This document shows positions 1-64,000 of a stretch of 64,000 nucleotides of DNA, piece by piece. Within the stretch, counting starts at the first letter, position 1; every line of letters begins with the position of its first letter. The DNA is taken from positions 19,809 through 83,808 of the forward strand of contig PRDJ01000036.1 of the NCBI GenBank assembly GCA_003345555.1. Reading direction: 5' to 3'. This DNA comes from Candidatus Thorarchaeota archaeon (GTDB taxonomy: Archaea; Asgardarchaeota; Thorarchaeia; Thorarchaeales; Thorarchaeaceae). The notes below the pieces were generated by a model. That model worked only from the letters and a program-made list of their open reading frames with translations. It was not told the origin of the DNA and searched no databases. The position numbers were made by a program, and so were the translations under genes.

Positions 1-2229
1 CTCGAAAACAGCTTCGACGCTCCAAGAATTGCTCGCGGAATCAAACGCGTAGACTGCAAGGGTATGAAATCCGTCTGATGAAGGAAGGTTGGTGACGTAT
101 GGCGATGACCACGTCGAGTTCGAGACCGTATCGTCCCATCGCATCAACACACTTGCGAGATGCTCGTCAAAGATGTCAAGGGTCACCTCAGTACCTCCGA
201 CACAAATCGAAAGATTCGCTGGGCGGACCAACGTAATCTGGGGTTGCAGATCGTCTACGATGAACTGGTAATGAGTCTCAGTGACCAATGCGCGACTGTT
301 GTTCGCCCACACAAACAGAACCGGGTTCTCCTTGCCGCTAGGCACGAGAGTTTCAAAAGGTGCCGACCATCGAACATAGTCTGAGACGTTGTCCCAAGCA
401 TACAGGACAGTGTCCAATTCCTGATCCATTACGGTCACTGTTAATTCGAGCCCGCTTCTCACAAGACTGCCATTGGGTAGGCCTTGCAGGGTGATCATGG
501 GCGCGCCATCGTTAGTATAGAAAACGTACACTCTCTCCGCGACGTTTCCAGCGCTGTCATATGCTTGGACGTGAATTGTGTGCTCTCCGTCACCTGCAGG
601 GAGAGTCGTCTCGTAGGGTGCAATCCAAGTTGTGTTCGTGGCTTCGTTGTCCCAACGGTATAAGATTTCATCAAGATGATCGTCACTGACATTCACGGCA
701 ACTGTAACGCCCGAGTAGTGTACTGTGTCATTGGGAGGCGTGAATAGAGTTATGGATGGAGGCGAACTGTCTGATGTAAAGACGAAAACCGCACTTGCCC
801 AGTTGTTGTATGTATCATTCGCATAGACATACAGCCAGTGGGCAACCTCGCTCGTCCGAGCAGCAAGATCGTACGGCGGGGTGAGAGTGTCGTTGGCTAT
901 GGCGTCCCAGTGGTATAACACCACGTCGACGCCGCTTTCGTCGGTGATGTTCAGGTCGATGGACGTGAATGGCTTGACCACAGAGTCGTTCGCAGGACTA
1001 TTGAGCACAATGTCTGGCGCTGTCAACTCATGAGGAATGTCCAATGACAAATGTGCAGACATTGCATCAAAGATGTCGGTGTTGTGGATTGTAGCACCAT
1101 TGGTCCAGCCCTCAGGCAATTGCCCCTGCTGGAACAATGGCACATTAGCTGGGGTGTGGCCGGTACCCGCCCAAGAAGTGGTCACATTTAGAGATCTTTC
1201 AATCCGAAGCGACCTGTTGTATTCCTCGGTGTTCCCAATCAATGGGATTTCTGTCCCGAGACTATCGGCAGTTATCGAAAGACCGCCGGTTTCGTGATCT
1301 GCTACAACAATCAACATGGTTGTCGGATGCGTACGTACGTAGTTGAGAGCGATACTCACTGCCTTGTCAAAGGCTATGGTTTCAAGTGCGACATCGACTT
1401 TGCCGTTGACGTGCGCTGCTTTGTCGATGAGTCCGCCTTCTACAATGAGAAAGAACCCATCCGAATCGGCAGATAGGATGTCAATAGCCTTGCCTGCCAT
1501 CTCTGCAAGAGACGGTATGCTCGTGTAGTTGCGATTCTGCTCATAAGGGAGATTACTGTTGTCGAAGAGACCTAGGATTCTTTCCGATGAGACCGACAGG
1601 AGACTAGTCCTATTCGTAACGAAGGCATATCCATTTGACTGCATGGTTTGGAGCTGCTCAGCGCTGAAATCCGTCAAGCCGCCACCGAGGATTACTTCCA
1701 CTCTCGAATCTTCAACTATCTGCCTGATGATTTCACTGTAACTGGTCCTGCTGAGAACATGTGTCATGAAAGCGGCTGGTGTAGCATCTCGAACCGCAGT
1801 CGTGGTCACTATACCTGTAGACTTGTTCATGCCCTGAGCGATCTCCAGAATCGTGTCGAGAACCAAACCGCCGGGGTCAATGGAGAGTCTACCATTGTTT
1901 GTCTTGTGACCTGTGGCCATCGCAGTGGCGGCCGCGGCAGAATCGGTGATTGCAGAATCCGCACTATAGGTTGTTACTGAGAGAGAATGGCCCAGGGTTG
2001 CCATCGTCAGATTGGCTGCTTTCCCGACCTCAACCCATGACCCAAGTTGAACATGCCCAAAGCCCATTCCATCGCCAACCATCAGTATAACGCTGTGGGG
2101 CGGCCCGCTGTCTGAAGAATAGAAGACTAAGCCGTGGCTTGGCTCAGGCAGGACTGTGATTGGACCGAGCAGGGTGACCGCAGAAGCAGCAAGCAGTAGA
2201 ATGACAACCGCCGTGGCCGCGTATTTCAT
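1..2229 (-). CDS. Secreted alkaline phosphatase (PhoA family) with four C-terminal ~95-aa beta-sandwich repeats. C-terminus truncated at the window edge.
   Basis: Manual minus-strand translation from ATG 2229 gives MKYAATAVVILLLAASAVTLLG, a signal peptide. It contains the 'DSAAAATAMATGHKTNNG' active-site serine motif and GDGMG. The frame stays open to position 1. Repeated 'LDxxLYxWDN' modules follow the catalytic domain. Absent from the ORF track because there is no stop codon inside the window. Confidence 0.8.
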   Translation of the reverse strand, partial: MKYAATAVVILLLAASAVTLLGPITVLPEPSHGLVFYSSDSGPPHSVILMVGDGMGFGHVQLGSWVEVGKAANLTMATLGHSLSVTTYSADSAITDSAAAATAMATGHKTNNGRLSIDPGGLVLDTILEIAQGMNKSTGIVTTTAVRDATPAAFMTHVLSRTSYSEIIRQIVEDSRVEVILGGGLTDFSAEQLQTMQSNGYAFVTNRTSLLSVSSERILGLFDNSNLPYEQNRNYTSIPSLAEMAGKAIDILSADSDGFFLIVEGGLIDKAAHVNGKVDVALETIAFDKAVSIALNYVRTHPTTMLIVVADHETGGLSITADSLGTEIPLIGNTEEYNRSLRIERSLNVTTSWAGTGHTPANVPLFQQGQLPEGWTNGATIHNTDIFDAMSAHLSLDIPHELTAPDIVLNSPANDSVVKPFTSIDLNITDESGVDVVLYHWDAIANDTLTPPYDLAARTSEVAHWLYVYANDTYNNWASAVFVFTSDSSPPSITLFTPPNDTVHYSGVTVAVNVSDDHLDEILYRWDNEATNTTWIAPYETTLPAGDGEHTIHVQAYDSAGNVAERVYVFYTNDGAPMITLQGLPNGSLVRSGLELTVTVMDQELDTVLYAWDNVSDYVRWSAPFETLVPSGKENPVLFVWANNSRALVTETHYQFIVDDLQPQITLVRPANLSICVGGTEVTLDIFDEHLASVLMRWDDTVSNSTWSSPYVTNLPSSDGFHTLAVYAFDSASNSWSVEAVFE

Positions 2230-2444
2230 GTCAGTCACCAGAAGACGTGGTTAAGGCCATATAAGGAAACCTTCGCCGCCTCCGGTCGAAAAAAGAGAAG
2301 CAATCCCGCATTCAGCAGCTGCGAGCGTCTTGCTTGCTGAGCAAGGGGGCTAGGCGAAGACTCAAATGCGGGACCAAACTGAGTGAGTCCTCTAAGCGCG
2401 TACATTTGTGCGCCATCGTCGATCAAAGAAAGCGGTGAGCAAAC

Positions 2445-4631
2445 GTGGTGCTGAGAGAGTTCACCTACAAGCTTCCAGTCTTGAACAAGGGATACGCAGG
2501 ACAGACTCTGTACGTAGATTTGAGCGACAACGCCATATCAATCAAACCTGTAGACGAGAAGATGAAAGACACGTTTACTGGTGGCAAGGGCTTCGACCTA
2601 TGGCTGATGTGGAACAGCCTGCCGATGGACAAGGTAGTAAAGTGGAACGACCCAGAGAATGAGATCTGCATTGCCTCAGGTCCCCTCGGGGGTGTGCCTC
2701 TTTACCCGGGGGCGGGAAAGTCGCTTGTGACGACTATATCGCCGCAGACGGGGCTAATCATGGATAGCAATGTCGGCGGGTACTTCGGGCCGATGCTCAA
2801 GTTCGCCGGCTTTGACGCACTGGAAATACAGGGCAAGAGTCAGAAGGATGTCTATCTTTTCATCGATGGTGATGAAGGTAGAATACAGATACTGGAAGCG
2901 GGCGACTTGCCCACGTACGCCCACGAGATAATGAAGATTCTTACTGAACGTCACACTGGCAAAACGGGTATGGACGTATCGGTTGTTACCACGGGTCCAG
3001 CCGCAGAACATGTCATGATGAGCTGTCTGAACTTCTCTTGGTACGACACATGGCGGAAACAGCCCCATTACAAACAGGCGGGTAGAGGAGGCACAGGGAC
3101 AGTCTTCAGGGACAAGAAGATCAAGGCAATCGTTGTCAAGAAAGCTAGGATTACTCCGGACATGAATAACCCCGCAGACCTTGAGGCGTTGAAGGCCGTA
3201 GGAAGAGAACACAGTCAAGAAATCATCCAGCTCGACCCGAAGCAGAACCGAATGCGTGTCATCGGCACAGGTCATCTGCCTTCAATAATGAATGAGTTTG
3301 ATTTACTGCCGACACGAAACTTCAGAACTGGCAGCGACCCTGAAGCCAAAGGTCTCTCAGGCGAAGTCTGGGAGAAGATGTTCACCAACACGGGCAAAGG
3401 TTGGGACGGGTGCTGGATTTCATGCGCCATCAATTGCTCCCACTGCATAGAAGGCTTCGTGCCAACAACTGGTCCTTTCAAGGGCAAGACTGTCACAGTA
3501 GACGGACCTGAGTACGAAACGATCGCTGGCTGTGGGTCCAATCTTGCTATCTTCAATGCGAGAGATGTTGCAGAGATTAACTTCTACTGCGATACTTATG
3601 GCATCGACACTATCAGCTTTGGCACAACAATGGGCTTTGTTATGGAGCTGTTTGAGGGAGGTCAAATAACGGACAAGGCAACGGGAGGACACAAGCTCAA
3701 GTGGGGAGCGGTGCCTGAAGTCCTGTCTGTTCTTCACGAAATGGCGACGGGTAATGGTTTTGGCGGTCAGCATTTTGGAAAGGGGATTCGGTACCTCAAA
3801 GGCTACTTTGCTGAGAAATTCAAGGTCGACAAGTCGCTCATGCAGGATATCGGCATGGAGCACAAAGGTCTCGAGTACAGTGAATACGTCACGAAAGAAA
3901 GCCTTGCTCAGCAGGGAGGGTACGGTCTTACACTCAAGGGGCCGCAGCACGACGAGGCATGGCTCATATTCATGGATCAAGTCCACAAGTATCTCCCAAC
4001 CTTTGAGAAGAAGGCAGAAGCACTTCACTACTTCCCGATGTGGCGCACATGGTTCGGCATTAATGGGCTGTGCAAGTTGCCTTGGAATGATGTTGTCCCA
4101 GTAGACAACAAGCAGACCTCAGAGCCTGGAAAGGTTCCAGGTCACGTCACATTCTACGCTAGGTTCTTCGAGGCCATGACGGGAAAGAAAGTGACCGGTG
4201 CTGACTTGATTACTCAGTCGGAACGCGTATACAACTTCCAGAGAGTCTTCAACCTCCGTCAGGGTCACGGCCTGAGAGCGGATGACTCGGGGACACCATA
4301 CCGCAGCATGGGACCAGTGACTGACTGGGAATACGAGAGCAGACAGGAGAGGTATGACAAGCAGCTCAAGGAGCAAGTCGGAATTGACCCTTCAAGTATG
4401 AGCACCACTGACAAACGAAAGAGACTCAGAGAGTTCAGAGAGGAGCAGTACAAGCTTCTCACCGACGCCGCGTACAAGAGACGTGGTTGGACTAGGAACG
4501 GGGTACCAACTCTGGAGAAGGTCAAAGCATTGGGAATTGACTTCCCGTCGGTCGTCAAGTTCGTTTCCAAGTTTGAAAGTACTGAGCCGCTGAAACAGAG
4601 TCTGCCCAAGAACGACTCAGCTTGGAAGTAA
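2445..4631 (+). CDS. aor: Aldehyde:ferredoxin oxidoreductase (tungsten-containing AOR family), 728 aa
   Basis: N-terminal AOR_N-like 'EICIASGPLGGVPLYPGAGKSLV...DSNVGGYFGPMLKFAGFDALEIQGKS' and 'DTISFGTTMGFVMELFEGG'. Full-length AOR architecture plus a ~100-aa C-terminal extension. Confidence 0.85.
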   Translation: MVLREFTYKLPVLNKGYAGQTLYVDLSDNAISIKPVDEKMKDTFTGGKGFDLWLMWNSLPMDKVVKWNDPENEICIASGPLGGVPLYPGAGKSLVTTISPQTGLIMDSNVGGYFGPMLKFAGFDALEIQGKSQKDVYLFIDGDEGRIQILEAGDLPTYAHEIMKILTERHTGKTGMDVSVVTTGPAAEHVMMSCLNFSWYDTWRKQPHYKQAGRGGTGTVFRDKKIKAIVVKKARITPDMNNPADLEALKAVGREHSQEIIQLDPKQNRMRVIGTGHLPSIMNEFDLLPTRNFRTGSDPEAKGLSGEVWEKMFTNTGKGWDGCWISCAINCSHCIEGFVPTTGPFKGKTVTVDGPEYETIAGCGSNLAIFNARDVAEINFYCDTYGIDTISFGTTMGFVMELFEGGQITDKATGGHKLKWGAVPEVLSVLHEMATGNGFGGQHFGKGIRYLKGYFAEKFKVDKSLMQDIGMEHKGLEYSEYVTKESLAQQGGYGLTLKGPQHDEAWLIFMDQVHKYLPTFEKKAEALHYFPMWRTWFGINGLCKLPWNDVVPVDNKQTSEPGKVPGHVTFYARFFEAMTGKKVTGADLITQSERVYNFQRVFNLRQGHGLRADDSGTPYRSMGPVTDWEYESRQERYDKQLKEQVGIDPSSMSTTDKRKRLREFREEQYKLLTDAAYKRRGWTRNGVPTLEKVKALGIDFPSVVKFVSKFESTEPLKQSLPKNDSAWK

Positions 4632-4717
4632 TTCTACTTGGTCAATTGGCCATAGGCCGACTCTCGCGGACGACTTCCTGAGTAGAGGAAATCCGGTTTC
4701 TACAATGCGGTCTGTGC

Positions 4718-6145
4718 TTATTCAGATCGTCTTGTCCGAATCATGAGAAACACAGGTATGGCTATGACGATGATAGACCAAGAGAACCACATGGCGAGTC
4801 CGAGGTCTTGAATTGGGAATCCATCGATAATCCCGTTTGTTGTGTTGGAATAGGCCCGAGGATAATGATCCACACTGCCAGCATCGCCTGGAATCTGATA
4901 GACACCAAAAAGCGAATAGTCGCTCCATTGGTTGCCGGTATCTACGCCATTGTCCCAGCTATTTCCAGAACCATCGTCCCGTGCGTTCACGCCATTATAG
5001 TGAATCACGTTGCTGAACAAACGACAGCCCGACACACCGTATCCCAACGCGATTCCGTAGCCGGAGTTCTGCCATACGTTGTTTCCAGTTACTAGCCCGT
5101 TGATTGTCTGGACGCCTCCCCATCCATCTATGAACCCGATGCCGCCTCCATTATTGTATATGCTGTTGTCAATTATGGTTGCATTCGGTCCGAGAATCAT
5201 AATCCCGTCGAATGAATTCGAGTAGACAATGTTATTCTGAAGAACGCAGTTGTCCGACCGGTTTATCAGTACTCCAGAGTACATATTGCCGTAGAATTCA
5301 CCCTCTGCAACCATGACACCGCCGCAGGTGAGGACGACGACACCATATTCTGAGCCGTTTACATTACAGGACAACAAATAACAATCATAACACGCCATCA
5401 GCAGTATACCATATGGAACTCCCCATAGGTTGCCGCCAGATAGGGTGACGGATGTGCAATTGACCAGAATCAGCTGACCGAACGAACTAGCATCGATGTT
5501 CTCGCCCCAAACGCCCGAGAAATAGCCAAGCGGGCGTCCCATGACTGTGTTATCGGAAAATGCATGCTGAAAACCGGCGTCATCCACCGAATCTAGCAAG
5601 ACCCCTCCGTTTGTCAAGATGTTCCTAGTAAAGGTGCAATTGTAGCTGTCTTTGACCACTACAACATCACGGGACCCCTCGATAAGATTCGAATCAAGGA
5701 TGCAATCGCGGGCGTAGTAGAATTCGACTCCTATGTATACCGATTGAACAACGCAACCTTCAATGCATCCATTCGAAGTGTTGCTGAGAATCACGCATGG
5801 GCCGTAGGAGGTAGTAAGCAGACTGCAATTCCGAACTAGAAAACTGACCGACACTTGGCTGATGCTTAAGCAATAGGACGGGTCTTGAATAGTATAGTTC
5901 TCTATCAGATAGGGGTTTGAAGCAGATCCATTTCCCGACCAACCCTCGACAACCGACTGATTGGCAAAATCGTCGTTCCCGCATATGATTATGTTGCTGT
6001 GAGGTTGTTGTGCTTGGTTGAAGAGGGGTGACAGATTCGCTGTTCGACGAATTGGAGGACGCCCTGAGATTGAAATCAGCATCATGAGAATCGATAGTAA
6101 GGCTATAGTACGCCCTTTCAATTGCTTCCTCCTCCGCAGCTTCAA
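4718..6145 (-). CDS. Secreted right-handed parallel beta-helix (NosD/pectin-lyase-like) surface protein with C-terminal TM anchor
   Basis: N-terminal signal peptide. Many N-x-S/T sequons. Repetitive G/N/S/V-rich beta-helix-like coils. C-terminal 'WSIIVIAIPVFLMIRTRRSE' hydrophobic helix plus basic tail. Confidence 0.6.
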   Translation of the reverse strand: MKLRRRKQLKGRTIALLSILMMLISISGRPPIRRTANLSPLFNQAQQPHSNIIICGNDDFANQSVVEGWSGNGSASNPYLIENYTIQDPSYCLSISQVSVSFLVRNCSLLTTSYGPCVILSNTSNGCIEGCVVQSVYIGVEFYYARDCILDSNLIEGSRDVVVVKDSYNCTFTRNILTNGGVLLDSVDDAGFQHAFSDNTVMGRPLGYFSGVWGENIDASSFGQLILVNCTSVTLSGGNLWGVPYGILLMACYDCYLLSCNVNGSEYGVVVLTCGGVMVAEGEFYGNMYSGVLINRSDNCVLQNNIVYSNSFDGIMILGPNATIIDNSIYNNGGGIGFIDGWGGVQTINGLVTGNNVWQNSGYGIALGYGVSGCRLFSNVIHYNGVNARDDGSGNSWDNGVDTGNQWSDYSLFGVYQIPGDAGSVDHYPRAYSNTTNGIIDGFPIQDLGLAMWFSWSIIVIAIPVFLMIRTRRSE

Positions 6146-6302
6146 GAAGATATTCGTGTAAATGGCTCTTATCCGTTTCGTTCATTCGTGGGTCATTTCG
6201 GAAGATGGCGGTGGAAATGGGCCTTAACTAATCCAGTGACTACGTGAATTGTGACGAGTTCTCAGATACAGACAGCTCGTGCGAGAGGAGCAACGGATAC
6301 TT

Positions 6303-7721
6303 TCATGACTGACTTGTTCCCAGTCGAGTCCCCTTTGTTCGAATTATGAGAAGCGCGGCTATGCCGAGAAGCGCCGCCGACGAAAGACCCCAGAGGGCGA
6401 GGGTGATTTCACCGGGAATGAAATCGGAAGGATTTGTGAGGACTGTCCCGTTAGCGTAGTGATCTATACTTATCGCGGTTCCCCCTACTTGGTAGAATCC
6501 AACATCGTAGTAATAATCATCCCACGCGTTACCCATTCCTATGCCGTCATCCCATTGGTTTCCCGAGGCATCGTCCCAAGCATTTGGCGCATTGGAATGG
6601 AACCAATTGCCGTACACTCGAAAGCCTGATACTCCATTCTGCAGCAAAATTCCATGCTTCGTATTACCGTGGATGTCGTTGTAGACCACCAAACCTCCGT
6701 ACGTTTGTACTTCTCCGTTTCCAGGAATGGCCAAAATACCGCCCTCGTTAGAGGAAATCAAGTTAGAGACGATACGCACGTTCGGACCGAGAACATCAAT
6801 GCCGAAACCCCGATTCGAGTAGATTGAGTTTGTAAAGATGAAGCAGTTGCTTGACCTGTTTATCGATAACCCCGAGTATAGATTAGAAGACAGGCTGCAG
6901 TTTGAAATCGTGACATTGCCAGAGGTCAGGATGACAACGCCATATCTCGATTGATAGGCAACACAAGACACCAACTCACAATCTTGACAGCCTACCAATA
7001 AAACGCCGTAGGGTACGTCCCGGAAGTTGCCAGTGGATACATAACAATGGTCGCTCCCGATGATGAATAGCTGACCGAATGAACTGGCATCGATGTTCCA
7101 CCCAGTGACATTGTAGAAATAGCCGAGCGGGCGGCTCACTACTGTGTTGTTAGAGAATGTGTGACGGAAGCCAGCCAAATCCGCAGAATCGAACGATATT
7201 CCACCGTTTGGAAGTACGTTGTTGGTAAATGTGCAGCTGTAGGATTCTCTGAGTGATAGGCTTTCCCGACCTCCACCAATCCAGTTGGAATTGAGAGTGC
7301 AGTTTCTGACCAAATACAATCCGACGCCAATCGCGAACGAGTTTATGATACAAAGCTCGATTACAGCATTTGAAACGTTGTTGAGACTGACACAAGGTCC
7401 ATACAGGAAGACGCTAGTAAGCCTGCATCTTCGAATCACAAAACTGACTGATACTTGGCTTATGGACAGAGCGTACTCTAGACTACTGATGGTGTAATTG
7501 TCGATAACATAAGGACTAGAAGCCGTTCCGTTTCCCTGCCACCCCTCTGTGATCGACTGACTAGTGAAATCAGCATCGCCATTGATGATTATACTGCTGT
7601 GTGACTCTTGTGCCAAGTTGAGGAATGCTAGCGTGTCCGCAGTGGGGCATTGCGGCCTCCCCAGCTGAAGTGGAACGAAGACTATAACAAGCCACGCCAC
7701 AAATAATGTTCGGGCCTTCAA
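6303..7721 (-). CDS. Tandem paralog of the 4718-6145 beta-helix surface protein (472 aa)
   Basis: About 50% identity over the whole length to the neighbouring gene, e.g. 'GNGTASSPYVIDNYTIS' vs 'GNGSASNPYLIENYTIQD'. Signal peptide and C-terminal TM anchor 'LGIAALLIIRTKGTR'. Confidence 0.6.
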   Translation of the reverse strand: MKARTLFVAWLVIVFVPLQLGRPQCPTADTLAFLNLAQESHSSIIINGDADFTSQSITEGWQGNGTASSPYVIDNYTISSLEYALSISQVSVSFVIRRCRLTSVFLYGPCVSLNNVSNAVIELCIINSFAIGVGLYLVRNCTLNSNWIGGGRESLSLRESYSCTFTNNVLPNGGISFDSADLAGFRHTFSNNTVVSRPLGYFYNVTGWNIDASSFGQLFIIGSDHCYVSTGNFRDVPYGVLLVGCQDCELVSCVAYQSRYGVVILTSGNVTISNCSLSSNLYSGLSINRSSNCFIFTNSIYSNRGFGIDVLGPNVRIVSNLISSNEGGILAIPGNGEVQTYGGLVVYNDIHGNTKHGILLQNGVSGFRVYGNWFHSNAPNAWDDASGNQWDDGIGMGNAWDDYYYDVGFYQVGGTAISIDHYANGTVLTNPSDFIPGEITLALWGLSSAALLGIAALLIIRTKGTRLGTSQS

Positions 7722-8119
7722 GAATCTCCGCCTCCATTAGCTCAAGGTCACATACCATAACTCCGCTCTTAGGCGTTTCGTCGCGCCATCGGTCAGGCAA
7801 GAAGGTGCAACACAGAAGTATCTGATCCGAACACTATAGCTGGGAGCCGGAAATGACCGGACGGTCCTGTATGGAGCAGTCATGATAGTGCTCGTACTTG
7901 GTGGAACTATACTGGGGAGAATCAGTGCGATAACAGTATGGCTCATGTTGTTGCCCGCCGGGTTGGAAGCGATCAAGGGTCGAGCAAGTACGCGCGACAA
8001 AATAGGTCAGAGTCTGTCTACGACTAGCTTCATCCACCAGTGTTCCGAGGGAGAACCGCGGAAGTGCCCGCCAAGATGCAGACATATATCGCAATACTCC
8101 ATAAATAAGACCACGGCGG

Positions 8120-8863
8120 ATGGAGAGGCACGCATTCCAATCATCTGACTGCAGGTTGAGTGATACTATGGCCTTCGGGATTGTCAACTATGCTTATGCA
8201 ATTGCGGCCGCTCTTGCTTCTGTGTGCGTCATGGCTGTGCTAAGCAGATACATCCGACGACGGCAGGGCTTGGCCCTCTTCTTCGTGTTCTTCTTGGCCG
8301 CCTGTGTGGTGTTGTGCTTGACTTATGCGCTGAGGGGCTTCTATGAGGTCTATCAGGCTCCGGAGCTACTACTGTGGCTACTGCAAAACTACATGTATAT
8401 CGTGATCACGGTGCCTCTCGCTCTCTTCCTGATCTATCCCCTGTTACAACAGACAAGAGGACAAAGGTCTTACTACATCCTGTGGGCGGTCATTGCGGCT
8501 ATTGGGTTGATTGCACTGTTCAATGCGTTGATGATTGCCGTTTCGCAGATTGAGTTTACCTTCACGGACAACTACGGATTGGCCCACTATAGGCTGGTGT
8601 ATCTGCCAATTCCCAACGTGTACATCATCACACTGGGACTTGACGTGATGGTATCGAACGTATCACTCGTTCTGCTGGCAATCAGCTACAGAAAGGAATC
8701 GGATCCCTTCTACAAGCGCAGAGCCCTGTTTCTCTTTGTGGGTTGGACAATCGTGACGTATGCCCAGCTCCTTCACCTGGAGCCATCGCTTGTCATCCTC
8801 AATCCCTTTGCCCTAATCATTGGCACAATTCTTGTCTCGATCGCTGTTTACTTCGGTCCGTGA
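8120..8863 (+). CDS. Polytopic membrane protein (about 7 TM), function unknown
   Basis: Long ORF with several hydrophobic helices. The start may be the internal Met 'MAFGIV' about 16 codons downstream. Confidence 0.4.
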   Translation: MERHAFQSSDCRLSDTMAFGIVNYAYAIAAALASVCVMAVLSRYIRRRQGLALFFVFFLAACVVLCLTYALRGFYEVYQAPELLLWLLQNYMYIVITVPLALFLIYPLLQQTRGQRSYYILWAVIAAIGLIALFNALMIAVSQIEFTFTDNYGLAHYRLVYLPIPNVYIITLGLDVMVSNVSLVLLAISYRKESDPFYKRRALFLFVGWTIVTYAQLLHLEPSLVILNPFALIIGTILVSIAVYFGP

Positions 8864-8876
8864 TTATGCAGGACCG

Positions 8877-9596
8877 TCACGGTTTCAACCGCACCATGAC
8901 GACAACTGGTATAGCTATAACACTTACAGAAATCAAGAACCAAAGAATCGTGTTGAGAGGCGGTAAGTCTGGATCTTCAGACTTCTCGGACGACATGAAT
9001 GATTGAATGTTGCTCTGGCCAAGCACGGTTGTGGACCAACTCCAGTAAGCCTCAGGATAGGCATGAAGCGAGGGACCGTGGCTCTCTGATACACAGACAA
9101 GAACACCAAGAGCGGACTCGTAGTAGAAGTCTCTCTGCACATCGTAGTCACTCTGAGTCCAGATAGTCTGGCATCTCCAGCACGTGAAGGTACCCACGGG
9201 AACATTCACCACAGCAGTTGCCGTGTCATACACAGGAGCCATTGGGTTTGCTGGCGGGATTCTTCCTTGGCCCTCGCCCAAAGTGGCAGTGTCCATCCAT
9301 AACGGATCCATGAATGCGCCCGCTTCTGTACCGTTCGAGTCCACGATACTCCAGCTTGGGAGCTTCACGTACTGCACATTGTCATCTGAGTATTCTATTT
9401 CTACAATCTCCTGCTCTTTCAGCCAGCTTAATACTTCGTACTTCACCTGTGAGCTGGCAGCACTAGTACCAGAGGCCGAATCAAAGACATCATATTCCAA
9501 CAGGAGGCCTATAGGAAAGTCTGCAGATGTCGGTTCTGCACTTGCTTGGGCCTGCACAGGTATGCCACCCATAAGAACGAAGAGGACTGAAACCAA
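8877..9596 (-). CDS. Secreted protein with C-terminal TM anchor, unknown function
   Basis: Signal peptide 'MVSVLFVLMGGIPVQAQASA'. C-terminal 'ILWFLISVSVIAIPVVVMVRLKP' matches the 'IAIPV' anchor motif of the beta-helix proteins. Confidence 0.45.
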   Translation of the reverse strand: MVSVLFVLMGGIPVQAQASAEPTSADFPIGLLLEYDVFDSASGTSAASSQVKYEVLSWLKEQEIVEIEYSDDNVQYVKLPSWSIVDSNGTEAGAFMDPLWMDTATLGEGQGRIPPANPMAPVYDTATAVVNVPVGTFTCWRCQTIWTQSDYDVQRDFYYESALGVLVCVSESHGPSLHAYPEAYWSWSTTVLGQSNIQSFMSSEKSEDPDLPPLNTILWFLISVSVIAIPVVVMVRLKP

Positions 9597-9860
9597 GATA
9601 GTGGCCTTTTAACACGCATGAACTACACGCACTACGACCGCCTCTCCCTTACCACAGCACAGGGCAACCAAGTCTTCTTGCGCATCAACTTGGTTTAGGT
9701 TTCTTGGTCCCTAATGACAGTACAATTCGAAGCGTGGCACTGGCATAGAAGCAAGACGTGCCTTCATACAATAGCGAGCCCTGCCGCGCTAGCCGGTGTT
9801 TCGCTTCGATAGTCACGCTTTAGAGCCGGATAATCACGCACTCATCCGAGGTTCCGACGT

Positions 9861-11069
9861 TTGAACGTACGACGAGCAACAGCAGACGACATCGATGCGA
9901 TAACAGAGTTGTCTCGATATGCCTACGGAGAACCTGAAAGTGAGTCCGCGATATCGCGGAAAAGGGCAGAATTCGGATATGAGCGGTCCTATGTTGCTGA
10001 AGATGATGGTCGGATTACTGCTGCATTGCGGGTTTACCGCTTCGAGCAGAACATTCGAGGAACATGGAAGAGCATGGGGGGCATTGGGGACGTCGCCAGC
10101 GCTCCCGAGGTCCGACGGCAAGGGCAGATAAGAGACCTATTCACCCAAGTCATGGAATCGATGCGGAAGGAAGGTCTGGTCATTAGTACGCTATGGCCCT
10201 TCAAGAACTCTTTCTATGCCCAATTTGGTTATGCGACGTTGCCCCCCAACCGTCGACTTGAGGCTGACCCGTCTATGTTCTCCCAGTGGCCGTTACCTCG
10301 CGGCTATCGCTTGGAGAGATTGCCATTTTCCACAGGCATCAAGCAGTACAGCAAAGTGCATGCAGCAGCCGTCGAGTCAATTCACGGAGCCGTTCGCAGA
10401 GATGAGGCACGTTGGACGGAACTGGGGATTGGAAACAAGGATGAGATAGCCATTGTGTACGGCCCGACTGGCGAACCCGAAGCAGGAATGTGGTACAAAG
10501 CACAGGGCTATGGAGACCCACCCGATGCCAGTGAGAAGCCTGGTACAATGAGGGTCATCGAGTGCTATTGGCTTAACCCTAGGGCACGGGCAGCATTGTT
10601 CAACTACATCTACCTGCATTCTGACCAGACAGTAAGTGTCCGTATCCCCGTCAGTCCGTCTGATGAAGACTCCTATCTTTGGATCGACAGCTTCAACCGC
10701 AAGGCGGTGCTGATTAGGACAACGGGCACTGCCATGGCCAGAATCATCGATGTGGTCGATTTCATCCGGGGTTTGCCTGCCAGCCAAAAGGATCGCCTCG
10801 GAGTCAGAGTTAGAGACCGGCAGTGTACTTGGAACAATCAGACATTCCAGCTAGAGTGCGATGGTCGCCTGATGACCGTCTCACAGGCTGGTAATGCCGC
10901 AGCAAGGACTGAATTGACAATCGAAGGGTTGACTGCGCTCTGCTATGGCGCCCTGACGACGCGTGAGCTGAGGGAGTACGGATGGTTGAGTGCTCATTCC
11001 GAGGATGATTTGCGGCTACTGGATACTTGGTTCCCTACGAAATGCCCTTGGCTAAAAGAACCATTCTAG
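9861..11069 (+). CDS. GNAT N-acetyltransferase, Eis-like (GNAT plus SCP2-like C-terminal domain), 402 aa
   Basis: N-terminus 'RRATADDIDAITELSRYAYGE', then 'RGQGQIRDLF' (acetyl-CoA-binding Q/RxxGxG/A-like motif). Length and layout fit the ~400-aa Eis family. Confidence 0.55.
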   Translation: MNVRRATADDIDAITELSRYAYGEPESESAISRKRAEFGYERSYVAEDDGRITAALRVYRFEQNIRGTWKSMGGIGDVASAPEVRRQGQIRDLFTQVMESMRKEGLVISTLWPFKNSFYAQFGYATLPPNRRLEADPSMFSQWPLPRGYRLERLPFSTGIKQYSKVHAAAVESIHGAVRRDEARWTELGIGNKDEIAIVYGPTGEPEAGMWYKAQGYGDPPDASEKPGTMRVIECYWLNPRARAALFNYIYLHSDQTVSVRIPVSPSDEDSYLWIDSFNRKAVLIRTTGTAMARIIDVVDFIRGLPASQKDRLGVRVRDRQCTWNNQTFQLECDGRLMTVSQAGNAAARTELTIEGLTALCYGALTTRELREYGWLSAHSEDDLRLLDTWFPTKCPWLKEPF

Positions 11070-11125
11070 GTCCTATGTTATCGAGGCGAATCGCGTTCTG
11101 GACAGATGGCAATTCCTCAGGCGGT

Positions 11126-11809
11126 CTAAACAAAGCCTCTTGGAGGAGCTCCAGTGAGCCTCAGCTGAGGAGCCCTAGAATCGCCGACCTCCTCTCTCGA
11201 AGATACCTCTCTCTTCAGCTTCTCGTACTCACGCTCACACGTGGCTGATAGCTGGAACTTGCTCCATTTCAGCTTGATTTCCTTTGGCGTGATGCTCTTG
11301 ATGAACTCGTCCGGAACGAGGAAGTCGATATTCGGCCGCGTCCCTATTCTCTCAAGGGTTTCTTCGACGAAGCCGCCACCTAATACAAGCCAGATCTTAT
11401 TGGCTGTGTCAAACCAGATGTCGATCACGTTACCTATGTTTAGGCCATCCGAATCCAAGACCCGGAGCTTGGCAAGTTTGGTGAGCTTCATGTCCTCTGG
11501 TGTTATAGTCCCAGTGTCCAGTGTCGTCTGTAGTGAGTTACAGTTGGTCTTCAGATACACATGATCCGTGACTTTGTCGATACAGCCGAGTTGAAATACA
11601 GGGTCCTTGTCTCGAATGACGTGGACATCTTCCAACAACTCTTCCACGCGGCTGCCGCCGAGAACCACAGACTTCAATGCTATCTTGTTCTCAGTAAATC
11701 GGAATATGAAGTCGGTAACCCTACCGATCTTCTTGCCATCTGAACCGTATACAGACTTATGCTTTAGCTCGGAGAGCTTCAGATTGCAGCATTCGAACAC
11801 TGTTGACAC
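11126..11809 (-). CDS. Tandem PRC-barrel domain protein
   Basis: Two repeats of a 'GSDGKKIGRVTDFIF' / 'DSDGLNIGNVIDIWFD' PRC-barrel-like core. Confidence 0.5.
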   Translation of the reverse strand: MSTVFECCNLKLSELKHKSVYGSDGKKIGRVTDFIFRFTENKIALKSVVLGGSRVEELLEDVHVIRDKDPVFQLGCIDKVTDHVYLKTNCNSLQTTLDTGTITPEDMKLTKLAKLRVLDSDGLNIGNVIDIWFDTANKIWLVLGGGFVEETLERIGTRPNIDFLVPDEFIKSITPKEIKLKWSKFQLSATCEREYEKLKREVSSREEVGDSRAPQLRLTGAPPRGFV

Positions 11810-11921
11810 CTACTGTTAGCGTTGACCATTCAGTAACATGCGGGGCATTCAAAAGCTTTTGCCTTGAGCAGGCATTCGTGCAGGAGGTGTCCTTGCCAGA
11901 GATACTAGGGCGTATTGCCTT

Positions 11922-12890
11922 CTACTTAACAACGGTCCTTTTCAGAGTCTCATAGGAACCGTATCCGCCAGTTGTACCGTCCAGCTCAAACTGACCAAAA
12001 GACTGAACGAGTATTGATTTTGTGCCCTTTTCATCCAGAAAGGGGAGAGGTATCATCGACCCAGGCCTTGCCACAAGTCTGTGCTTCTTGCCTCTTGCAT
12101 CGATGAGTTCGAGTTCTGTTCCGGCTGGAAGAAGGGCATCCTTTCTTAGCTCGTGCTTCACTAGGCGTATCTCCCGAAGCGGGATATTCTTTCCATTCTG
12201 GAACAAGAAGCCTCCTGCGCCGAGACGACCGTCATCGGTCATGATTGCCGCGGGGTTCACTGCAAGCCTGTCGTTGAACCATATCACAAAATAGAACCAG
12301 TTGCCTACACCAGTCCAGTCACGTATCCCGTGCGTGTGGTCTCTTTGACCAATCACGTTCTTAAGATGTAGCTCAGCGTCTCCGAGTCTGATCAGACCGT
12401 TTACCTTGGCGATTTGCTCCCAGTGCTTGTCTCCGGACTTCTTGCCAAGCTCAAGAGCCTCAGCGGTCATATGTTCGCTATACTCATACTCTTGATGTAT
12501 AGGACGAAAGCCGACATCCATCTTGACCTCTAGCAGGTCAGATATCAGGTCAGGTTTCTCACGCGCCTCAGGAAGCTTCTCCGGGTCTTTGACTACGACC
12601 ATCGATCCGTCGAAGACGTATTTCCATGTTCCATCACCTACACTGATATGAGACATCTGCTCGACTCGAAGTCGTGATGGATAGTTCTCACAGCGGTCTG
12701 TTGCGTGATAGCCTGCCGCCGACCCGTCTGGAAGAAACAAGAAGAAGAAAGTCATACCTTCTGGCTTGTTCGGCTTGAATCCGACTCGACTCATTCCTCC
12801 GATTCTGTTGGCTTTATCATAGAAGACGAAATAGTAGCTTTCATTCCATTCGGGATTTTTGGAGGCAGGAGGATGGGTAATCGGTTCCAT
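11922..12890 (-). CDS. Hypothetical protein. Tentatively an AttH/CrtC-like beta-sandwich fold.
   Basis: 322-aa ORF beginning 'NPEWNESYYFVFYD'. Lies 6 nt downstream of the PEP-utilizing enzyme gene on the same strand, so an operon is likely. The family assignment is a guess. Confidence 0.35.
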   Translation of the reverse strand: MEPITHPPASKNPEWNESYYFVFYDKANRIGGMSRVGFKPNKPEGMTFFFLFLPDGSAAGYHATDRCENYPSRLRVEQMSHISVGDGTWKYVFDGSMVVVKDPEKLPEAREKPDLISDLLEVKMDVGFRPIHQEYEYSEHMTAEALELGKKSGDKHWEQIAKVNGLIRLGDAELHLKNVIGQRDHTHGIRDWTGVGNWFYFVIWFNDRLAVNPAAIMTDDGRLGAGGFLFQNGKNIPLREIRLVKHELRKDALLPAGTELELIDARGKKHRLVARPGSMIPLPFLDEKGTKSILVQSFGQFELDGTTGGYGSYETLKRTVVK

Positions 12891-12896
12891 CTTGTT

Positions 12897-15572
12897 TTAC
12901 CCCTGTTCGCGCAGCAATACTTGGCCCAAGCTTCCGTCTACTGTGACTATTTGACCGGTCTTCAGAGTGCGGCATGCATCCCTGACGTTCGTGACAGCGG
13001 GGATTCCGTATTCTCTTGACACGACAGCACCGTGAGAAAGTATGCCGCCTGTCTCCGTGATTAGTGCTCGTATCGAAGAGAATACCGGGGTCCAACCCGG
13101 ATCTGTTCGAGGAACGACGAGTATCTCCTCAGATTTGACTTTGGGTATTTCCTGAATTGAATAGAGAACCCGTACCGGTCCCGTGGCTTGACCTTGGCTT
13201 GCTGCGATTCCTTGTAGGACTGAACTAGGCTCCGGAAGTGCATCATCGTATTCCCGGTTGCCACACATGAACTTCGGCGGCACAACGTCTTCATTCTGGC
13301 TGAAGTCTCTGAATCTTTGTTCGGCCAGTCGTGAGAAGGTCTCTTTGGTCGTTGTGTCAGGGCTACTATATATCAGCTGCTTGATTTCCTTGCGATGTAA
13401 GAAGAATACGTGAAAGGGATCCTTCAGCGCGCCCTGTGCCACAAGCCGCCGTCCTATGGCAAGGTACACCCTCCGGTTGCGAGTTATCCAGCGGTCGAGG
13501 TTGAATCGTTGGTCTTCGCGAAACACAATGTAAGTTCTGGCAAAGGACAGTATAGCTGAGAACAGCATCCATTTTATGCCCCCGTTTCTCTGGCGACGCA
13601 TTCTCCGCTCCACTTCTTTTTCGACTCGTTGTCTTAGTCGAAGTGTTCTCGCTTCAGTGGCAGTCATGTCCCTGATTCCTTGCGTGACAAGTGATTTGAG
13701 AACGTCAAGAACGCGCTCAGGAGACTCATTCCAACGCGGGTAGTATGGTTCTCGCGTGAATCCTCGATCGCCGAAGTCGTCAAGGAACCTGTTGAATTCC
13801 TCAAGGAACTTCTTCGGCTCGCCTCCGCTCATTGGCCCAAGCGTGGCCATTATCTGTTCTGAAGGTCTCTCCGCTATGACCTTCTTGACAAGAGGCAGGG
13901 AAACTGCGAGTTCTGCAAGTTCACTGATTCGCCTGTTTGTTTCAGTTGTCTTGTGCTCGAGCCCTGATATCAACGGAGGGAAGCATTTCTTCCCAAACTC
14001 CTCACCGAGAAACCTGCGGAGGAGATAGCTTGATGCAAGATTCATTCCGATATTGTGTACAGGAATTCCGTAGCGAACAAGCCTGAAGTGACTCATCATT
14101 GTCTTGTCGAGTTCTTTCGCTAGTTCCATCAGCGACTCTGCGCCACCGTCCTTGTCAAGTGCTGCCATGCGTTGATCGAACGCCTTGCAGAACGCATCGA
14201 ACTCATCATGCGTCCATTTCTTGTACACATTGGCGGTCTTGGTCATGCTACCATTTCCATCGAGCAGAGTCACGCGTACCTCGGCCAGTATTCGATTTTT
14301 CAGCTTGAATGGAAGGGACTTCATTGTGAGTTTACCATACGGTCCGGCACCTTCGGGGAAGTAGTTGAGAACATCCTCGGACCGCAGGAAAGGAGGTATC
14401 TCATAAACGACCTTGTTTCTAAGCACATCGAGATTGAAGTAAACATGTGCCTTGAATAGCTTGAGCAGTCTTGGATCCATCTTTTTGTAGCCCATGATCT
14501 GATTCAGTTCTACATTGACGACGTAGGTTAGCTGGTCGCCGAGAAGGTCAAAGAACAGGGGGCTTACATTATCGTTCCAATAATCGTCCGAATAACCCCT
14601 TGACCAGACAATGTCCTCATGTGTTTCTTTCCTCGTCACCTTTTGCGCGGTAATCGGTCTGGTTTGAAGTACGTATAGCTCGTCTGACTTGTCAATTGCC
14701 CATTCTACATCTTGTGGCCTGTGAAACAGACTCTCGACCGAAGAACCAACTTCGGCCAAGTGAGCAGCTTCAGAATCTGTGATGGAAGCGTTTTGACTTA
14801 GTACTTGAGACCCGGCCGAGACTGCCTTTGCTCCCACCTCTTTCCCTACGATTCGATATTCTTTCTTTCCGTCAGTGGTCTGTTTGGCTATCAAGTATCT
14901 GTCCGGGTTGACTGCACCGGAGACAACCGACTCTCCAAGGCCGAAGCTCGATTCAATGACCATATCACACCCGGTGGATGGTGTCGGGTTCTTTGTAAAT
15001 AGGACTCCCGCACTTCGGGGTTCAATCATCGATTGCACAATGACAGCTATTCTTACCTTCTCGTGAGGAATGTTATTCCTATGCCGGTAGGCGATAGCCC
15101 TAGAAGACCATAGGGACGCAAAGCACTGTTTGATATGCTCGAGAACGCTGTTCACTCCTTGAACGTTAAGATAGGTGTCGTACTGACCTGCAAACGATGC
15201 TTCCGGTAGATCCTCTGCACTGGCCGATGATCGAACTGCGACATTTCCTCCGCCCATCTGCCTATAGGAAGCCTGTACCTCAGCGGCGAGGTCGCGAGAT
15301 AGAGCAGCCTTTTCAAAGCAACTTCTGATTTTCTCAGAACAGGCATCTATGGAGTCTGATCTCTTGTAGTCTATCTGGGCCAGCGATTCCGAGATGACCT
15401 GAGTGAGTGCTTGCTCCGACAGCAGCTGGTCGTATGCACTAGTTGTCACGACGAATCCTTCTGGAACTTTGAAGCCGGCTTTTGCTACTCGCGAGAGATT
15501 CGAGGCCTTGCTCCCTGAGAGGCCTGAACTCCTGCTATCAATTTCACTGATTCTAAGAGTGAATCGTCCCAC
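12897..15572 (-). CDS. PEP-utilizing enzyme of the PpsA / rifampicin-phosphotransferase-like architecture. N-terminal ATP-grasp (PPDK_N), central domain, C-terminal phosphohistidine swivel domain. 891 aa.
   Basis: N-terminus 'GSKASNLSRVAKAGFKVPEGFVVTT'. C-terminus 'ITETGGILSHGAVVSREYGIPAVTNV' is the phospho-His mobile domain. There is no C-terminal PEP-binding TIM barrel. Confidence 0.75.
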   Translation of the reverse strand: MGRFTLRISEIDSRSSGLSGSKASNLSRVAKAGFKVPEGFVVTTSAYDQLLSEQALTQVISESLAQIDYKRSDSIDACSEKIRSCFEKAALSRDLAAEVQASYRQMGGGNVAVRSSASAEDLPEASFAGQYDTYLNVQGVNSVLEHIKQCFASLWSSRAIAYRHRNNIPHEKVRIAVIVQSMIEPRSAGVLFTKNPTPSTGCDMVIESSFGLGESVVSGAVNPDRYLIAKQTTDGKKEYRIVGKEVGAKAVSAGSQVLSQNASITDSEAAHLAEVGSSVESLFHRPQDVEWAIDKSDELYVLQTRPITAQKVTRKETHEDIVWSRGYSDDYWNDNVSPLFFDLLGDQLTYVVNVELNQIMGYKKMDPRLLKLFKAHVYFNLDVLRNKVVYEIPPFLRSEDVLNYFPEGAGPYGKLTMKSLPFKLKNRILAEVRVTLLDGNGSMTKTANVYKKWTHDEFDAFCKAFDQRMAALDKDGGAESLMELAKELDKTMMSHFRLVRYGIPVHNIGMNLASSYLLRRFLGEEFGKKCFPPLISGLEHKTTETNRRISELAELAVSLPLVKKVIAERPSEQIMATLGPMSGGEPKKFLEEFNRFLDDFGDRGFTREPYYPRWNESPERVLDVLKSLVTQGIRDMTATEARTLRLRQRVEKEVERRMRRQRNGGIKWMLFSAILSFARTYIVFREDQRFNLDRWITRNRRVYLAIGRRLVAQGALKDPFHVFFLHRKEIKQLIYSSPDTTTKETFSRLAEQRFRDFSQNEDVVPPKFMCGNREYDDALPEPSSVLQGIAASQGQATGPVRVLYSIQEIPKVKSEEILVVPRTDPGWTPVFSSIRALITETGGILSHGAVVSREYGIPAVTNVRDACRTLKTGQIVTVDGSLGQVLLREQG

Positions 15573-15720
15573 TGGGCAATACTCTCCGATAGGTTTCTGT
15601 CACACGGCTGGGTGTAATATCGGTTGCGCCAGCCGCGTTCGGCAATGGACGACATGTACTACTGTTGATGGTCACTGCCGAAGTTGTTCCAATCCGTCAC
15701 AACTGACTAGGTCAGGACAG

Positions 15721-16515
15721 ATGGAGGTCGCTACCCGGTTTTTCCTTCAAGGGTGGCTTCCGTCTGTCGCTCGCCATCCAAAGGACTTTAGGCAGCGATT
15801 GCCCTTCTTCGTTCCGAGGAATCGCGGATTGAGAGTTACCCCTGACAAGATGAATGACCTTGATGGCAAGACATGTTTCATATGCGGCAAGTATCTCCTC
15901 AACAACACGGAAGATGACTTGGCCTATCTGGAAGTGCACACAGGATCTTCTGCAAAAGCCAAACCAGACAAGTACTTCCTGTTTACGTGCTCCAGCTGCG
16001 GAAAGACTGCTCACAAGCGCTGCTGGTACGACATAGGAGAGAAGCGATTCAAGGACGGACTATTCAGCAAGACACAATGGCGACTTGAATGTCCAAGTTG
16101 CCATCAGGTTCTCTCTCCTGCAAGACCCGGTCGAATAGACTGGAAACTGGGGTACCAGGTTCCGGGACATGGTGACGCAGAACTCATCGAATTGCAGATT
16201 GCGGACGTCCTTTCTTGGAAAGCGTCTCGAGTCACCGGAGTAATTGGGAAAGCCATTGATGGCCTCTTCAGATCAATCGGACTCGGCGCTCTGACCAATG
16301 CGCAGAGAAATGCGATTTCTCAAGCGGCCGACCGAATAGGCAAGTCATTTGGGTTTGTCACATCTGCTGTCTCACTTGACGCCACACCCAAACAGAGGAG
16401 ACAACTGAGGGAGCTCAAGTGCCAAAACTGTGGGGCACCCCTTCCGCTTCCAGGACTCGCGGAATCGGCGGTGGTATGCCCACATTGCGGCACAGCACAT
16501 TTACTCCCCACTTAA
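15721..16515 (+). CDS. Zinc-finger/zinc-ribbon protein. Start ambiguous, with an alternative ATG at 15850.
   Basis: 'KTCFICGKY...FTCSSCGKTAHKRC...CPSCHQ' and a C-terminal 'CQNCGAPLP...CPHCGTAH' ribbon. The 5' extension listed in the ORF track overlaps the divergent gene and was rejected. Confidence 0.4.
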   Translation: MEVATRFFLQGWLPSVARHPKDFRQRLPFFVPRNRGLRVTPDKMNDLDGKTCFICGKYLLNNTEDDLAYLEVHTGSSAKAKPDKYFLFTCSSCGKTAHKRCWYDIGEKRFKDGLFSKTQWRLECPSCHQVLSPARPGRIDWKLGYQVPGHGDAELIELQIADVLSWKASRVTGVIGKAIDGLFRSIGLGALTNAQRNAISQAADRIGKSFGFVTSAVSLDATPKQRRQLRELKCQNCGAPLPLPGLAESAVVCPHCGTAHLLPT

Positions 16516-16533
16516 ACCCATTAACTACCGGGC

Positions 16534-16908
16534 TTGTCGCAATATCATATAAATACGTTAACCCCCTTCTCATTGTTCAGAATTCGACCGGAGCTGAAAA
16601 GACTCATGCCTGTCCATCTTGAGTTCAACCAGTCCACAAGTCAGTTTGCCGAGACGACCAAGAACACGAGCAATGAATCGATTATCCTGACTATCGATGA
16701 CGCAAAGAAGAAACTCTCCATGAATGTTCCCTCAAACGTCGGTATGATCGTCAGGAGAGCGGCCGAGCGTCAGGCGCGCGGAATCACGAAGTCTGGTTTT
16801 TTGATTCGTACCGGGGGTCGAGTAGGAGTTGGGTTCGAGCTTGAAGTCGAAGGAGAAGGCGGGAAACTACCTGACAGACTAACCTCGAGCCCGAGGGAAG
16901 TGTACTGA
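16534..16908 (+). CDS. Hypothetical small protein. The likely start is the internal ATG at 16606.
   Basis: ORF only. No motif recognised. Confidence 0.25.
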   Translation: MSQYHINTLTPFSLFRIRPELKRLMPVHLEFNQSTSQFAETTKNTSNESIILTIDDAKKKLSMNVPSNVGMIVRRAAERQARGITKSGFLIRTGGRVGVGFELEVEGEGGKLPDRLTSSPREVY

Positions 16909-17090
16909 GCCGCGTGCTCTGTACAATTCCCATCATTCACGCCTGCTCGAGCTTCACGGGTCAGACACTGCTGGCCCGACAAGTACTGTCTTTTTAATAG
17001 TGCAAACGCCGTCTGTATTCGGGCCCGAGTGCCCATCCGTGATGGATATTAACATGTTATCGCAGCACACGGACCCTGCAGGGTGCAGAG

Positions 17091-17759
17091 ATGTTTGACC
17101 TCATACAGGAACGCGATATCTCGAGGGTATACGGCTCTAGGACTCTCGTATACATGATAGTTCACGGTGAGACACTTCCAGAGAACCCCGAGACATTGTC
17201 GCAAAGAGGCCACGACCAAATCATCGAATTGGCGAGGTCTAGAGTGGCGTCCGGCGTTCAGACGTTGTATACCTCGCCTCTCAAGGAGGCTGGCGCGACG
17301 GCAGCAATACTAGCCAAGGAATTCCAAGTCAAAGCAGAGACCAAAGATTGTCTGTCTGAAGTGACACTCGGCAAGAGCAGGTCGTCATCAAAACAACTGA
17401 TGGATCGTCTGCCAGCAATGTGGAACGACACCAATCATGCTCCTCCTGGCGGTGAGTCTTTCAATACGGCCAAGCGCAGGTTTGGCGACTGCATGAACGG
17501 CATCGCCGAAAAGAGCACAGGAGGATCTATCGCCGTGGTCAGCCATCCGATTGTAGGCGCACTGTTCCTGTCCCTTGTAAGAGGCGGGCCGCCTCAGCTT
17601 GAGGACTGGCTGTACTTGGGATACGCGTCATGTGCGGCATATGAGTACGCCAATCGTGGCTGGAGTTTGGTGATGCCGCCTGATGACAGCTACCTTACAG
17701 AACCAGTAAGCGTCAAGGATAGACTGCCGAAGGACATTCTTCGGGCGCTTGGCGTTTGA
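17091..17759 (+). CDS. Histidine phosphatase superfamily (phosphoglycerate-mutase-like) protein
   Basis: 'LVYMIVHGETL' corresponds to the RHGE motif with Arg replaced by Val. C-terminal 'IAVVSHPIVGALFL' matches the second His motif. Confidence 0.5.
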   Translation: MFDLIQERDISRVYGSRTLVYMIVHGETLPENPETLSQRGHDQIIELARSRVASGVQTLYTSPLKEAGATAAILAKEFQVKAETKDCLSEVTLGKSRSSSKQLMDRLPAMWNDTNHAPPGGESFNTAKRRFGDCMNGIAEKSTGGSIAVVSHPIVGALFLSLVRGGPPQLEDWLYLGYASCAAYEYANRGWSLVMPPDDSYLTEPVSVKDRLPKDILRALGV

Positions 17760-17786
17760 TTCGCATCTTGAATTGAAAAGAAGTTC

Positions 17787-17821
17787 CCTTGCCATGGCAC
17801 AATACCCGCGTCATGGCAAGG
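17787..17821. terminator. Perfect 10-bp inverted repeat (CCTTGCCATG...CATGGCAAGG, 15-nt loop) between convergent genes. A candidate bidirectional terminator or structured element.
   Basis: Read directly from the sequence. It lies in the 109-nt gap between the 3' ends of 17091-17759(+) and 17869-21465(-). A second 5-bp hairpin follows at about 17844-17860. Confidence 0.3.
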
Positions 17822-17868
17822 TCTTGACTCATGCATGTTGAGGGGCACCGGAAAATGCCGGTCGTTGA

Positions 17869-20800
17869 CTACCGCTTTCTAAGCAGGACTACAACAATCA
17901 CGATGGCCGCAATTGCACCAGCAACGACGACATAGAAGACGAATTCATTGAGGGTCGTTGGTAAAGTCGTAGATGTCGTGGTTGTTTCACTGACAGTGGT
18001 TGTTGCGGTTGTCGTTGTTGATCCTACTGGGTGAGCAGTCGTGTATGATATGAACACAGGGTCGCATCGCACTTCGTATCCGCCCCAGTTCTTGTAACCA
18101 GCTGTCATGAAGAGCATGGAAGCTTCAACCTTCCAGTTGGTCACTGTATCTCCAGCTGCAGATTCGTACATCGCACTGAAGGCACCGACTGGAGCAGTAG
18201 ACGAAGCCGATGTATAGGTGGTTACGTAACCATCGCCGCCCCATTTGTATGGTAGACCGCCCATTGTGACATTGGCAAATGGGTTATTTGCAGCTCTGAA
18301 CTCGTAGTAAGAGGCATTGATGCTTGCTCCATTGGTATCAGTGATTTGCTTCTCTCCAGCGCTGTACTGACTCCTTGTGGCAGTCCCAAGAACGCCGAAG
18401 AAGTTGACCGCAAGACTGCGGCCTACGACGACGCTATTGTCGAAGTCATAGAGTGTCCAGTTGCCTATGACCTGGTCGATCTTGAAGACGACAGCATGGT
18501 TCCACTTCAGGTGGTCGCTTGGGTTATAGTTCACCATGTCGACGTGGAATGAGACATTGAAAGACATCTCATTGACATACGCAGGCGTTATCCAGTAATC
18601 AAAGTTGGTTGAGTTGAGTCCGACCACGCCTTCATAGGATTGCCTGATTTGCCAAGCACCCCTTACTCCGTTGGAGTTCTCCACCCTGAGTGGATAGATT
18701 GTGACATTCACGTCGCGTATAGTGATGCCAAACTCGACAACAGTTGAGGGCAGAACAATGGCAGACCCGTTATTACTTGTGGCACCTAGAGGTCTTCTCA
18801 ATTCGACTTCGCCCACAGAGTCAATCAGAACGAAGTGCGTAACCTCGTCGGTCACTACTTGCCCATCAACAATTCGGAAGTCGGGCGCTCCCACGGTGCC
18901 ATTACTAGGCAGGTCTCGGAACAGCAGCAGCCCTGCATACTCAGCTCTGAATGCAGCCCACTGCTTGACAGCCGCTGACGTTGAAACCTGGAATGCCTGT
19001 GCCGTTCCCCACGCGAACCATGTATTGGACCATGAGCCGGATTTCAAAGCAGGAATCCCGCTTAGGTCAACTGAACGGTTGACGCTCATCCAAGCGACCC
19101 ACTCGTAACCCGGCGCAGAGACTTCTCCCTGAACAGCCCACATCGTTTCTCGGATTTTGTTCATCTCATCTAGGCCGACGCCCGTCCCGTTGGCATGCTG
19201 CCAAATGAAGGCTTCACTCGCCTCGAAGTTAATCATCATCTTGACAACTCCCATCCAGGTGTAGGAAACGAATTCGTCACCCAGATTCCCAGGCGAGGGG
19301 TCAAAGACAAGTCCAACTTCCATGCCTTCTCTGGTTATGTTGCCCCAGTCCTTCCATGTCCCTGTTCTCAGGACGAAGTACTGGTCTTCTGTAGTGAATA
19401 GATTACCGTCAAGATCTATTGCTCCGTTCTCAGTCACGGCCCAAGTCTGCTGCTCGTAGGCAAACGCATTACCGATAAGAAGGCGTCTTGGGCTCCAAAC
19501 AACATTGTCCGAGTATGTTTCTCTTAGGCTTTCATTCCCTATGGGCACCAAGACGTAGGTGTTCATGTTGTGAACAGAAGCATTCATCGAGTAGGTCTCG
19601 AATATGCCAGAAGTAATGAGAGCCCCGGTGATCATGATTGGAGGTGCTTCGCCTGTGAACATCGCTGTAAACCATAGGTTGGAGATGCCTTCACCAACTG
19701 ATAGATGCCAGACGGATGTTGCCAACATCGTATATGAAGTCAAATTGCCTTCAGCAATGTAGGCGCCCGTGTCTCGGTGGCTCATATGCCAGAAGACAGC
19801 GGACACACCTAAGATAGTACCATGCATGAAATCAATTACTATGTAATGCACTATGCTGTACCTGACTACGTGAGTCTCGTTGCTTTCGATGCCACCGCCC
19901 TCCAAGACGACGGTAACATTCTGTCGCAACCTGTTGATGAGGATGCCATCGATGTCAATGTAGGTTGTACCATTGGGAGTATCAACAGGTACGTTGGTTT
20001 TGTTTACTGGCAGGTAGTACGAGCCATTCACTTTTCCAGGTGGAGAATGGATGTCAAGAGTAACGTTGAGCATCTGGCCGGGCATTGCCCTGTTCACTAT
20101 CCTTCCTGTCAGGTCCCGGACGTATGCCTCAATGAAAGCCGACCTAAAGGCAAGCCTTACTGTGTTCTTAGATGTAATCTCCTGACGGGGATCAAGAATA
20201 CGACCCTTGAAGTCACGAACTCGCCAGAAGCTGGGGTCGGGTGAAATCGTCCCACTGACGTCGTATTCATCCATGTTCATGTCGACGGCAGTTTCAAAGT
20301 GACCTCGCCACGTGAGTTCGGAACCACCAAGGCTTTCGCCTGCGTATAGAGTGTGGTAGAACAGAGACATGTCAATTGTGCTGTTCAGTTTGATGTCGAA
20401 CTTCACAGAGTACACAGCAAAGTCCGACAACCATTCCCAAGTAATGTCGTACAGGTAGCCAGAAAGCGCGTATGTTCCAGTGGCATTGTGGCTAAAGAAC
20501 AGCATCAAGGGCATCCCGGTAACATTAACCCAGTCTGCGGGATCCGTCGAGTATCTGTACAAATCTCTCGGCATGCTCCAGTTGTAGTTGAGCATGTATT
20601 CCTTAGCGACAGAAAGACTGCAGAAGGGAATCGTAACATTGCCAAACGGAACACTCGATATCATCCTGAGAGTGAAGTTGGTTCCATAGTCAACATAGTG
20701 AATGATGCTGCCGTAGTCGTTGACTGCTTCGGCGTAATAATACCTTGGAACTGCGAACTCGCTAACCGGAACCTCTCTTCCCAAACAGAGAGGAGGACTC

Positions 20801-21465
20801 CCGAATTCGCCAGCCTGTGCTCTCGCCAGCCATGAAGGAGACACAGGTTTGCCGTCTGTGTCAATGACCTGCATGCCGGTCCAAAAGACTTCGGGAACTG
20901 GCGCCTGAGCAAACGTTACTGCAAACACGACAGTATACAGCATGGAAGCATTCTCGAATATGGAGTTAGCCGCATCTAGAACCAAGAACCCGGATTCCGG
21001 CGGCTTCTCACTGCCTTCCTTATAGTGAAAGCTTACGCTATTCCAGGTCGCAGAGGTCGCATTGAACTGAAGACCGAACACTGCCTTATTGACAGCGAAA
21101 GTCTCACCCCAGAAACTGACGACATCTAGAATCGCCCCGAATGGAAGGAAGTTCTTCGGGATTGTTATGTTGATCAGCAGCCGATCGCCGGCATTGACCC
21201 TGTATTGTTTGTTGGCTATATTAGTCCCGTTGTAGTCCCAAGTGCTGTTAGCATAACCAATCCAGACGTACGGCTGAGGGCCGAAGACCCACAGCGATTC
21301 TTGATACTCATGCGATATGTCTTCTGTTTCGTTGCTGACTTTCCAACCGACATGTACGACTGGACTGCTGTCGCCCTGAGCACCGACGAAGGCTGTGGTA
21401 GCACCGATGGTGGCTGCTAGCATTGCTATCAGAATCAAACTCATCGCTCGTTTCATCTTGTTCAC
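17869..21465 (-). CDS. Giant secreted surface glycoprotein (1198 aa; candidate S-layer or cell-envelope protein) with a Thr-rich stalk and C-terminal TM anchor
   Basis: Signal peptide 'MKRAMSLILIAMLAATIGATTAFVGAQG'. Dozens of N-x-S/T sequons. C-terminus 'GSTTTTATTTVSETTTTSTTLPTT...VVVAGAIAAIVIVVVLLRKR'. Confidence 0.7.
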   Translation of the reverse strand: MNKMKRAMSLILIAMLAATIGATTAFVGAQGDSSPVVHVGWKVSNETEDISHEYQESLWVFGPQPYVWIGYANSTWDYNGTNIANKQYRVNAGDRLLINITIPKNFLPFGAILDVVSFWGETFAVNKAVFGLQFNATSATWNSVSFHYKEGSEKPPESGFLVLDAANSIFENASMLYTVVFAVTFAQAPVPEVFWTGMQVIDTDGKPVSPSWLARAQAGEFGSPPLCLGREVPVSEFAVPRYYYAEAVNDYGSIIHYVDYGTNFTLRMISSVPFGNVTIPFCSLSVAKEYMLNYNWSMPRDLYRYSTDPADWVNVTGMPLMLFFSHNATGTYALSGYLYDITWEWLSDFAVYSVKFDIKLNSTIDMSLFYHTLYAGESLGGSELTWRGHFETAVDMNMDEYDVSGTISPDPSFWRVRDFKGRILDPRQEITSKNTVRLAFRSAFIEAYVRDLTGRIVNRAMPGQMLNVTLDIHSPPGKVNGSYYLPVNKTNVPVDTPNGTTYIDIDGILINRLRQNVTVVLEGGGIESNETHVVRYSIVHYIVIDFMHGTILGVSAVFWHMSHRDTGAYIAEGNLTSYTMLATSVWHLSVGEGISNLWFTAMFTGEAPPIMITGALITSGIFETYSMNASVHNMNTYVLVPIGNESLRETYSDNVVWSPRRLLIGNAFAYEQQTWAVTENGAIDLDGNLFTTEDQYFVLRTGTWKDWGNITREGMEVGLVFDPSPGNLGDEFVSYTWMGVVKMMINFEASEAFIWQHANGTGVGLDEMNKIRETMWAVQGEVSAPGYEWVAWMSVNRSVDLSGIPALKSGSWSNTWFAWGTAQAFQVSTSAAVKQWAAFRAEYAGLLLFRDLPSNGTVGAPDFRIVDGQVVTDEVTHFVLIDSVGEVELRRPLGATSNNGSAIVLPSTVVEFGITIRDVNVTIYPLRVENSNGVRGAWQIRQSYEGVVGLNSTNFDYWITPAYVNEMSFNVSFHVDMVNYNPSDHLKWNHAVVFKIDQVIGNWTLYDFDNSVVVGRSLAVNFFGVLGTATRSQYSAGEKQITDTNGASINASYYEFRAANNPFANVTMGGLPYKWGGDGYVTTYTSASSTAPVGAFSAMYESAAGDTVTNWKVEASMLFMTAGYKNWGGYEVRCDPVFISYTTAHPVGSTTTTATTTVSETTTTSTTLPTTLNEFVFYVVVAGAIAAIVIVVVLLRKR

Positions 21466-21712
21466 TCACTTCGAGCCCTGAATGCAGCCGTCTCCCAATC
21501 ACTATCTGTGCGAGAATTGGCCTCGCACTTTTCCCACCCCGCTGCACAAAGCTTCCTGACCGGGTGACGAACGTACATCGGCTCACTTATTACGTAGGTC
21601 ATGGGCAGGGTGGCTTGCCCCTGACGAAAGAGAACCGATAAACTGCGGTGCCACATCTGGTTTGGATTCTTATAACCTTGTGTCGTTTCTTCGGACCGTT
21701 GAAGTATCAATT

Positions 21713-22744
21713 TCAGGGTTGCTTGGCACGAACAATGCCTGAGTCCGTTTGCAGGACAGCGAGACCTCGTCGTTCTAGGATCCTTAACAAGTCGTGACAT
21801 TCCGCAAGAGCCAGAATCATGTTTTGAGTATCGTATTGACCGTAGATGACTCTCGAAATCTCATAGACGCTCTTCGGACTCGACTCAAGCAGCTGCTCCG
21901 CCTCGTTAAGCTTCCTGTCATACTCTGCCGCTAGTTCGTTCAGACGATGAACGAGGTCTGTTATCTGTTCGCGGTGTCCGGGTAACACCAGAAAGCCCTT
22001 CAGAGATCTCATTCGTTCGAGTGACCTCATGTGTGTCACCATGGGTATCTCACTCGTAATATCGAAATCCAAGCTTGGATTTGAACTAATGCCGGGCAGG
22101 ACGTGGTCTCCGGAGAAAACAAGTCTGTCTTTTTCTGACACCATGCATATGCTTCCCTGAGAGTGCCCGGGAACCCAGAGGACTCGAAGGTTTCCAATCC
22201 CAGTATGGACAACATCGCCGTCCTGCAGACCTCGAGCACATGGTACTGAGTCGCCCAATCCTATGAAATACCTTGACAATATTCTCGCTGAAATCCCGGG
22301 CATCTCAGTTGATGGCACGCCCGAGTACTTCATGATCTTTACGTACGATTCCGTGCGTCGCTCGGTGAATCCAACGAAGTCCGAAACGCGAACGAGGTCC
22401 TCAGAATGAATCAGTACTGGCACTTCATTTTTGACAAGCCCTTCTGACACTCTCAGGATATGCGCCGCAAGCCCCATGTGGTCAACGTGACCATGAGTGA
22501 GGATAATCTGCCTAACGTCACTTAGCTTGTAGCCTGCTTGGCTGATGCCCTCTGCCAGTGTCTGTAGGGCCTGATCCGTCTTGGGACCGACATCGATGAG
22601 AGTCAGCGGATCTCCGTCAATCAAGTAGCAGTTGACATCTCCCACAGGAAAGGGCGTGGGAACATTCACCCTGTGAATCATGTCGCTTACTTTGCTCACC
22701 CGTGAAGTCCCTCGATTCGTCTTCGCTCGTTCAAAGCTCGTCAA
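21713..22744 (-). CDS. MBL-fold metallo-hydrolase
   Basis: 'ILTHGHVDHMGLAAHI' is the HxHxDH motif. Overlaps the upstream GDE gene by 14 nt, so an operon is likely. Confidence 0.7.
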   Translation of the reverse strand: MTSFERAKTNRGTSRVSKVSDMIHRVNVPTPFPVGDVNCYLIDGDPLTLIDVGPKTDQALQTLAEGISQAGYKLSDVRQIILTHGHVDHMGLAAHILRVSEGLVKNEVPVLIHSEDLVRVSDFVGFTERRTESYVKIMKYSGVPSTEMPGISARILSRYFIGLGDSVPCARGLQDGDVVHTGIGNLRVLWVPGHSQGSICMVSEKDRLVFSGDHVLPGISSNPSLDFDITSEIPMVTHMRSLERMRSLKGFLVLPGHREQITDLVHRLNELAAEYDRKLNEAEQLLESSPKSVYEISRVIYGQYDTQNMILALAECHDLLRILERRGLAVLQTDSGIVRAKQP

Positions 22745-24749
22745 AGTACACCCTGAGAAGCTCTGCTACGCTCCTAGCCCGAGAAGTGCAGCCCCTGTCG
22801 CGATAGGGCTTCGAGCCATCGTACATGTCGGAGATTGTTCCCAAGCACCCCGTCCGGACCGCATGGAGAACCGGTCTAAAGAACTCCTTCTCGGCGTGAG
22901 TGCGGTTCTCCGGGGTTCGACCATTCACGGCGAGGTATGCAGAGATGTAAGGTCCGATAAGCCATGGGTGTACTGCACCTTGGTGAACAGCACCAGCACG
23001 ACTACGGGGACCACCTGTCACGGCGCGCGCAAATCGTTGGTCTCTGGGACTCAGGGTCCTGAGACCGAAGGGAGTGAGGAGCTCATCAGTTACCATCTTC
23101 AAGACAGACTCTGCCTTGTCTCCCTCAAGTAGGGGATACCTAAGCGAAATAGCGAATATCTGGTTTGGTCTAATCGAAGAATCATTCGCTTCATCGGTCA
23201 CGAAATCGTATAGACATCTGAGATCCTCATTCCAGAATGTCTGAAGATACGCCTCCTTTATCCATGAAGCAACCGCCCTGTGCTCGTATGGGTCGAGCCC
23301 TTTCATCTCAGCCATGTCGCCCATGCTCATCAATGCGTTGTACCACAGGGCGTTGGTCTCGACGCACTTCCCGATGCGCGGTGTTGCGCACCAGTTCTCT
23401 ATCCGCTCATTCATCCATGAGACCTCAACGCCCTCAATTCCAGCGGCTATGAGCCCGTCGTGATCCTCGCGTACGTCAAACTTCGTCCCCATTCTATAGG
23501 CCGAGATCACAGATTCCATCGTATCCCAGATTATCCCACTCAGGAACTCAAGATCATTGGTAGCCTCCAAGTACCTTCTCACAGCCAGTATGAACCACAA
23601 TGATGCATCAACAGAGGAATAGGCGGGCTGGATTCCCCTCTCAGGGAAGTCGTTGGGTATGAGACCATAGCGAGAGTATCTTGCGTAAGTTGTGAGTATC
23701 TCTCGTGCGTCTTGGAATCTGCCAATCGAAACGGTGAGGCCAGGCAGAGAGATCATGGCATCGAGACCGATATCGACTAGGTTATGGTATCCCGCAATAA
23801 CAGACCTTGCCTTGGTGGATGCCCGGTCAACAATGAATGAGTCCGCGTTGAATACTAGCCATTCGATATCCTCATCACGTTCTTTTCCAGATAACGAATA
23901 TGCCCTATCATTGAGCACTTTCCGCCGCTTGAGTTCATCGAATCTTAGTCTGGCAAAATCCTTTGTTGTAGCGTTCTTCAAAGGCCCGAGTCCGGTCATG
24001 AGATCAGCTCTGGAGCTGCCTGCCGCAAATAGAAATGAAAGATAGTGAGACCCCGCTCTTAGAACTGTATGGAATACTCCTGCCTCAAAGAGTTCCTCCC
24101 CATACGGAATTCCTTCTGATTTGTCTTCTCGGTAGACTTGAGGACGCGTGGCCTTAATCTTAGAAGGCATGAATTCTGCTTCCGGAGAGAAAGCAAAAAC
24201 CCACGGACTGTTTTGTCTGTCGTCAAAGGCCAGATAGGCATGTTCACTCATGGGCTCAATCTCAGGCGTGAACGGCAGATGAGCAGGTCTCTCATTGATG
24301 TACCTGTTTGTATGGAGTGGCGCGACGGTGAAGACAGTTTCTTCGTTTGTCTTCACCTCGTAGTTGACTATGGTTATGTTCCTCCTGTATGCCATGAACA
24401 CAGTCTTGTCAATTGTAACCGAGTCAGTGGCAAATGACATCTGAGGTAACGGGTTAAGCTCGAAGCGTTTCATGAACCTATACCCGCGAAGCGACATGCC
24501 CTCTTCGTTTTCCTCGGTCCCAAGATTCCATTCACCTTGAGAGGTCCCGATTGCTTCGTAGACTCTGGCAACAGTAAGCCATCTTTCAACGGGTGGGTTG
24601 AGAGAAGAAACTAGGAGCCCATGGTACCCCCTTGTATTGAGGCCGACCACTGTGGACGATGAATAGCCGCCGAGGCCGTTTGTGTACAAGTACTCAAACG
24701 TGACTGCTCTGTTGAGTCTTAGGTCGTCTTCCTCCAGAGCTATCGTCAC
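22731..24749 (-). CDS. Glycogen debranching enzyme, archaeal-type (GDE N-domain plus amylo-alpha-1,6-glucosidase GDE_C), 672 aa
   Basis: N-terminus 'FEYLYTNGLGGYSSSTVVGLNTRGYHGLL', with (alpha/alpha)6-barrel-like C-terminal region. Confidence 0.65.
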   Translation of the reverse strand: MTIALEEDDLRLNRAVTFEYLYTNGLGGYSSSTVVGLNTRGYHGLLVSSLNPPVERWLTVARVYEAIGTSQGEWNLGTEENEEGMSLRGYRFMKRFELNPLPQMSFATDSVTIDKTVFMAYRRNITIVNYEVKTNEETVFTVAPLHTNRYINERPAHLPFTPEIEPMSEHAYLAFDDRQNSPWVFAFSPEAEFMPSKIKATRPQVYREDKSEGIPYGEELFEAGVFHTVLRAGSHYLSFLFAAGSSRADLMTGLGPLKNATTKDFARLRFDELKRRKVLNDRAYSLSGKERDEDIEWLVFNADSFIVDRASTKARSVIAGYHNLVDIGLDAMISLPGLTVSIGRFQDAREILTTYARYSRYGLIPNDFPERGIQPAYSSVDASLWFILAVRRYLEATNDLEFLSGIIWDTMESVISAYRMGTKFDVREDHDGLIAAGIEGVEVSWMNERIENWCATPRIGKCVETNALWYNALMSMGDMAEMKGLDPYEHRAVASWIKEAYLQTFWNEDLRCLYDFVTDEANDSSIRPNQIFAISLRYPLLEGDKAESVLKMVTDELLTPFGLRTLSPRDQRFARAVTGGPRSRAGAVHQGAVHPWLIGPYISAYLAVNGRTPENRTHAEKEFFRPVLHAVRTGCLGTISDMYDGSKPYRDRGCTSRARSVAELLRVYFDEL

Positions 24750-24887
24750 AATATCGTTCTCCTAATCTATCCCGTGAGTGATGGCGAGCCAAATGGCGCA
24801 CTTTAACCATTCTGTGGCAAGACGAGCGTCATAAACAACGTCTTAAGCTGATGGATTCGGCGATGGTCGGCTCAGAGATGAATTGCA

Positions 24888-26201
24888 GTGCCGGATCATA
24901 TGCCAAGCATTCCACCGCCCGCATCCAACTCAAGGGAGGGTTTTGCATTGTCTTCGGGCAAATCATTCCTTGGCCTTAGCAGAAGACTCTGGCGCTTGGC
25001 GATCGTTACCGGTATCGCTCAATTTGCTATCAGTCTGTGGAGTTGGCAGTTTGCCATTTTTCTTAGGAATTCGCTGCTCTTGGAACCTTGGCAGATGGGG
25101 CTCATATACTCTCTTGGAACTGTCGCGGCCCTAATTGGGTATCCGGCATCAGGGTTCATCGCAGATGTGATTGGCAGAAGGTTCACAATGGCTTTCTCAT
25201 TGGTACCGATGTTCGTCGGTCTGACACTGCTTTCCCAGATACCCACATGGCCGCTCATTGCTTTCTCATACGCCTTGACTCTTTTTGGATGGAGCTTCAT
25301 TCTGATCATTTCCAGAGCTATGCCCGCTGACGAAATAGCTGCAGCAGGTCAGTCCGATGCTCCGCGCAAGTTCATGATGGTCGTGATGCCAGCATACTTT
25401 GTTGATGGAATCTGCCCAATCATAGCGGCAACGCTGCTAAAGCAAGGGTACAATGCACAGTTTCTTTTCTTCCTTGGTTCAGTGGCGGCGATTATCGCTC
25501 TCGGGGCTACGCTGCTCGCCGTGCGGGAGACTCTCAGTTCGCAGAATCAAAGCAAAGCAAGGGCCAAAGTCCTCGCTTCTCCGAGAAGCCTTGGAGCTCA
25601 ATTCTGGAAATTCGCAGTCGGGATGCTAGCCTACTATGCAGTTTGGGGATTGGCGATATCATACTTGGGACCTCTCTGTGTTGATGAGTGGGGAGTAGAT
25701 GAGGTCACCTTCGGGTACACTTGGAGTGTCTGCTCGCTGTCGACAGCTGTAGCATCATATACCATCAGCGGCCTGACCGCGCGCAGTACGAGGCTCTGCC
25801 TTGTGCTCGCGCTCATCGGGAATTCGCTTATCGTGGGAGCCTTCAGCATCGGTTCAGGGATTATGATGATGGTATTGCTGAACGCACTCTGGGCGGTGCC
25901 GGTCGTCATGTGGATTGGTGCAGAAAGGACGCTCGTTGTCAGGGGCGTACGTCCAGAAATGAAAGGAAGAGCACTTGGTACATGGCAGCTAATGATGAGT
26001 TCGACTACCGTATTCGCGGCTCCCGCCGGAGCAATGATTTGGACGATCACAGGAACTATTCGATCTCTTTGGACAATCGCATCTGTTCTGGGATTTGTCT
26101 CAATCTTGTTTACAGCGATATCGTTGAGGTGGATGGGCGCCGGGGTAAAGGAAAGTAACGGTAATTCCGACGCTCCAACCGATGGCACGAGCGGCGAGTG
26201 A
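24888..26201 (+). CDS. MFS transporter
   Basis: 'GYPASGFIADVIGRRFTMAF' MFS signature and about 12 TM helices. Confidence 0.7.
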   Translation: MPDHMPSIPPPASNSREGFALSSGKSFLGLSRRLWRLAIVTGIAQFAISLWSWQFAIFLRNSLLLEPWQMGLIYSLGTVAALIGYPASGFIADVIGRRFTMAFSLVPMFVGLTLLSQIPTWPLIAFSYALTLFGWSFILIISRAMPADEIAAAGQSDAPRKFMMVVMPAYFVDGICPIIAATLLKQGYNAQFLFFLGSVAAIIALGATLLAVRETLSSQNQSKARAKVLASPRSLGAQFWKFAVGMLAYYAVWGLAISYLGPLCVDEWGVDEVTFGYTWSVCSLSTAVASYTISGLTARSTRLCLVLALIGNSLIVGAFSIGSGIMMMVLLNALWAVPVVMWIGAERTLVVRGVRPEMKGRALGTWQLMMSSTTVFAAPAGAMIWTITGTIRSLWTIASVLGFVSILFTAISLRWMGAGVKESNGNSDAPTDGTSGE

Positions 26202-28177
26202 GTTACTTATTAAGTGGAAGACCTACACTGAGAGTATGCCATAGGTGGCGGCGAGAAGTAGTGACAGAAAAGGGGTCCCCCATTAGCCGCAGGATAAGAC
26301 ACACAGGTGACCTGCTTCTTGGGGGAGCTCAGAAACAGGTAAGCGACTACAAGCAAAGGTTTGATTCTCTCCAGGGCTCTTACGATGCGTTTCTTTCACA
26401 CATGATTGAGTCCTACCCTGCAGATGCGGTCAGTGTCGCATTTGTTGACGAGTTCTTTGGCAAAAGAGAGCTTACGTTTGCAGGTGTAGACGGTACCGTC
26501 TGCAAGTACCCCGTCTTCGATCTCATCGTGTTCTTCGCTGGAGCCTATTCAGCTCACGGCACTGCTCATGTCAATCCTTCGGGAGCCATGAACATTGAAT
26601 GCGATGACTCTTGTCTGGAGACCGGACTCGGGGTGTCCAGTGTTCTGCCCGTGTACATTAACGATGTATTGAGTATTGACCGAACACTACTCGTTACAGA
26701 TGAAGATGGGTCAGTGGATGATTCTATTACGCTAAGTGATTCCTGGGTAATAGACAATTCTGCCTTCGCGGACTACATGATGAGCCTTGCAGAATTCTAT
26801 CTGGGCTACAAGCTCGTCGCGTCAGAGAAGCCCGTCGATATACTATTCCTGGACAGGATATGCTCGTCAGAGCTGTCATCGTTCTACTTCGAGACATCGG
26901 ATTCCAGAAACGATCTTGAAACACAATGCGGTCTCATTGGTGCGAAGGTTGACGGCAGACCATACACGCCCACGGACTGGGTCTACGCACGCCAAGTATT
27001 CGGCAATGCCTCGCTAGGAACACCCCCTGCGAGAGGGGAGTACTTGTTACCCAGAGTGGTCACCGAACTGCTGTCGGAGAAGGGATCAGGTCTCACACGA
27101 GACCAACTCACTGACCGCTTGGGGCTCACAACTGAATCGTCTAAGGCTCGTCTGGACCATGCCTTAGAGACCGGCATCGGAGGAAAGAGGTCGGCCCAGG
27201 GAATCCTAGTTAGAGAACATGACCATTTCGTCTTGAAACCGGGTGTGAGAGACCTAGGGAAACGCACTGAGCGTCTCGTGAATGACGTATGTGAAAGAAT
27301 GTTTAGTGAGGATTCATCAGTTACGTTTGAAGACCGTTTCAAGATCGGCAGCAAGTGGTTGACTACAACAGACCTCGCATTTCTAGGGCTGTGTTGTCTT
27401 CATCTGATTTCCGAGAAGTGCTGGAAGAACAGGTCCCTCCTGATAGGAGTAGCCAAGGACTCCTCGGCAAGAGACTTGAAGCGGCAACTCCTTCCCGTCC
27501 TGAACTATACGGGGCATTTCAAGGGCAACTTCGCCAACAGTGAGAACATCCCCGACACTGATAGGATGATTCTGCAGTGGGTCTCTCTTCAAGAACGCGA
27601 GAAGCTGAAGGTCCCTTGGGCGACATGCGAATATGATACCGCCTTCAAGACCACAGTCCCGCACTTTGGCGGAGCAAAGGGGTTGGTCTCCGGAGCCCGA
27701 CGCAATCAGATATCTCTCAACAAGACCTTTGCCAAAGCGTATTTCCAGCTATCGGAGGCAAAGTCTGATCCGAAGCTTCGAAGCAACGTGCTTCTCTACG
27801 ACAGGCTCGTCTACCCGGACTTTGATACGAACGAAGATCAGGTTCTCACTCTACTGCACGACTATATGGACAAGCCAGACGAACCTGAGCCCGTTGATGT
27901 TGTTCTCTATCTGGGGAAGGAGAACGCAGTTCAGTCATTCATCATCGCCTTATTCACAAAGATGACCGGCACGAGCATCCCCGAGCTCTTTGGTCACCTG
28001 AGACCGCTGTACATAGCCGACAAGATTGCGAAGTTTCATTACACACAGTTCTCGTCTATGGTAGAAAGCACAGGGTCTTGGTTAACGAACAGGCCTCAGC
28101 TGAGGGAATTCCTGTTCTATCTCAGCACCTTCAGAGAAAGGAGGTCGGAAGTTGAGCAAACAAGAAAGTATGGATGA
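26198..28177 (+). CDS. nurA: NurA-like nuclease, large form (659 aa) with an extra C-terminal region of about 250 aa
   Basis: 'TFAGVDGTVCKY' resembles NurA motif I (xxDGS/T catalytic Asp). GTG start overlaps the MFS stop (GTGA). An alternative ATG lies at about 26408. The 3' end overlaps herA by 26 nt. Confidence 0.5.
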   Translation: MSYLLSGRPTLRVCHRWRREVVTEKGSPISRRIRHTGDLLLGGAQKQVSDYKQRFDSLQGSYDAFLSHMIESYPADAVSVAFVDEFFGKRELTFAGVDGTVCKYPVFDLIVFFAGAYSAHGTAHVNPSGAMNIECDDSCLETGLGVSSVLPVYINDVLSIDRTLLVTDEDGSVDDSITLSDSWVIDNSAFADYMMSLAEFYLGYKLVASEKPVDILFLDRICSSELSSFYFETSDSRNDLETQCGLIGAKVDGRPYTPTDWVYARQVFGNASLGTPPARGEYLLPRVVTELLSEKGSGLTRDQLTDRLGLTTESSKARLDHALETGIGGKRSAQGILVREHDHFVLKPGVRDLGKRTERLVNDVCERMFSEDSSVTFEDRFKIGSKWLTTTDLAFLGLCCLHLISEKCWKNRSLLIGVAKDSSARDLKRQLLPVLNYTGHFKGNFANSENIPDTDRMILQWVSLQEREKLKVPWATCEYDTAFKTTVPHFGGAKGLVSGARRNQISLNKTFAKAYFQLSEAKSDPKLRSNVLLYDRLVYPDFDTNEDQVLTLLHDYMDKPDEPEPVDVVLYLGKENAVQSFIIALFTKMTGTSIPELFGHLRPLYIADKIAKFHYTQFSSMVESTGSWLTNRPQLREFLFYLSTFRERRSEVEQTRKYG

Positions 28178-30017
28178 ACTCTTCACGGACTTCGATGGAA
28201 CCTTCGACGGAGTTCTGGCCCGAGTAATTCCTGTCGCGGCCAACTACACTTCGGAATGGGCGGGCTCAGCGGCACGGTATGACTGTAGGGTGAAGGTTCG
28301 TTACAACAAGGAACTCATGGCGCAGCTCGAGGAAGGAATGATGCTCGCTGTCAAGAACTTCCGAGGCCAGTCAAAACTGTCGCTCCAGAAGGATCTCGAG
28401 AGATATACAGTCATGGTCGTCGCAAAGATATGGCCGCTTCATTATGGATTGGGGGGTGTTAGCGACAGTCACTACTTCCCACTTCAGATGGAAGTGATTG
28501 AACAGGCTCTTCCAGACTGGGATACTGATGACCAAGCCACAATGATGATTCACCTCGATGCAATACCCATCAACTACGATATGATCGTCGATTCATCAGA
28601 CAAGATTGAATTCAAGAAGGGATTCTCATACCCACTGGTTGGGGGCAAGGTTCACGTAATCAATATGGAAACCGTAGACCTGATCTACAACGGAAAGGTG
28701 AAGGATGCACTTGGGTTCAGGAAGAAAGCTAGCACAGCCGATCCCAGGAAGGACCCGAGGATTGGTCTCCTAAGGATGTTCATGGAATCGGGAAAGGAGA
28801 TACCCATCTATGTAGACCTGACGAAACTGGTTCGATACCACTTTGGCGTTTTCTCGTTCACTGGAGGAGGAAAGAGCAACCTATTGGCGAACCTTTTCCG
28901 CAGGATACTCTATCATCAGAAGGACACGAAGCTGGTCATATTCGATGTCAGCTGCGAGTATCCATTTCTCCTCTGTGATGTTTTCGCGGACCCCAGTATT
29001 CCTTCCAGAATCATATTGGAAGACGAAGCAACGACGGCCGATGATTTCGCCCGAACAATAGTGAAGCCTCGCGATTTCGAGGAAGACCCGAAAGCGAATG
29101 ATGCACTGAAGGCGATATTCGATAAAGGACGCGTCTCGTTCTACAATCTCCCTCTTGCCCAAGTGCCAACTTACGCAGACATCATGGATGAGATACAGGA
29201 CCTCAGGTCAGATAGTGCTGGTAAGCCAACCTACGTCCAAGCTATCGACCAAGTTGCAGCCATGGTACAAGGCTGGATGGAGTCGTGGAGCAAGAAGGAT
29301 GGAGACGAAGTTGACGAGAAGTTCATAGACGCGTATCAAGAAGCGGCAGAGGCTGCAATCACGGAGTTCTCAGTTAGTGAGAAGGCAAACCTTCATGCGT
29401 GGTCAAAAACCAGAGGTAAGCTGAAAGATGCCCTTCGCCGCGCCCGTGATGCACCCAAGAAAGGTATGACCGCTAAAGAAATCACTAACCTCATTCGTGG
29501 GAAAGAGAGAGTGGTCTGTCTGTCTATTGCCGACCCAGATACACTCAGAGACTTGGTCATCCGATTGACTGGGTCAGCTCTGAGGTATAGAAAGCGCAGC
29601 TTCGAGATAAAGCCCCAGATTCTATTCGTCTTTGACGAAGCCCAGGAGTTCATCCCTTCAAACGCAACAGGGCTGACAATCAATTGCAGTCGAGCGGTTG
29701 AGACATTGCTACGGCAGGGGCGCAAGTATGGTCTGGGTGGAGCCATCGCGACGCAAAGGATAGCCTATGTAAACACAAACATAATGCAGCAGCTTCATAC
29801 ATTCTTTGTCGGAACGCTGCCGAGACCTTATGACCGCACGGTCGTTAGCAGCTCGTTCCAGATAGACTTGAGTATCTTGGATAAAACTCTCGAGTTCCCA
29901 CCGGGCTCATGGCTGCTCTCGAGCTACATAGCCACTGGATTGGATAGTGTTCCAATCTTCGTAAGAGCGGACAACTCTGAAGATGTACTGAGGGAGCACA
30001 TTCAATCGCTCAAATGA
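28152..30017 (+). CDS. herA: HerA-like (DUF87/FtsK-HerA superfamily) ATPase, 621 aa
   Basis: Walker A 'HFGVFSFTGGGKSNLLANL'. Walker B 'ILFVFDEAQEFIP'. 'IATQRIAYV' (TQR motif). N-terminal beta-barrel-like region. Confidence 0.75.
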   Translation: MSKQESMDELFTDFDGTFDGVLARVIPVAANYTSEWAGSAARYDCRVKVRYNKELMAQLEEGMMLAVKNFRGQSKLSLQKDLERYTVMVVAKIWPLHYGLGGVSDSHYFPLQMEVIEQALPDWDTDDQATMMIHLDAIPINYDMIVDSSDKIEFKKGFSYPLVGGKVHVINMETVDLIYNGKVKDALGFRKKASTADPRKDPRIGLLRMFMESGKEIPIYVDLTKLVRYHFGVFSFTGGGKSNLLANLFRRILYHQKDTKLVIFDVSCEYPFLLCDVFADPSIPSRIILEDEATTADDFARTIVKPRDFEEDPKANDALKAIFDKGRVSFYNLPLAQVPTYADIMDEIQDLRSDSAGKPTYVQAIDQVAAMVQGWMESWSKKDGDEVDEKFIDAYQEAAEAAITEFSVSEKANLHAWSKTRGKLKDALRRARDAPKKGMTAKEITNLIRGKERVVCLSIADPDTLRDLVIRLTGSALRYRKRSFEIKPQILFVFDEAQEFIPSNATGLTINCSRAVETLLRQGRKYGLGGAIATQRIAYVNTNIMQQLHTFFVGTLPRPYDRTVVSSSFQIDLSILDKTLEFPPGSWLLSSYIATGLDSVPIFVRADNSEDVLREHIQSLK

Positions 30018-30058
30018 TGCTGGCAAGCGACCCGTGGCCTATATACTCAAGACTGGCA

Positions 30059-30757
30059 CTAGGCCGGTTCAAGCCGGATTGTCTGATTGCAGTTCTGGCA
30101 AACCACAGTACGGTCAGGTCTGATTTGATCTGAACGATAGAGGTACGCGGCCTTGCAGTGTGGGCACACGGTCCGTGTGACCCCTAGTATCTCTTTGAGC
30201 TCTCTTCGTTTCTCCTGAACCGTGGGTGGCAGCCGAAGAGGATGAGACTTGATGCGATTCCGACCGGCGCAGCACAATGCGCCAAAAGGAATCGAAATGA
30301 CACCTAGCACTGCAATTGCGAACTGCATTGTACCGAAACCGATTAGCAGGAGCACCAACCCAACGACGGTAAGGACGAAGCCACACGGAAAAGTGAACAT
30401 GAGATCGGAGAGCAGCGCGGACTTCCATTGTTCCATACATGCAGGGCAGAAGTATCGACTGGTCATTCTCGATTGGCCCAAGCTGTCGTCTTCCCACCGG
30501 ACGACGTAAAGACACTGCTCGCAGAAGGCCTTACCACATCGATTGCACAACCCTATTGATGGTACCCCGGGATGGTTAGGACATTGCTGATAGAGACCAC
30601 CCAGTTCTGATGGAACAAGAATCGTGCTACCACAGTATCTGCACCTAGCCTGAATCGTACCGGGCTCCAGTTCATAGCCGTGAGGAGCACCGCGGAAAGG
30701 GCAGACGAAAGCTTCTCTCTCTACACTGACCCCGCTAATGAGATGAGTAATAAACAT
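30059..30757 (-). CDS. Membrane protein with an N-terminal double zinc-ribbon/B-box-like module, 2 TM helices and a C-terminal zinc ribbon (paralog P1)
   Basis: 'EREAFVCPFRGAP...CRYCG...CPNHPGVPSIGLCNRCGKAFCEQCLY...CPAC', then TM, then 'VCPHCKAAYLYRSDQIRPDRTVVCQNCNQ'. The true start may be the GTG 12 codons in (VEREAF). Confidence 0.5.
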   Translation of the reverse strand: MFITHLISGVSVEREAFVCPFRGAPHGYELEPGTIQARCRYCGSTILVPSELGGLYQQCPNHPGVPSIGLCNRCGKAFCEQCLYVVRWEDDSLGQSRMTSRYFCPACMEQWKSALLSDLMFTFPCGFVLTVVGLVLLLIGFGTMQFAIAVLGVISIPFGALCCAGRNRIKSHPLRLPPTVQEKRRELKEILGVTRTVCPHCKAAYLYRSDQIRPDRTVVCQNCNQTIRLEPA

Positions 30758-30833
30758 CTTATCAGATTTGTGGACTTCGACAGGCTAATCCACCGAGATT
30801 GACCCAGCCCCTTTCTGTTTTCCGAGACACTCT

Positions 30834-31598
30834 CTAGCTTGACTTGATGCCTTCTCTGGCGGGCAACCCAAGATACTCACGGATGTTATAGTAATGCTCG
30901 CGCTCATGCTCCAAGTATCTTCTCATTACCTTGTACGCTGTCCACTGCTCGCTTGGATTGTTTGTATACTCTGCTCTCGTAAACATCGTGGCTCCCTTCT
31001 TCGGGACAACGTCTCTTAGACACATGACACAAGCTCTTCTTACAACCTCAAGCCGCTGAAAGACCGGCAGCTTGTCAACTTCAGACTCCGACGTGCCCTC
31101 GTACTTCTCATACTTCTGATCTGTTTCTGCTCCGAGTCTCGACAAATAGAACTCTTCGGCGTTGCACACGTGTTGCAGAATACCAGTGATGTCCCGCTTC
31201 TTTCCTTCGGGAATATTGCTCATTTGCTGAGGCGTCAGATCACTTACGAGGCCAAGTAAGTCCTGCCTGTTGTGCCCCATGAGACGTATGAAGTGGTCCA
31301 ACATCCGAGTTGTTACGGTCCTACGATCAAACTCGAACGTGGCGACTTCTCCACCTGATTCGCCTAGATTCACAACATCATGAATCTCCTCTGCCACGTT
31401 CATACTGAAAGCTTCTCGGATTCGAGACTGTTCGCCGTGCTTCCTGAGCCACGAATCATGGTACAAAAGCTCTTCGCGGAGAACCTCTAGCAGGGACTGC
31501 CTGTCCTGAGACCTAGCGTGGGTACCCGGAAGCTCAATGAACCGACCGTACCAGAGACCTGTATTGCCGCTTTCCAGCGCCAAAGAGAACACAGTCAT
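30834..31598 (-). CDS. DinB/YfiT-like (DinB_2) metal-dependent protein with an N-terminal HicB-like domain
   Basis: N-terminus 'MTVFSLALESGNTGLWYGRFIELPG' (HicB/UPF0150-like). C-terminus 'RYLEHEREHYYNIREYL' His-rich DinB motif. Confidence 0.4.
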   Translation of the reverse strand: MTVFSLALESGNTGLWYGRFIELPGTHARSQDRQSLLEVLREELLYHDSWLRKHGEQSRIREAFSMNVAEEIHDVVNLGESGGEVATFEFDRRTVTTRMLDHFIRLMGHNRQDLLGLVSDLTPQQMSNIPEGKKRDITGILQHVCNAEEFYLSRLGAETDQKYEKYEGTSESEVDKLPVFQRLEVVRRACVMCLRDVVPKKGATMFTRAEYTNNPSEQWTAYKVMRRYLEHEREHYYNIREYLGLPAREGIKSS

Positions 31599-31761
31599 TG
31601 CCTTTCCTGCCTAGTGAACAAGCGGAGTGGGAAAAGGCTTACGACGAAATTGGTCCCAATCATGTTACCGCACGCGAGTCTCTCAAATGATACTCTCTCT
31701 CATGCGTATCTTCACACATCCACAGACATCCTGGTACTGGTAGGATAGGTGTGACGCAGTG

Positions 31762-32274
31762 TCAGGGCAAGCCTTTCAGCCTGTCCCCGAGAGACGGCGC
31801 GTCTATCCGCGCCAACCTTAACGCAATCATCCCGAGGAAGACTACTACTGAAAGCAGAAGAGCGACATAGATCTCTGGATACTGTCCTCCACTCCGTACT
31901 GCAAAGTACAGAAAGACGGCAACGGGGACGGCAAACATCACAATGCCGCAGTCTTGTCTACTCCGGACCCGATGTGTTGTTCGCCTCAAGCAAGTAGGAC
32001 AGAGATACTTGCTTTGTCCAACATATCTGAATTCGTGGATACATTTGATGGAATAAGATTGACCACAATCGCGGCAAACCACCAATGCCGGAACATCATG
32101 ATGTACTGGGGACTGTCTGCTAGTAGTCTGAAAGGGAACGGTGACAAGGTTCCCACAGTGTTCGCATTTCGTCCTGACCGCATCTGCTGTCGGCGCATTA
32201 TTCAAAGGGCTCCCACAAAACGGACAGATGACTATATCCTTCTCCACGCTGTGCCCCATTACTTCATTGCGCAT
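31762..32274 (-). CDS. Zinc-ribbon/B-box-like membrane protein (paralog P2)
   Basis: 'ICPFCGSPL...CEHCG...CRDCGQSY...CPTC' followed by 2 TM helices. Confidence 0.5.
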   Translation of the reverse strand: MRNEVMGHSVEKDIVICPFCGSPLNNAPTADAVRTKCEHCGNLVTVPFQTTSRQSPVHHDVPALVVCRDCGQSYSIKCIHEFRYVGQSKYLCPTCLRRTTHRVRSRQDCGIVMFAVPVAVFLYFAVRSGGQYPEIYVALLLSVVVFLGMIALRLARIDAPSLGDRLKGLP

Positions 32275-32328
32275 TGGGCACTTATCAGTCTTCTGAGGAT
32301 AGGCTGCGGAAGCTGTTCAACACCTGAT

Positions 32329-33099
32329 TCATTCGAGGATTCGTCTGAAGAGGATGGTTGCTATTGTAGCGAATATCGCTGTGGCGAGAAGACCAGCGCC
32401 CAAGTCAAGAGGGATATTCGAAACATATCCCGGAAGTAACAGAGCTCTCATCGCATCTGTGATATAGCTCAGAGGATTGTACGCCGATATTATCTGGAGC
32501 CAACCGGGCATCTGGTTAATTGGATAGATTGCACTGCTGGTGAAGAAAAGAGGCATGGTTATCGCTTGGCCTATTCCCATCATCTTCTCTCGACTCTTGA
32601 ATATTGGAGCCAAGCACATGGACAAACACGAGAAGCACATCCCGGCAATCACTATGACCAAGGCAACTCCGATGAGATCTAGCGGATTCAGACTTAGCTG
32701 AACATTGATGATTAGGGCCAGAACGAAGACAACAATGGCCTGGAATATGCCTCTGACCCCGGCCGATATAGCCTTGCCCAAGACTATCGCTGACCGAGGG
32801 GCTGGCGTAGAAAGGAGCTTGTTTAGGAGCCCAAGGTCCCTCTCCCAGACGAGCATTATCCCATAAAAGACGGCAACGAACATCACGGACTGCGACAGCA
32901 CTCCCGGAGTAAGGAATTGGAGGTACGTGAACGACCCGACGTCGATAGCTCTTATGCTGGTTAGTGCGGTCCCGAAAACTAGCAGCCAGAGTGCTGGCTG
33001 AACTCCGCGTATGAATATTTCTGAAGAATCGTGCCTGAGCTTTCGGAGCTCGAATTCAGCCAGTGTGGACACAGTGCGCAAGAACTTTGATCCGATCAT
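32329..33099 (-). CDS. ABC-2 family transporter permease
   Basis: 6-TM ABC-2 layout. Start chosen at the internal Met, which forms an ATGA overlap with the ATPase stop. The longer track ORF 32329-33147 would overlap by 52 nt. Confidence 0.6.
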   Translation of the reverse strand: MIGSKFLRTVSTLAEFELRKLRHDSSEIFIRGVQPALWLLVFGTALTSIRAIDVGSFTYLQFLTPGVLSQSVMFVAVFYGIMLVWERDLGLLNKLLSTPAPRSAIVLGKAISAGVRGIFQAIVVFVLALIINVQLSLNPLDLIGVALVIVIAGMCFSCLSMCLAPIFKSREKMMGIGQAITMPLFFTSSAIYPINQMPGWLQIISAYNPLSYITDAMRALLLPGYVSNIPLDLGAGLLATAIFATIATILFRRILE

Positions 33100-34082
33100 C
33101 CTTTTCGCTTCCTCATCGCTAATCTCGTGACTCGCGCATCCCGCCACGTGCCACCATCCTGAATCCTAGCCCCTGCGTACTTCAGGAACACGTCATCCAG
33201 TGTAGACTTCTTGAGCGAGACAGATTCAACGTGTATCTTATGAGCCTCAAGAGATTCCAATACTGCAGGTATAGCCTTCTCGCCCTGAGCTACTACGAGC
33301 TCGTACGTACCCTCATCGGGTTTTGACACCAACAGCTGCCCATGCTCTCGCAGGATTAATGAACAATCTCCGTCGTGAGCAGTGATTGAAATCATGTCTC
33401 CTCCCATATCGTCCTTCAGTTGTGTTGGCGACCCATCTGCCACAATCTTCCCTTTGTTCATTATCGCAATCTCATCGCAGAGCACCTCGGCTTCATGCAT
33501 ATCGTGAGTGGTCACCAACATTGTAGTCCCGAATTCGTCCCGTAGGTGCATTATCTGGTTCCAGACCGCGGTCTTCGCGGATGGATCAAGGCCAATGCTC
33601 GGCTCGTCAAGAAATAGCATCCTGGGTCTGTTCATGAGTGCCTGGGCTATCTCAAGCCGCCGCATCATTCCTCCCGAATAGGTCTTTGCCAAATCGTGCT
33701 GACGGTCGGCCAGCTCCATGTATTCAAGAGCGTCCTGAATTCTTTGACCCCGCTGTTCTTTCGGCGTGTAATATAGCTTCGAATACATCAGCAGGTTCTC
33801 ATAGCCCGAGAGGTCCGTGTCTATCGAGACCTCCTGAGGCACATAACCCGAGATTTGTCGAACAGATGCCGCGGACTTCACACAGTCGATTCCAAAGACC
33901 TTGATAGTTCCAGAGGTGGGTCTGATAAGGGTGAGCGCGATTCGTATGGTTGTCGTCTTCCCGGCACCATTTGGACCAAGGAGACCGAATATCTGGCCCT
34001 CATCAACATCGAACGATATCGAATCGACCGCCTTGAAGTCTGAGTACATCTTTGTCAGATCCATTGCCTCGACCGCTTTCAT
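33096..34082 (-). CDS. ABC transporter ATP-binding protein (DrrA-like)
   Basis: 'GLLGPNGAGKTTTIRIA', 'LSGGMMRRLEIAQAL', 'LFLDEPSIGLD'. Confidence 0.8.
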   Translation of the reverse strand: MKAVEAMDLTKMYSDFKAVDSISFDVDEGQIFGLLGPNGAGKTTTIRIALTLIRPTSGTIKVFGIDCVKSAASVRQISGYVPQEVSIDTDLSGYENLLMYSKLYYTPKEQRGQRIQDALEYMELADRQHDLAKTYSGGMMRRLEIAQALMNRPRMLFLDEPSIGLDPSAKTAVWNQIMHLRDEFGTTMLVTTHDMHEAEVLCDEIAIMNKGKIVADGSPTQLKDDMGGDMISITAHDGDCSLILREHGQLLVSKPDEGTYELVVAQGEKAIPAVLESLEAHKIHVESVSLKKSTLDDVFLKYAGARIQDGGTWRDARVTRLAMRKRKG

Positions 34083-34248
34083 GTCGGACTTTCCTCCGCT
34101 TTTCGAGGGTCAACTCAGTTATCATCTTGAAATGCAGTCTCTCTTCATCAGACCGTTTCGGTCAAAAGCAAGGCGGCTCATCTGATAAGCTCTACCCTTT
34201 GGCCGCAGTCCTGTATGTTGTGGGTCTCGTACCAGTAAGCTCTCCGAA

Positions 34249-34758
34249 TCAAGTGTCGAGACTCCCACGATGCTCCTTTGCCTTGCTCGCAACTGTAGGC
34301 ATGTTGGTGATTCTGCGCCTTTGGATGATTCCTCCTGCCAAACAATACATGCCAAGGAATAGGGACATCAGCGTTAGTGCTGCAGAATCTCCACCACCTC
34401 GGACACCCGATAACCCGACCACTAGGAACAAGACAGAGAAGCAAATCAAGAAGTAGATGCCCGGTGTAGCCTCGATGGTTGCCAGCCCTGCGCATCTTGG
34501 ACATAGGTATTCCTTAGCCCCTCCTAGTCTTTGGAACACATAGAGACACCGACCACAGAATGCTTGACCGCATCTGGTGCAGAAACCTGTCGTCAGGGCG
34601 TCTGAGTGATTCGGACATCGTTGAGTCAGTCCGGTTAGGCGGCGCGGGACTACAATCATCCCGCCGCAGTACGAGCACTTTACCTGCGTTGCGCTTGATG
34701 GCAATTCACCCTTCTGAGGTGCGCCACAGAACGGACAGACGAATGCCTCTCTCTCCAT
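34249..34758 (-). CDS. Zinc-ribbon/B-box-like membrane protein (paralog P3)
   Basis: 'MEREAFVCPFCGAP...CSYCGG...CPNHSDALTTGFCTRCGQAFCGRCLY...CPRC' plus 2 TM helices. The N-terminus is nearly identical to P1. Confidence 0.5.
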   Translation of the reverse strand: MEREAFVCPFCGAPQKGELPSSATQVKCSYCGGMIVVPRRLTGLTQRCPNHSDALTTGFCTRCGQAFCGRCLYVFQRLGGAKEYLCPRCAGLATIEATPGIYFLICFSVLFLVVGLSGVRGGGDSAALTLMSLFLGMYCLAGGIIQRRRITNMPTVASKAKEHRGSLDT

Positions 34759-34886
34759 TTGAATGCCCGGGCTTTATGCTCTACTCAAGGGGATATCAGG
34801 TTTGTGAACATGAGAAGAGATAGTCCGCTCAAACAGGATAGGTTGCTCGATCTTCACCCTGTGCATCGTGCCATGATGTTTCATCA

Positions 34887-35057
34887 TCAGACTTGGTCGG
34901 GCTCGCCTAGCATGCTGATCCTTCGTCCGCAGTTCTGACAGGAGAAGATGCGGTCAGGTCCAACCTTGTCAGGACCATAGCGATAGCTTGCACCACAGTA
35001 AAGGCACTTGACATAAACAGAATCTGCGCTTGGGAGGAACCCGTTTGTCTCCTTCAT
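34887..35057 (-). CDS. Small zinc-ribbon ORF (56 aa), homologous to the C-terminal ribbon of P1
   Basis: Manual translation MKETNGFLPSADSVYVKCLYCGASYRYGPDKVGPDRIFSCQNCGRRISMLGEPDQV. ATGA overlap with the stop of 35054-35524. Below the ORF-track length cutoff. Confidence 0.4.
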   Translation of the reverse strand: MKETNGFLPSADSVYVKCLYCGASYRYGPDKVGPDRIFSCQNCGRRISMLGEPDQV

Positions 35058-35524
35058 AATCTGCCCGAGAAGGGGATGGTTAATTGGTCCGAAGACTGCC
35101 CAGAGCCCCTCAGTAGTAGGAACAGGCCGTACACTGTGACATCGGATGGGTAATAGGCCCGTCTAGGAGGAATGAAGAAGACAGCAATCATCACGGTGAC
35201 TACACCTATGATTATTCTAGTCATGCGAGCTCGGTTCTTTGTCCTTCCCGAGCACGCTTCGCAGACATAGTTGTCCCTGAGTCTTTGATATATGTAGAGA
35301 CAGTTTTCACAGAATCTCCGACCAGACACGTCGCATGCTCCCACTGAAAGCACATCTGGATGGTTTGAACACAACTCTCTGGTTTCCGTGATATCACTGG
35401 AGAGTAGAATTGGATACCCGCAGGAACGGCATCGTGTTTGAAATGCTCCTTCGGGAGGTGTATCAACTTGAAGCGTACGATAAGAACGACAGATGATAGC
35501 CCCCTTCCTCACAGCTGTTCCCAC
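35054..35524 (-). CDS. Zinc-ribbon/B-box-like membrane protein (paralog P4), with a partly degenerate cysteine pattern
   Basis: 'CRSCG...CSNHPDVLSVGACDVSGRRFCENCLY...CEAC' plus TM helices. The first CPxCG is lost (IICRSY). Confidence 0.45.
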   Translation of the reverse strand: MGTAVRKGAIICRSYRTLQVDTPPEGAFQTRCRSCGYPILLSSDITETRELCSNHPDVLSVGACDVSGRRFCENCLYIYQRLRDNYVCEACSGRTKNRARMTRIIIGVVTVMIAVFFIPPRRAYYPSDVTVYGLFLLLRGSGQSSDQLTIPFSGRL

Positions 35525-35849
35525 ATCATCTGCAAGCCGTATTAGCTTATCAGGCGTGAAATACTGAGTCGGACAGCAGCTTGCCCCAACAATCCCGAGT
35601 CACCAAGTCATCTGTCCGCAAACTGGAAGGCAAGTGTCTCTTTCGTACAGGCCAGTATAGCGAAGCCCGACAACTGGCCTCACCTTCAGAAAGCCCGTCC
35701 ATACAATAGACCTGTCGCTCGGTTGGTTGCGCCCGCAATTGAAACGCGATTTGTTAATATGTCACAAACTTAACTGCAACCAAAATGGTTCACTCTCGGA
35801 CACATTGAGTCAGAAAAGCAGCTGAGCTCTAGAGATTGCATCCAAAGAA

Positions 35850-36113
35850 GTGATCCCCTTGGGAAAGAAGACACTGAGTGATGTCCCATGTCCTGTATGC
35901 AAGGGCCCTGTCACTGGCGTCATAGTTGAAGAGGATTCAATTCTGAATGCCAAGAGAGTGCCGGTCATCGTCCCGGCCAAGTGCAGAAAGGGACACGCAG
36001 TGATTCTGTTCGTAGACAGGGCATTCGTCATTCGTGATGTCGAAGCAGCTGGAGATGCCGAGCAGAAGAAGAGTGCCCTTGACAAGGCTCAGTCTTGGAT
36101 GGACTCATTCTGA
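35850..36113 (+). CDS. Small zinc-ribbon-like protein. First gene of the Roadblock-GTPase operon.
   Basis: 'CPVCKG...CRKGH' (C-x2-C...C-x3-H). Ends 11 nt before the Roadblock start. Confidence 0.35.
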   Translation: MIPLGKKTLSDVPCPVCKGPVTGVIVEEDSILNAKRVPVIVPAKCRKGHAVILFVDRAFVIRDVEAAGDAEQKKSALDKAQSWMDSF

Positions 36114-36120
36114 GGGTGAA

Positions 36121-36665
36121 CGAGATGATCAAGATGGTCTACGTCATTAACGACGCTGGCGAGACGCTCGTTTCAATTCCGCTAGGCGACTTTCATGCCG
36201 ATGAAGCACTGTTTGGCGGATTCATGACTGCTATTGACATGTTCAGTCACAAGATGGCTGGAGACTCAATAAAGGAACTCATTCTCGGAAACAATCGAGT
36301 CGTCGTCGCTCGTGAAGGCGCCCATCTTCTTGTCACCGTGCATGATAAGGGGGATACCGACAGCCAAACCATCAATGCGAGAGCATGCGAGGCTTTCCGG
36401 AAACACTACGGCGGCGTTGTGACCGACGAAATGACAGATGCTATTCGCGAAGCTGTTCTCGGTACCATATCTATTCGGGGCAAGGCAGAAGATTGGGCTT
36501 CAAAGATGCTCTAGAAGGAAACGGAAATGGCGATAGAGGTATACGTTGCAGCGGAATTTCTTATGTTTGTGAGCTTGATAGCAGCTAGCTTTGCGATTGC
36601 GGGATACACTCGTCGTCGAATCAGGGAGCTGCCTGAAGAGGACAAGAAACTGGGCAAACCACTCT
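36121..36665. repeat. Segmental duplication, copy A (Roadblock gene plus 5' end of the membrane-protein gene)
   Basis: Nucleotide-level similarity to 38878-39420, starting at 'gatcaagatggtctacgt'. Confidence 0.6.
36125..36514 (+). CDS. Roadblock/LC7 (MglB-like) domain protein
   Basis: About 129 aa: 'MIKMVYVINDAGETLVSIPLGDFHADEALFGGFMTAIDMFS...LILGNNRVVVAREGAHLLVTVHDKG'. Start placed at the ATG where homology with the duplicate copy begins. Confidence 0.65.
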   Translation: MIKMVYVINDAGETLVSIPLGDFHADEALFGGFMTAIDMFSHKMAGDSIKELILGNNRVVVAREGAHLLVTVHDKGDTDSQTINARACEAFRKHYGGVVTDEMTDAIREAVLGTISIRGKAEDWASKML

Positions 36666-38005
36666 ACGCATACGCAGCTGGCACTTTCGTGATGGGCATA
36701 ACATCCTTTGCCAACTACCTAGCAGGCACGCAAGTTGTGATAGGGCCGTGGGCATGGCGCTTTTGGCCATCATACGCCTATGTCGTCTTAGCCATACTTG
36801 CCCCGGCGTTCATTTCGATAGCTGCGTTGATCGTCCTTGGGCGAGAGCATTTCATGATCCCGACCCTTTTTGCATTGGTGCTTGTTAGCTACGTTTGGAT
36901 ATTGCCAATGATACCAAACCCAATCGATGCTCGTGATGCGACTGCAGATGTGTCCTCCGTCATGTACATACCCGCAGTCCTGCTATTCGGGTACATATTG
37001 GCCAAAACGAGAAAAGCCACCAGTCTCGGGCTTTTCTACGTGGTCACATTCTATCCTCTCTATCGGTTGACTGTTATCGGACTGTCTGCCGGGCCGGTGG
37101 ATCTCAGCATCGTCTTTCTTGCCCTGCGGCTGCTGGCGCCAGTAATTGCCGCCGTCGCATTCCAAGTACGTGATATAGGAATATCATTCGAACTGGCGGG
37201 GTATGGGATGGCATACGCGCTTATTGCATTCTGGCTTTCGTATCTCATGATATCCCCTGTTACCGACCCTGTGCTGATTGCATCTCTCACTCTGATTGCT
37301 CTCGGATCGACAATCGGATTTGGTACGGGTGCATACACGTATGCCCGCTGGAAGAAGAACAGGCTCGGAGCAACATTCGTTCTATTCCTGTCGTTTACTT
37401 TCACAACATGGGCGTTCATACTGGTAGCCCTTCAGGGCCTAGGTCTTGCAACAGCAATCTACTACACCTATGCTTACATTTTCCTGACCTTCATTGCCCT
37501 CATGTGTTTCAATATGGCCGCGTATCTTGCTCTGGAATGGAGGTCGCTTCTCTTGTTGCCCGTCCTGATGATACTGCCGCTATTGTTCTTCTTGTCGATC
37601 CAATACCCTAGTGACCCACGCCTTAATCCGTTCTTCATCCCGGCCATCAGTATAACAGGTGTCGTTGCAGCGATTGTACCTGTTGCGTTGTATCTTTACC
37701 TGTGGCAAAGAATGAGGCAAGCAAAGGCGCCAGCCGCGAGCAGACCCCTGTTGTTGGCCACTGGAATCCTTGGATTGACTCTTGCTTTGGCTGCAGGCCC
37801 CATTACAATGGGTACAGAGGTTCTGAATGTGGCAAATCCAATCAGCGGAGTTCTCACATTCATCGCTTTTCTAGCATGGTGGTTGGCAGTTACTGGTAGG
37901 AACGAACGTTTCATGAAATGGTTGCACTCCACATTCCTGAAACCCAAGCCTGCTCCGTCCACGCCTCCGCCAGCGGGAGCTGCCTCTCAGCCCGGTGGTG
38001 CCTGA
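36527..38005 (+). CDS. Polytopic membrane protein (about 13 TM), unknown function. Lies between the Roadblock and GTPase genes.
   Basis: 492 aa, highly hydrophobic, Pro/Ala-rich C-terminal tail. The stop is 2 nt before the GTPase ATG. Confidence 0.55.
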   Translation: MAIEVYVAAEFLMFVSLIAASFAIAGYTRRRIRELPEEDKKLGKPLYAYAAGTFVMGITSFANYLAGTQVVIGPWAWRFWPSYAYVVLAILAPAFISIAALIVLGREHFMIPTLFALVLVSYVWILPMIPNPIDARDATADVSSVMYIPAVLLFGYILAKTRKATSLGLFYVVTFYPLYRLTVIGLSAGPVDLSIVFLALRLLAPVIAAVAFQVRDIGISFELAGYGMAYALIAFWLSYLMISPVTDPVLIASLTLIALGSTIGFGTGAYTYARWKKNRLGATFVLFLSFTFTTWAFILVALQGLGLATAIYYTYAYIFLTFIALMCFNMAAYLALEWRSLLLLPVLMILPLLFFLSIQYPSDPRLNPFFIPAISITGVVAAIVPVALYLYLWQRMRQAKAPAASRPLLLATGILGLTLALAAGPITMGTEVLNVANPISGVLTFIAFLAWWLAVTGRNERFMKWLHSTFLKPKPAPSTPPPAGAASQPGGA

Positions 38006-38007
38006 AG

Positions 38008-38538
38008 ATGTCTGCCAGAATCCCCGTATTCAAGACTGTTCTGATCGGGGAGGGAGGGGTGGGCAAGACCAGTATCACGCTGCGGTACACGGAGAATCGT
38101 TTCGAAGATAGTATGCGCATGACGGTTGGTGCTAACTTCGCTTCCAAGAAGGTGACTATTGGCAGCACACAGATGACCATCATGCTTTGGGATCTGGGAG
38201 GACAGCCCCGATTTCATGACGTGGTACAGGACTACTTCAAGGGAAGCAAGTTCGGAATCGCAGTCTATGACGTCAATCGACTCTACACTTTGGAGCGGCT
38301 TGAGGAATGGATTCATCGATTGAGAGAAGTTGCGCCGGACTGTGACCTCCTCATTGTCGGTAACAAAATAGACGAGCGAACCAATGACGGTGGAGTAGCC
38401 CTTGCCGAAGGGATTGCGTTCGCATCCAAGTTCGGCGCTGACTGCATTGAGGTTTCAGCTAAGACAGGTCAGGGAGTAAATGAGATTTTCGAGACGGCTG
38501 CAAGGCTTCTCATCAAGAAGTACATACAGAAGGTATAG
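38008..38538 (+). CDS. Rab/Ras-like small GTPase (176 aa)
   Basis: G1 'LIGEGGVGKTS'. Switch I 'RMTVGANF'. G3 'LWDLGGQPRF'. 'VYDVN'. G4 'GNKID'. G5 'SAKTGQGV'. Confidence 0.8.
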   Translation: MSARIPVFKTVLIGEGGVGKTSITLRYTENRFEDSMRMTVGANFASKKVTIGSTQMTIMLWDLGGQPRFHDVVQDYFKGSKFGIAVYDVNRLYTLERLEEWIHRLREVAPDCDLLIVGNKIDERTNDGGVALAEGIAFASKFGADCIEVSAKTGQGVNEIFETAARLLIKKYIQKV

Positions 38539-38886
38539 CATCTTACCAATAGAGCGTAATTCAAGCTAATAGTAAGGCTCCTACCTTGTGTCCCGTCCCT
38601 CACATCATTGACACACAATTTGCTAATATATCGCTCGTTCATGGAAAGCCGAAAGGCCCCACTTCTCCATTGTGGAGTCGCCAGAAGACCAAGAACGATA
38701 TGTGGGTTGAAGGATCGCAGTCGGTATTCATAAGTAGGAAGTCGCTAGATAGTCTTCTCAGGAGAGAGCATCAACAATCACCCTCACTGACTCCGACAGC
38801 TATCTATCCCCACATCAGAAGCAAGGGGATGTCCTCAGCGTTCAATCAGAACCCATCTTGCTCTGAAGGTGATTAGTCTGATCAAG

Positions 38887-39267
38887 ATGGTCTACGTTAT
38901 CAACGAAGCTGGTGAGACATTGTCCGCCATTGCTCTCGGCAACTTCCATGCTGACGACGCGTTGTTCGGGGGTTTCATGTCTGCTATAGATATGTTCTCT
39001 CAGAAGATGGCGGGAGATGTCATAAAGGAGCTCGTCCTTGGTAATGACAGAGTCCTAGTTGCCCGTGAAGGAGTCTATCTTCTAGTCACGATACATGACA
39101 AAGGAGATACTGACAGCCAACTTGTGAGCCGAAAGGTATGCGAAGCGTTCCGTAAGCATTTTGCCGGTCTCGTAACTGAGGAGATGACACAAGCCATCCG
39201 TGAAGCAGCCTTAGGCAGTGAATCTGCAGGCAGAAAAGCGAAGGATTGGGCGTCGAGGATACTTTAG
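38887..39267 (+). CDS. Roadblock/LC7 domain protein, duplicate of 36125-36514
   Basis: 'MVYVINEAGETLSAIALGNFHADDALFGGFMSAIDMFS...' About 80% identical to copy 1. Confidence 0.6.
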   Translation: MVYVINEAGETLSAIALGNFHADDALFGGFMSAIDMFSQKMAGDVIKELVLGNDRVLVAREGVYLLVTIHDKGDTDSQLVSRKVCEAFRKHFAGLVTEEMTQAIREAALGSESAGRKAKDWASRIL

Positions 39268-39273
39268 GAGAAA

Positions 39274-39420
39274 ATGGAGATGGCAAAAAGACATACGTTG
39301 CGGCAGAGCTAATTATGTTTGACGTCTGATAGCGGCTGCCTTTGCGATAGTACAATACACTCGTCGTCGGATTAAGAAGCTTACCGAGGAAAACAGGAAA
39401 CTCGACAGACCTCTTCTTCT
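39274..39420 (+). pseudogene. Decayed 5' fragment of a duplicated membrane-protein gene (homolog of the 36527 gene)
   Basis: Nucleotide similarity to 36527-36665 ('atacgttgc.gc.ga...atgtttg...acactcgtcgtcg.at.a'), but the reading frame is broken (MEMAKRHTLRQS*). Confidence 0.35.
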
Positions 39421-39637
39421 CGCGTTGGGCGCAATTGCCTTCCTTCCAGCAATGCGTGGAGGCAGTATTTCGAATCCGGTCTCTAGCATCATAGTAGTCA
39501 TTGCTTTCCCATGCTGATGGCTAGTGGTCACAGAAAAGCTGGAAGCTCTCACAGAAGATGATATCTTACCGGGCATCTCTAGTGGGCTCGTGTCAGGGAT
39601 ATTTCCCCCGATACTACTCTAGATTACCGGCAGGCAC

Positions 39638-40375
39638 TCACTCTTTTGTCTCGCCAGAAATCCTTTCTATCTCTTTGATAGAAGTTACCCGTGAGTTCTC
39701 CCCGAAGAGATGACCCGCCCGCCTTTCCTTGGTCCGAATATAGAACTCGTTGTAGCGAGTCTGTTTCGTTATGAGTGGGATTCTTTCTAGGATTTTCACG
39801 CCATGCGCCTTGAGCTGCGCAATCTTCTCAGGATTGTTGGTCAGAAGCCGTATCGATTTTACTCTAAGAGACTTGAGCATATGCGCAGCGACTCCGTAGT
39901 CACGTTCGTCAGGTTGGTGTCCTAGGATTACGTTTGCATCGAAGGTATCAAAGCCTTCATCCTGTAGCGCGTAGGCCTTGATCTTCTCTGTGAGACCGAT
40001 GTTGCGACCCTCCTGACGCAGGTAAATGAGCACGCCCTCGCCGGTCTTCTGGATATATCTGAGCGACTCCAATAGCTGGTCTCTGCAGTCGCAACGTTTG
40101 CTGCCCATCACATCGCCTGTCAAGCATTCTGAATGCAAACGGACGACAACGCCCTCCTTGTCAACTACATCGCCTCTTACAAGTGCAGTGTGTTCCTTGT
40201 CATCACAGGGACTCACAAAACCGCATATCTGAAACTGACCAAACTGACTGGGCAAGTCAGCAACTGCAACAAGCCGAACGCAACATTCAATGGGATCGCA
40301 CGTATGCCCGACACTTTCTTTTATTAGAGATGCAATCTTCTCTTTTGACAGCTTCATCCTCGACACCCTATGCAT
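39638..40375 (-). CDS. ribA: GTP cyclohydrolase II (RibA)
   Basis: 'RLHSECLTGDVMGSKRCDCRDQL' is the zinc/GTP-binding signature. 'RNIGLTEKIKAYALQDEGFDTFDAN'. Confidence 0.75.
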   Translation of the reverse strand: MHRVSRMKLSKEKIASLIKESVGHTCDPIECCVRLVAVADLPSQFGQFQICGFVSPCDDKEHTALVRGDVVDKEGVVVRLHSECLTGDVMGSKRCDCRDQLLESLRYIQKTGEGVLIYLRQEGRNIGLTEKIKAYALQDEGFDTFDANVILGHQPDERDYGVAAHMLKSLRVKSIRLLTNNPEKIAQLKAHGVKILERIPLITKQTRYNEFYIRTKERRAGHLFGENSRVTSIKEIERISGETKE

Positions 40376-40575
40376 CCAAACGCATGTGATTGGCCCGGGA
40401 TTGAGGTCGGTCTCTTCCCAGACCTACCTCGAACTTCGCGCTGGAACGAATCGCATTGTCCTTTCCTTCGCTCTTTATACCTTTGTGTCCGTTAGCGTCA
40501 GTGCTATATGGTCATCAGCTACGCGGTTGCCAAGCACATTCGAATGAGAGACGGTGCACGAATTTGACCGACTTC

Positions 40576-41637
40576 ATGGAAGAGAACCTTGTCAAGGCCC
40601 AAGCTTGGTTGAAACAGAATACTAAGAGGTATGCCTTCAAGAAACTCGAGAAGGAGATCGTTAGAACAGAAGTATGTACTGAGTGCGGCAGCTGTGTCTC
40701 CTTCTGCCCCGTGAATGCACTGACGGGAGACTACTCTTCTGGAAAGTATGTTCCGACGCTAACGGGCAATTGCATAAGTTGTGGAATATGCTACACTTTG
40801 TGCCCGCGAACTGTTGTTCTTTCCCGGGATTTGATTGGTGATTTCAAGAGTGCTTGGAGGATTAGGTCAAAGATAGAGAACCAGACACGGCAAGATGGGG
40901 GCGCAGTAACAGCAGTCTTGGCATTCATGCTTGAAAAGCACATGATAGACGGCGCAATCGTTACAAAGCAGGACTCCAGCAAGCCATGGATGCCAGTTCC
41001 GTTCTTGGCGAGGAAGAGACAAGATGTGCTTTCCTCCGCTGGCACGATCTACACTCACTCTCCCATTGTGACTGAGATGATGAAAGCTCTCAGAAGTGGC
41101 CTTCACAATCTGGCCATTGTAGGAACATCGTGTCATATCGATTCTATCCAGAAAATGGAGCGCCACCCGGCGGGATTCTTTGCAGGCGCAAGCGTGTTCA
41201 AGGTAGGCTTGTTCTGTACGGAGTCATTTGGCTACCAAGGGTTGGTGGGCTTCTTTCAAAACGCGGGCTTGGACATTAAGAGCATCGGTCGAATGACAAT
41301 ATCATCTGGCGTCTTCAGCGCTACGACACCCACTGGAAAGCAAGAGTGGCCTGTGAAGGTATTGGGCGGGGTTGCGGCCAAGTCGTGCTCATACTGTCGT
41401 GACTTCACGTGCAAGAATGCAGACATATCATGCGGCAATGTGGGCTCGGATCCCGGCTGGACAATGGTCCTTGCTAGGAGCGAGCAAGGCGAGAAGGTGC
41501 TTCAAGACGCTATAACCAAGGGTGTCATAGAAGGCGAACGGGTAGATGTCAAGTTGCTGGAAGCAATCGAGAAATCCGCGCGTTCAAAGGCGATGCGATA
41601 TTACTCTTTGAAGCCCGGACAAGGAACAGACGAATGA
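40576..41637 (+). CDS. FrhB/FdhB/FpoF-family flavoprotein (coenzyme F420 hydrogenase/dehydrogenase beta-subunit-like) with an N-terminal 2x[4Fe-4S] ferredoxin
   Basis: 'CTECGSCVSFCPV' and 'CISCGICYTLCPR' cluster motifs, followed by an FrhB-like domain. Start moved to the internal ATG because the track's N-terminal 40 aa look non-coding. Confidence 0.6.
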   Translation: MEENLVKAQAWLKQNTKRYAFKKLEKEIVRTEVCTECGSCVSFCPVNALTGDYSSGKYVPTLTGNCISCGICYTLCPRTVVLSRDLIGDFKSAWRIRSKIENQTRQDGGAVTAVLAFMLEKHMIDGAIVTKQDSSKPWMPVPFLARKRQDVLSSAGTIYTHSPIVTEMMKALRSGLHNLAIVGTSCHIDSIQKMERHPAGFFAGASVFKVGLFCTESFGYQGLVGFFQNAGLDIKSIGRMTISSGVFSATTPTGKQEWPVKVLGGVAAKSCSYCRDFTCKNADISCGNVGSDPGWTMVLARSEQGEKVLQDAITKGVIEGERVDVKLLEAIEKSARSKAMRYYSLKPGQGTDE

Positions 41638-41760
41638 GTACTCTTCGGCAAGAGCCTCCTGCACGAGACCGCATTAAGGGAGTACGAACAGCCAGCCCGA
41701 TGAGACCACCAATGCGAGAAGGAACTTGAGTCTCATTCATAAGGTCGTCCTGCAAAAAGA

Positions 41761-42285
41761 TTGGTGATGCGTCGTAACATACTGCTGACCGGAAGACCAG
41801 GCATAGGCAAGAGCACAGTTATCAGGAAGGTCATTGGCGTACTCGGAGAGACACAATTTGAAGGGTTCTGGACGAGCGAAGTTCGCCTCGGGACTGAGAG
41901 GGTAGGATTCAGCATAAGCACCATTGATGGCCAACAGGGCATGCTTGCAGGAATGGACTCCTATTCGGGACCGCGGATAGGCCGATACATTGTAAATGTA
42001 CCTGACATCGATCGCATCATAGTACCCACTCTTAGGCGTGCGAGAGAAACCGGCAAGACAATCGTCATAGATGAGATTGCCAGTATGGAGCTGACATCCC
42101 CCGGTTTTGCTCCCGAAGTCAGGAAGTGTCTCGATACAAGGAGGGTTCTTGGCACGCTCCAGCAAAAGGGAGGAAGCTTCGTCCAAGAGGTGAAGGAACG
42201 TCTTGATGTCGTAGTCCTAGAACTCACAATCTTGAACAGAGACCTAATCCATCGAGACATTCTATCAATGCTACGGCAACAGTGA
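41761..42285 (+). CDS. THEP1-family nucleoside-triphosphatase (NTPase_1)
   Basis: 'ILLTGRPGIGKSTVIRKV' P-loop and 'IVIDEIASMEL'. Size of about 175 aa fits the family. Confidence 0.7.
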   Translation: MVMRRNILLTGRPGIGKSTVIRKVIGVLGETQFEGFWTSEVRLGTERVGFSISTIDGQQGMLAGMDSYSGPRIGRYIVNVPDIDRIIVPTLRRARETGKTIVIDEIASMELTSPGFAPEVRKCLDTRRVLGTLQQKGGSFVQEVKERLDVVVLELTILNRDLIHRDILSMLRQQ

Positions 42286-42287
42286 TT

Positions 42288-44048
42288 CTACCTAGACTTT
42301 GTCCTGAAGTACAGCATTGCTATAATTAGCGACGACAGCAGGCCTAGAGCTAGCAATAAGCCCCAAAGATAACCAGGGCTCTCCTCCTGTAACATAGACG
42401 TGACGACGACTGTCATCCATGGAGTTGTATGGACATTCTTCATGGAAGAATTATCGACCGCGATAACCCTGTAGACGACAATAGATCCTACAGCATATTC
42501 ACCCAGTGAGGCCGAGTACAAATCTCTCCCTTGAGACTGCATCGTTGCGTTCACTGTATGGTTTGTGTCGAGTCCCCATTCGACTCTTATGCTGCTTATG
42601 TTATTGATGTCCCAGCAGTAGACTTGGACGGTCAAGTTGTTGGCGTAGCCTGTGGTGAATGACTGGATGACTGCGAAGCCACTAACCGTCGGGATATGCG
42701 CGTCGGCGGTCACGTTAACGGTCGTGACTGTTACAGCACTCTGGTTGAAGAAATCAGTCAACGTCATGTTGTAAACATGAATACCTACTGAGAGTCGATC
42801 TACGTTAACACTCAGGTTCTCGCCTCGCCACGTACCGTTCATTAGCACAGCACCGTCGCGAGTGAGGTTGTACGACCGCGGGTTGCTCTCATCTGCACTC
42901 CAGTTCAGATAGTTGCCCTTGTAGCCTTCTTCATAACCAAGATAGGCCTTTCCTGTTACAACGGGAGCCCGAATGTCTTTGTAGATTGTGACATTCAATG
43001 AGTCAGTGTTGTTGCGTCCGTACTTATCAAAAAGCAGTATTGTGAATGTGTAGTTACCCAAGAAGATCGAATCCAAGCTTGTTGTGACGTCGTTACCTTC
43101 AGGATCGATGAAAGTCCATGAAGCCATAGTGATGTTTGTGGGGCTATGAAAAGCAGAGACATTACCGTAGCTACTGTTGGTATAGAGTGTTGTCACTCTG
43201 ACTGTGTAGTTCTTGGGATTGCTGTCATACACATGCCAGACTATCTTGTGTCCCCTTGAGCCAAACTCGAAAGTGAGATCATCGGGCTGGGTAACGGTCG
43301 GAGGAGTCACGTCCAGATAGACAGTGACGTTCACCGAGCTGGTGGCATTGTGTTTGAGAGTGTCGTTGACAAACAGGGTATAGACATACCAGTGAGTTGC
43401 ATTCAAGCCGTCCACGTTTATTGATATGTTCGCACCATAGAACTGTCCAGACTTTACAACCGTACGATTACTGGTGGTTTCGTTAGACGTTCTGGTTACA
43501 TTGTAGAAATCGGGGTTGCTCTCCGTGATATTCCATGTCACAGTATGTCCGAAGCTACCCTCTTCGTAGCTGAAGTTGGCAGGGGCACTTATGATGGGCG
43601 ATGTTGTATCGGCAATCAGTGTTACAAGAACCTCATCCGACACGGACTCATTGCTGGTGTTGAACACCTTGCAGACAAAGACGAATAGTGCGGGCAAAGT
43701 ACTCACTAGCTTCTCAGTGTAGAGGTGGTTCAGAAGCACTTCAATGGCTCCACCTGACCAGGAGCCCGATTTGTGAATCGTACCGTTTCTCGTTACAGTG
43801 TAGTTCTTTGGCGATGGGTCCGTAGAATTCCACACGATTTTCTTGTTTACTGTACCATTCTCGTAAGTCATATCAGAAGGACTGCTGATGCTGGGAGCCG
43901 CTGGAGCGAATTGACCCTCTGGCTTCAGATTGCTAACTAGAGAACTGAAGGACGATGAGACACAGGGTGACAGAACCAACCAAAACACTGTCATGACCAT
44001 GATGAATCTGCTGTGATGGCTCGAAAGCATTGGTGCACCATCCGCCAT
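42288..44048 (-). CDS. Secreted surface protein with 4-5 tandem ~100-aa Ig-like repeats and a C-terminal TM anchor
   Basis: Signal peptide. Repeats of the pattern 'P.V..P.D..YE.GS.GH.I.W...DSNP..Y.V.R'. Many NxS/T sequons. C-terminus 'LWGLLLALGLLSSLIIAMLYFRTKSR'. Confidence 0.6.
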   Translation of the reverse strand: MADGAPMLSSHHSRFIMVMTVFWLVLSPCVSSSFSSLVSNLKPEGQFAPAAPSISSPSDMTYENGTVNKKIVWNSTDPSPKNYTVTRNGTIHKSGSWSGGAIEVLLNHLYTEKLVSTLPALFVFVCKVFNTSNESVSDEVLVTLIADTTSPIISAPANFSYEEGSFGHTVTWNITESNPDFYNVTRTSNETTSNRTVVKSGQFYGANISINVDGLNATHWYVYTLFVNDTLKHNATSSVNVTVYLDVTPPTVTQPDDLTFEFGSRGHKIVWHVYDSNPKNYTVRVTTLYTNSSYGNVSAFHSPTNITMASWTFIDPEGNDVTTSLDSIFLGNYTFTILLFDKYGRNNTDSLNVTIYKDIRAPVVTGKAYLGYEEGYKGNYLNWSADESNPRSYNLTRDGAVLMNGTWRGENLSVNVDRLSVGIHVYNMTLTDFFNQSAVTVTTVNVTADAHIPTVSGFAVIQSFTTGYANNLTVQVYCWDINNISSIRVEWGLDTNHTVNATMQSQGRDLYSASLGEYAVGSIVVYRVIAVDNSSMKNVHTTPWMTVVVTSMLQEESPGYLWGLLLALGLLSSLIIAMLYFRTKSR

Positions 44049-44213
44049 TGGTCTTGATTGCGGCTAGCGCCCGCTCGAACAGGGGGCCCGTTTTATACTC
44101 TTCGGTGGCCGCGTCTCTTCTCTCAGAGAAAGGTCTGTATGGTGAATACTATTAAGACCCTGCGTTGCTACTGACACTGGGACCTATCGGACTCATACTG
44201 TCAAGGAGAATCG

Positions 44214-45128
44214 TTGATGCCCAAGGCCATCTATGCAATATGGTGGGACCCCAACCTCGGTCCTTTTCTCGGCCGGTCATACCCAGAGAATGATCCGCTG
44301 ACGTCCGAAGAAGCTGTAGTCATCTTCATGGGGCATGGACTGCAACAAGAAGCGAAGGTCGGCTACACAAAGTTGGCAAAGGGGTTGGTGGTATCTTATC
44401 TTGACAGCCCAAACTGTATCGCGGTACTACTGGATGAGAACGATGATCCCTCAGTTGTCGAAAGGAATCTGCTTAGACTCGTCGGCCGTATCAATTTCAA
44501 CAGCAGCAAATGGGATGCGGAGATAACGCGTGCCTTTCTTCTGTTGCAGGAACTCATCGCAGAGACATCTGGCCAAGAGCTGCTTTCCAATCCCCACGTT
44601 ACCAGACTTGTCGAAGACATGGCTACGGGTAGAGTGTCAGCCCTGGTTCCTAGGCACGTGCTAAGGGCAACTGCAAAATACCCAAAGGCTTCGGACTACT
44701 TGGGACCCGATGAGGAAGAGGTCTCAAGACTGCTTAAGGATCTAGAACGTGCAGGCCACTTGGTTCCGAAGACATATGGAAGAAGAGTTGAATGCAGACA
44801 GTGTGGAGGCACCGAAGTCACTCTCGAACTCGCGTGCCCTTCGTGTGGGAGTAATGACATCTACAAAGTCTATCTGGTGTTCTGCCCCAAGTGCGGTAAT
44901 AGGACTCAGACAGTACTCGTAGATGACTTGACCGAGGTACGGTGCCAACAATGCAAGCAGCCTGCAAAGGTGTCAGAACTGTCTGTCATAGACGTGGAGC
45001 TGCTCTGCAAAGGGTGTGGGCAGGCGACAAACGATCCCAAAATTGTACTGTCTTGTGCGAATTGTGGAAAGCACATGACAAACACTGATCTTTTAGGCGG
45101 GACAGGGTTGGCATACTATCCGGCGTAG
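44214..45128 (+). CDS. Roadblock/longin-like N-domain protein with a wHTH-like middle region and four C-terminal zinc ribbons
   Basis: N-terminus 'AIYAIWWDPNLGPFLGRSYPEND'. C-terminus 'CRQCGG...CPSCGS...CPKCGN...CQQC...CKGCGQ...CANCGK'. Confidence 0.4.
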   Translation: MMPKAIYAIWWDPNLGPFLGRSYPENDPLTSEEAVVIFMGHGLQQEAKVGYTKLAKGLVVSYLDSPNCIAVLLDENDDPSVVERNLLRLVGRINFNSSKWDAEITRAFLLLQELIAETSGQELLSNPHVTRLVEDMATGRVSALVPRHVLRATAKYPKASDYLGPDEEEVSRLLKDLERAGHLVPKTYGRRVECRQCGGTEVTLELACPSCGSNDIYKVYLVFCPKCGNRTQTVLVDDLTEVRCQQCKQPAKVSELSVIDVELLCKGCGQATNDPKIVLSCANCGKHMTNTDLLGGTGLAYYPA

Positions 45129-45165
45129 CTCAAGAGGTCAAAGCGTCAATAGATTGCCAGGCCAT

Positions 45166-46776
45166 TCATGACCTCTTTCGCTCAGTCCCCTTTTGGGGTT
45201 TTGACTTGATGGCTTTCTTCAGAGCATCACGCACGTTCGCAAGTATCTTCTCCGCCTGCGATACGCTGAGACCTTTCGCCTTTGATGACAACCGCTGAGG
45301 TGTCTCGCCTGCGAGTTGCTGTGCCGACTCGTACCCCGCCTCTCGAAGTCTCTCCTCCATTCTTGCACCTATTCCGGGAATCTTGCGTAGTGGAAGTACC
45401 TTCTCCATATCCGGGCCAATTATGTCGTGCATGTCCTTATCGCTGAGCTCTTGCATTCCCATGATGTCAAGCTGGCTCTTTATTGACTCGAATTCCCCTG
45501 ACCCAACGTACTGTTCGACTGTCTGCTTCACAAGGCGTTCGTCGAAATCGAGACTCAACTTCTCTATTTCTATCTCCTTTCCGAGAATCTCTGGGATGGG
45601 TGCAGACCTGTACAGAGCAAGCATTGCAAGAAGAATCGCGATCTGCGTTCCGAGAACTCGCAGATCGGCAGGGGGATACCAGTTGATTACAAAGGAGACC
45701 CGAAGCGATACGGCCCAGAAGAGGGCTACATACCCAGCGAAGAAGATCCATACTGCAGCTGTTCTGCGGCTCTTGGTCCTCGGAGAACCGATTTCGGGCC
45801 ATATCAGTAGCAAGATGAGGCCCAGAAAGAAACCTTCGATGAACCTCTCGGAGACCAGCAAAGCCGCAGCATACAATTGTATGGCCTCCACAGCAATCGG
45901 ACTCAGTATTGTCAGTAGACCAAACAGGAGTACTCCGGTAGTGAAGGCGCCCTTTCTCCCTCTCCGGTCAGCGATTGTTCCAGCAACAACAATCCCTACA
46001 ATCATCATAATGGGCTCATAGAGCGAAAGACCCGAGTACTGGCCCAACGATTCGTACGTGCTAAACCCGGCATCTTGGAGCACCTTGATTATTCCTAGCT
46101 GTGTCCCAAAGTACCACAGGATGTGTCCGGCCATGAGGATTGTGACAGGGATAAAGTACGACAATGCGTTCCCTTGGACGGCAAAGCGTTTGTACTCCAT
46201 TCTCCAAGGTTTGAATGCGAGACCGAGTAGTACCGCGCCAACTGCCAGAATCTCCATCACTGGGATTCCTGATGCATCCAGGTTTATTCCATATGAGCCA
46301 AGAGCTGAGTAGATAGCAAACAGAACCAGTGAGAAGGTCATGAAAGCCGCGATGACCCTTCCCCGATACTTGGCTACCACGGCCTTGCCGAGTTGCACAA
46401 CCCAGCTGAGCAGCATAACCGCCATACCGCTGAAGACGGATACTGTGAACAGCATCTCAAGCCCGGGGGAGGATGTGCTTGGAGTTCCTGTTTGAACGAG
46501 ATACATGCCAACAAACAGGGGAACAATCGCGGCAAACGTCGTAATGACATAGCCTCGTCCGATATAATCGACAATGAATCCGGCCACAAGCAAGGTCAAT
46601 ACTGTAGAAAGGAGACCTATCCCCAAGAACTGTAGATTCTGCCCGCCAAATGCCGGAAAGAGGGCTTGGTTGCTCAATTGAGTAATTGCATACATGAAAT
46701 AGGCCATGGTTGGAGATACTAGCGCGAAGTATGCGGCCTTCCTGAAGGGAAACTCCCTGTACTCAAGCATATCCAA
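45166..46776 (-). CDS. MFS transporter fused to a C-terminal cytoplasmic helix-hairpin-helix (HhH) domain
   Basis: 'DYIGRGYVITTF' and 'ADRRGRKGAF' MFS motifs. C-terminus 'LRKIPGIGARMEERLREAGYESAQQLA' is HhH. Confidence 0.6.
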   Translation of the reverse strand: MDMLEYREFPFRKAAYFALVSPTMAYFMYAITQLSNQALFPAFGGQNLQFLGIGLLSTVLTLLVAGFIVDYIGRGYVITTFAAIVPLFVGMYLVQTGTPSTSSPGLEMLFTVSVFSGMAVMLLSWVVQLGKAVVAKYRGRVIAAFMTFSLVLFAIYSALGSYGINLDASGIPVMEILAVGAVLLGLAFKPWRMEYKRFAVQGNALSYFIPVTILMAGHILWYFGTQLGIIKVLQDAGFSTYESLGQYSGLSLYEPIMMIVGIVVAGTIADRRGRKGAFTTGVLLFGLLTILSPIAVEAIQLYAAALLVSERFIEGFFLGLILLLIWPEIGSPRTKSRRTAAVWIFFAGYVALFWAVSLRVSFVINWYPPADLRVLGTQIAILLAMLALYRSAPIPEILGKEIEIEKLSLDFDERLVKQTVEQYVGSGEFESIKSQLDIMGMQELSDKDMHDIIGPDMEKVLPLRKIPGIGARMEERLREAGYESAQQLAGETPQRLSSKAKGLSVSQAEKILANVRDALKKAIKSKPQKGTERKRS

Positions 46777-46883
46777 TCAGTCAATCTGCATCATGAGCAC
46801 GATATTTACGTTTCGTCAGCAGACAGAGATAGAGAGTCACTATCAGTATCCCTTCCGAAGGCACAGAAAATGCAAAACCACTA

Positions 46884-46897
46884 CAATGCTTAAATCA
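46884..46897 (+). promoter_or_regulatory. Candidate archaeal TATA box (gcTTAAATcacc) about 35 nt upstream of the 46930 start
   Basis: AT-rich hexamer with appropriate spacing, seen in the sequence only. Confidence 0.2.
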
Positions 46898-46929
46898 CCG
46901 CGAAAGCGAGGGTACAGCTGGCAGAGTCT

Positions 46930-47823
46930 ATGACAGGACCGTTGAAAGTGCAGGAGTTCATGGTTCTGACGGTAGGAGGAATACCCCTCTTCCATTATTC
47001 ACCCAATGATTCGAGAAAACTCGATACTCTGCTGTCCGGATTCCTTAGTGCCGTCTCAAGCTTCGCGGCCGAGTTTGGAGAGCGTTCAATCCAGAGCCTA
47101 TCCTTTGAAGGCTCGGAGATTCTCTATCAGACAGAAGCAGATGTTCTGTTCGTATTCGTAGTTGGATCTGGTGCAGAGAAGCGCGTCTTGAGGGCTGTGC
47201 TCAGAGACCTTAGTCGCAAGTTCCTCAGTAGCTACCAAGAGGAAATCAAGGCAGACGTTCTCATCGAGGATGCATTCAAGGGCTTTGCCGACGAGGTCAA
47301 GAGATCCTTCTCGTTCTACGAAGGCGTTCTTGCAGTGGCAGCAAGTCTTAGCTCGTTTGTTGTTCCAAAGATAAACCAGGCAACATTCGATGCGGCTGTG
47401 AGCTTGATGGGGCTTTTGGATGAGCTGCATCGTGATTTTGGTATTGGTGGCAGCAGGATTGTGGATGCAATTGATGGAAAGGCCTCCATCTACGATGTAA
47501 GTCGAATAACCGGAATTGAGATTGATCAAGTAACAGAGGTTGTCGAGTATCTCGTCATATGGGGTGTAGTCAGGGTGTTTAAGATGTGTCCAGCAATTCA
47601 GGCAAGCGACGCCAGGTTCGACATCTACCTCGATATCGTTGGTCTTCCCAAACGAGACAATCAGATTCTAATTCGAGCAAGACCTTTCTGTAAAGGCGAG
47701 AAGTCACTGGTTGAAATAAGCGAGAAAATAGGAGTCACAGCTGAAAAGCTACACGAGATACTAGGTAAGCTTGGCAATGCCGTAAGCTGGAACTACATTG
47801 AAGTTACAAGCCTGTCACACTGA
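46930..47823 (+). CDS. Roadblock-like N-domain plus winged-helix protein (297 aa)
   Basis: 'LTVGGIPLFHYSPNDSRKLDTLLSGFLSAVSSFAAEFGE' and a C-terminal wHTH 'IYDVSRITGIEIDQVTEVVEYLVIWGVVRV'. Confidence 0.45.
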   Translation: MTGPLKVQEFMVLTVGGIPLFHYSPNDSRKLDTLLSGFLSAVSSFAAEFGERSIQSLSFEGSEILYQTEADVLFVFVVGSGAEKRVLRAVLRDLSRKFLSSYQEEIKADVLIEDAFKGFADEVKRSFSFYEGVLAVAASLSSFVVPKINQATFDAAVSLMGLLDELHRDFGIGGSRIVDAIDGKASIYDVSRITGIEIDQVTEVVEYLVIWGVVRVFKMCPAIQASDARFDIYLDIVGLPKRDNQILIRARPFCKGEKSLVEISEKIGVTAEKLHEILGKLGNAVSWNYIEVTSLSH

Positions 47824-48037
47824 ATTGCCTGACCGGATCTACAGGACTCTCGACGACGGATATGGGTCTGGTAAGGTATAATAGCAGTGGCACCCAGTCA
47901 CAGGACACGGCTCACCGGGGGTCACATCGCTGGTCAAAGAAGTCCTCATCCTACGTGAAGGCGGAATTCCACTCTTTCATTACAGTGTTGGCGGCACAAA
48001 GAAGCTAGACGAACTCGTTGCAGCCTTCTTATCGGTC

Positions 48038-49225
48038 ATGGGGTCTCTTGCAGAACGAGTAAGTGAACAGCAAATCAAAGTCGTATCGTTCGCCTCGAAC
48101 AAGTTCGTCTGGCAACAAAAAGGCGACCTTCTATTCATAGCCCTGGTGTCGCAGGAAGACAGTGTAGAGATATACCGTGTGTTACTCCGGGACCTTGCAG
48201 ATCAGTTCGTAAGCACGTTCTACTCGGAACTGAAAAGTGGAACGAGTCAGTTCACTGTATTCAAAAGGTTCGCAGACACCGTTGAAGCTACACTTCAAAG
48301 GTTCGATGGTATTCCGGGTCTGGCCCGACGCTACAAGATAGGCCTCCTGCCTGCTGACGATCTGAAGCGGCTAAGGATTGTCATGGCGCAAGCGGAGAGG
48401 CGTCCTGGCGTGATGAGAGGAGCAGTAATCACGCGTGACGGCTTTGTGCTTGCCTCCAACCTTAGGTCATACGAGATGGAAGCCTTGCTGGATCTTCTGG
48501 ATAGTCTGAGTTCCGCTCCTAAGTTAGCTGAAAGGAGCCTGACTCTTTCCCATACGAGCTTGGACCCGTTGACGCGCTTTTTCGTCACTAGGGCGGAGAA
48601 TAACGTGTATTGTATATTCATCGTGAGTGCAGAGAAACCTGACAGCCAGCTCTTGAAGGGAGTTGAGCCTGTGCTCGCCGCTGTCGCTTCTCTTGACCAA
48701 ACAAGCCTGAAAAGAGTTCTCCCCACATATCTAGCCGAGTCGACCGGATTCTACGAATATGATTTGGTCATACCGTTGATCCCTGTTGCAGAGGCGCTAG
48801 ACAGCTCTAGCAGGTTTCTCGGCGGAATCGAGGACACCCTTCGAGCTAATGCTGTTACCGTCCTCAATATTGTAGACCAGAGGAACACAATCACTGACAT
48901 AGAAAGGAAGACGGGGTTTACGGCTGAGGAAACAACTGAAGTACTAGCCCATCTCGTCTCGAATGGCATTGTCAAAATAGCAAAGCTCTATCCCGTCATG
49001 GCTGAAAGGGACAGACGATTTGCGGCATTTCTTGAAGTCGCAGGAATGAATAATAGGGACTATCGCATAGTCGATGCCATCTGGCAGTATTGTACAGGAG
49101 CGTATTCGCTCAAGGAAGTGTCTGACGAAACAGAAATCCCCGCAGCTCGAATACTTGAGGTGCTCAAGTCGTTAGGCAAATACGTCAGATATGAGACAGA
49201 AAGGGTGATGCAACACGTGCGCTGA
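48038..49225 (+). CDS. Paralog of the 46930 gene with two wHTH repeats (395 aa). Homology extends upstream to about 47921 without a canonical start codon.
   Basis: 'ILREGGIPLFHYSVGGTKKLDELVAAFLSVMGSLAERV' is encoded in-frame upstream of the first ATG at 48038. There is an in-frame stop at 47882 and no ATG, GTG or TTG between. Confidence 0.45.
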   Translation: MGSLAERVSEQQIKVVSFASNKFVWQQKGDLLFIALVSQEDSVEIYRVLLRDLADQFVSTFYSELKSGTSQFTVFKRFADTVEATLQRFDGIPGLARRYKIGLLPADDLKRLRIVMAQAERRPGVMRGAVITRDGFVLASNLRSYEMEALLDLLDSLSSAPKLAERSLTLSHTSLDPLTRFFVTRAENNVYCIFIVSAEKPDSQLLKGVEPVLAAVASLDQTSLKRVLPTYLAESTGFYEYDLVIPLIPVAEALDSSSRFLGGIEDTLRANAVTVLNIVDQRNTITDIERKTGFTAEETTEVLAHLVSNGIVKIAKLYPVMAERDRRFAAFLEVAGMNNRDYRIVDAIWQYCTGAYSLKEVSDETEIPAARILEVLKSLGKYVRYETERVMQHVR

Positions 49226-49241
49226 CATAACGTCGAAGATA

Positions 49242-49979
49242 GTGTGTATCCATAGCTTCAGGGGTGGAACTGGGAAGTCCAATATAGCAGCCAATCTTGC
49301 TGCAGTCGCTGCCCTCGATGGAAAGAGAGTTGCTGTCATAGACACCGATGTGGCGTCACCGGGAATACATGTAATCTTTGGACTAGGCAGGCAAAAACTG
49401 AAACACACACTTAATGACTACCTACGCGGAGAGTGTGATATCAAAGACGCCTGTATGGATATGACGAGCGAACTTGGTATCAGGCGAGGACAACTGTTCT
49501 TGATTCCCAGTTCGATGAGCGCCACCGACATTACGCGTATTCTAAGAGAAGGTTTTGAGGTCAGCGATCTCAAGAACGGATTCACTGAAGTGATCAAGGC
49601 AAAGAACCTCGATTACCTCATTATTGATACGCATCCGGGTCTTGACCGCGAGACTCTGCTGTCGATGGCCACGACAGACTTCCTGTTCGTGGTAGCCAGA
49701 ATCGATGAGCAGGACCTACTCGGCACGGCAGCAACATTGAGCGTCGCCAGTAAATTGCAGGTGCCCGATACTCGAATTATCATCAACAAGAAGCCGAGCA
49801 TCTACGAAGACAAGGCGATAATCGAGGAAGTTGAGCGGAAGTTCAAGACGAAGGTCGTTACAATCATCCCGATGCTGCAGATTCTCACCGAGGTTGGTAG
49901 TAGGTACATCGTCTGTTTGAAACATCCAGAGAGTGAATTCACTCAGCGGATGCAGGAGATCTACTCAGTCATCAAATAG
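49242..49979 (+). CDS. MinD/ParA-family (SIMIBI) P-loop ATPase, GTG start
   Basis: Deviant Walker A 'FRGGTGKSNIAANLA' with Arg in place of the signature Lys. 'IIDTHPG'. Confidence 0.65.
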   Translation: MCIHSFRGGTGKSNIAANLAAVAALDGKRVAVIDTDVASPGIHVIFGLGRQKLKHTLNDYLRGECDIKDACMDMTSELGIRRGQLFLIPSSMSATDITRILREGFEVSDLKNGFTEVIKAKNLDYLIIDTHPGLDRETLLSMATTDFLFVVARIDEQDLLGTAATLSVASKLQVPDTRIIINKKPSIYEDKAIIEEVERKFKTKVVTIIPMLQILTEVGSRYIVCLKHPESEFTQRMQEIYSVIK

Positions 49980-50330
49980 CTCTGCATGCATTTCGTTTCA
50001 AGGCGAAAGCCAATCCCAACGTGGGACAAATATCAGTGCGAGAGCAGAGAGCAGAATAACCAACGATATGAGCAACACTATACACAGAAGATTCCCATCC
50101 GGTTTCCGGTCTAGATGCTGAAAGCGATGATGACGAAAACGATGGATACGAATCACTATCGGCTCACGGTTGGGCGGGCTTGCTCGCATATTAAGTTGGT
50201 GCAGCACTGCCCCTGTTGAAATCCTGTCACGATTCCTGCCTGTCCTCCGAACTCTGATGCGACCACTCGATAACTACTGCTCGTCGCCGCATTCTGGTGG
50301 CGTGACAAACTCTGTGGCCAGAAAGCAGGT

Positions 50331-50477
50331 CTATGTTACTTCAACCTTGGTGATTCGATCTAGGCTTACATCTTTCAGATTTGAAAGTACGGCCATGAAG
50401 ACATCTTTGACAATCTTACCAGCAAACTGATTCATCACGATTTTCTTTCCTTTCACATAGAGTTCGATTTCGGTCAT
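50331..50477 (-). CDS. Small ORF (48 aa), hypothetical
   Basis: Manual translation MTEIELYVKGKKIVMNQFAGKIVKDVFMAVLSNLKDVSLDRITKVEVT. GAGGT lies 9 nt upstream and A/T boxes precede it. Confidence 0.3.
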   Translation of the reverse strand: MTEIELYVKGKKIVMNQFAGKIVKDVFMAVLSNLKDVSLDRITKVEVT

Positions 50478-50484
50478 TTCGTTA

Positions 50485-50527
50485 ACCTCACAACGTTGAT
50501 GATGAATTCCGGCTTTTATGCTTTGGA
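50485..50527 (-). promoter_or_regulatory. Candidate SD (GAGGT) plus TATA-like boxes (ATAAAAG, TATATT) for the small ORF
   Basis: Read from the sequence on the minus strand: gctaTATATTccaaagcATAAAAGccgg...gtGAGGTtaacgaaATG. Confidence 0.25.
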
Positions 50528-50649
50528 ATATAGCATGAGCCGCTTCGTGGTTTTCAGCATGACCTTCGCTCGCTTAGTCCGATACGCATTTATACCACCA
50601 GAAGCGGTCGTTGTCGCGTTACATGGACCATCGCCCTGAGGACTGACGG

Positions 50650-52587
50650 ATGGTACAATCGATTTCTTCTGAAACAGCCGCCTCAGAATCTGAGGCAACT
50701 AAAGCTGTAGATAAGCTCGCAGGAATTGGTGGTCTTGTCGGAGCTGCAGCTGCTGTAATTGGGCTTGCATCATTAGCTTTAGCTGGCATGGTTCCCGCTG
50801 GTACGGTTCTTGAAATCCCTTCACTAGGGCTTGAGCTGACCCAGAACCACACGAATATCGTTATTTCAGCAGTCTTCGTTGCCATTCTGGCTCTCGGGTT
50901 GTTCCTCCAGTACAGGGGAGCAAGAGTGATTGGTTCGCTTACAGAATCAAGGGTATCAATGTTGACACTCATCACGGGAATCGTTGCCCTTGGCACGACC
51001 TCCATAATCTTGGGTGGCCTTGGTGTTCCTGCGATTGAATCTACTCCTGTCAATACCTACAGATCGTCGGTCGCATTGGGTGGTGCGGTTTTCATTATCA
51101 TGTGGCAGTTCGTTTCCATTACATACGTTGACTCAAGCAAGTCTTACAGGGGTATGGCAGCCGGCATGATGAACGGATTCTTTTTCCCTGCCCTAGCCAT
51201 CAATGCTGCGGCAGGTTATGCACTATTACTTGGCGGCCAGCTTGCCATGATGGTTTTCTGGTGGGGTCCAAGATCCCAGATAAGGGAGTTCGCCCGAAGC
51301 ACCGATACTGCCAAGTTCGCTTTTGGTTTGTCAGGATTCCTCACGTTCCTTATTGGCGGCTTTGCGGCCTTCGGGAGTGCACTCCAGTCTGTTGAAGGTG
51401 TTGGAGTCTGGCTGCCTTGGTCGAGCGCCACTGTTGTTGGATCAAAGGTAGTATACACAACTCCGCCTTGGTTTGTTCAGGCCCTTCTCTCATCCATGTT
51501 GTTCTGGTCATTATTAGGACCCAGATTGGGCGCACGAGAGCTGCGCGAGTCCCAGATTTCTGAAGATATTGTCAAGGGCGCTTCGAAGTACTTGATGATA
51601 TTCATGGCAATCCTGGGCATCATCGCCGCCGGTCAATGCGGCACAGGCGTTGCAACACCACGAGATTCGGATTTTCTTGTTCCGGCGTGGAGCATGTTCC
51701 AGTCATTGTGTCCCGCGGCTATTATGTTCCTCATGGGATCTAGCTATATGCGTTCGACTGATGTCGTGACGGGTCTGCCTTTGGTGTTGGCTTCTGTCTA
51801 TGCCTTGATAGGACCCTATGTTCTATCCAGCGTTGCTATCTTCACATGGGCACTCTTGATACTCACCCAAGGAATACTCACGATTGAGACGAAGTTCCGC
51901 AAGTTCACTCACTTCTCACAGAAGTTCCTAACCGTCATCGTGACCGTAGTACCTTCTGTACTCTTTGTCCTTTTCATGTTGGGCGCCTTTGGAAGCGGTC
52001 CTCCTGCCTTATGGCCTGCCAACAGATGGTTCAACGTCGCACTGCTTGCAGGAATTCCACCTGATGTTCAAGGACCCACGATTATAGCCACGGTTTTGAG
52101 CTGTCTGCTTGTCCGGAACGTAGCATTGTCCGGATATGCTTTCGGTCGTGGCTACAGCCGCACAGGAGTGATTGGTGGCGTCAGTTTCCTTTTTGCGTTG
52201 ATGATCATAACAATCTCCGGGAATGCGGGCGTCGTTCATCAGGCCCTGACAGCTGCGGCACTTTCCTTCGGCCTGTATGCCGTAAGCTATGTGCTTGTTC
52301 TTTCACTTAACCTGAACTTGGGCGCTGATATCCTGAAAGCGGGGCATCAGTTGGAAGGTCAGTTTGTAAGAGTAGCAGCTACTGCGGGCCTCGCGGCAGG
52401 AATACTAGTTGCCGTGTTCTTGTTCTTGGTATTCTCCGGAGCCCCTTTGGCTTCGGACATATCGATTGCCATCACTCTACTCGTCATGTTGATAGCAGGT
52501 ATCGAGATCACCTGTGTGATTACTTGGATCTCTGCCGGAATCAGACTCAAGATGTTAACAGAGGGTCTCAGACTCAAGATGCCGTGA
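50650..52587 (+). CDS. Large polytopic membrane protein (645 aa, more than 14 TM), unknown function
   Basis: Long hydrophobic ORF. Confidence 0.5.
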   Translation: MVQSISSETAASESEATKAVDKLAGIGGLVGAAAAVIGLASLALAGMVPAGTVLEIPSLGLELTQNHTNIVISAVFVAILALGLFLQYRGARVIGSLTESRVSMLTLITGIVALGTTSIILGGLGVPAIESTPVNTYRSSVALGGAVFIIMWQFVSITYVDSSKSYRGMAAGMMNGFFFPALAINAAAGYALLLGGQLAMMVFWWGPRSQIREFARSTDTAKFAFGLSGFLTFLIGGFAAFGSALQSVEGVGVWLPWSSATVVGSKVVYTTPPWFVQALLSSMLFWSLLGPRLGARELRESQISEDIVKGASKYLMIFMAILGIIAAGQCGTGVATPRDSDFLVPAWSMFQSLCPAAIMFLMGSSYMRSTDVVTGLPLVLASVYALIGPYVLSSVAIFTWALLILTQGILTIETKFRKFTHFSQKFLTVIVTVVPSVLFVLFMLGAFGSGPPALWPANRWFNVALLAGIPPDVQGPTIIATVLSCLLVRNVALSGYAFGRGYSRTGVIGGVSFLFALMIITISGNAGVVHQALTAAALSFGLYAVSYVLVLSLNLNLGADILKAGHQLEGQFVRVAATAGLAAGILVAVFLFLVFSGAPLASDISIAITLLVMLIAGIEITCVITWISAGIRLKMLTEGLRLKMP

Positions 52588-52664
52588 TGATAGCGTTTCC
52601 ATCACAAGCATTAGGCTCGATTGCTGATAGAGCTTGAAGGAGTCTCGGCTCTCATTGCGTGCAG

Positions 52665-53369
52665 TTACGCAGATGCAAGGTACGAACTCACGATTTTCCT
52701 TCCGATATCGGGGTAATCAGTAATAATGCCATCCACCCCCAATGACAGAAGCTCATTCATTATGCGGGCATCGTTCACTGTCCAGGGGAAGATCAGCAGA
52801 CCTGATTCATGAGCCAAGTTGGCATGCTCCGGAGTCAAGAGAAAGGCCAGTGGGTTGATTGCGTTTGCCCCAAAGTCCAAAGCATACTTGACCGGGTCGT
52901 CCATATATTCATCGTATAGAATCGCTGTCCCAACTTCTGAACTCATAGCCTTTAGATTCCTCAGAGTCGAATGCAGAAACGATGAGAAGAGGACCGAGCA
53001 TATCATGTTTCGCTCGGATACAATTCTAAACAGGACGTCCTCTATGCCTTTGACTTTGATTTCAATATCAACTCCGATTCTGCCGCGGGCGAAATCGAGC
53101 GCCTCTGTAAGAAGTGGTATCCTCTGGCCTTTGCCAACATCGAGACGCCTAATCTCCTCTAGTGTCATCTTAGCGACCAAGCCGCCGGTTTCCGAAACCT
53201 TTGAAACGTCACTGTCATGAATGCAGACTAGTTGACCGTCTGACGTGGCGCGAACATCTAGCTCTATCATATCCGCTTTCATTTTGTAAGCGGTCTCAAA
53301 CGACAGCATTGTGTTTCCAGGCGCATAACCGTAGGCGCCTCGATGACCTATGACAATCACTTTCTGCAA
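52665..53369 (-). CDS. Glycerophosphodiester phosphodiesterase (GDPD)
   Basis: 'VIVIGHRGAYGYAPGNTMLSFETAYKMKADMIELDVRATSDGQLVCIHD'. Confidence 0.75.
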   Translation of the reverse strand: MQKVIVIGHRGAYGYAPGNTMLSFETAYKMKADMIELDVRATSDGQLVCIHDSDVSKVSETGGLVAKMTLEEIRRLDVGKGQRIPLLTEALDFARGRIGVDIEIKVKGIEDVLFRIVSERNMICSVLFSSFLHSTLRNLKAMSSEVGTAILYDEYMDDPVKYALDFGANAINPLAFLLTPEHANLAHESGLLIFPWTVNDARIMNELLSLGVDGIITDYPDIGRKIVSSYLASA

Positions 53370-53420
53370 GAACTACTCCTCCATCAAGAACCTAGCAACG
53401 GTTTCCTTCCGAATATCTCT

Positions 53421-53717
53421 TCAATCGTCCGATCTTCCCTTGCCGGTTCCCCCGCACCGAGGACATGTCTCTGGTCCCTTGACGCCGGGCACCTTCCCGG
53501 TACCCTTGCAGAAGTAGCACTCAATTGCTGATGTATCAAGAGACCTGTCGATGCCTTTTGCCATTGCGCCGCCAACGCCCACTAGTACTACCCCTCCAAA
53601 CATCGCAACTAAAGAGACAATGTACAATTCCTGAATGGGCAGGAGGACAAAGAACGAGATGATGAATACTATGACACCCGCAACTAGTAGGCCAGCACCC
53701 TTTGCCTTTCTACTCAT
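53421..53717 (-). CDS. Small membrane protein with a DnaJ-type CxxCxGxG zinc-finger pair
   Basis: 2 TM helices, then 'CYFCKGTGK...CPRCGGTGKG'. Start trimmed to the internal Met. Confidence 0.4.
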   Translation of the reverse strand: MSRKAKGAGLLVAGVIVFIISFFVLLPIQELYIVSLVAMFGGVVLVGVGGAMAKGIDRSLDTSAIECYFCKGTGKVPGVKGPETCPRCGGTGKGRSDD

Positions 53718-53888
53718 CAGCCTGCACCCTGATATGTCTGCTATTCGCCAGATATGGTAAATCTGGTGGGTAACGTGCTTTTTCCGTCTTGCTGTGGGTC
53801 TATTTATACATCGTGCCTTCTCAATCCACGGTAGCAATCTACGACAAAGATAATAGCGCCCAGTCCAATCTCACGTAAAGGGAGTTCA

Positions 53889-54809
53889 ATGTCTCGGAGC
53901 GACATCTTCAGCAAATACGCACAAATGTACCAGAAAACGAGGTCACGTGAGATTGTTCCTGAAGGAGCCTTTGTCAGGCAGCTCACCGAGATTCCCCGCG
54001 TGGGTCTTGATATCGGTCTTTTTTTCAAGACTCAAAAGGCCGAACAACCTGCACAGGTCTACATAGGCGAACCTCTGCCGCGAGAGTTAGCCCGCAATGA
54101 GGGCTTCTTGGAATCAGAAAGAAGCACCTACTTCAGCAAGACACTCCTCTCCGGGTTTCGATCGCTCGAGTATCTCAAGATAGCCCTTTCCGCCCGACGT
54201 GTCTTGCACAAGAAAGACGAGCGAGTTGAGTTCTTGAAGAAGTGTCAGAGCATCATTGACCTTCTCGTTAGAAAAGCGAGAAACGTTATACTTGCCGGCG
54301 ACTTCTCACCATTCACTTTCGACACAAAAGTGAAGACTCTGGATTACTTCCTGTCAACCGACCTCGGGATGGATGAGGTTTCGGTCGAAGCCGCGGCGAT
54401 ACCTTTCACTATCGCTAGCCCGCAGTACCTCATGCTTACGAACAGCGAAATAATAGTGGTTGGAGAAGAGGCCCAAGTTCCTCACGGGGTGTTCTATTTC
54501 GTGGGCGGCATAGGCTACACTTTCGACAAGAAGGTGGGAGCCGTAAGCAAGGAACGGTTGTTCAAGCCGACCGGTGATCTCTCCGCTCAAGGAATAGACA
54601 ATGCGTACGTTGAGAGAATGATATCTCGGGTAACAGAGGATTTCCAGACGCAGATTCACTCCATCATCTTCTCAGACATCTGGAAGAAAAGCAGTGCGAA
54701 GCCTGTCGGGGTGAACTTCGACGGAGACATGTTGGTCAAGGCAGAACAAAGCAGTGATTTGTGGACGGGTGTTTTCGAGGTGTATCTAAGGCCGCCAAGG
54801 ATATCATGA
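53889..54809 (+). CDS. Hypothetical protein (306 aa)
   Basis: ORF only. Confidence 0.4.
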   Translation: MSRSDIFSKYAQMYQKTRSREIVPEGAFVRQLTEIPRVGLDIGLFFKTQKAEQPAQVYIGEPLPRELARNEGFLESERSTYFSKTLLSGFRSLEYLKIALSARRVLHKKDERVEFLKKCQSIIDLLVRKARNVILAGDFSPFTFDTKVKTLDYFLSTDLGMDEVSVEAAAIPFTIASPQYLMLTNSEIIVVGEEAQVPHGVFYFVGGIGYTFDKKVGAVSKERLFKPTGDLSAQGIDNAYVERMISRVTEDFQTQIHSIIFSDIWKKSSAKPVGVNFDGDMLVKAEQSSDLWTGVFEVYLRPPRIS

Positions 54810-54980
54810 AGGCCCAAGGGGTAGGAGCATAGCCAAGCAGACCAAGCGTTTGAAGCCTATCCTCGAAGGAGAAACCAGTTTGCCGAGCGTGGCAGGGCAA
54901 TCAAGGGATGAGAGGGGTTGCGTTTCGTACAAGTATAAGATAAATGGCAGTTCTGCAACCTATAGGACCGGCAGATACAG

Positions 54981-55250
54981 ATGTTGCAGGGCCTTCCTCC
55001 AGCGGTATACGAGATTCTTGCTATCTTCATAATCATCATCGCGCTTGTTTTCTGTTGCAGTTGTTGCTGTCGAAGAAGACAGAAGGTCGTGAAGGAAGTA
55101 CACTATGTGGAAAGGCCTTCTGAAACTCCAGGCACGAGGGTCGTAGAAACCCAGAGGGTCATAGAGAAGGTCTTGGTAGTGTGTCCGTTCTGTGGTGCCA
55201 AGAACGAACAGGGGATGACCATCTGCAAGAATTGCGGCGCTAAAATCTGA
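54981..55250 (+). CDS. Small membrane protein with a C-terminal zinc ribbon
   Basis: TM helix 'ILAIFIIIIALVFCCSCCC' and 'CPFCGAKN...CKNCGAKI'. Confidence 0.35.
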   Translation: MLQGLPPAVYEILAIFIIIIALVFCCSCCCRRRQKVVKEVHYVERPSETPGTRVVETQRVIEKVLVVCPFCGAKNEQGMTICKNCGAKI

Positions 55251-55395
55251 GAAGAAGAGAGTATGTCTCGTTCTTCGTCTCACGTTGTGCGACCCCACTC
55301 AATGCGATGCTCATGAAATAGCCATCAAGTGACAAAGCGGCCATCCGTCCTCCGCAACCAGCAAGCAGAATACGTGGAACTCGCCACTGTCCAGA

Positions 55396-56598
55396 TTGAA
55401 CACGATGTACGATGTTGCCATAGTAGGCGCAGGACCCGCCGGATCAACAGCTGCAAGGTACCTGGCCAAGCTGGGCTTCAGTACTTGTCTCATTGACAAG
55501 TGTGGATTTCCCAGAGACAAACCGTGCGGCGGGGGCTTCTCTCCTCAGCTGCTCGAAGAATTCAGCTACCTGAAAGCTAGAGAAGACAGCTTTGCTGTGA
55601 GTATCTCGAAGACAGGCGTCCTTCATCCCAGGGGTCGGCTGGTCGCTCTCAGAGGTCGAGCAGATATGATGATGACACTGAGAGAGCAATTCGATAACGC
55701 GTTGCTCAATGAAGCCATCGATTGTGGGGCCCAGCCACTGACTTCCTGTAGGGTCAAGTCTGTTCAAGCCAGCAAAGAGAAGGTACTAGTTCATACTTCT
55801 GAGGGAAAGGTTGTCGAGACAAAGGCCATTGTCGGCGCCGACGGAGTCAACAGCACCGTTGCCCGGGAGACAGGTCTCAACGTACGATGGCCCGCGGGAT
55901 CGTTGACCGCGTGCAAAGTCATGGAGATTCCTGTCAATGAGTCGCGCATTACAGACTACTATGGCGAGGACAGGGAGTATCATTTCTTTGCGAACTTCGG
56001 AGGTCGTCCCGGCTATGGCTGGCTGTTTCCAAAAATCAATACTGTCAATGTGGGACTAGGTATTGTGACTAATGCCGGCGGAAGTCTGGTAGAACAGTTC
56101 TCTCTGTTTGTCAAGATGCTTCAGCATGAAGGACTTCTCATTCCTAGCGCCGAACCAGACTGTGCAAGGGGAGCTCTGGTTCCTACTGCGGGTCCAGTAC
56201 CATGCACGATAGTAGACCGCGCACTTCTGGTAGGTGACTCTGCAGGCATGGTTAGTCCTTTGACTGGTGGAGGGATAGCCTATGCCATGCGTGCAGGCAA
56301 GTTTGCTGCCATTGCCCTCGCAGGGGCCCTAGAGCGGGAAGATCTCCGCGCCAAGTCACTTCTAACATATCAGAGAGCTTGGCAGCACAGCTTTGGACGT
56401 GATATGAAGCGTCAGCTGATTGCCCAGAAGCTTTTCACGAGCTCGATTGCCAATACCCTGTTTGAGATAGGCCATCGCGATTTGAAACTACAAGATATGG
56501 TAGCGCATCTGATGGCATCTGGCTCGACCAGCGCGGCCACTGCGGCAAGGATCGTTGGCAGGGTAGTATGGGTTTGTCTTAGGGAAGTTCTTCACTAG
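55396..56598 (+). CDS. Geranylgeranyl reductase family FAD-dependent oxidoreductase
   Basis: 'YDVAIVGAGPAGSTAARYLAKLGFSTCLIDK' Rossmann motif plus 'CGGG'. Confidence 0.75.
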   Translation: MNTMYDVAIVGAGPAGSTAARYLAKLGFSTCLIDKCGFPRDKPCGGGFSPQLLEEFSYLKAREDSFAVSISKTGVLHPRGRLVALRGRADMMMTLREQFDNALLNEAIDCGAQPLTSCRVKSVQASKEKVLVHTSEGKVVETKAIVGADGVNSTVARETGLNVRWPAGSLTACKVMEIPVNESRITDYYGEDREYHFFANFGGRPGYGWLFPKINTVNVGLGIVTNAGGSLVEQFSLFVKMLQHEGLLIPSAEPDCARGALVPTAGPVPCTIVDRALLVGDSAGMVSPLTGGGIAYAMRAGKFAAIALAGALEREDLRAKSLLTYQRAWQHSFGRDMKRQLIAQKLFTSSIANTLFEIGHRDLKLQDMVAHLMASGSTSAATAARIVGRVVWVCLREVLH

Positions 56599-56767
56599 TG
56601 CGGCAGGGCGCAACAAAACCAAGAACCGCCCAGAGGCATATCACTGGCCTGCCGGCCGGGTCATCGTAAAAGGCCATTTACATAGACGAACGAGGGTCCC
56701 AAAGGGATAAATGGAGCATAACAATCGCTCCGCATACTTCCCTTTGTCATAACAGAGGAGAGAGATA

Positions 56768-58621
56768 ATGGCTAAGAAAGAAGGGAAACCCAAGAAGGAA
56801 GTGAAGAAGCCTGCTCCAGCTCCGGCAGAGGAACCGAAGCCCGCTGCTCCAGCTCCACCCAAACCGGCTCCTGCAGCTCCAGCTCCTGCTCCGAAACCAG
56901 CTCCTGCACCCGCTCCACCGAAACCAGCTGCCGCTCCGCCTAAGGAGGAGAGGCCTTGGCTCAAGAGCTATGTTGGAAAGACTCCACCGGACATCAAGAT
57001 TCCAGATGGACCACTATACGCCGAACTTGACAAGGCTGTAGCGGAGTTTCCAAACAACGTTGCCCTCTACTACGAAGGAATCAAGATCACATACAAGCAA
57101 CTTGGCACGTTCGTAGACAAGGCGGCGAATGGATTCGCATCAATTGGAGTCAAGAAAGGTGATACAGTCGCTATAATGCTTCCAAACTGCCCTCAGTTCG
57201 TGATATCCTACTTCGGCGCGCTCAAGTGTGGTGCCACAGTCACGCCAATCAACCCACTAAGTGTCGCAAAAGAGCTTAGGATATACTTGCAGGACACGAA
57301 AGCAAAGACAATCGTCGTTCTCAACTTCTTCTATCGTCTTGTCGAAGAAGTTCGCAAGGAATCCGACCTTGAAAACGTCATAGTCACAGCCGGTTGGGAT
57401 CATCTGGGCTCAGCAAAGAGAGCTCTTGCTCCGAAAACCGTTTACAAGAAGGAAATGAAGGAAGTCCCGCCTCTTCGCAAGGGCGACCGCAACTGGCTCG
57501 ATTTTCTAGCGGCCGCCAAGCCCGAAGCACCGAAAGTCACCGTCGACCCTGCTAGGGATATCGCTGTCTACCAGTTCACAGGCGGAACCACCGGAACTCC
57601 CAAAGCAGCAATGCTGACACACAACAACCTGAAGGCGAATTGCTGCCAATGCAGTGCCTGGATGGATTGGATTGCCACAAGAGGCAAAGAAATCATGGTC
57701 GCGGCACTTCCCTTGCAGCATATCTTCGGACAGACCGTGTCCATGAACCTTGCCATAGCATGGGCGAGCGGGATAATCCTGATACCCAATCCGCGTGACG
57801 TCAAGCATCTGCTATCTGAGATTGACAGCATCAAGCCAACCTTCTTCCCCATAGTGGCTACTATGGCAATTTCGGTCTATAGTCATCCTGAGGTGAAGAA
57901 GTACAAGCTGACCTCATTGAAGCTGGCAATCGCAGGTGCCATGGCGTTACCTGCCGAAGTCACTAAGCGGTTCGAGGATGCAACCAACGCTATTATCATC
58001 GAAGGGTATGGTCTCACTGAGGCTTCGCCAGTTACTCATGCGAACCCCTTGGACAAGAGTCTCAGGAAGATTGGCTCGATTGGACTGCCGTTCCCAAGCA
58101 CCTACAGCAGGATAGTGGACCTTGAGAACTCATCCAAGGTTCTAGGACCTGACGAAATCGGTGAACTCTCCGTCAAGGGTCCTCAAGTCATGCTTGGCTA
58201 TCACAACCGACCCGATGAGACCTCAGCCGTATTGTCTAGAGACGGTTGGCTGCTCACAGGTGACATAGCTAAGATGGACAAGGACGGATGGACATACATA
58301 GTCGACCGCAAGAAGGATTTGATCAATGCCGCTGGCTACAAGGTCTGGCCAAGGGATGTAGAAGAAATCCTATTCGAGCATCCCGCGGTCAAGGAGGCTG
58401 CTGTCATTGGCGTTCCTGACAAGGTTCGCGGCGAGACTGTGAAGGCGTTCATCATTCTCCAACCCGGCAAGACTGCGACGGAGGAAGACATCCGCAAGTT
58501 CTGCAAAGAGAAGATGGCCATCTACAAGGTTCCAACAACAGTTGAATTCGTCGATTCCTTGCCAAAGACCATGGTAGGAAAGGTCTTGCGCAGAGAACTG
58601 CGAGAGAAGACTCAGACATAG
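56768..58621 (+). CDS. Acyl-CoA synthetase (AMP-forming) with a Pro/Ala/Lys-rich N-terminal low-complexity extension
   Basis: 'YQFTGGTTGTPKAAMLTH' AMP-binding motif and 'GYGLTEASP'. The N-terminal ~60 aa are (PAPAPKP)n. Confidence 0.8.
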   Translation: MAKKEGKPKKEVKKPAPAPAEEPKPAAPAPPKPAPAAPAPAPKPAPAPAPPKPAAAPPKEERPWLKSYVGKTPPDIKIPDGPLYAELDKAVAEFPNNVALYYEGIKITYKQLGTFVDKAANGFASIGVKKGDTVAIMLPNCPQFVISYFGALKCGATVTPINPLSVAKELRIYLQDTKAKTIVVLNFFYRLVEEVRKESDLENVIVTAGWDHLGSAKRALAPKTVYKKEMKEVPPLRKGDRNWLDFLAAAKPEAPKVTVDPARDIAVYQFTGGTTGTPKAAMLTHNNLKANCCQCSAWMDWIATRGKEIMVAALPLQHIFGQTVSMNLAIAWASGIILIPNPRDVKHLLSEIDSIKPTFFPIVATMAISVYSHPEVKKYKLTSLKLAIAGAMALPAEVTKRFEDATNAIIIEGYGLTEASPVTHANPLDKSLRKIGSIGLPFPSTYSRIVDLENSSKVLGPDEIGELSVKGPQVMLGYHNRPDETSAVLSRDGWLLTGDIAKMDKDGWTYIVDRKKDLINAAGYKVWPRDVEEILFEHPAVKEAAVIGVPDKVRGETVKAFIILQPGKTATEEDIRKFCKEKMAIYKVPTTVEFVDSLPKTMVGKVLRRELREKTQT

Positions 58622-58849
58622 TCGACAACGGCGCTGCGGGTAACTATTCTAACCCACAGCGCTTCTGGCTTTTTTGCAGGGCTTGACGCAAGTACTTCCT
58701 CCACGGTCCCGGGTTCAATCTGCACGTCGCACACGTGGTTTCTCAAAAGCCTTCTCGGTTTGGTTGTCGAGTCTTACAAACAGGTCAAGAAAGAATCTCA
58801 GATATTCTAACCACGTTTCTGACTCTCACAATGCTAGTGAGATCATGGG

Positions 58850-59410
58850 CTATCTGTCAGGATGGAGGATATCAGTTCGGAGGTTCCGTATCAGGCAGTG
58901 TATCTCAGGTCGGCCCAGCATCTTACGGCGTGCTTCAGACATATTGTTAATGACACACGCAACCCCCACTACGCTAGCGCCGAGCTTCTGCACGACCCTC
59001 GCAACAGCAAATACAGTCGTCCCCTGAATAAGCCAATCATCTACGATAGCAACTCTGTCCCCGGGTGAGATGGAGTCTGAGACCAGCGCGAGTCTTCTGT
59101 CAGCGAATCTATCTGAAGGTAGAAATTCCACAGGTCTACTATAATCATCAGGTAGGTAAGCAATCGAACGAGCTGGAACGATTCCGCAGCCAAGGTAGTA
59201 AGCAATTGCACTTCCCAAGGCCAATCCTCTTTGTTCAATACCGATTATCTTGTTTGGTTTGAGCTCCACGATTGGTTTGGCTAGGGCCATGACAGCTTCG
59301 TGGAAGATTCTTGGATTCTCTAGCAGCCTGCTTATGTCACAGACAGCTTTGCCGGGTGATGGCCAGTCCTTGATTACCTCGACGTAGTCTCTGAAATCAA
59401 TCTCTGCCAA
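58850..59410 (-). CDS. apt: Adenine phosphoribosyltransferase-like PRTase
   Basis: 'RVAIVDDWLIQGTTVFA' PRPP-binding motif. N-terminus 'FRDYVEVIKDWPSPGKAVCDISRLL'. Confidence 0.6.
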   Translation of the reverse strand: MAEIDFRDYVEVIKDWPSPGKAVCDISRLLENPRIFHEAVMALAKPIVELKPNKIIGIEQRGLALGSAIAYYLGCGIVPARSIAYLPDDYSRPVEFLPSDRFADRRLALVSDSISPGDRVAIVDDWLIQGTTVFAVARVVQKLGASVVGVACVINNMSEARRKMLGRPEIHCLIRNLRTDILHPDR

Positions 59411-59595
59411 ATCGCCAACCTCTCACTCTATCTTCGAAAGTAAGCCGGCTCCTGAGATACGATACGGGTACAAAAACGTTCGCAACGTCCTTTGGGAGCT
59501 CAGCGAAATGGTTATCACACGTCACCGGTATTCTTCGATTGAAACTAGTTCAGTAAGAGGCGGCAAACCTGATAGTACCTGGGACAACTGTTGCA

Positions 59596-60828
59596 GTGAC
59601 TCTCTTGCCGGGTTACGTCGAGGTCCGTGATAAGGGCATTCTAAGAAAGAAGATACCGACAAGCAACAGATCATTTGAAAACGTGTGCTCCGATCTTGAG
59701 CGCTTCTTCAAGGACGCAGGAAAGAAGCTGCCGCCCGGCGTTGTAAGAGAAGCTCTACAGAGAATAGGTGTTCCTCAGGTTAAGATGATAATCTCACAGG
59801 CGGAGCCACTAGAAGAATCACAAGCAAAGGTTGTCAAGGAGATTTCAGCCTCGGTTGAGGCTAGGAAGAAATCAAAGAGAAAGCCGAAGGTAGCCAAGAG
59901 TACAAGTAAGACAGAGGAAGTTCCTGAAGCGGCCAAGAAAGAACCAGCAGGTGACATATCTGGCATTGAGTATCACGACGTTGAAGAAGCTTTGAGCGTA
60001 GTGGAATCCCTGAGTGATTCGTTTCTCTCATCCAAGTCCAAGGATGCATCCCGTGCAACTCCTGACAAGGGTAAAATCAGTATCGAAGTCGAGGGAACCG
60101 AAGAGATAGTCGGTGCTCCCCGCTTGCGGGCGGCCATGCCAGAACAAGTGCCGCATGCGATCAAGGCCACTGCTGAACAGTTTCCGCCCTCACCGACGGA
60201 GTCCGGCAGACCCAAGGAGGCGGCTCAGTCTCCCACACGCATACCCAAGACGCAGGTGATTGCAAAGGCCCTGATTCTGGGGGAAGAAGGCGTAGGCAAG
60301 TCATCATTGATAGCAAAGGGAGGCCTCAAGCCGCTCGAGTCAAGCCCTGAGGCAGAGAAGAGACCGTATGTCACGGAGAAAGTGATTGAGGTTGACAACT
60401 ACAGAGTCAGGCTGCAGGCATGGCTATTTGACGCAGCTTCGGCCTCAAGAGTGACAAGAAAGGCGTTCTATGAAGATACTGGTCTCGTCATCATTGTGTA
60501 TAGCACATCAGACCGTTGGTCATTCGAGAGCATTGATTTCTGGCTCAAGGAGAGCATATCGGCCTCTGGGATACGACCTCCTGTGGTTATCGTCGGGAAC
60601 AAGACCGACGTTCGAGCCAACTCACCCCTCGTGGACAGGGAGCCTCCGGTATCACCAGAAGAGGGATTGAAGTTGGCACATGAAATAGCCTCGAAGCTCG
60701 CATCGGGGCAGAAGACTCATCCAGTAGCCTTCATTGAGACCTCGTGCCTCACTGGCCAAGGTGTTGAGGACCTGTTTAGGATGGCTGCAGAGCTTTTCGT
60801 CAAGTCAATCAATCGACCGAAAGCATAG
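59596..60828 (+). CDS. Divergent Ras-like small GTPase with a ~200-aa Lys/Glu-rich N-terminal extension
   Basis: G1 'LGEEGVGKSS'. G4 'GNKTD'. G5 'ETSCLTGQGV'. G3 is degenerate ('WLFDAASA', no Gly or Gln). GTG start. Confidence 0.6.
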   Translation: MTLLPGYVEVRDKGILRKKIPTSNRSFENVCSDLERFFKDAGKKLPPGVVREALQRIGVPQVKMIISQAEPLEESQAKVVKEISASVEARKKSKRKPKVAKSTSKTEEVPEAAKKEPAGDISGIEYHDVEEALSVVESLSDSFLSSKSKDASRATPDKGKISIEVEGTEEIVGAPRLRAAMPEQVPHAIKATAEQFPPSPTESGRPKEAAQSPTRIPKTQVIAKALILGEEGVGKSSLIAKGGLKPLESSPEAEKRPYVTEKVIEVDNYRVRLQAWLFDAASASRVTRKAFYEDTGLVIIVYSTSDRWSFESIDFWLKESISASGIRPPVVIVGNKTDVRANSPLVDREPPVSPEEGLKLAHEIASKLASGQKTHPVAFIETSCLTGQGVEDLFRMAAELFVKSINRPKA

Positions 60829-60963
60829 ACTACTACTTGCGCTGTACCGCATTGTGTGTTCGACTCGTCACATGAAGTGCTTGTTCACTGAACCATGTGC
60901 CAACGAAAAACCGACGGATTCCATCGTCAGCAAATCCAAGCTCATCCTCAAACAAAACCCTAA

Positions 60964-61353
60964 TTGACTGGGAAGAGTAAAATAGGCGCTGGTCTCTCAC
61001 CCGAATTGGCGGGCATAGCATATACGAGTGGAATGGTGATTACGACGCCGGACTTGTGCGAGAGTTGCGGACAAGAGATAGCACCATTCAAACCAGCCAA
61101 GACTCTCGATGAGAGTTACTCGAATGACGAACAAAAGAGACTGAGCATATGTGAGGATTGCTTCAAGAAGCGGTTCAAAGTGACGACCAAGAGGAGTAGT
61201 GGCTATGGAGGCACAATCTATGACCTGGAAGAAAGACCTGCCCCCCGTTTTGGCATCGGCAGCAAGAAGCTCAGTTGCCTGAAATGCACGTGGGTTGCAT
61301 GGACTGAGGAGGGCCTTGCCGTTCACATGAACAGGAGACATAAACCACAGTGA
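60964..61353 (+). CDS. Small protein with a C-terminal C2H2-like zinc finger
   Basis: 'CLKCTWVAWTEEGLAVHMNRRH', with upstream 'CESCG...CEDC'. Confidence 0.35.
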   Translation: MTGKSKIGAGLSPELAGIAYTSGMVITTPDLCESCGQEIAPFKPAKTLDESYSNDEQKRLSICEDCFKKRFKVTTKRSSGYGGTIYDLEERPAPRFGIGSKKLSCLKCTWVAWTEEGLAVHMNRRHKPQ

Positions 61354-61365
61354 TGGAGTCCTTGC

Positions 61366-62010
61366 TCAACTGCCTACGGCTGCCTGACTCTTCTCTTTGA
61401 CAATTTCATGACCCGATAGGCCCACTCCTCTGACTCTGGAAGCCGCGGTCTCAAGCATGCCAATCCTGTAGGTTGTCGTCCGTGGACCGAGACCCTGAAG
61501 CCATTCAAGCCCGGCCAGATCCAAACGGTTGTTGTGCAGAAAGTAAACCTTCAAGTCAGAGACCAAAGCCGCGCGCCTGTCAAAGAAACCGACAATGATT
61601 CCAATAGTTGGTGCTGCGAAGGCAACCATCACCCATATGGCGGCCAACGGGTCGCTATTGAAGTACTCGTAGAAGAACAAGTACCCTGAGATGACGGGCT
61701 GTACAAGAGCTAGCAGGACCAAGAGCAGAGCCACGTGTTGGGTCGCATCGTCGCTCCCGAGCCCCGACAGCCCGATTACATCTTGATTTGGCGTAACAAG
61801 ATACACGAGCACTGCTCCAGAGGAGATACCCACCACGAGCGCCGAGGCAGCAATCAACATGAGATATGTAATCGGTGACTCAGTCCACACATCGGGAAAT
61901 CCTATGGAGGCCTGGATCAACAGTGACACACCGATAATTGCAGCACCAACGGCAAACCCTCTCCAACTGAAGAACTCGTATCGTTCCCCATGGAGAACTC
62001 CCTCAGACAT
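61366..62010 (-). CDS. Membrane protein (about 6 TM), unknown function
   Basis: Hydrophobic ORF. Confidence 0.4.
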   Translation of the reverse strand: MSEGVLHGERYEFFSWRGFAVGAAIIGVSLLIQASIGFPDVWTESPITYLMLIAASALVVGISSGAVLVYLVTPNQDVIGLSGLGSDDATQHVALLLVLLALVQPVISGYLFFYEYFNSDPLAAIWVMVAFAAPTIGIIVGFFDRRAALVSDLKVYFLHNNRLDLAGLEWLQGLGPRTTTYRIGMLETAASRVRGVGLSGHEIVKEKSQAAVGS

Positions 62011-62280
62011 TCCTTCCGATTCTCTCTGACTATTCTATGGCCAAATATGTCCAATAATGAGATAAAGGTTCTGTTTACTGCTTCAACGCCGGCTCAAAGC
62101 TGCGCTCATCATCTCGAAGACTGCACAGGAACACGGGAAGCTCAAGATGCATGTGCCATTTGTTCCTCTAAGGCCGATTCACGAGGAGGGGATTCCTGTG
62201 CTGGGAGGACCTTCTTTATTAGCAGACGACGCTCAGTAGGAGCGACTTCTCCGCAGAGGCCAGCGGTGGGGAGGAATCAG

Positions 62281-62976
62281 ATGAGTTCCGAGAATGTCAT
62301 CGACCTAGACTCTGTTTCGAAGATATACAGGATGGGTGAGATTAAGGTTCCAGCCCTAAGGGGCGTGTCGCTGAGGGTAAAGAGAGGCGCAGCAATTGGA
62401 ATCATGGGCCCGTCTGGCTCGGGCAAGACGACTCTTCTCAATCTTATCGGCGCGCTCGACCGACCAACGGATGGACGGGTCACTATAGACGGCGTGGACA
62501 TTACACACATGAGCGAGAGCGAGCTAACACTCGTTAGAAGGAACAAGATATCGTTCGTGTTCCAATTCTTCAACCTGCTTCCGGTCTTGACAGCATACGA
62601 GAATGTCGAACTACCGCTGCTCATCAGTGGAGTCCCCGAAGTGGAGAGAAAGGAAAAGGTCGACCATCTGCTCGGACTGGTCGGTCTCACAGAGAGAGCA
62701 GACCATAGGCCGGACGAACTATCTGGCGGCGAACAGCAGCGAGTGGCCATTGCTCGCGCTCTGGCGAAACCAAAAGGCACGACGAGTTCCGTTATCGTCT
62801 TGGCCGATGAACCAACAGGGGACTTAGACACGCTTACTGGCTCAGATGTCATGAAGGTACTAATCGATCTCACCAAAGGAGAAGGAGGAACTCTTATCGT
62901 GGTCACGCATGACCCTGATGTTGGGAAACAGATGGATAAAGTCTACAACATGAGGGATGGCCGCATCGTCGATTAG
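62281..62976 (+). CDS. ABC transporter ATP-binding protein (MacB/LolD-like)
   Basis: 'GIMGPSGSGKTTLLN', 'LSGGEQQRVAIARALA', 'LADEPTGDLD'. Start moved to the ATG at 62281, because the track's N-terminal extension looks non-coding. Confidence 0.8.
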   Translation: MSSENVIDLDSVSKIYRMGEIKVPALRGVSLRVKRGAAIGIMGPSGSGKTTLLNLIGALDRPTDGRVTIDGVDITHMSESELTLVRRNKISFVFQFFNLLPVLTAYENVELPLLISGVPEVERKEKVDHLLGLVGLTERADHRPDELSGGEQQRVAIARALAKPKGTTSSVIVLADEPTGDLDTLTGSDVMKVLIDLTKGEGGTLIVVTHDPDVGKQMDKVYNMRDGRIVD

Positions 62977-62984
62977 CTTTCGGG

Positions 62985-64000
62985 GTGAGCACGACGACCG
63001 CAGCTCCAGCCGATTACGGGTTTGTGCACGATCTGAGAAGGAAAGCTATCACACTCGTGTGCTTTGTTCTCGCATCGACAATCGTAATGGGAATAGGTAC
63101 CTACATAGATTCGACATCCGTACATGAATGGGACAAGACTACGGACATCGGGCCTTTTGCCATGTCAGTCAGCGTATACGACCCATACGCCGGACCTAGT
63201 CTCCTAGAGACTCTTGGCACCATCAGAGGCCTGCCGGGGGTAGAAAGAGCGGCCTATCTCGAAAGGTCATGGGGAAGCTTGAGCATTGTCAATGAGACCT
63301 ACTATACAGGATACTACGGAGAGATGGTTGGTCTGGATTCCGACTTTCTCACCGTCTTTCCGAATTCATACGTCCTGACCAAGGGTCGACTGCCAACGAA
63401 TGTTTCGGAAATCGCGCTCTTTGTAGACGCCTCTCAAGCGCTTCACCTAAGTGTCGGGGACAAGGTGAACTGCACACTTCCTGACTCGTGGTCAACTCTC
63501 AGTGTCGTAGGGGTCTTCTCCGTTCCAAAGGAGCTTTACAGCAGCTGGAGTTACTATTCGGAAGTAGCAATACTCGACAGAGGGCTTTTGCAGCAGGGCA
63601 GCATCGTGCCCATCGTCCTCCTCGATGTCAATAGAACACTTCTGAGCCCGTTTGACGCTAATGGCGCTTGGAACTATCTGTCTGGAATAGAGAAGAGCAT
63701 TCGGACTCTTGATCCAAGCTACAATCCTCCCTCATCCTACTTCTCACGGTTCGTGGTGAACGACCCGCTAGCGAATGCGATTGCCTCTTTCATGGGTTGG
63801 AGGACGGGAATGCGGTTCACTGAACTGATAAGAGGAGGAGCAGTCGTGCTGCTTGTCGTTCTCACGATGTTCTTGGCCATTCGTTTCAACATGAATGACC
63901 GACGATACGAAAGAAGCGTCCTGACATCAAGAGGAGCTTCGAAGTCTGACTTGAATCGCATGGTCATCAGAGAACTTGCAGGACTTGCGTTCACGGGGTT
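62985..64000 (+). CDS. FtsX/MacB-type ABC permease. 3' end truncated at the window edge.
   Basis: Manual translation is open to the window end. TM helix, then a large extracytoplasmic loop, then 'LTSRGASKSDLNRMVIRELAGLAF' (FtsX-like). Confidence 0.6.
   Translation, partial: MSTTTAAPADYGFVHDLRRKAITLVCFVLASTIVMGIGTYIDSTSVHEWDKTTDIGPFAMSVSVYDPYAGPSLLETLGTIRGLPGVERAAYLERSWGSLSIVNETYYTGYYGEMVGLDSDFLTVFPNSYVLTKGRLPTNVSEIALFVDASQALHLSVGDKVNCTLPDSWSTLSVVGVFSVPKELYSSWSYYSEVAILDRGLLQQGSIVPIVLLDVNRTLLSPFDANGAWNYLSGIEKSIRTLDPSYNPPSSYFSRFVVNDPLANAIASFMGWRTGMRFTELIRGGAVVLLVVLTMFLAIRFNMNDRRYERSVLTSRGASKSDLNRMVIRELAGLAFTG

What the first reader, a model, noticed from the sequence alone, without database searches (positions are those of the whole stretch)
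26198..30017. Stand-alone, translationally coupled NurA-like nuclease and HerA-like ATPase pair without Mre11/Rad50
HerA is called with confidence from Walker A GGGKSN, Walker B VFDEAQ and the TQR motif. NurA is tentative, supported by a GVDGT motif-I-like box and a length of about 660 aa, which is ~250 aa longer than canonical NurA. The two genes overlap by 26 nt. The pair sits between an MFS transporter, with a GTGA start/stop overlap, and a zinc-ribbon membrane-protein cluster. It is not in the herA-mre11-rad50-nurA arrangement typical of archaeal end-resection loci. HerA-family ATPases paired with nucleases or effectors recur in prokaryotic anti-phage systems. This could therefore be a defence or DNA-processing module, not the housekeeping resection complex. 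The long NurA C-terminal region has no recognisable motif.
Basis: partly seen in the sequence, partly recalled or inferred. Interest (0 to 1): 0.7.

Follow-up and report, generated by a model that had tools for sequence, protein, structure and literature searches.

The report
Divergent stand-alone HerA–NurA nuclease operon
This is a real two-gene operon in a Thorarchaeota (Asgard archaeon) genome, encoding a DNA-pumping ATPase (HerA) and its nuclease partner (NurA, here twice the usual size with a built-in winged-helix domain); it looks like a conserved core DNA-end-processing machine, not an anti-virus module.

Summary

The extra ~300 aa are internal insertions, including a winged-helix domain at about residues 262-325, not a motif-less C-terminal tail.

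The long-NurA→HerA pair is single-copy in at least 48 Thorarchaeota-type species. Most keep the same upstream synteny. It is as conserved as a neighbouring metabolic enzyme. It also occurs in Bathyarchaeia, Nitrososphaerota, Thermoprotei, Thermoplasmata and one cyanobacterium. It is never next to mre11/rad50.

No CRISPR array or defence gene lies nearby in the window. Only two distant relatives sit in defence-like contexts (CARF+SIR2; DndB).

Verdict: a divergent, mostly unannotated lineage of a known system, most likely housekeeping DNA-end processing. The defence reading is not supported for this locus but is not excluded. Whether Thorarchaeota also carry a canonical herA-nurA or mre11-rad50 elsewhere could not be tested.

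The parts
26261..28177 (+). Long-form NurA nuclease gene (638 aa). The longest ORF starts at GTG 26198 (659 aa), but homologues support 26261.
26489..26491 (+). NurA catalytic Asp D77 (GVDGT box, on strand beta1)
   Evidence: Invariant in 68 diverse family members. Aligns to P. furiosus NurA D51. Counterpart of Sso D58 (PMC3326311).
26792..26794 (+). Candidate catalytic Glu E178 (helix alpha1, 20 residues before D198)
   Evidence: Invariant. Position in helix 169-187. The E-to-D spacing of 20 compares with 17 in Sso (E116/D133). Assignment inferred, not superposed.
26852..26854 (+). NurA catalytic Asp D198 (LFLDR, at the end of beta4)
   Evidence: Invariant. Aligns to P. furiosus LMDG D126.
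27044..27235 (+). Winged-helix (wHTH) domain inserted into the NurA fold (about aa 262-325)
27455..27457 (+). Invariant Lys K399 (GVAKD, end of beta5), probable counterpart of Sso NurA K202
   Evidence: Invariant. Position at the end of a central-sheet strand. Role of K202 from PMC3326311. Inferred.
27992..28021 (+). C-terminal NurA motif G578-H579…A586-D587 (loop plus start of the last long helix)
   Evidence: Aligns to P. furiosus GGYLRPLQLAHH. H579 falls at the position of the conserved Tyr, and D587 at the position of the fourth metal ligand H411. G578 is invariant and D587 nearly invariant.
28140..28145 (+). GGAGGT Shine-Dalgarno-like box, 6 nt upstream of the HerA TTG start, inside the NurA 3' end
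   Evidence: Read directly from the sequence. Function inferred.
28152..28177 (+). 26-nt NurA/HerA overlap (8 nt if HerA starts at ATG 28170)
   Evidence: The same 26-nt overlap is called in other Thorarchaeota. The N-termini of orthologues align from this start.
28152..30017 (+). HerA-family hexameric DNA translocase/ATPase gene (621 aa)
28863..28880 (+). HerA Walker A (GGGKSN, aa 238-243)
   Evidence: T237, G238, G240, K241, S242 and N243 are invariant in 10 partner HerAs.
29628..29645 (+). HerA Walker B (VFDEAQ, aa 493-498)
   Evidence: V493, D495, E496 and A497 are invariant.
29712..29759 (+). HerA conserved RQGRKY (aa 521-526) and TQR (aa 534-536) motifs. These are inferred, not tested, to be arginine-finger/sensor and DNA-translocation elements of HerA/FtsK ATPases.
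   Evidence: R521, G523, R524, K525, T534, Q535 and R536 are invariant.

Best explanation
The locus is a bicistronic herA-nurA-type operon of a distinct 'long-NurA' lineage.

Shown:
- ORF2 is a HerA/FtsK-class ATPase with intact Walker A/B and arginine motifs.
- ORF1 has the NurA RNase-H-like fold with the catalytic Asp/Glu/Asp set, the conserved Lys and a C-terminal GH…D motif.
- The NurA domain is interrupted by about 240-300 aa of insertions, including a winged-helix domain.
- The two genes overlap and co-evolve, and are adjacent in nearly every relative examined.

Inferred, by analogy with the S. solfataricus, T. kodakarensis and D. radiodurans complexes:
- A HerA hexamer uses ATP to thread duplex DNA through its ring into a NurA dimer docked on the HAS-barrel face.
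- The strands are separated there and cut in a metal-dependent reaction.
- The inserted winged helix probably adds a DNA-contact or partner-contact surface that modulates substrate choice.

Inferred role in Thorarchaeota: a core, vertically inherited DNA-end processing machine (double-strand-break resection or degradation feeding homologous recombination). It would work without genomic linkage to mre11-rad50. It is not a mobile defence module.
For: Identity of the two proteins:
- NurA fold.
- 27 of 68 family members hit Pfam NurA, with the 254-position model stretched over about 490 residues.
- The family profile aligns three P. furiosus NurA motifs.
- Invariant D77/E178/D198/K399 match the published catalytic and conserved residues.
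- HerA.

Unit of selection:
- HerA lies directly downstream in every locus with downstream DNA and in Thermoplasmataceae, Nitrosocaldus, Crocosphaera, Nitrososphaeraceae and three further lineages.
- NurA and HerA identities correlate at r = 0.95.

Core-gene behaviour:
- 56 loci, one per genome, covering about 48 Thorarchaeota-type species plus 7 Bathyarchaeia.
- The upstream S-layer-like/GDE/MFS block is syntenic in most Thorarchaeota.
- Median identity across Thorarchaeota is 62.5% for NurA and 70.5% for HerA. That compares with 69.8% for the glycogen-debranching enzyme and 45-48% for the MFS, lactamase and S-layer-like neighbours.

No defence context:
- No CRISPR array and no PADLOC hits in surrounding ORFs.
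- The window holds metabolic genes.
- No relatives in viral contigs.

Naming elsewhere:
- Some Nitrososphaeraceae members are already named DSB-repair nuclease NurA.
- The Nitrosocaldus genome paper lists a HerA-NurA pair with Mre11/Rad50 as its HR set.
Against: - The window NurA itself hits no Pfam, NCBIfam, PADLOC or PDB sequence model.
- The HerA is far below the NCBIfam 'DSB repair helicase HerA' equivalog cut-offs (42.9 against 970 bits). Orthology to the characterised repair enzymes is therefore not established.
- The HerA's best defence-library match is the CRISPR type III 'coevolved' HerA.
- Two distant relatives sit next to CARF+SIR2 or DndB genes.
- I could not determine whether Thorarchaeota also carry a canonical herA-nurA, or where mre11/rad50 lie.
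- Active-site geometry was inferred from alignments and secondary-structure position, not from superposed coordinates.
- The usual Tyr and His positions are H579 and D587 here.
- No experiment exists for any member of this lineage.
Confidence: 0.62

Rival explanations
1. The pair is an anti-mobile-element defence or CRISPR-accessory module. A HerA motor would feed foreign DNA to the NurA nuclease, with the winged helix or an unlinked sensor providing self/non-self discrimination. This would resemble the Cas-associated HerA/NurA pairs or the TdpAB phosphorothioate-dependent restriction complex.
For: - The HerA's best PADLOC model is PDLC01055 'HerA, Type III coevolved' (8.7e-41).
- The Thermoplasmataceae relative's HerA matches that model full-length (6e-78). 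Its long NurA is immediately preceded by a CARF6 protein and a SIR2+ATPase gene, with an HNH gene and a D12 methyltransferase nearby.
- The Crocosphaera relative is next to DndB and PIN genes.
- Cas-linked HerA/NurA pairs are documented (PMC6546367 and PMC3973734).
- The family has a patchy inter-phylum distribution, including a cyanobacterium.
Against: - In Thorarchaeota the pair is single-copy, largely syntenic and as conserved as a metabolic enzyme across about 48 species.
- No cas gene, CARF gene, CRISPR array or other PADLOC-recognised gene lies in the 64-kb window.
- The CARF, SIR2 and DndB neighbours occur in one locus each among 70.
- Every other sampled lineage that keeps the pair has a housekeeping context.
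- No long NurA hits any PADLOC model.
- No relatives are found on viral contigs.
Confidence: 0.2
2. The pair has another chromosomal DNA-translocation role, such as chromosome resolution or segregation, replication-fork processing or DNA uptake. Here HerA would be the main actor in the manner of FtsK, and NurA a trimming or regulatory partner.
For: - HerA belongs to the FtsK/HerA superfamily, and archaea lack FtsK; a cell-division role has been suggested (PMC12977600 discussion).
- There are weak hits to the Ced DNA-import ATPases CedD/CedB and to VirB4/TrwB folds.
- The pair is unlinked to mre11/rad50 everywhere.
- The pair behaves as a core gene.
Against: - The obligatory pairing with a catalytically intact nuclease fits end processing better.
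- No membrane, pilus or Ced components are adjacent.
- The Ced and conjugation matches are marginal (14-25 bits).
Confidence: 0.1
3. ORF1 is a degenerate, catalytically dead NurA-fold scaffold, so the pair is not a nuclease.
For: - There is no direct sequence-model hit.
- The usual Tyr and His positions are replaced by H579 and D587.
- The domain carries large insertions.
Against: - D77, E178, D198 and K399 are invariant across 68 sequences down to about 20% identity.
- Asp is a standard fourth ligand in RNase-H-like DEDD nucleases (general knowledge).
- The active-site strands are strongly conserved.
Confidence: 0.03

Closest known systems
Archaeal HerA-NurA end-resection complex (S. solfataricus 2YGK/4D2I; T. 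kodakarensis 9X1L; P. furiosus NurA 3TAI)
   Same: - The catalytic Asp/Glu/Asp and conserved Lys are conserved.
- An N-terminal long helix is present, of the kind used for dimerisation.
- The HerA has a HAS-barrel-like N-terminus, a RecA core and a helical insert.
- The genes are adjacent and co-oriented.
   Different: - The NurA is about 300 aa longer than Sso NurA. It has three internal insertions, including a winged-helix domain.
- The conserved Tyr is replaced by His, and the P. furiosus metal-ligand His by Asp.
- No sequence model recognises it directly.
- The HerA scores only about 42 bits against the repair-HerA equivalogs.
- The gene order is nurA then herA as a stand-alone pair, never linked to mre11-rad50.
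- The hosts are mostly mesophilic lineages.
Bacterial stand-alone NurA-HerA (Deinococcus radiodurans 7F6D; Thermus)
   Same: - It is a two-gene nurA-herA module without adjacent mre11/rad50.
- It is proposed as a minimal end-resection machine (PMC12977600, PMC9960219).
   Different: - It is structurally more distant than Sso NurA.
- The bacterial NurA is short (about 330 aa) with no winged-helix insert.
- It uses a different dimerisation mode (PMC9960219).
CRISPR type III/I-associated 'Cas HerA / Cas NurA' pairs (Shah et al. 2018 clusters 57/58; Vestergaard et al. 2014)
   Same: - The HerA's best defence-library match is this model.
- These are likewise always-paired HerA and NurA genes.
- One distant long-NurA relative is CARF-adjacent.
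   Different: - No cas, CARF or CRISPR array lies in the window or in any Thorarchaeota or Bathyarchaeia locus examined.
- The window HerA match is partial (138 bits in two stretches, against 261 bits full-length for the CARF-linked relative).
- The long NurA hits no PADLOC model.
TdpAB (HerA-like TdpA plus NurA-like TdpB, phosphorothioate-dependent restriction; PDB 8WET) and SIR2-HerA/Nezha and DUF4297-HerA systems
   Same: - The architecture is the same: a HerA hexamer coupled to an effector.
   Different: - The effector here is a bona fide NurA much closer to repair NurA.
- No modification gene or defence island is present.
- NCBIfam anti-phage HerA equivalog cut-offs are missed by a wide margin (41.8 against 800 bits).

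Membership tests
NurA nuclease (Pfam PF09376) | RNase-H-like NurA fold | tested here: met
   [not shown]
NurA nuclease (Pfam PF09376) | Catalytic Asp (beta1), Glu (alpha1) and Asp (beta4), i.e. Sso D58/E116/D133 | tested here: met
   D77, E178 and D198 are invariant in 68 sequences. D77 and D198 align to Pfu D51 and D126. E178 is assigned by helix position and spacing, not by superposition.
NurA nuclease (Pfam PF09376) | Conserved Lys and Tyr near the active site (Sso K202, Y298), and the C-terminal metal ligand (Pfu H411) | tested here: inconclusive
   K399 is invariant at the end of a central strand. The Tyr position is H579 and the His position is D587. These substitutions are chemically plausible but untested.
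NurA nuclease (Pfam PF09376) | Direct match of this protein to the Pfam NurA model | tested here: not met
   No hit at E <= 1. There is also nothing in NCBIfam, PADLOC or PDB sequences.
NurA nuclease (Pfam PF09376) | Transitive sequence link to the family | tested here: met
   27 of 68 full-length relatives hit PF09376 (best 2.8e-11). For example, P0312 scores 33.6 bits against a cut-off of 21, spanning model positions 3-253. The family profile hits Pfu NurA at E = 0.0075.
NurA nuclease (Pfam PF09376) | Adjacent, co-oriented herA gene | tested here: met
   There is a 26-nt overlap in the window. Adjacency holds in all loci with downstream DNA, with one exception, L067.
NurA nuclease (Pfam PF09376) | Toroidal homodimer, HerA binding and Mn-dependent 5'-3' nuclease activity | not testable with these tools
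   Needs multimer modelling and biochemistry.
HerA helicase/translocase (Pfam PF01935 DUF87; FtsK-HerA superfamily) | HerA central domain with Walker A, Walker B and arginine motifs | tested here: met
   PF01935 scores 56.7 bits against a cut-off of 23.2. The motifs are invariant across 10 partner HerAs. PDB HerA sequence hits reach 2.5e-12.
HerA helicase/translocase (Pfam PF01935 DUF87; FtsK-HerA superfamily) | N-terminal HAS-barrel plus a helical-bundle insert in the RecA core | tested here: met
   [not shown]
HerA helicase/translocase (Pfam PF01935 DUF87; FtsK-HerA superfamily) | NCBIfam equivalog 'DNA double-strand break repair helicase HerA' | tested here: not met
   NF040819 scores 42.9 bits against a cut-off of 970. 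NF040937 scores 41.9 against 800.
Canonical archaeal herA-mre11-rad50-nurA resection operon | Physical linkage to mre11 and rad50 | tested here: not met
   There are none among the window ORFs. There are none within +/-10 kb in 67 related loci, including the complete chromosome CP070761.1, though this was only a regex screen of limited sensitivity. Pfam annotations of neighbours show none.
CRISPR-associated HerA/NurA (type III 'coevolved') | HerA matches the Cas-HerA model | tested here: inconclusive
   PDLC01055 scores 138 bits in two stretches. It is the best PADLOC hit but partial, whereas the CARF-linked relative scores 261 bits full-length.
CRISPR-associated HerA/NurA (type III 'coevolved') | Location within or next to cas gene cassettes, CARF genes or CRISPR arrays | tested here: not met
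   There is no spaced-repeat array in 64 kb, and no PADLOC hit in neighbouring or unknown ORFs. The CARF gene is found only in L007 among 70 loci.
Anti-phage HerA systems (SIR2-HerA/Nezha, DUF4297-HerA, TdpAB) | Partner effector is SIR2, DUF4297 or TdpB, and the HerA passes the anti-phage HerA equivalogs | tested here: not met
   The partner is NurA-fold, closest to repair NurA. NF042943 and NF042944 score 41.8 and 41.2 bits against cut-offs of 800 and 850.
Anti-phage HerA systems (SIR2-HerA/Nezha, DUF4297-HerA, TdpAB) | Variable, island-like genomic distribution | tested here: not met
   There is one copy per genome, a largely syntenic locus and high conservation in Thorarchaeota.

The most novel reading that the evidence does not exclude
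The long-NurA/HerA lineage may be an ancient, self-contained nuclease-translocase module whose inserted winged helix acts as a built-in DNA sensor, for example of DNA ends, modification state or unusual structure. The same module would then have been used repeatedly both as a core genome-maintenance machine (Thorarchaeota, Bathyarchaeia, Nitrososphaerota) and as an effector of cOA/CARF-linked or Dnd-linked immunity (Thermoplasmataceae, cyanobacteria). In Thorarchaeota it could replace the canonical HerA-NurA altogether, or act as a constitutive surveillance nuclease against foreign DNA.
Probability: 0.15. Interest if true: 0.65.

Novelty: new variant of a known kind. Interest (0 to 1): 0.36.

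Why it matters
- **Annotation.** In Thorarchaeota and Bathyarchaeia this NurA is named 'hypothetical protein' and its HerA only 'ATP-binding protein' or 'HerA-like ATPase'. [quoted passage not shown]
- **NurA architecture.** The NurA fold tolerates a domain-sized winged-helix insertion. That gives a concrete handle for asking how substrate choice is controlled in HerA-NurA machines.
- **Repair and immunity.** The same lineage occurs in core chromosomal contexts and, rarely, beside CARF/SIR2 or Dnd genes. It is therefore a useful case for studying exchange between repair and immunity.

It is not, on present evidence, a new kind of system.

Tried and rejected
1. Direct sequence searches of ORF1 against Pfam, PADLOC, NCBIfam and PDB sequences gave nothing except a spurious DUF3051 hit (14.6 bits against a cut-off of 27).
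2. The search for related loci with the diverse alignments A2 and A3 failed because no stretch was conserved enough. Only the Thorarchaeota alignment worked, so the genome-wide sampling is biased towards Thorarchaeota and Bathyarchaeia.
3. The AFDB50 fold library was unavailable.
4. A viral-contig scan found no relatives.
5. Literature searches on HerA/NurA in Asgard archaea found nothing specific. The published asCOG paper is not held.
6. A regex screen for Mre11/SbcD-like and Rad50/SMC-like ORFs in the window and 1.05 Mb of loci found none. Its sensitivity is limited.
7. A CRISPR-like spaced-repeat search found only a coding-sequence repeat at 56796-56856.
9. I considered whether the MFS gene or the zinc-ribbon genes belong to the module. 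I rejected this because they are absent or variable next to the pair outside close relatives.
10. I could not scan a whole Thorarchaeota genome for a second herA-nurA or for mre11-rad50.


Full report
**Observation**

The window carries two same-strand ORFs at 26198-28177 and 28152-30017. An identical protein (P0001, 638 aa) is deposited as a hypothetical protein of a Candidatus Thorarchaeota MAG, so the window is from an Asgard archaeon.

Homologues are about 638-640 aa, and gene callers on identical contigs start ORF1 at GTG 26261. The 659-aa reading, and the 'GTGA' overlap with the upstream MFS gene, are therefore probably longest-ORF artefacts.

For ORF2, TTG 28152 is preceded by GGAGGT at a 6-nt spacing. 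Orthologue N-termini align from that start, and other Thorarchaeota are called with the same 26-nt overlap. Callers on identical contigs chose ATG 28170 instead, which gives an 8-nt overlap. Either way the genes overlap.

**HerA**

- ORF2 passes Pfam DUF87/HerA (56.7 bits against a cut-off of 23.2).
- It hits 12 PADLOC HerA models, best PDLC01055 'Type III coevolved' at 8.7e-41.
- It hits solved HerA structures by sequence.
- Walker A (GGGKSN, aa 238-243), Walker B (VFDEAQ, 493-498), RQGRKY and TQR are present. They are invariant in partner HerAs from six lineages.
- An AF2 model (pLDDT 71.9) shows an N-terminal beta-barrel, a RecA core and a helical insert.
- It is far below the NCBIfam equivalog cut-offs for both repair HerA and anti-phage HerA.

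**NurA**

ORF1 has no hit in Pfam, PADLOC, NCBIfam or PDB sequences.

An exhaustive representative search found 281 family clusters, many full-length at 23-41% identity. Of 68 such proteins, 27 hit Pfam NurA. In those that pass threshold, the 254-position model is stretched over about 490 residues, which shows an interrupted domain.

The family profile hits P. furiosus NurA at E = 0.0075, aligning three motifs:
- AVDGS (Pfu D51) with the window's D77.
- LMDG (Pfu D126) with D198.
- GGYLRPLQLAHH with GHLRPLYIAD. This places H579 at the conserved Tyr position and D587 at the Pfu H411 position.

D77, E178, D198 and K399 are invariant across the 68 sequences. They correspond to the published Sso D58, E116, D133 and K202 (PMC3326311).

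Relative to Sso NurA, the inter-motif distances are longer by about 43 aa (D77 to E178), 130 aa (D198 to K399) and 85 aa (K399 to H579). The excess length is therefore internal, not a C-terminal tail.

The middle insertion contains a winged-helix domain at about aa 262-325:
- The model shows three helices plus a hairpin.
- There are weak profile and Pfam wHTH hits.
- It is present in 88% of family members but is the least conserved region.

**Distribution and context**

A scan of GTDB species genomes returned 56 loci, one per genome. About 48 are Thorarchaeota-type species, including the complete chromosome CP070761.1, and 7 are Bathyarchaeia at about 40% identity.

HerA follows directly in every locus that has downstream DNA. 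The upstream S-layer-like/(lactamase)/GDE/MFS block is syntenic in most Thorarchaeota. The downstream genes vary.

| Gene | Median identity to the window across Thorarchaeota |
|---|---|
| NurA | 62.5% |
| HerA | 70.5% |
| Glycogen-debranching enzyme (GDE) | 69.8% |
| MFS, lactamase and S-layer-like neighbours | 45-48% |

NurA and HerA identities correlate at r = 0.95.

Named relatives include Thermoplasmataceae, Nitrosocaldus, Nitrososphaeraceae (one named 'DNA double-strand break repair nuclease NurA'), Thermoprotei, Bathyarchaeia and Crocosphaera ('NurA domain-containing protein').

The neighbourhoods of distant members fall into three groups:
- **Ordinary chromosomal genes:** Nitrosocaldus, Nitrososphaeraceae and three further lineages.
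- **Defence-like:** the Thermoplasmataceae pair follows a SIR2+ATPase gene and a CARF6 gene, with an HNH gene and a D12 methyltransferase nearby. Its HerA matches the 'Type III coevolved' model full-length at 6e-78. The Crocosphaera pair is next to DndB and PIN.
- **No adjacent HerA:** one relative (L067) lies near Hef/XPF and HhH-GPD genes.

No Mre11/Rad50-like ORF occurs in the window or within 10 kb of any related locus. The window has no CRISPR-like array and no PADLOC hits among its other ORFs. The CARF, SIR2 and DndB neighbours do not recur elsewhere. No relatives were found in viral contigs.

**Interpretation**

Identity as a HerA-NurA helicase-nuclease pair is well supported.

By analogy with solved complexes (PMC3326311, PMC9960219, PMC12977600), a HerA hexamer should thread duplex DNA into a NurA dimer for metal-dependent cleavage. 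The winged helix is an added DNA-contact or partner-contact module of unknown effect.

The evolutionary behaviour in Thorarchaeota (single copy, synteny, conservation equal to a metabolic enzyme) is that of a core gene. This favours a housekeeping DNA-end-processing role. Mre11-Rad50, which are generally conserved in archaea (PMC12993045), would be encoded elsewhere.

Stand-alone nurA-herA pairs are already known in Deinococcus and Thermus. The Nitrosocaldus genome paper lists a HerA-NurA pair with Mre11/Rad50 as that organism's HR set.

The defence reading is not supported for this locus, but it cannot be dismissed for the lineage. Cas-linked HerA/NurA pairs are documented, this HerA lineage is nearest to that model, and two distant members are in defence-like settings.

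**Limits**

- I could not examine a whole Thorarchaeota genome for a second herA-nurA or for mre11-rad50.
- The E178, K399, H579 and D587 assignments rest on alignments and secondary-structure position, not on superposed coordinates.
- No member of this lineage has been studied experimentally.

**Verdict**

This is a real, divergent and mostly unannotated variant of a known system. It is interesting mainly for annotation of Asgard and TACK DNA repair and for the winged-helix-inserted NurA architecture. Interest is moderate to low (0.36).

Noticed in passing
window 30059-35524 (- strand): There are four paralogous small proteins with N-terminal double zinc-ribbon motifs and C-terminal transmembrane helices: 30059-30757, 31762-32274, 34249-34758 and 35054-35524. 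They are interleaved with a DinB_2 gene (30834-31598) and an ABC-2 transporter (32329-34082). The two tested have no PADLOC hit, and Pfam records none for any of the four. The cluster occurs only in the closest relatives, not beside NurA-HerA in other Thorarchaeota.
   Followed up: partly
L007:4475-12954 (Thermoplasmataceae, JBTSPO010000017.1): The gene order is SIR2+ATPase (836 aa), CARF6 protein (331 aa), long NurA, HerA (full-length match to 'Type III coevolved' HerA) and a DUF6884/DpdA-like protein. HNH and D12 methyltransferase genes lie nearby. This is a candidate cyclic-oligoadenylate-linked defence island built around the same NurA-HerA lineage.
   Followed up: partly
L009:569-5062 (Crocosphaera chwakensis AAXW01000120.1): A DndB homologue (1e-39) and a PIN gene lie immediately upstream of a long NurA-HerA pair in a cyanobacterium. 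This is reminiscent of phosphorothioate-linked HerA/NurA-like restriction (TdpAB).
   Followed up: no
L067:1826-11908: This is the only long NurA found without an adjacent HerA. It lies 6-8 kb from a Hef/XPF-type helicase-nuclease and an HhH-GPD glycosylase.
   Followed up: no
L044:9974-13781 (CAVSBO010000003.1, 89% identity to the window): Both the NurA and HerA reading frames are split into two pieces each. These are either frameshift errors of the assembly or pseudogenisation in the closest species-level relative.
   Followed up: no
window 27458-27460, 27560-27562, 27635-27637, 27803-27805 (NurA D400, D434, D459, R515): These residues, together with R625 and R628, are invariant across the whole long-NurA family down to about 20% identity. 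They have no described counterpart in canonical NurA, and their role (second metal site, DNA path or HerA interface) is unexplained.
   Followed up: no
window 26203-26214: An A/T-rich box (TTACTTATTAAG) lies about 47-58 nt upstream of the GTG 26261 start, in the MFS-NurA spacer. It could be an archaeal TATA element giving the pair its own promoter. This was not tested.
   Followed up: no
window 36527-38538: A 492-aa polytopic membrane protein is followed by a small Arf/Ras/Roc-family GTPase gene, an Asgard 'eukaryotic signature' type gene. It is unrelated to the finding.
   Followed up: no
window 56796-56856: A 28-nt imperfect direct repeat, 33 nt apart, lies at the 5' end of the AMP-binding enzyme gene. 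It encodes a short repeated Pro/Ala/Lys-rich peptide and is not a CRISPR array.
   Followed up: no

Follow-up and report, generated by a model that had tools for sequence, protein, structure and literature searches.

Prokaryotic proteins with B-box zinc fingers have been linked to the folding, stability and proteolysis of membrane proteins (PMC4506424, with reference to Burroughs, Iyer & Aravind 2011, Mol Biosyst 7:2261). In haloarchaea, the double-zinc-ribbon protein CdpC is the membrane anchor of FtsZ1 (bioRxiv 10.64898/2026.07.16.738847); this shows that a fast-evolving zinc-ribbon protein of archaea can serve to fix a cytoplasmic partner at the membrane. Here we describe four proteins, P1 to P4, from a Thorarchaeota genome. 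They are non-homologous to CdpC, which binds the membrane through an amphipathic helix and lacks a binuclear finger. According to the same preprint, CdpC is missing from Thermoproteota, the phylum to which most members of the present family belong. Judged from their sequences, P1 to P4 are members of an undescribed and uncharacterised archaeal family of membrane-anchored zinc-finger proteins.

Four paralogs in one minus-strand cluster

We checked the ORFs of the window, the whole 64-kb stretch of DNA that was analysed. The cluster comprises eight ORFs, all on the minus strand, at the coordinates and in the order given by the preliminary description: P4, a small zinc-ribbon ORF, P3, an ABC transporter ATPase, an ABC-2 permease, P2, a DinB_2 protein and P1. 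The window around the array is ordinary chromosome, with a glycogen debranching enzyme, an MFS transporter and GTP cyclohydrolase II.

When P1 to P4 were compared by tblastn within the window, pairwise E-values ranged from 1e-13 to 3e-28 overall (P1/P3, 3e-28 over 183 residues; P3/P2, 5e-19; P1/P4, 1.5e-18; P1/P2, 8.8e-15), and the alignment continued past the CxxC pairs across the transmembrane (TM) region. With similarity far above chance, the four copies are by alignment true paralogs, and the earlier account of their layout (zinc ribbon, central finger, two TM helices) is borne out. From N to C terminus, each copy has a predicted cytoplasmic zinc ribbon, an eight-ligand finger that would bind two zinc ions (C-x2-H-x8-C-x2-C-x4-C-x2-C-x14-25-C-x2-C) and a two-helix membrane hairpin. 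P3 (34249..34758, 169 aa) is the sole fully intact copy in the window and has all 12 ligands, four in the ribbon (C8, C11, C28, C31) and eight in the finger (C48, H51, C60, C63, C68, C71, C86, C89), followed by TM helices that span roughly residues 103-119 and 126-142. P1 (30059..30757, 232 aa as annotated) additionally carries, after its two TM helices, a C-terminal MJ0042-type CxxC zinc ribbon (30074..30175, residues 195-228; TIGR02098, 31.9 bits versus a cutoff of 20.9; Pfam Zn_ribbon_4, 22 bits).

The C-terminal ribbon had been thought to survive in P1 alone, which proved incorrect, as P4 has one in a frameshifted form. P4 (35054..35524) ends inside the second TM helix, and the small ORF behind it (34887..35057, 56 aa) is its displaced C-terminal MJ0042-type ribbon. 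A tblastn search with the intact ortholog P0004 gave matches in two frames, frame 1 for residues 2-134 and frame 3 for residues 133-207, with the break between P4 and the small ORF at approximately 35105..35111. The small ORF shares 60-62% identity with the C-terminal ends of the intact P4 orthologs and also resembles the P1 C-terminus (tblastn, 8.8e-7). On this reading of the frames, P4 and the small ORF are one frameshifted gene, a pseudogene. The genome is metagenome-assembled, and the single P4 indel may be an assembly error; against this, the split protein P0002 is present in two sources (Logan, ENA) and on two contigs.

The view that P4 is degenerating thus holds, but decay is not confined to it. 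P4 retains 10 of the 12 family ligands (C11 to Y, C63 to S); the intact orthologs P0004 (locus L001) and L023_a retain every one. P2 (31762..32274), a divergent copy with at most 26% identity to any other, likewise retains 10, with S in place of C48 and C68 in the binuclear finger, and P1 retains 11, with one ribbon ligand gone (CPFRG).

A mainly bathyarchaeal family

A HMMER search with the family profile returned 329 cluster representatives at E<=1e-3, 87 of them at E<=1e-10. The full 12-ligand pattern was present in 93 fetched members, and in 76 of these it is followed by two or more TM segments. Among 59 sequences, 11 metal ligands are invariant and the twelfth is more than 90% conserved. 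Almost all loci in GTDB genomes (26/29) belong to Bathyarchaeia/Bathyarchaeota; the others are one each from Thorarchaeota and Promethearchaeota and a weak match in Ignavibacteria. In Bathyarchaeia, the gene is mostly single-copy and lies among housekeeping genes. No informative fused domain was found in family members, and no relatives were found on viral contigs.

Fold of the binuclear finger

The central finger had been called B-box-like. Pfam zf-B_box (PF00643), the family of the TRIM/MID1-type B-boxes 1 and 2, is indeed the top family for P1 and P3 and for 43 of 59 members at E<=0.01, but the window proteins score below its gathering threshold (P1, 20.0 bits; P3, 21.5 bits; GA, 24.1) and match positions 4-30 of the 42-position model. 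Against PDB sequences, the family profile matched the aIF2-beta ribbon (1.7e-5), the RNF4 RING (2e-4) and MID1 B-box1 (2ffw, 7e-3). AlphaFold2 models reached a pLDDT of 80-90 over the binuclear finger and were moderate as a whole (mean pLDDT 74-76, pTM 0.46-0.48). In these models, the finger comes nearest in fold to those of FYVE proteins and Rab effectors (Hrs, EEA1, rabphilin-3A, RIM2, melanophilin), with which it shares the spacing of a ligand pair, x8+, CxxC, x4, CxxC, x14-20, CxxC and a helix. Pfam FYVE matches 7 of the 59 members weakly (13-22 bits versus a GA of 27.8). Unlike PI3P-binding FYVE domains, the present fingers lack the WxxD, R(R/K)HHCR and RVC motifs, as read from the alignment; their first ligand pair is C-x2-H, and they would be anchored by TM helices instead of by lipid binding.

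The B-box label finds further support in bacteria, where the family profile matches multi-B-box TM proteins with E-values down to ~1e-12. We scanned seven multi-B-box or FHA-linked examples (P0087, P0100, P0105, P0130, P0112, P0116, P0126), and three of them pass the zf-B_box gathering score (31.7-40.7 bits). The prokaryotic membrane B-box proteins (cited via PMC4506424) share with our family the pattern C-x2-H-x7-8-C-x2-C-x4-C-x2-C next to TM helices. They differ from it in having repeated fingers where ours have one, and in a last ligand pair with H/C within 3-6 residues, whereas ours is C-x2-C, 14-25 residues on. The present family is archaeal, has a highly conserved CPFCGAP...CxYCG zinc ribbon before the finger, falls below GA in the window and shows no peptidase context.

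This kinship raises the possibility that the paralogs partner membrane-associated peptidases or membrane-protein quality control, a role that Burroughs, Iyer and Aravind (2011, as cited in PMC4506424) suggested for the B-box, AN1 and LIM domains of prokaryotes. Apart from the published proposal and the reach of the profile into bacterial B-box TM proteins, the genomic evidence points away from it: membrane peptidases do not recur around the gene, an M29-like aminopeptidase (identified by reading the sequence, not by a model scan) lies at variable distance in 7 of 62 loci, and a weak M23-like ORF occurs in one Thorarchaeota locus. We consider a peptidase partnership quite unlikely.

A membrane-tethered adaptor as the likely role

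A loop with a median of 8 residues separates the two TM segments, and K and R are about three times as dense after TM2 as in this loop. With so short an outside loop between the helices, both protein ends would face the cytoplasm. The N-terminal ~95 residues would form three structural zinc sites, one in a four-Cys ribbon and two in the eight-ligand finger behind it, which is of the cross-brace (B-box/FYVE/RING) type; some members carry a cytoplasmic tail, which in the Thorarchaeota copies would be the MJ0042-type ribbon. The likely role of such a protein is that of a membrane-tethered interaction adaptor, whose zinc fingers would offer a binding surface on the cytoplasmic side of the membrane and recruit or retain a cytoplasmic or membrane partner, with no sensing of external signals.

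The preliminary description had compared the proteins with anti-sigma-type or signal-transducing membrane regulators, which would free their zinc finger on a signal. The general layout of a zinc finger plus TM helices and a weak, sub-threshold TFIIB-type similarity of the N-terminal ribbon in 8 of 59 members fit this analogy, but the domain evidence does not support it: complete Pfam match lists for P1 and P3 contain no zf-HC2 at E<=1 (the list for P2 gives the best 25 of 34 matches), the 8-residue loop leaves no sensor domain, and no DNA-binding domain was detected. Archaea, to our knowledge and by textbook account, have no sigma factors. An anti-sigma-like protein or a membrane-tethered transcription regulator of this type is extremely improbable.

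A conserved motif upstream of the paralogs

A new finding is a conserved upstream motif that is private to the paralog copies. The sequence CTGATAAG occurs six times in the 64-kb window versus 2.17 expected, and five of the six occurrences fall inside the 5.5-kb cluster. It begins 29 nt before the GTG of P4 (35546..35553) and 41 nt before a GTG at 32247 in P2 (32281..32288), which is likely the true P2 start. In P1, it abuts the annotated ATG (30758..30765) and begins 41 nt before a GTA codon (30724-30722) that is homologous to the family start and is not a start codon. The P1 and P3 N-termini had been noted as nearly identical; the V of VEREAFVCPF in P1 is this GTA. P3 is preceded by the variant CTGATATC (34792..34799; context cacaaaCCTGATATCccc), which begins 41 nt before its ATG and also stands before two other paralogs, L112 c and L023 d.

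In relaxed form, the motif lies upstream of 21 of 25 paralogs in six loci and never before the ABC or DinB genes. The element has the layout yCAnAAAyCTGATAAG, ~25 nt, TTGRGGG and start codon; its position and conservation suggest a promoter-like element, one per copy. Its presence before the paralogs and absence before the transporter and DinB genes argue against a shared operon.

The array and the ABC exporter in Thorarchaeota

The ATPase (33096..34082) is of the DrrA subfamily (TIGR01188, 325.9 bits versus a cutoff of 312.45) with Pfam ABC_tran and DrrA1-3_C domains, and is 90-94% identical in five syntenic loci. The permease (32329..33099 within ORF 32329-33147) scores 121.8 bits with Pfam ABC2_membrane. 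Its real start is the ATG at 33099, in an ATGA overlap with the ATPase stop, giving 256 aa as in the L001 ortholog. The earlier assignment of an ATGA-coupled DrrA/ABC-2 pair is thereby confirmed. The pair resembles DrrAB-type exporters in these respects and differs in that the permease stays below the drrB cutoff (123.9 versus 223) and zinc-finger genes flank the pair, an arrangement seen in the Thorarchaeota clade only, in a survey of loci of the zinc-finger family.

Six syntenic Thorarchaeota loci contain 4, 2, 5, 6, 3 and at least 5 copies, which share one strand with the ATPase-permease pair and flank it on either side with gaps of 50-170 bp. The paralogs could be accessory or regulatory subunits of the exporter, with interchangeable membrane hairpins that dock on the permease and cytoplasmic fingers that gate the transporter or choose its substrates, given that the copies surround the pair in all six loci and that the exporter stays constant while the rest of the locus varies. 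With the six loci so closely related, however, shared gene order is weak evidence. In a further 62 loci, each 5 kb or longer and all outside Thorarchaeota, there is no ABC-2 permease and no conserved neighbour, and generic ABC ATPases lie near only 10. The exporter link is local to one Thorarchaeota lineage and not a family trait; ABC-2 linkage of homologs recurs in the six close relatives only. The copies also decay while the exporter is strongly constrained, and the ABC genes lack the upstream motif. We regard a subunit role as unlikely, and the proposed stress or export module, linked only where the ATPase is 90-94% identical, is not supported.

Between the Thorarchaeota loci, the ABC genes are 88-96% identical and the paralogs 30-52%, except P3 at 69-87% (87% in L112, 69% in L023). 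Such divergence, the range of copy numbers, the pseudogenes and a neighbouring convergent, defence-type HerA ATPase (PADLOC model 'HerA, Type III coevolved', 138 bits) would suit a fast-diversifying conflict or immunity family, whose variable members would serve against viruses or toxins as sentinels, decoys or immunity factors. The dN/dS of P3, at 0.16-0.19 (ABC genes, 0.04-0.11), indicates purifying and not diversifying selection, and PADLOC had no match for P1 or P3, the two copies scanned. The lack of viral relatives, the single bathyarchaeal copies amid housekeeping genes and the ordinary chromosomal surroundings of the array also speak against a conflict function, which we hold to be very unlikely. 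The best explanation, to which we give about even confidence, is that a family adaptor was amplified and is partly decaying beside the exporter in one Thorarchaeota lineage. There, it would form a tandem array that evolves by birth and death, with 2 to 6 copies in each genome flanking the conserved DrrAB-type ABC-2 exporter.

The gene between P2 and P1 (30834..31598, 254 aa) is present in L001 and L112 and missing from L023, L114 and L120. The N-terminal ~100 residues of its product had been called HicB-like, for which we found no model support: in isolation, they gave no Pfam match at E<=10, and this domain has no sequence relative in the PDB. The DinB assignment is sound, the C-terminal half being a four-helix bundle that matches Pfam DinB_2 with 42.7 bits versus a cutoff of 24.8 (E 9.6e-11).

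Four paralogous genes in different states of preservation

The window comes from a Candidatus Thorarchaeota MAG, and all eight minus-strand ORFs claimed by the preliminary description were there as described. The four small zinc-finger/membrane genes among them, P1 (30059-30757), P2 (31762-32274), P3 (34249-34758), and P4 (35054-35524), encode proteins that can be aligned end to end, hydrophobic portion included, and that match one another by tblastn within the window with E-values of 1e-13 to 3e-28; NCBI has identical entries for P1 and P3, C4K47_04360 and C4K47_04385. The alignment did not fail beyond the CxxC pairs, and therefore the proposed paralogy is not an artefact of having these pairs in common. 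We also considered the plus-strand ORF at 15403-16515 as a fifth copy and rejected it; its tblastn match to P1 is weak (9.6e-5) and it encodes a different Cys-rich protein. This protein combines several CxxC pairs with a zinc ribbon at its C-terminus (LKCQNCGAPL...VVCPHCGTAHLLP) and belongs to no Pfam family.

The full set of 12 ligands (numbered as in P3) survives in P3 alone. P1 reads CPFRG, replacing C11 by arginine, P2 has serine at both the C48 and C68 positions, and P4 has tyrosine for C11 and serine for C63. Loss of these two ligands and a frameshift bear out the earlier view that P4 is degenerating. When the P4 region was aligned with P0004, its intact ortholog of 207 aa from the syntenic locus L001, residues 2-134 matched in one frame and residues 133-207 in another. 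P4 and the small zinc-ribbon ORF (34887-35057), which had been listed as a separate gene, are by this alignment two frames of one gene, and the split form is on record from two sources (Logan and ENA) and two contigs. The small ORF, the C-terminus of P4, is homologous to the C-terminal ribbon of P1 (residues 195-227), which passes the model for MJ0042-type CxxC zinc fingers (TIGR02098, 31.9 bits versus a cutoff of 20.9). P3 shares 87% identity with its ortholog in L112 and 69% with that in L023, and the dN/dS values of 0.16-0.19 point to purifying selection on this gene. The ABC genes of the cluster gave 0.04-0.11, making the constraint on P3 2-4 times weaker, with dS close to saturation in several of the pairs compared.

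An archaeal family with a predicted membrane hairpin

An exhaustive HMMER search with a four-sequence profile yielded 329 cluster representatives at E≤1e-3, of which 87 reached E≤1e-10. Word-indexed protein searches returned 4-15 matches only, and the family is visible only by the exhaustive method. We found the full ligand pattern in 93 fetched members, 76 of which have at least two TM segments downstream. In an alignment of 59 sequences C8, C28, C31, C48, H51, C60, C63, C68, C71, C86, and C89 are invariant, and C11 is conserved in more than 90%. From a single four-Cys ribbon and a further eight ligands spaced as in a cross-brace, we infer three zinc sites per protein. The loop between the TM segments is short (median 8 residues) and basic residues are enriched past TM2, which, together with the Cys-rich domains, implies a predicted N-in/C-in membrane hairpin with no outside domain. 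The order of domains is clear: a zinc ribbon, a B-box/FYVE-like binuclear finger, and the hairpin. Source databases label the members 'hypothetical protein' or 'predicted Zn finger-like uncharacterized protein' and nothing more, and neither Pfam nor NCBIfam has a model for the sizeable archaeal family that these proteins define.

A search of GTDB species genomes with a 15-sequence sub-alignment placed 26 of 29 loci in Bathyarchaeia/Bathyarchaeota, the others being one in Thorarchaeota, one in Promethearchaeota, and one weak match in Ignavibacteria. JGI metagenomes contributed more than 155 additional relatives, and the viral contigs searched contained none. Many Bathyarchaeial members (P0010, P0025, P0043, P0061, P0097, and others) end in a conserved 'LE..I..YM..G(L/F)(S/T)REEAIR.LAE..G' element, which is sometimes doubled. 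Six of ten such tails gave sub-threshold matches to Pfam UPF0181/YoaH and one to UBA, with nothing above threshold. In place of this tail, the Thorarchaeota copies have the MJ0042-type ribbon or, in P3, none. Long family members likewise showed no fused domain above threshold.

The central finger combines B-box-like and FYVE-like features

The middle element had been likened to a B-box, which proved a fair lead. Pfam zf-B_box (PF00643) is the top-ranking family for P1 and P3 (20.0 and 21.5 bits), has no match in P2 or P4, and matches 43 of 59 family members at E≤0.01. The first six ligands follow the B-box pattern C-x2-H-x7-9-C-x2-[CD]-x4-C-x2-C, with C48, H51, C60, C63, C68, and C71 invariant in the 59 sequences. 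The family is nevertheless not a member of this class. The scores of P1 and P3 lie below the Pfam gathering score (GA) of 24.1, and the best match in the family, with an E-value of 2.5e-5, lies about at the GA, P0052 scoring 24.0 bits; the matches cover only positions 4-30 of the 42 in the model; and the last ligand pair, which in B-boxes is H/C about 3-6 and 2-8 residues past ligand 6, is C86-x2-C89, 14-25 residues beyond C71 and ahead of a helix. Nor were solved B-box structures the closest fold. The double zinc ribbon model (Pfam DZR, PF12773) also stayed below its GA of 27.3, scoring 20.7 bits in P2 and matching 5 of the 59 members at E≤0.01.

Against PDB sequences, the ribbon part of the profile resembled the aIF2-beta ribbon (1.7e-5), and the finger part matched the RNF4 RING (2e-4), ZFYVE19, the TRIM25 RING, and B-box1 of MID1 (7e-3). 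AF2 models had a mean pLDDT of 74-76, rising to 80-90 over the finger, and their top Foldseek matches were the Rim2 and RIM zinc fingers, with fold similarity to solved FYVE domains (Pfam PF01363). Pfam FYVE scores were 13-22 bits, below the GA of 27.8, and the PI3P-binding motifs WxxD, R(R/K)HHCR, and RVC are missing from the alignment, which has, for example, 'TTGFCTRCGQAFC' and 'AVGLCNDCGKSYC' instead. The central finger is a binuclear RING-like treble-clef finger, B-box-like over its first three quarters and FYVE-like in its last ligand pair and helix. The family profile also reached bacterial proteins in which TM helices come after two or three such fingers, as well as FHA-finger proteins; three of seven scanned bacterial proteins exceeded the zf-B_box GA (31.7-40.7 bits). 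Membrane-linked RING-like/B-box fingers are known from prokaryotes, and the family is an archaeal variant of them that had not been described; it extends the known prokaryotic radiation of RING-like treble-clef fingers to Bathyarchaeia and Asgard archaea.

Linkage to an ABC-2 exporter was seen only in one Thorarchaeota clade

The ABC-2 exporter was correctly recognized. Its ATPase (33096-34082) belongs to the DrrA subfamily (TIGR01188, 325.9 versus a cutoff of 312.45), its permease (32329-33099) is of the ABC-2 type (Pfam ABC2_membrane, PF01061, 121.8 bits versus 26.9), and the two minus-strand genes are coupled by an ATGA overlap at 33096-33099. The neighbouring minus-strand gene at 30834-31598 encodes a 254-aa protein with the DinB domain ascribed to it (Pfam DinB_2, PF12867, residues 110-236, 42.7 bits versus a GA of 24.8). 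The N-terminal part (residues 1-105, three orthologs), which had been called HicB-like, has no Pfam match at E≤10 and no relative among PDB sequences, and its sole similarity to HicB/UPF0150 is an 'ELPG' motif spotted by eye.

We found the finger genes linked to the exporter in the window and five other loci (L001, L023, L112, L114, and L120), whose ATPases are 90-94% identical to that of the window. L001, L023, L112, and L114 share both flanks with the window, a convergent HerA-like ATPase gene on one side and a small-GTPase module on the other; L120 is too short to reach the GTPase side. The six Thorarchaeota loci contain 4, 2, 5, 6, 3, and at least 5 finger genes, and the DinB gene is present in three of them and absent from three. 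Three of the loci, L112 (9577-10854), L114 (9279-10556), and L120 (3529-4458), have an additional gene, not in the window, that encodes 425 aa (309 aa in L120) and is placed between the ABC ATPase gene and the finger genes; the extra genes of the syntenic loci (425 aa, 309 aa, and 146 aa) have no Pfam family. Positional counterparts are 30-52% identical for finger genes versus 88-96% for ABC genes. The local array shows birth-and-death evolution, and with intact, ligand-losing, and frameshifted copies adjacent it offers a compact case of this process. Such variability might also be expected of a conflict-related array; PADLOC, however, returned no match for the zinc-finger proteins P1 and P3 or for the DinB protein, and we consider this reading very unlikely.

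Outside Thorarchaeota the family gene is single-copy, and in a set of 62 loci, each 5 kb or longer, none of the neighbouring gene families was present in more than 10. The commonest neighbours, identified by reading sequences and not by scans, are housekeeping genes, namely those for aRF1, an aminotransferase, generic ABC ATPases, and, directly upstream, a class I aminoacyl-tRNA synthetase. The synthetase, of ∼1000 aa, lies near the family gene in ∼10 Bathyarchaeia loci (L006, L010, L011, L013, and six more) and in six of these 45-115 bp upstream on the same strand, making it the most frequent immediate neighbour; this adjacency is probably lineage synteny. A tblastn search of 111 loci with the window's permease found it only in L001 and L023, both Thorarchaeota relatives, and other relatives of the Thorarchaeota-type copies (P0035 and P0055) lie in unrelated contexts. 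Hence, the linkage to an ABC-2 exporter holds within this one Thorarchaeota clade, but no conserved context exists outside it. That the finger proteins are accessory subunits of the exporter would fit the linkage within the clade and not the other loci, and we regard it as unlikely.

A sequence motif private to the finger genes

The window contains six copies of the 8-mer CTGATAAG versus 2.17 expected, five of them within the 5.5-kb cluster, an enrichment that is post hoc because the motif was spotted by eye. Minus-strand copies lie just upstream of P1 (30758-30765), P2 (32281-32288), and P4 (35546-35553), and the variant CTGATATC lies upstream of P3 (34792-34799, minus strand). An extra, inverted copy is found in the P3-ATPase intergenic region (34182-34189, plus strand). 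Another copy, at 33922-33929, falls within the ATPase coding sequence and is probably a coding coincidence, since L001 and L114 each have one minus-strand copy inside their ATPase gene span.

Across the six Thorarchaeota loci, the block yCAnAAAyCTGA(T/A)A(A/T)(G/C) precedes 21 of 25 finger genes and no ABC ATPase or DinB gene; over 866 kb from other loci, the background rate is 0.024 per kb. Measured from its first base, the block lies 8 to 41 nt (in most cases 29-41) ahead of the approximate gene start, and it is usually followed by ∼25 nt, TTGRGGG, and the start codon. Without selection it is hard to account for the recurrence of the block before paralogs whose proteins share only 25-35% identity, and its position would fit an archaeal TATA/proximal element or an operator. 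With this motif private to them, which is a new observation here, the finger genes are probably transcribed independently and regulated jointly, and the motif could point to a dedicated regulator. A scan for sigma-70 promoters and terminators gave chance-level results, and the sigma-70 model is not applicable to archaea. The motif-to-start spacing suggests that P2 starts at GTG 32247. Where the other copies start with ATG or GTG, P1 has an aligned GTA codon (30722-30724, minus strand), and its sole in-frame ATG (30757) abuts the putative promoter block, so that P1 may have lost its normal start and may not be translated normally.

Possible functions and flanking genes

The preliminary description was partly right on domains. 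Its reading of the function is wrong or lacks support, and the case for a role in export or stress is weak. Its likeness to anti-sigma regulators is hardly credible. The zinc-finger-plus-membrane layout recalls such proteins, but zf-HC2 was found neither in the complete match lists of P1 and P3 at E≤1 nor among the best 25 of 34 matches of P2. Archaea are not known to have sigma factors.

Pfam scans, the long members, and the 62 loci revealed neither an enzyme or DNA-binding domain nor a conserved partner. The architecture suggests a membrane-tethered cytoplasmic interaction module, and we favour the role of a membrane-tethered interaction adaptor, giving it about an even chance. A precedent for this role, though not a relative of the family, is CdpC, a haloarchaeal zinc-ribbon protein that anchors FtsZ1 to the membrane (bioRxiv 10.64898/2026.07.16.738847). 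Passages of PMC4506424 citing Burroughs et al. 2011 tie prokaryotic B-box proteins to membrane-protein folding, stability, and proteolysis; that the finger proteins are partners of peptidases or of quality control would agree with this, but no such partner recurs among the neighbours, and it seems quite unlikely. At present the finding does not open a long-standing question.

Divergent to the array lies a plus-strand module of four genes (35850-39267) for an 87-aa CxxC protein, a 139-aa roadblock-like protein (no Pfam match), a polytopic membrane protein of ∼490 aa, and a Ras/Arf-like small GTPase (Pfam Ras, 1.8e-39). The module is present twice in full in L001, and once in full and once in part in each of L023, L112, and L114; such GTPase-roadblock modules adjoin the array divergently in all five syntenic loci reaching that far. 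The finger could then be an archaeal FYVE/Rab-effector-like module fixed by the hairpin, and the co-regulated Thorarchaeota array could supply membrane receptors or effectors for the adjoining modules. If true, prokaryotes would have their own counterpart of the GTPase-effector recruitment known from eukaryotic membranes; we consider this reading highly improbable and retain the interaction adaptor as the favoured role.

On the other side, a plus-strand gene for a HerA-like DUF87 ATPase (28152-30017; PADLOC 'HerA, Type III coevolved', 138 bits) is convergent to the zinc-finger/ABC cluster and conserved in each of the five syntenic loci. A 659-aa plus-strand ORF (26198-28177), whose end overlaps the HerA gene, has no match in Pfam, NCBIfam, or PADLOC, and the two may form a defence or repair pair.

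Follow-up and report, generated by a model that had tools for sequence, protein, structure and literature searches.

A run of four same-strand genes in the window (the whole 64,000-nt stretch of DNA analyzed here, from a Candidatus Thorarchaeota MAG) encodes a putative zinc-ribbon miniprotein, a predicted longin-fold protein, a membrane protein with 15 helices and a Rab-like small GTPase. We lean towards reading this cassette as a Thorarchaeota-specific operon for a putative membrane-docked small-GTPase switch. Three of the four proteins, all but the GTPase, matched no family in Pfam and NCBIfam, and we found no description of the four-gene cassette in the literature.

Gene layout and recurrence of the cassette

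All four genes are on the forward strand, in the order zinc-ribbon, longin-fold, membrane protein and GTPase, with intergenic gaps of 11, 12 and 2 nt. The open reading frame listing bore out this arrangement as given in the first-pass annotation, which had also rightly taken the four genes for an operon-like unit and linked them to Asgard archaea, here a Thorarchaeota genome. The remnant of a second, tandem cassette follows on the same strand, comprising a paralogue of the longin-fold gene (38869..39267, +), whose product has the tail WASRIL, and a frameshifted and truncated membrane-gene pseudogene (39285..39515, +) that was recovered by three-frame translation, with HMM matches in two frames. 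Intact counterparts of this second membrane gene occur in loci L001, L005 and L006.

A genome scan with the longin alignment as query recovered the complete cassette in 18 of 23 species-level genome loci; among the other five, contig ends interrupt three and the membrane gene is absent from two. The conservation of gene order, membrane gene included, that the first-pass annotation had left to a synteny comparison is therefore strong. Spacing was also maintained across the species-level genomes, with 10–13 nt between the longin-fold and membrane genes in every case (21/21) and 1–14 nt between the membrane and GTPase genes in 16 of 17. Because the same cassette recurs, tightly spaced, across these genomes, the adjacency of its genes is not attributable to chance. 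All of the homologues that carry a name are from Thorarchaeota. The membrane-protein alignments held no stretch conserved enough for a genome scan.

A divergent paralogous clade retains all four components in the permuted order GTPase–zinc ribbon–longin–membrane protein, and its membrane proteins are only about 22–24% identical to that of the window. Some copies of the cassette are without the membrane gene (an extra copy in L022, and L032 and L033) and others without the GTPase gene (the second copies in L001 and L005, and L003/L004), implying that the components can be uncoupled.

The four proteins

The zinc-ribbon gene (35850..36113, +) was called as an ORF of 87 aa with the Cys3-His ligands CPVC...CRKGH. 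These ligands stood up to comparison, since all orthologues examined, and the divergent clade as well, keep the CPxC ... C-x2-G-H knuckles, but the start at GTG 35850 probably does not hold. The most likely start is TTG 35859 (MGKK..., 84 aa), because orthologues begin there with ATG or TTG and because the GTG falls within a Shine-Dalgarno-like aGTGAt. The protein, which had no match in Pfam, NCBIfam or PADLOC, ends in the conserved tail ...DKAQSWMDSF-COOH, with WM[DE]xF-COOH maintained across orthologues and a tryptophan still present in the small-protein tails of the divergent clade. The longin-fold protein of the cassette carries an invariant C-terminal WASKML-COOH, and the two proteins thus end in a related Trp-containing motif, [KR]AxxW[AM]xx[LF]-COOH.

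The longin-fold gene (36125..36514, +) encodes 129 aa counted from its ATG. An alternative start at TTG 36095, that of the longest ORF, giving a 10-residue N-terminal extension, was set aside in view of the MIQ or MIK with which most orthologues begin and the gap after the zinc-ribbon gene. In the predicted structure (AF2, pLDDT 77), strands at residues 2–8, 14–19, 50–54, 57–64 and 67–74 and helices at 27–43, 80–94 and 101–128 follow the longin connectivity, beta-beta-alpha-beta-beta-beta-alpha-alpha. The Roadblock connectivity, alpha-beta-beta-alpha-beta-beta-beta(-alpha), was rejected by the criterion described in PMC10933270, as the model has no helix at its N-terminus and two at its C-terminus. 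The best structural matches were longin domains, spanning the whole domain, with alignments of 105–116 residues against 86–96 for Roadblock proteins.

In profile searches with a cut-off of E <= 0.1, neither the window protein nor a single one of 30 family members matched Roadblock/LC7 (PF03259). Nine of the 30 matched Fuz_longin_1 (best E 0.0016) and one matched Sybindin (0.035), all below the Pfam cut-offs, and searches against PDB sequences with longin-like alignments returned nothing, or noise (Med22, ATP synthase gamma). The earlier assignment of this partner to the Roadblock/LC7 or MglB type is thus not upheld; the model instead places the 129-aa protein in the wider longin/Roadblock superfold, with a predicted longin topology. 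In eukaryotes, the longin fold is the GTPase-binding platform of Rab and Rag GEFs and GAPs. Membership of this superfold leaves the roles of GEF, GAP or adaptor all possible for the protein.

The membrane protein (36527..38005, +; 492 aa) has 15 hydrophobic helices, where 13 had been counted before, and a C-terminal amphipathic helix, with an N-out/C-in topology. It is a tandem duplication in which TM1-6 correspond to TM9-14, with two predicted seven-helix bundles and TM8 as linker helix, and its conservation is concentrated on the cytoplasmic half. Each predicted bundle is GPCR-like in having seven helices with the N-terminus outside and the C-terminus inside, according to a model whose underlying alignment is shallow. 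No Pfam family, 7TM families included, was matched by any of 28 members of the membrane-protein family. A Foldseek search of the model against the PDB found nothing significant; its weak matches include LYCHOS, MATE and MFS proteins, those to LYCHOS/GPR155 having E 0.14 and a TM-score of about 0.27. A fragment of a distant family member is labelled 'Na+/proline symporter' by one source. The C-terminus ...GG[A/L] was considered as a feature of the family and discarded, being conserved in close relatives and absent from more distant orthologues.

The GTPase gene (38008..38538, +) encodes 176 aa counted from its ATG, the longest ORF starting at 37918. The full Ras/Rab motif set reported in the first pass was confirmed, as every motif can be read directly from the sequence (GEGGVGKT, TVGANF, WDLGGQ, YDV, NKID, SAK), G1–G5 are complete, and G3 keeps both the aspartate and the catalytic glutamine (DxxGQ). 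The protein matched the profiles Pfam Ras (1e-39) and TIGR00231 small_GTP (1.7e-20), whereas Pfam Arf (7e-12) and Gtr1_RagA (2.3e-08) scored well behind Ras. The best 60 PDB sequence matches were all Rabs or the solved Thorarchaeota Rab, led by Rab21 (1.6e-33) and the Thorarchaeota Rab 7ezb (2.3e-31) and including Sec4 and Rab5. By sequence similarity the protein is therefore Rab-like, as the earlier family assignment had proposed, rather than MglA- or Era-like, and its catalytic apparatus is intact. Assignment to the MglA family was rejected on the aspartate present in its G3 (WDLGGQ) and on a partner gene without a Robl_LC7 match. The C-terminal cysteine for geranylgeranylation is absent from the protein, which ends ...LLIKKYIQKV, and from all orthologues examined.

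Proposed switch and alternative readings

In the membrane-docked switch that we favor, the 15-TM protein would serve as membrane anchor and probably also as sensor, and its cytoplasmic face would dock the longin-fold and zinc-ribbon proteins, possibly through their [KR]AxxW[AM]xx[LF]-COOH tails, one for each homologous half. The docked pair would set the nucleotide state of the GTPase, acting as GEF and/or GAP, and the GTPase, once bound to GTP, would go on to engage effectors, with the complex instead of a lipid keeping it at the membrane. A more specific proposal, which we regard as rather unlikely, is that the tandem seven-helix protein acts as a genuine receptor whose variable outer half binds a signal, while the cytoplasmic face, with the tail-docked longin-fold and zinc-ribbon proteins, controls nucleotide exchange on the Rab-like GTPase. 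We attach a similarly low probability to the protein being a transporter or transceptor instead of a receptor-type sensor, with the GTPase–longin pair regulating transport or reporting substrate availability in the manner of SLC38A9 with Rag–Ragulator. Polytopic proteins with parallel internal repeats typify secondary transporters, and the weak Foldseek matches to LYCHOS, MATE and MFS proteins, together with the symporter label on the fragment of one distant family member, would be consistent with such a role.

The cassette might also be construed as a polarity or GAP module of the MglA/MglB kind, in which a Roadblock/LC7 homodimer is the GAP and the membrane protein a mere anchor. This appears distinctly improbable, given that none of the 30 longin-fold family members matches Robl_LC7, that the helices of the model are arranged as in longins by the criterion of PMC10933270, that Roadblock alignments are shorter than those to longins, and that the GTPase is Rab-like and, unlike MglA, keeps the G3 aspartate; furthermore, the Wuichet survey found no coupling of eukaryote-like (Rup) GTPases to MglB. 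Close relatives share the flanks of the cassette, with an ABC transporter upstream and GTP cyclohydrolase II and FrhB downstream, so that common descent by itself accounts for some of the conservation, as expected if the genes were chance neighbors or held by local synteny and did not work together. However, other copies of the cassette sit in different neighborhoods, with AsnC/acetyltransferase and GDPD flanks, its components recur in permuted order alongside the highly diverged membrane proteins of the divergent clade, and gaps of 1–14 nt are kept throughout. The different flanks, the recurrence and the divergent clade effectively refute this explanation, to which we give almost no credence. 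An anti-phage defense system was likewise considered and dropped, because PADLOC held no defense-system model matched by any of the four proteins and NCBIfam gave no match for three of them.

Meaning and comparison with known systems

Small GTPases and longin/Roadblock proteins of a eukaryote-like kind number in the dozens in Asgard archaea, and the cassette touches on which regulator serves which of these GTPases and on how GTPases that have no lipid anchor get to membranes. Pairings of GTPases with regulators are usually not readable from genome layout, and in MK-D1 the GTPase genes are generally not in operons with RB/longin genes (Tran et al., PMC10933270, which also describes the repertoires of GTPases and RB/longin proteins in Asgard archaea). 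The cassette is an exception that names one GTPase, one longin-fold, one zinc-ribbon and one membrane partner, so that the genome itself shows a GTPase together with its probable regulators and probable membrane partner. Given the usual placement of GTPase genes in MK-D1, a strictly conserved cassette is of help in assigning partners to a GTPase.

If the membrane protein were a receptor-like regulator, the cassette would place a Rab-like switch under membrane-receptor control in archaeal relatives of eukaryotes. The receptor reading, if true, would imply an Asgard receptor-plus-G-protein unit built from eukaryote-like folds independently of heterotrimeric G proteins, and a possible model for the first coupling of membrane receptors to Ras-superfamily switches. 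The likeness to GPCRs is at the level of fold, in a model from a shallow alignment and with no 7TM Pfam match; the cassette protein differs from them in that its single chain contains two bundles connected by an additional helix, and in that its genomic partner is a monomeric Rab-like GTPase instead of a heterotrimeric G protein.

The Asgard operon of LAMTOR1-like, Rab-like GTPase and DENN genes (Liu et al., bioRxiv 10.1101/2020.10.19.343400) likewise joins a member of the Roadblock superfamily to a Rab-like GTPase. That operon occurs in most Asgard lineages, with a DENN protein and without a membrane protein, whereas the cassette is restricted to Thorarchaeota and, in place of DENN, carries a zinc ribbon together with a 15-TM protein.

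The conservons (CvnA-D, Mfp), for which a membrane-associated G-protein switch logic has been proposed (PMC4316618, PMC13343842, PMC13621833), are also four-gene operons of a membrane sensor, a Roadblock/longin-superfold protein, a small accessory protein and a Ras-superfamily GTPase. The likeness is one of operon logic alone, with no component homologous at the family level, and none of the four proteins matched the conservon families in Pfam (histidine-kinase-like CvnA, MglB-type CvnB, DUF742 CvnC, MglA-type CvnD). Where conservons, in Actinomycetota, combine a sensor with a histidine-kinase domain, an MglB-type partner, a DUF742 protein and an MglA-type GTPase, the cassette, in Asgard archaea, has a tandem seven-helix bundle without that domain, a longin-type partner, a zinc ribbon and a Rab-like GTPase (DxxGQ).

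Among eukaryotic systems, the longin/Roadblock platforms provide the comparison set, including Rag–Ragulator–SLC38A9, PQLC2–C9orf72/SMCR8 and LYCHOS–GATOR1, as well as the longin Rab GEFs Mon1–Ccz1 and TRAPP. PDB-sequence profile searches detected no homology of the 129-aa protein to these platform proteins; it is a single domain, without DENN, tri-longin architecture or TRAPP partners, and the membrane protein has no sequence relationship to SLC38A9, PQLC2 or LYCHOS. The logic proposed for the cassette parallels that of Rag–Ragulator–SLC38A9 and PQLC2–C9orf72/SMCR8, and we regard the cassette as analogous, rather than homologous, to the actinobacterial conservons and to the Rag–Ragulator–transceptor logic of eukaryotes.

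Conservation and distribution of the four-gene cassette

Four plus-strand open reading frames, separated by 11, 12 and 2 nt, were read from the window where the first-pass annotation had placed an operon, and encode a zinc-ribbon protein (35850-36113), a longin-like protein (36125-36514), a membrane protein (36527-38005) and a Rab-like GTPase (38008-38538). An NCBI protein of a Candidatus Thorarchaeota MAG has exactly the sequence of the membrane protein, and the window therefore comes from an Asgard archaeon. The first three proteins matched no family in Pfam, NCBIfam or PADLOC. Zinc-ribbon orthologues begin M-G-K-K, with ATG or TTG, after GGTGA or AGTGAT, so that the window gene likely starts at TTG 35859; GTG 35850, the start initially assigned, falls within the ribosome-binding motif.

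Six-frame ORFs of all loci were scanned with HMMs of the four proteins, and the full zinc ribbon-longin-membrane protein-GTPase order, on one strand, was recovered in 18 of 23 genome loci, so that the proposed gene order, including the membrane protein, is conserved. Three loci run into a contig end and are consistent with the cassette as far as present; the homologous loci L032 and L033 have zinc-ribbon, longin and GTPase genes without the membrane gene, as does an extra copy in locus L022. The longin-to-membrane gene gap was 10-13 nt in 21/21 cases and the membrane-to-GTPase gap 1-14 nt in 16/17. In the window and its close relatives, an ABC transporter lies upstream of the cassette, with GTP cyclohydrolase II and FrhB on the downstream side, whereas relatives whose longin proteins are 43-44% identical have it between AsnC/acetyltransferase and GDPD. 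Furthermore, a divergent paralogous clade, whose membrane proteins share about 22-24% identity with that of the window, retains all four components in the order GTPase-zinc ribbon-longin-membrane protein. This co-occurrence outlasts relocation and rearrangement, and is therefore strong evidence for functional linkage of the four genes.

For the longin-like protein, a word-indexed search across 5.8 billion proteins returned 15 close homologues, and for the membrane protein 12; a longin-like family profile search found 136 homologues, and the membrane-protein profile, run exhaustively with HMMER against 1.84 billion cluster representatives, matched only 56. Every homologue with an organism name came from Candidatus Thorarchaeota. 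The 23 loci, found among 185,579 species genomes scanned, are labelled Thorarchaeota (17), Hermodarchaeota (1), 'Promethearchaeota' (2) and 'uncultured archaeon' (3).

In related genomes a second cassette lies immediately downstream, complete in locus L006 and lacking the GTPase in L001 and L005. A decayed tandem copy occupies 38869-39515 (+) of the window: an intact longin-like paralogue (38869-39267, +), its tail WASRIL replacing the otherwise invariant WASKML, precedes what is left of a membrane gene, truncated and frameshifted (about 39285-39515, +), with no zinc-ribbon or GTPase gene recognisable in this stretch. In L006, a gene caller gives 139-aa and 204-aa genes at 4363-5384, upstream of two complete cassettes, a stretch in which neither the longin HMM nor any of the others gave a match. 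The divergent cassettes of loci L035 (864-6473) and L036 (3650-6377) have the GTPase gene first and longer longin-like proteins (141-147 aa, ending ...DWAKSVF or ...EWGEKVF); L035 contains two, back to back on opposite strands.

Upstream of the window cassette and divergent from it lie several small genes for zinc-ribbon, double-zinc-ribbon or B-box-like proteins (31762-32274, 34249-34758, 34887-35057 and 35054-35524, all on the minus strand), two of which have C-terminal hydrophobic segments. In close relatives such as L001 this stretch is taken up by a comparable series of small genes that gave no Pfam match, and more distant cassette loci have unrelated genes. A TackOD1 output-domain protein (44214-45128, +) adjoins a 586-aa protein without Pfam match (42288-44048, -), a pair also kept downstream of the cassette in close relatives. 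Another Ras-family GTPase domain of the window (Pfam Ras 9e-18) occupies residues 224-399 of a 410-aa protein (59596-60828, +), which has no Pfam match in its N-terminal about 220 aa.

Properties of the encoded proteins

The motifs attributed to the GTPase were all read in its sequence (GEGGVGKT, TVGANF, WDLGGQ, YDV, NKID, SAK), and Pfam Ras (1e-39) matched far more strongly than Arf (7e-12) or Gtr1/RagA (2.3e-08). Rabs made up all 60 top matches among solved structures, led by Rab21 (1.6e-33) and the crystallised Thorarchaeota Rab 7ezb (2.3e-31), with Sec4, Rab18, Rab5, Rab2 and Rab11 near the top; the label Rab-like thus denotes similarity. The G3 Asp and catalytic Gln are retained, so the protein is not MglA-like, and its Era match was negligible. 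A C-terminal cysteine is absent from the window GTPase and every orthologue compared, which excludes a Rab-type lipid anchor.

Its small partner had been named a Roadblock protein, yet neither the window protein nor any of 30 family members matched Roadblock/LC7. Sub-threshold matches to the first longin domain of Fuz/Mon1/HPS1 came from 9 of the 30, and to Sybindin from one. The AlphaFold2 model (pLDDT 77, pTM 0.72) has the longin arrangement, strand-strand-helix-strand-strand-strand-helix-helix, which, with the missing Roadblock/LC7 match, places the protein in the longin/Roadblock superfold with a predicted longin topology, and outside the Roadblock/LC7 family.

The membrane-protein model (pLDDT 78.8, pTM 0.72) has 15 hydrophobic helices, not the 13 first counted, and a terminal amphipathic helix. 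Predicted cytoplasmic loops hold 24 Lys+Arg and outer loops 2, defining an N-out/C-in topology. Profile-profile comparison of the halves aligned residues 4-178 with 247-419, i.e., TM1-6 with TM9-14 (probability 97.5%, E 8e-12, score 79; 15 for a reversed profile and 10-14 for eight column-shuffled profiles), and the eight-helix offset means that both repeats share orientation. The predicted architecture is two seven-helix bundles in succession, with a linker helix between them; Foldseek against the PDB gave no significant match, so the seven-helix likeness of this model, built from 12 sequences, is at fold level only. In a 28-sequence family-wide alignment, cytoplasmic loops and cytoplasmic helix halves contain 38 of the 40 most conserved positions (mean information 2.32 vs 1.56 bits; Mann-Whitney p 7e-29), and the constrained face is therefore the one turned towards the GTPase and both small soluble proteins.

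In its close orthologues, the membrane protein finishes in a tail rich in Pro/Ser/Thr/Ala with terminal G-G/R-A/L, which is missing from more distant ones. Loci L003 and L004 (5701-7416) encode a 471-aa paralogue in an unrelated neighbourhood of MTTB methyltransferase and CoA transferases, and in L004 an uncharacterised gene of 95 aa ends 12 nt before it; the HMMs for longin, zinc ribbon and GTPase matched nowhere in either locus, so the membrane protein can occur without the GTPase.

Both small proteins have conserved C-terminal ends: the longin-like proteins finish in invariant WASKML-COOH, with [KR]A-x-x just before, and the zinc-ribbon proteins in [D]KA-x-x-WM[DE]x-F/L-COOH. Tails with a Trp persist in both proteins of the divergent clade (...DWAKSVF and ...GWFETL), and the lowest-confidence part of the longin-like model, residues 115-124, directly precedes the tail. 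These ends may act as docking peptides, and it is tempting to guess that each of the two homologous halves of the membrane protein takes one of them.

A putative membrane-docked GTPase switch

The co-conserved operon, catalytically complete but anchorless GTPase, longin partner, membrane protein of duplicated seven-helix build with its conserved cytoplasmic face, and related tails lead us to favour, by a modest degree, a membrane-docked small-GTPase switch. The membrane protein would anchor the complex and probably sense a signal, the longin and zinc-ribbon pair would dock on it and set the nucleotide state of the GTPase, and the GTPase would then signal from the membrane. Longin/Roadblock platforms are mainly GEFs and sometimes GAPs; if anything, the weak, sub-threshold match to the first longin domain of Mon1/Fuz/HPS1, which binds Rab, favours a GEF role.

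A version in which the membrane protein is a transporter or transceptor is rather unlikely. The MglB-type GAP of the first-pass annotation appears more doubtful still, given the Roadblock/LC7 search results and modelled topology of the longin-like family; of the first-pass interpretation as a whole, the conserved operon with a Rab-like GTPase in an Asgard genome stands, and the identity of the partner falls. The likelihood of chance adjacency is negligible, since the cassette is kept across different flanks and in permuted order.

Relation to known systems

Longin/Roadblock platforms are recruited by polytopic membrane proteins in Rag-Ragulator-SLC38A9 and PQLC2-C9orf72/SMCR8, and Mon1-Ccz1 and TRAPP are longin Rab GEFs; these are the eukaryotic analogues of the cassette. 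Among prokaryotes the actinobacterial conservon comes closest: its membrane sensor is histidine-kinase-like, and its small GTPase is accompanied by a Roadblock protein and by a small accessory protein that is currently regarded as a GEF (PMC4316618, PMC13343842); none of the four families is common to both systems, and the likeness is therefore analogy. A LAMTOR1-like/Rab-like/DENN operon widespread in Asgard archaea (Liu et al., bioRxiv 10.1101/2020.10.19.343400) differs in its components, and in MK-D1 GTPase genes generally lie outside operons with RB/longin genes (Tran et al., PMC10933270). Full-text literature searches for the four-component combination found no description. The cassette brings three unannotated protein families, among them a receptor-like double seven-helix protein, and its main value is that it defines, for an Asgard lineage, a set of GTPase, regulators and membrane protein that can be tested: a lineage-specific variant of the 'membrane sensor plus longin/Roadblock plus small GTPase' theme.

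Follow-up and report, generated by a model that had tools for sequence, protein, structure and literature searches.

The window analysed here, a 64,000-nt stretch of Candidatus Thorarchaeota DNA, holds a tightly packed operon that encodes a Zn-ribbon protein, a longin-fold protein, a membrane protein of about 15 transmembrane (TM) helices and a Rab-like small GTPase. Beyond this module A lie a second, intact longin-fold gene and the remains of a second membrane gene. We consider it very probable that this arrangement goes back to an old tandem duplication of all four genes, after which module B was dismantled while its longin-fold gene (longin-B) was retained for the GTPase that remains.

Results

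The genes of the module are separated by 2-12 nt or overlap. The first is an ORF call at 35850..36113 (+) for an 87-aa Zn-ribbon protein (CPVC...C-x2-GH) that has no Pfam match. Its orthologues share 88-92% identity in loci L001, L002 and L008, falling to 60% in the distant L022 and L024; in all five they lie immediately 5' of the longin gene. Longin-fold gene A (36095..36514, +) begins at TTG 36095 (139 aa) or ATG 36125 (129 aa), the former being the start called in relatives. It is followed by the gene for polytopic membrane protein A (Mem-A; 36527..38005, +; 492 aa), which belongs to no known family. None of the Zn-ribbon, longin and membrane proteins has an NCBIfam model, and a Foldseek search of the membrane protein against the PDB gave no significant match; we make no claim of GPCR homology. 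An internal 7+7 TM duplication was also considered and dropped, as hhalign of the two halves gave no signal. The cytoplasmic loop of this protein reads YTRRRIRELPEEDKKLGKPL.

The fourth gene (38008..38538, +; 176 aa) starts 2 nt past the membrane-gene stop and encodes a small GTPase (Pfam Ras, E 1e-39), which places the repeat discussed below just downstream of a GTPase gene, as the preliminary description had it. Among PDB sequences it comes closest to Rab21 (1.6e-33) and to 'Thorarchaeota Rab' 7ezb (2.3e-31), with Sec4, Rab18 and Rab5 also among the top matches, and the motifs GEGGVGKT, WDLGGQ, NKID and SAK are readable. Judged by its sequence, the protein classes as Rab-type, that is, as a Ras-superfamily G domain with G1-G5 that is nearest to Rabs. 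It groups with the A-type GTPases, apart from GTPase-B of L008. Its C-terminus (...LLIKKYIQKV) contains no Cys, and thus no C-terminal Cys prenylation motif; prenylation machinery has been reported missing in Lokiarchaeum and TACK archaea (PMC4917890, Table 1).

The small second gene had been taken for a Roadblock gene, a label that we abandon. Neither window copy matches the Robl_LC7 profile (PF03259) at E <= 0.1, and only 1 of the 40 family members scanned does (E 0.002). Roadblock proteins have the topology α-β-β-α-β-β-β(-α) with an N-terminal helix (PMC10933270), a layout from which the AF2 model departs, having a β-strand from residue 2 and C-terminal helices at 80-94, 101-112 and 117-128. 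The predicted elements (E2-8, E14-19, H27-43, E49-54, E57-64, E67-74, H80-94, H101-112) instead follow the longin topology β-β-α-β-β-β-α-α in a model (pLDDT 77.8, pTM 0.72) that is a prediction and no solved structure. The solved structures closest to the protein are longin domains. At the sequence level, neither window protein reaches a Pfam longin threshold: longin A hits Fuz_longin_1 at E 0.098 with 13.3 bits, below the cutoff of 26.1. Among the 40 family members scanned, Fuz_longin_1 matches 8 (best 2.7e-8), Longin 2 and Clat_adaptor_s 1, while a PDB sequence search with the longin profile returned nothing at E <= 10.

Two paralogous copies are present where they had been described: with blastn, 38879-39414 aligns to 36126-36663 over 539 columns (70.3% identity, E 1e-65), and a global alignment of 36121-36665 against 38874-39416 gives 379/545 identities (69.5%), which is below the roughly 80% first estimated. 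Significance is better judged from the blastn E-value, since the gapped global aligner yields a 51% baseline on shuffled controls. The similarity spans about 540 nt and falls into three collinear blocks with offsets of 2753, 2752 and 2751 nt, indicating two 1-nt deletions in copy B. The repeat consists of longin-B and the first 46 codons of membrane-B, and it is truncated there because a deletion junction cuts membrane-B. Longin-B (38869..39267, +) is an intact gene, as previously noted, starting at GTG 38869 (132 aa) or ATG 38887 (126 aa). Its product aligns without gaps to longin A at 72% amino-acid identity. The identity by codon position is 80/88/40%, and the dN/dS-type comparison proposed earlier for the two small genes gives pS 0.82, which is saturated and beyond the Jukes-Cantor limit, against pN 0.16. 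A pS this high lends no support to gene conversion between the copies.

The repeat is very unlikely to be an assembly artefact, as the sequence matches across three assemblies, which may share reads: 32887-45267 is 100% identical in contigs of JGI 3300012964 and ENA ERZ27227667, and 38739-39700 is covered identically by a Logan contig (SRR6436091).

Related loci reveal the original extent of the duplication. In L008, L009 and L018 the unit Zn-longin-Mem-GTPase is present twice and complete. In L001, L002 and L003 the complete unit is followed by a Zn-B remnant, longin and Mem, GTPase-B being lost and Zn-B degenerate; the genome of the window goes beyond these losses, with Zn-B fully eroded and most of membrane-B gone. 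L010, L011, L012 and L014 have a single module. Duplicated and single-module loci share their flanks, an ABC transporter upstream and ribA and FrhB downstream. In the window, ribA (GTP cyclohydrolase II; 39638..40375, -; Pfam GTP_cyclohydro2, E 5e-64) is convergent to the module, and it is a conserved downstream anchor that takes the same position in L001-L003, L008-L012, L014 and L018. The four-gene order recurs in the distant loci L022, L023 and L024, at identities of 60% (Zn), 35-39% (longin), 33% (Mem) and 66-69% (GTPase). A profile search of genome contigs with the longin alignment found only two loci, both in Thorarchaeota MAGs.

In neighbour-joining trees of the longin and membrane genes, the window and its relatives split into A and B clades that span at least four lineages, longin-B of the window falling in the latter; for the GTPase and Zn-ribbon genes, intact B copies exist in L008 only, and these branch outside the A clade. 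With midpoint rooting, the single-module lineage groups with A in the Mem, GTPase and Zn trees, so the duplication may be older still, with module B lost in that lineage. L016 and L017, which carry a B-type Mem as an orphan, give a hint of this.

Little of module B other than longin-B has survived in the window: membrane-B, Zn-B and GTPase-B have all decayed. The position of Zn-ribbon B is taken by a 330-nt spacer (38539..38868, +) in which the gene has eroded past recognition. Zn-B is intact in L008; in L001 (E 9e-10) and L002/L003 (E 0.004) it has degenerated and no longer has its Zn ligands, and no similarity to it is left in the window spacer (best E 0.4). A search of 38539-38886 for remnants of Zn-B, GTPase-B or a DUF1801 gene gave nothing convincing (best E 0.16-0.4), and the 96-aa ORF at 38586-38876 is probably spurious.

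Membrane-B is a unitary pseudogene, with lesions relative to syntenic 472-aa orthologues in L001, L002, L003 and L008. Its 5' segment (39280..39415, +) comprises codons 1-46 and reads in three frames as MA.. / KKTYVAAELIMF / LIAAAFAIVQYTRRRIKKLTEENRKLDRPL; by blastn it is 72% identical to codons 5-46 of Mem-B of L001 and of Mem-A of the window. One 1-nt deletion lies in the A5 run at 39285-39289 and the other within 39321-39326. The frameshift recognised earlier is real, in keeping with the block offsets, and the peptide given for it, MEMAKRHTLRQS*, corresponds exactly to 39274-39312. Within the stub lies the motif YTRRR..ELPxEDKK.GRPL, the best conserved of the family and kept even in 33%-identical homologues. 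Its identity to Mem-A by codon position is 0.74/0.81/0.60; differences are thus still concentrated at third positions, indicating that membrane-B evolved mostly under selection and broke late. A seeming paradox, that the stub is closer to copy A than the coding longin is, dissolves, as the identities are comparable (71% versus 69%).

Homology to the membrane gene resumes past 39414, which had been overlooked. A 3' segment (39404..39622, +) spans codons about 405-456, followed by a tail that has degenerated: intact membrane-B orthologues align with their codons 405-456 to 39404-39557 (70% by blastn across 155 nt), tblastn of L002 Mem-B residues 391-456 recovers the segment at E 9e-14, and it shows the B-type 8-residue gap. 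A TGG>TGA nonsense change at 39515-39517 gives 'C*W' where the orthologues have 'CWW'. The junction between the segments (39406..39414, +; AGACCTCTT) is a (G/S)RPL-coding microrepeat, the 5' homology stopping at 39414 and the 3' homology beginning at 39406. It joins codon 46 to codon 406, so that 362 codons (about 1086 nt) are lost in frame. The intact Mem genes examined (three Mem-B orthologues and Mem-A of the window) have [RK]PL at codons 44-46 and 406-408, encoded at both sites by similar DNA (GCAGACCNCT).

Longin-B itself retains all 32 of the 32 invariant family columns and is found full-length in every duplicated locus recovered. Its dN/dS is 0.050 against L001-B and 0.068 against L002-B; these values, averaged over all the time since the lineages diverged, point to strong purifying selection over that period. 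Three small disabling lesions occur in the 340-nt Mem-B stub versus none in the 384 nt of longin-B; under equal neutrality, the chance of finding none in longin-B would be about 0.03. Of the earlier proposal that a GTPase-regulator gene is undergoing paralog birth and pseudogenisation, the paralogy thus stands, but the regulator-like copy is not decaying. The ancestral start of longin-B (M/L/V-D-G-L...) is gone, the window having T-H-L-A-L-K-V; longin-B of L002 has a shorter start too and is otherwise conserved.

Discussion

The duplication arose in an ancestor of this clade, in which the entire four-gene operon was duplicated in tandem, and the B module has since been lost piecemeal, gene by gene, to an extent that differs between lineages. 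In the window, microhomology between two (G/S)RPL-coding repeats led to the in-frame loss of 362 codons that destroyed membrane-B, with two 1-nt deletions and a nonsense codon as further hits.

A recent segmental duplication of about 540 bp, covering the regulator and the 5' end of the membrane gene and just starting to decay in its new copy, was the initial interpretation, and it is understandable in that the DNA homology visibly ends near 39414-39420 and the membrane-gene start of copy B is frameshifted. We now give it next to no credence. Synonymous sites are saturated and only 40% of third codon positions are identical, orthologous B copies with a full-length membrane-B exist in at least four other lineages, and the sequence past 39414 matches the 3' end of membrane-B. 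The apparent end of the repeat at 39414-39420 is hence the junction of a later internal deletion and no duplication boundary; the unit was the four-gene operon that L008, L009 and L018 still hold twice. Hardly more credible is an assembly or sequencing artefact, either through collapse or chimerism of the repeat or through homopolymer errors that mimic frameshifts. The source is a metagenome assembly and the first frameshift does sit in an A5 run, but the JGI, ENA (MEGAHIT-style) and Logan assemblies agree, though possibly from the same reads, copies just 70% identical cannot be collapsed or confused, and read errors cannot account for all of the 1086-nt deletion, the nonsense codon and the second frameshift, which lies in no homopolymer. 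That module B was transferred horizontally from a related archaeon to a site beside A, with no tandem duplication, appears very unlikely as well. The B genes have long branches, and a propensity of Asgard ESP genes for HGT, loss and duplication has been reported (bioRxiv 10.1101/2020.10.19.343400). However, the modules lie head to tail in identical gene order and orientation, close relatives of the longin and membrane proteins were found only in this clade (15 and 12 clusters), and the nearest outside relatives are 33-39% identical versus 47-79% between A and B.

What longin-B does today is a separate matter. It could be functionally dead already, redundant after the loss of membrane-B and merely unhit so far: its ancestral start is lost, its module partners are gone and the low dN/dS may date from before the loss of Mem-B. 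We regard this as unlikely, since it runs for 384 nt without frameshift or stop beside a 340-nt stub with three small lesions and a large deletion, keeps every invariant family position, shares the shorter start with the otherwise conserved L002 copy and has survived GTPase-B in three other lineages. Longin and Roadblock proteins form dimeric platforms for small GTPases, which they bind and regulate as GEFs or GAPs (PMC10933270). The longin of module A most likely regulates the adjoining Rab-like GTPase at the membrane protein, and longin-B was most likely retained as a needed second subunit, in an A/B heterodimer, or as a second regulator of the sole GTPase. It is possible, at a clearly lower probability, that longin-B is an independent homodimeric regulator, either in a GEF/GAP split on the same GTPase or acting on another of the many small GTPases of the genome. 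Only four residues distinguish A from B longins (42 H/Q, 67 H/Y, 96 G/A and 98 V/L), so that functional divergence is small, which argues against a very different partner. An improbable extension of retention for the remaining GTPase is that the module forms an archaeal receptor-type switch in which a membrane protein with a GPCR-like helical bundle would recruit or control a longin-dimer exchange factor for the Rab-like GTPase. Such a switch would foreshadow, in a prokaryote, the logic of eukaryotic membrane-anchored longin-GEF/Rab or LYCHOS-GATOR-Rag systems, and the universal survival of longin-B would mark the transition from homodimer to obligate heterodimer, the core architecture of TRAPP and Mon1-Ccz1.

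Asgard small GTPases and their longin/Roadblock partners are mostly not co-encoded, so it is hard to tell which regulator pairs with which GTPase (PMC10933270), and whether operons reveal GTPase targets has been counted among the outstanding questions (PMC4917890). In the module described here, a Rab-like GTPase stays tied to one longin, one polytopic membrane and one Zn-ribbon protein across lineages as distant as 33-39% identity. This four-protein set is a concrete target for biochemical reconstitution, and the longin is the component kept in two copies, a testable hint on subunit stoichiometry or a regulatory division of labour.

In eukaryotes, longin heterodimers form the cores of several GEFs: TRAPPC1/TRAPPC4 (Bet5/Trs23) for Rab1, Mon1-Ccz1 for Rab7, Fuzzy-Inturned and HPS1-HPS4. 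Unlike these, the window proteins have a single domain of 126-139 aa, with putative GEF activity and heterodimerisation, and share an operon with polytopic membrane and Zn-ribbon proteins, a pairing for which we know of no eukaryotic counterpart. The MglA-MglB pair is a prokaryotic precedent for a Ras-like GTPase whose gene adjoins that of its regulator, a Roadblock dimer. By comparison, the regulator described here has longin topology, without the N-terminal helix and with extra C-terminal helices, the GTPase is Rab-like and not MglA-like, and the module has two more conserved genes. An Asgard operon of a LAMTOR1-like protein, a Rab-like GTPase and a DENN-domain protein has been described (bioRxiv 10.1101/2020.10.19.343400). 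Both are among the few conserved Asgard neighbourhoods that pair a Rab-like GTPase with a Roadblock-superfamily protein, but ours has no DENN and no LAMTOR1-like protein, and has the ~15-TM and Zn-ribbon proteins instead. The likeness to the LYCHOS (GPR155)-GATOR1-Rag axis is topological only and an analogy, there being no significant Foldseek match and no sequence similarity. The history of the locus resembles any tandem operon duplication with differential loss: the modules are paralogous, the losses differ by lineage, and a stretch between short direct repeats has been deleted. Its only oddity is that a single gene, longin-B, consistently survives. As genome evolution, the duplication and decay are routine; the comparison is of value in that it exposes an uncharacterised four-gene operon.

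Results

The duplicated sequence lies in a compact operon on the plus strand, composed of a Zn-ribbon gene (35850-36113, 87 aa), a small gene for a predicted longin (copy A, 36095 or 36125 to 36514), a polytopic membrane gene (membrane-A, 36527-38005, 492 aa) and a small GTPase gene (38008-38538, 176 aa; Pfam Ras-family E 1e-39), with intergenic spacings of -19 or 11 nt, then 12 nt, then 2 nt. The window belongs to a Candidatus Thorarchaeota, an Asgard archaeon: two Thorarchaeota MAGs are the sole matches among the species genomes scanned, and NCBI assigns the identical membrane protein to a Thorarchaeota MAG. Rabs give the best sequence matches to the GTPase, led by Rab21 (1.6e-33) and the solved structure of a 'Thorarchaeota Rab', 7ezb (2.3e-31), with Sec4 and Rab5 next. 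After a gap of 330 nt, a second small gene (longin-B, plus strand, GTG 38869 or ATG 38887 to 39267) is followed by a stub of a second membrane gene and by the convergent GTP cyclohydrolase II gene (ribA, 39638-40375). Just upstream of the operon, two minus-strand genes (34249-34758 and 35054-35524) encode paralogous proteins, 36% identical over 87 aa (E 2e-16), in which B-box-like or zinc-ribbon domains are combined with hydrophobic segments at the C-terminus. Between two and five genes without annotation occupy the equivalent position in related loci, and the pair may represent another family that is expanding locally.

Within the window, blastn aligns 38879-39414 with 36126-36663 (70.3% identity, 539 columns, E 1e-65), confirming the repeat that a preliminary description had located here, along with its intact small ORF and frameshifted membrane-gene start in copy B, where the peptide MEMAKRHTLRQS* corresponds exactly to 39274-39312. 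The identity of 'roughly 80%' given there is too high, as global alignment of 36121-36665 with 38874-39416 yields 379/545 = 69.5%. A repeat search of the window breaks the match into three collinear blocks, offset by 2753, 2752 and 2751 nt, indicating two single-base deletions in copy B relative to copy A.

The small protein had been taken for a Roadblock protein. Neither copy matches Pfam Robl_LC7, and the sole Pfam hint for the window proteins is Fuz_longin_1 (E 0.098). The AlphaFold2 model (pLDDT 77.8, pTM 0.72) has the order β-β-α-β-β-β-α-α(-α) without an N-terminal helix, which matches the longin rather than the Roadblock arrangement (contrasted in PMC10933270), and the protein is thus predicted to be a longin, not a Roadblock. 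An exhaustive profile search returned 54 relatives; among the 40 scanned for domains, Fuz_longin_1 occurs in 8 (best 2.7e-8), Longin in 2, Clat_adaptor_s in 1 and Robl_LC7 in 1 (weak), and two carry a fused Ras-type GTPase domain. The membrane protein belongs to no Pfam or NCBIfam family; its model has about 15 helices (pLDDT 76.7), and Foldseek found nothing significant, the best match, LYCHOS (E 0.13), being a topological resemblance only.

Elsewhere in the window, a 297-aa protein (46930-47823) looks longin-like at its N-terminus (Fuz_longin_1 E 9.5e-5, Longin E 0.004) and has C-terminal winged-helix matches (HTH_47, TrmB), all below Pfam thresholds; it would be a putative fusion of a longin and a DNA-binding domain. 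A second small-GTPase-type gene (59596-60828, 410 aa) codes for about 220 unannotated residues followed by a Ras-family GTPase domain at the C-terminus (Pfam Ras E 9e-18), and its product shares only 24% identity with the GTPase of the operon.

Longin-A and longin-B align without gaps at 72% amino-acid identity, and their genes are 80%, 88% and 40% identical at the three codon positions. The proportion of differences is 0.82 at synonymous sites, beyond the Jukes-Cantor limit, and 0.16 at non-synonymous sites. Judged by these values, the pair is an old duplicate kept by purifying selection, not the 'recent' one first proposed.

The small-protein family forms only 15 clusters among 5.8 billion proteins, and the contigs of these clusters were fetched for synteny. 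All syntenic loci have the same flanks, with an ABC transporter on the upstream side and ribA and FrhB on the downstream side. Four (L010, L011, L012, L014) hold a single module of Zn-ribbon, small protein, membrane protein and GTPase; three, from three samples (L008, L009, L018), hold two complete four-gene modules in tandem; another three (L001, L002, L003) hold module A, then small-B and a full-length 472-aa membrane-B without GTPase-B; the window retains nothing of module B but small-B and the stub, and L005, L006 and L007 match it at 100% identity. In neighbour-joining trees made for all four module proteins, the A copies and the B copies of the small and membrane proteins from the window and its relatives fall into clades of their own, the GTPase of the window is of the A type, and the sole intact B copies of GTPase and Zn-ribbon (L008) branch outside the A clade. 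Duplicate modules and trees together indicate that the unit duplicated was the whole operon rather than ~540 bp. The duplication is also older than the divergence of at least four lineages, among whose orthologues dS is 0.9-2.8.

An orphan B-type membrane gene (6001-7416 in both L016 and L017; 471 aa, 60% identical to L008 membrane-B) lies in an unrelated locus, where its neighbours are a metallo-β-lactamase-fold gene on one side and an MTTB gene on the other, with no adjoining longin, Zn-ribbon or GTPase gene. Since the single-module locus L011 comes from the same JGI sample (3300031885), the A/B trees may underestimate the age of the duplication.

Searched by tblastn with intact membrane proteins, the stub consists of two parts: codons 1-46 (39280-39415), spread over three reading frames, and codons about 405-456 (39404-39557; E 9e-14 with L002 membrane-B, 70% identity over 155 nt by blastn), which retain the B-type 8-residue gap. 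The parts overlap at AGACCTCTT (39406-39414), coding RPL, and every intact family member examined has (G/S)[RK]PL, encoded by similar DNA, at codons 44-46 and 406-408. The overlap and the motif at both ends show that a microhomology-mediated deletion removed the interior in frame, taking out 362 codons (about 1086 nt). The apparent end of the repeat, previously read as a duplication boundary, falls at this internal junction. Further lesions are a 1-nt deletion in an A5 run (39285-39289), a 1-nt deletion within 39321-39326 and TGG>TGA at 39515-39517 ('C*W' vs 'CWW' in orthologues); beyond about 39557 the tail has degenerated, and another frameshift may lie in it. Codon-position identity of the remnant to intact genes is 0.74/0.81/0.60, and since differences are still concentrated at third positions, membrane-B was mostly under selection historically and broke comparatively late.

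Decay of Zn-B is graded: L008 has an intact gene, the L001 copy is degenerate and lacks the ligands (E 9e-10), L002 and L003 retain a barely recognisable remnant (E 0.004), and in the window spacer (38539-38868) the gene is undetectable. In L008 (10482-10811), L009 and L018, GTPase-A and Zn-B are separated by a DUF1801/DUF5655 gene (109 aa), which went undetected in that spacer. Membrane-A of L002, a 916-kb NCBI Thorarchaeota contig, is called as only 437 aa (7712-9025) after a 178-nt gap behind longin-A; it is 492 aa in the near-identical L003, and its shortness may be a start-codon or frameshift problem of the assembly.

Longin-B keeps 32/32 invariant family columns, and its dN/dS (0.050 vs L001-B, 0.068 vs L002-B) is at least as low as that of longin-A (0.09-0.12). 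Its 384 nt contain no disabling lesion, against three small ones in the adjacent 340-nt stub; we put the chance of this under equal neutrality at about 0.03. Decay of the second copy, as originally suggested, thus holds for the B module but not for the regulator gene. The A and B longin clades are separated at only four positions (42 H/Q, 67 H/Y, 96 G/A, 98 V/L), and the two proteins probably share partners. Two of these four diagnostic residues are the histidines H42 and H67 of A (window 36125-36511, longin alignment A2), replaced by Q and Y in B.

Discussion

The evolutionary event is ordinary: the operon was duplicated in tandem, followed by lineage-specific loss of B genes, with a microhomology deletion destroying membrane-B in the window genome and purifying selection holding longin-B. 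Three distant relatives (L022, L023, L024) have the same four-gene order with just 35-39% longin identity (Zn-ribbon 60%, membrane protein 33%, GTPase 66-69%), which argues that the four proteins work together. In L022, PAS-domain sensor histidine-kinase genes (591-2798 and 7046-8452) flank the module, against which a 257-aa and a 185-aa gene are packed; this setting suggests a possible connection with two-component signalling.

Longin and Roadblock dimers are established small-GTPase-binding platforms that act as GEFs or GAPs (PMC10933270). Longin-A most likely acts at the membrane protein as the regulator of the Rab-like GTPase encoded beside it. Longin-B, effectively a fifth gene downstream of the GTPase in the window, would most likely have been kept because the one GTPase left uses it either as a second subunit, in an A/B heterodimer, or as a further regulator.

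Asgard ESP genes are reportedly prone to duplication and loss and lie mostly outside conserved neighbourhoods, one known exception being a LAMTOR1-like/Rab-like/DENN operon (bioRxiv 10.1101/2020.10.19.343400). Small GTPase genes of the cultured Lokiarchaeon MK-D1 do not, as a rule, share an operon with a Roadblock or longin gene, so that GTPases and regulators are hard to pair (PMC10933270), and the value of operons as a clue to GTPase targets has been listed as an outstanding question (PMC4917890). A non-exhaustive literature search found no description of a Zn-ribbon/longin/polytopic membrane protein/Rab-like GTPase module. The four-protein module, an uncharacterised variation on the GTPase-plus-longin/Roadblock theme, is a good candidate for reconstitution.
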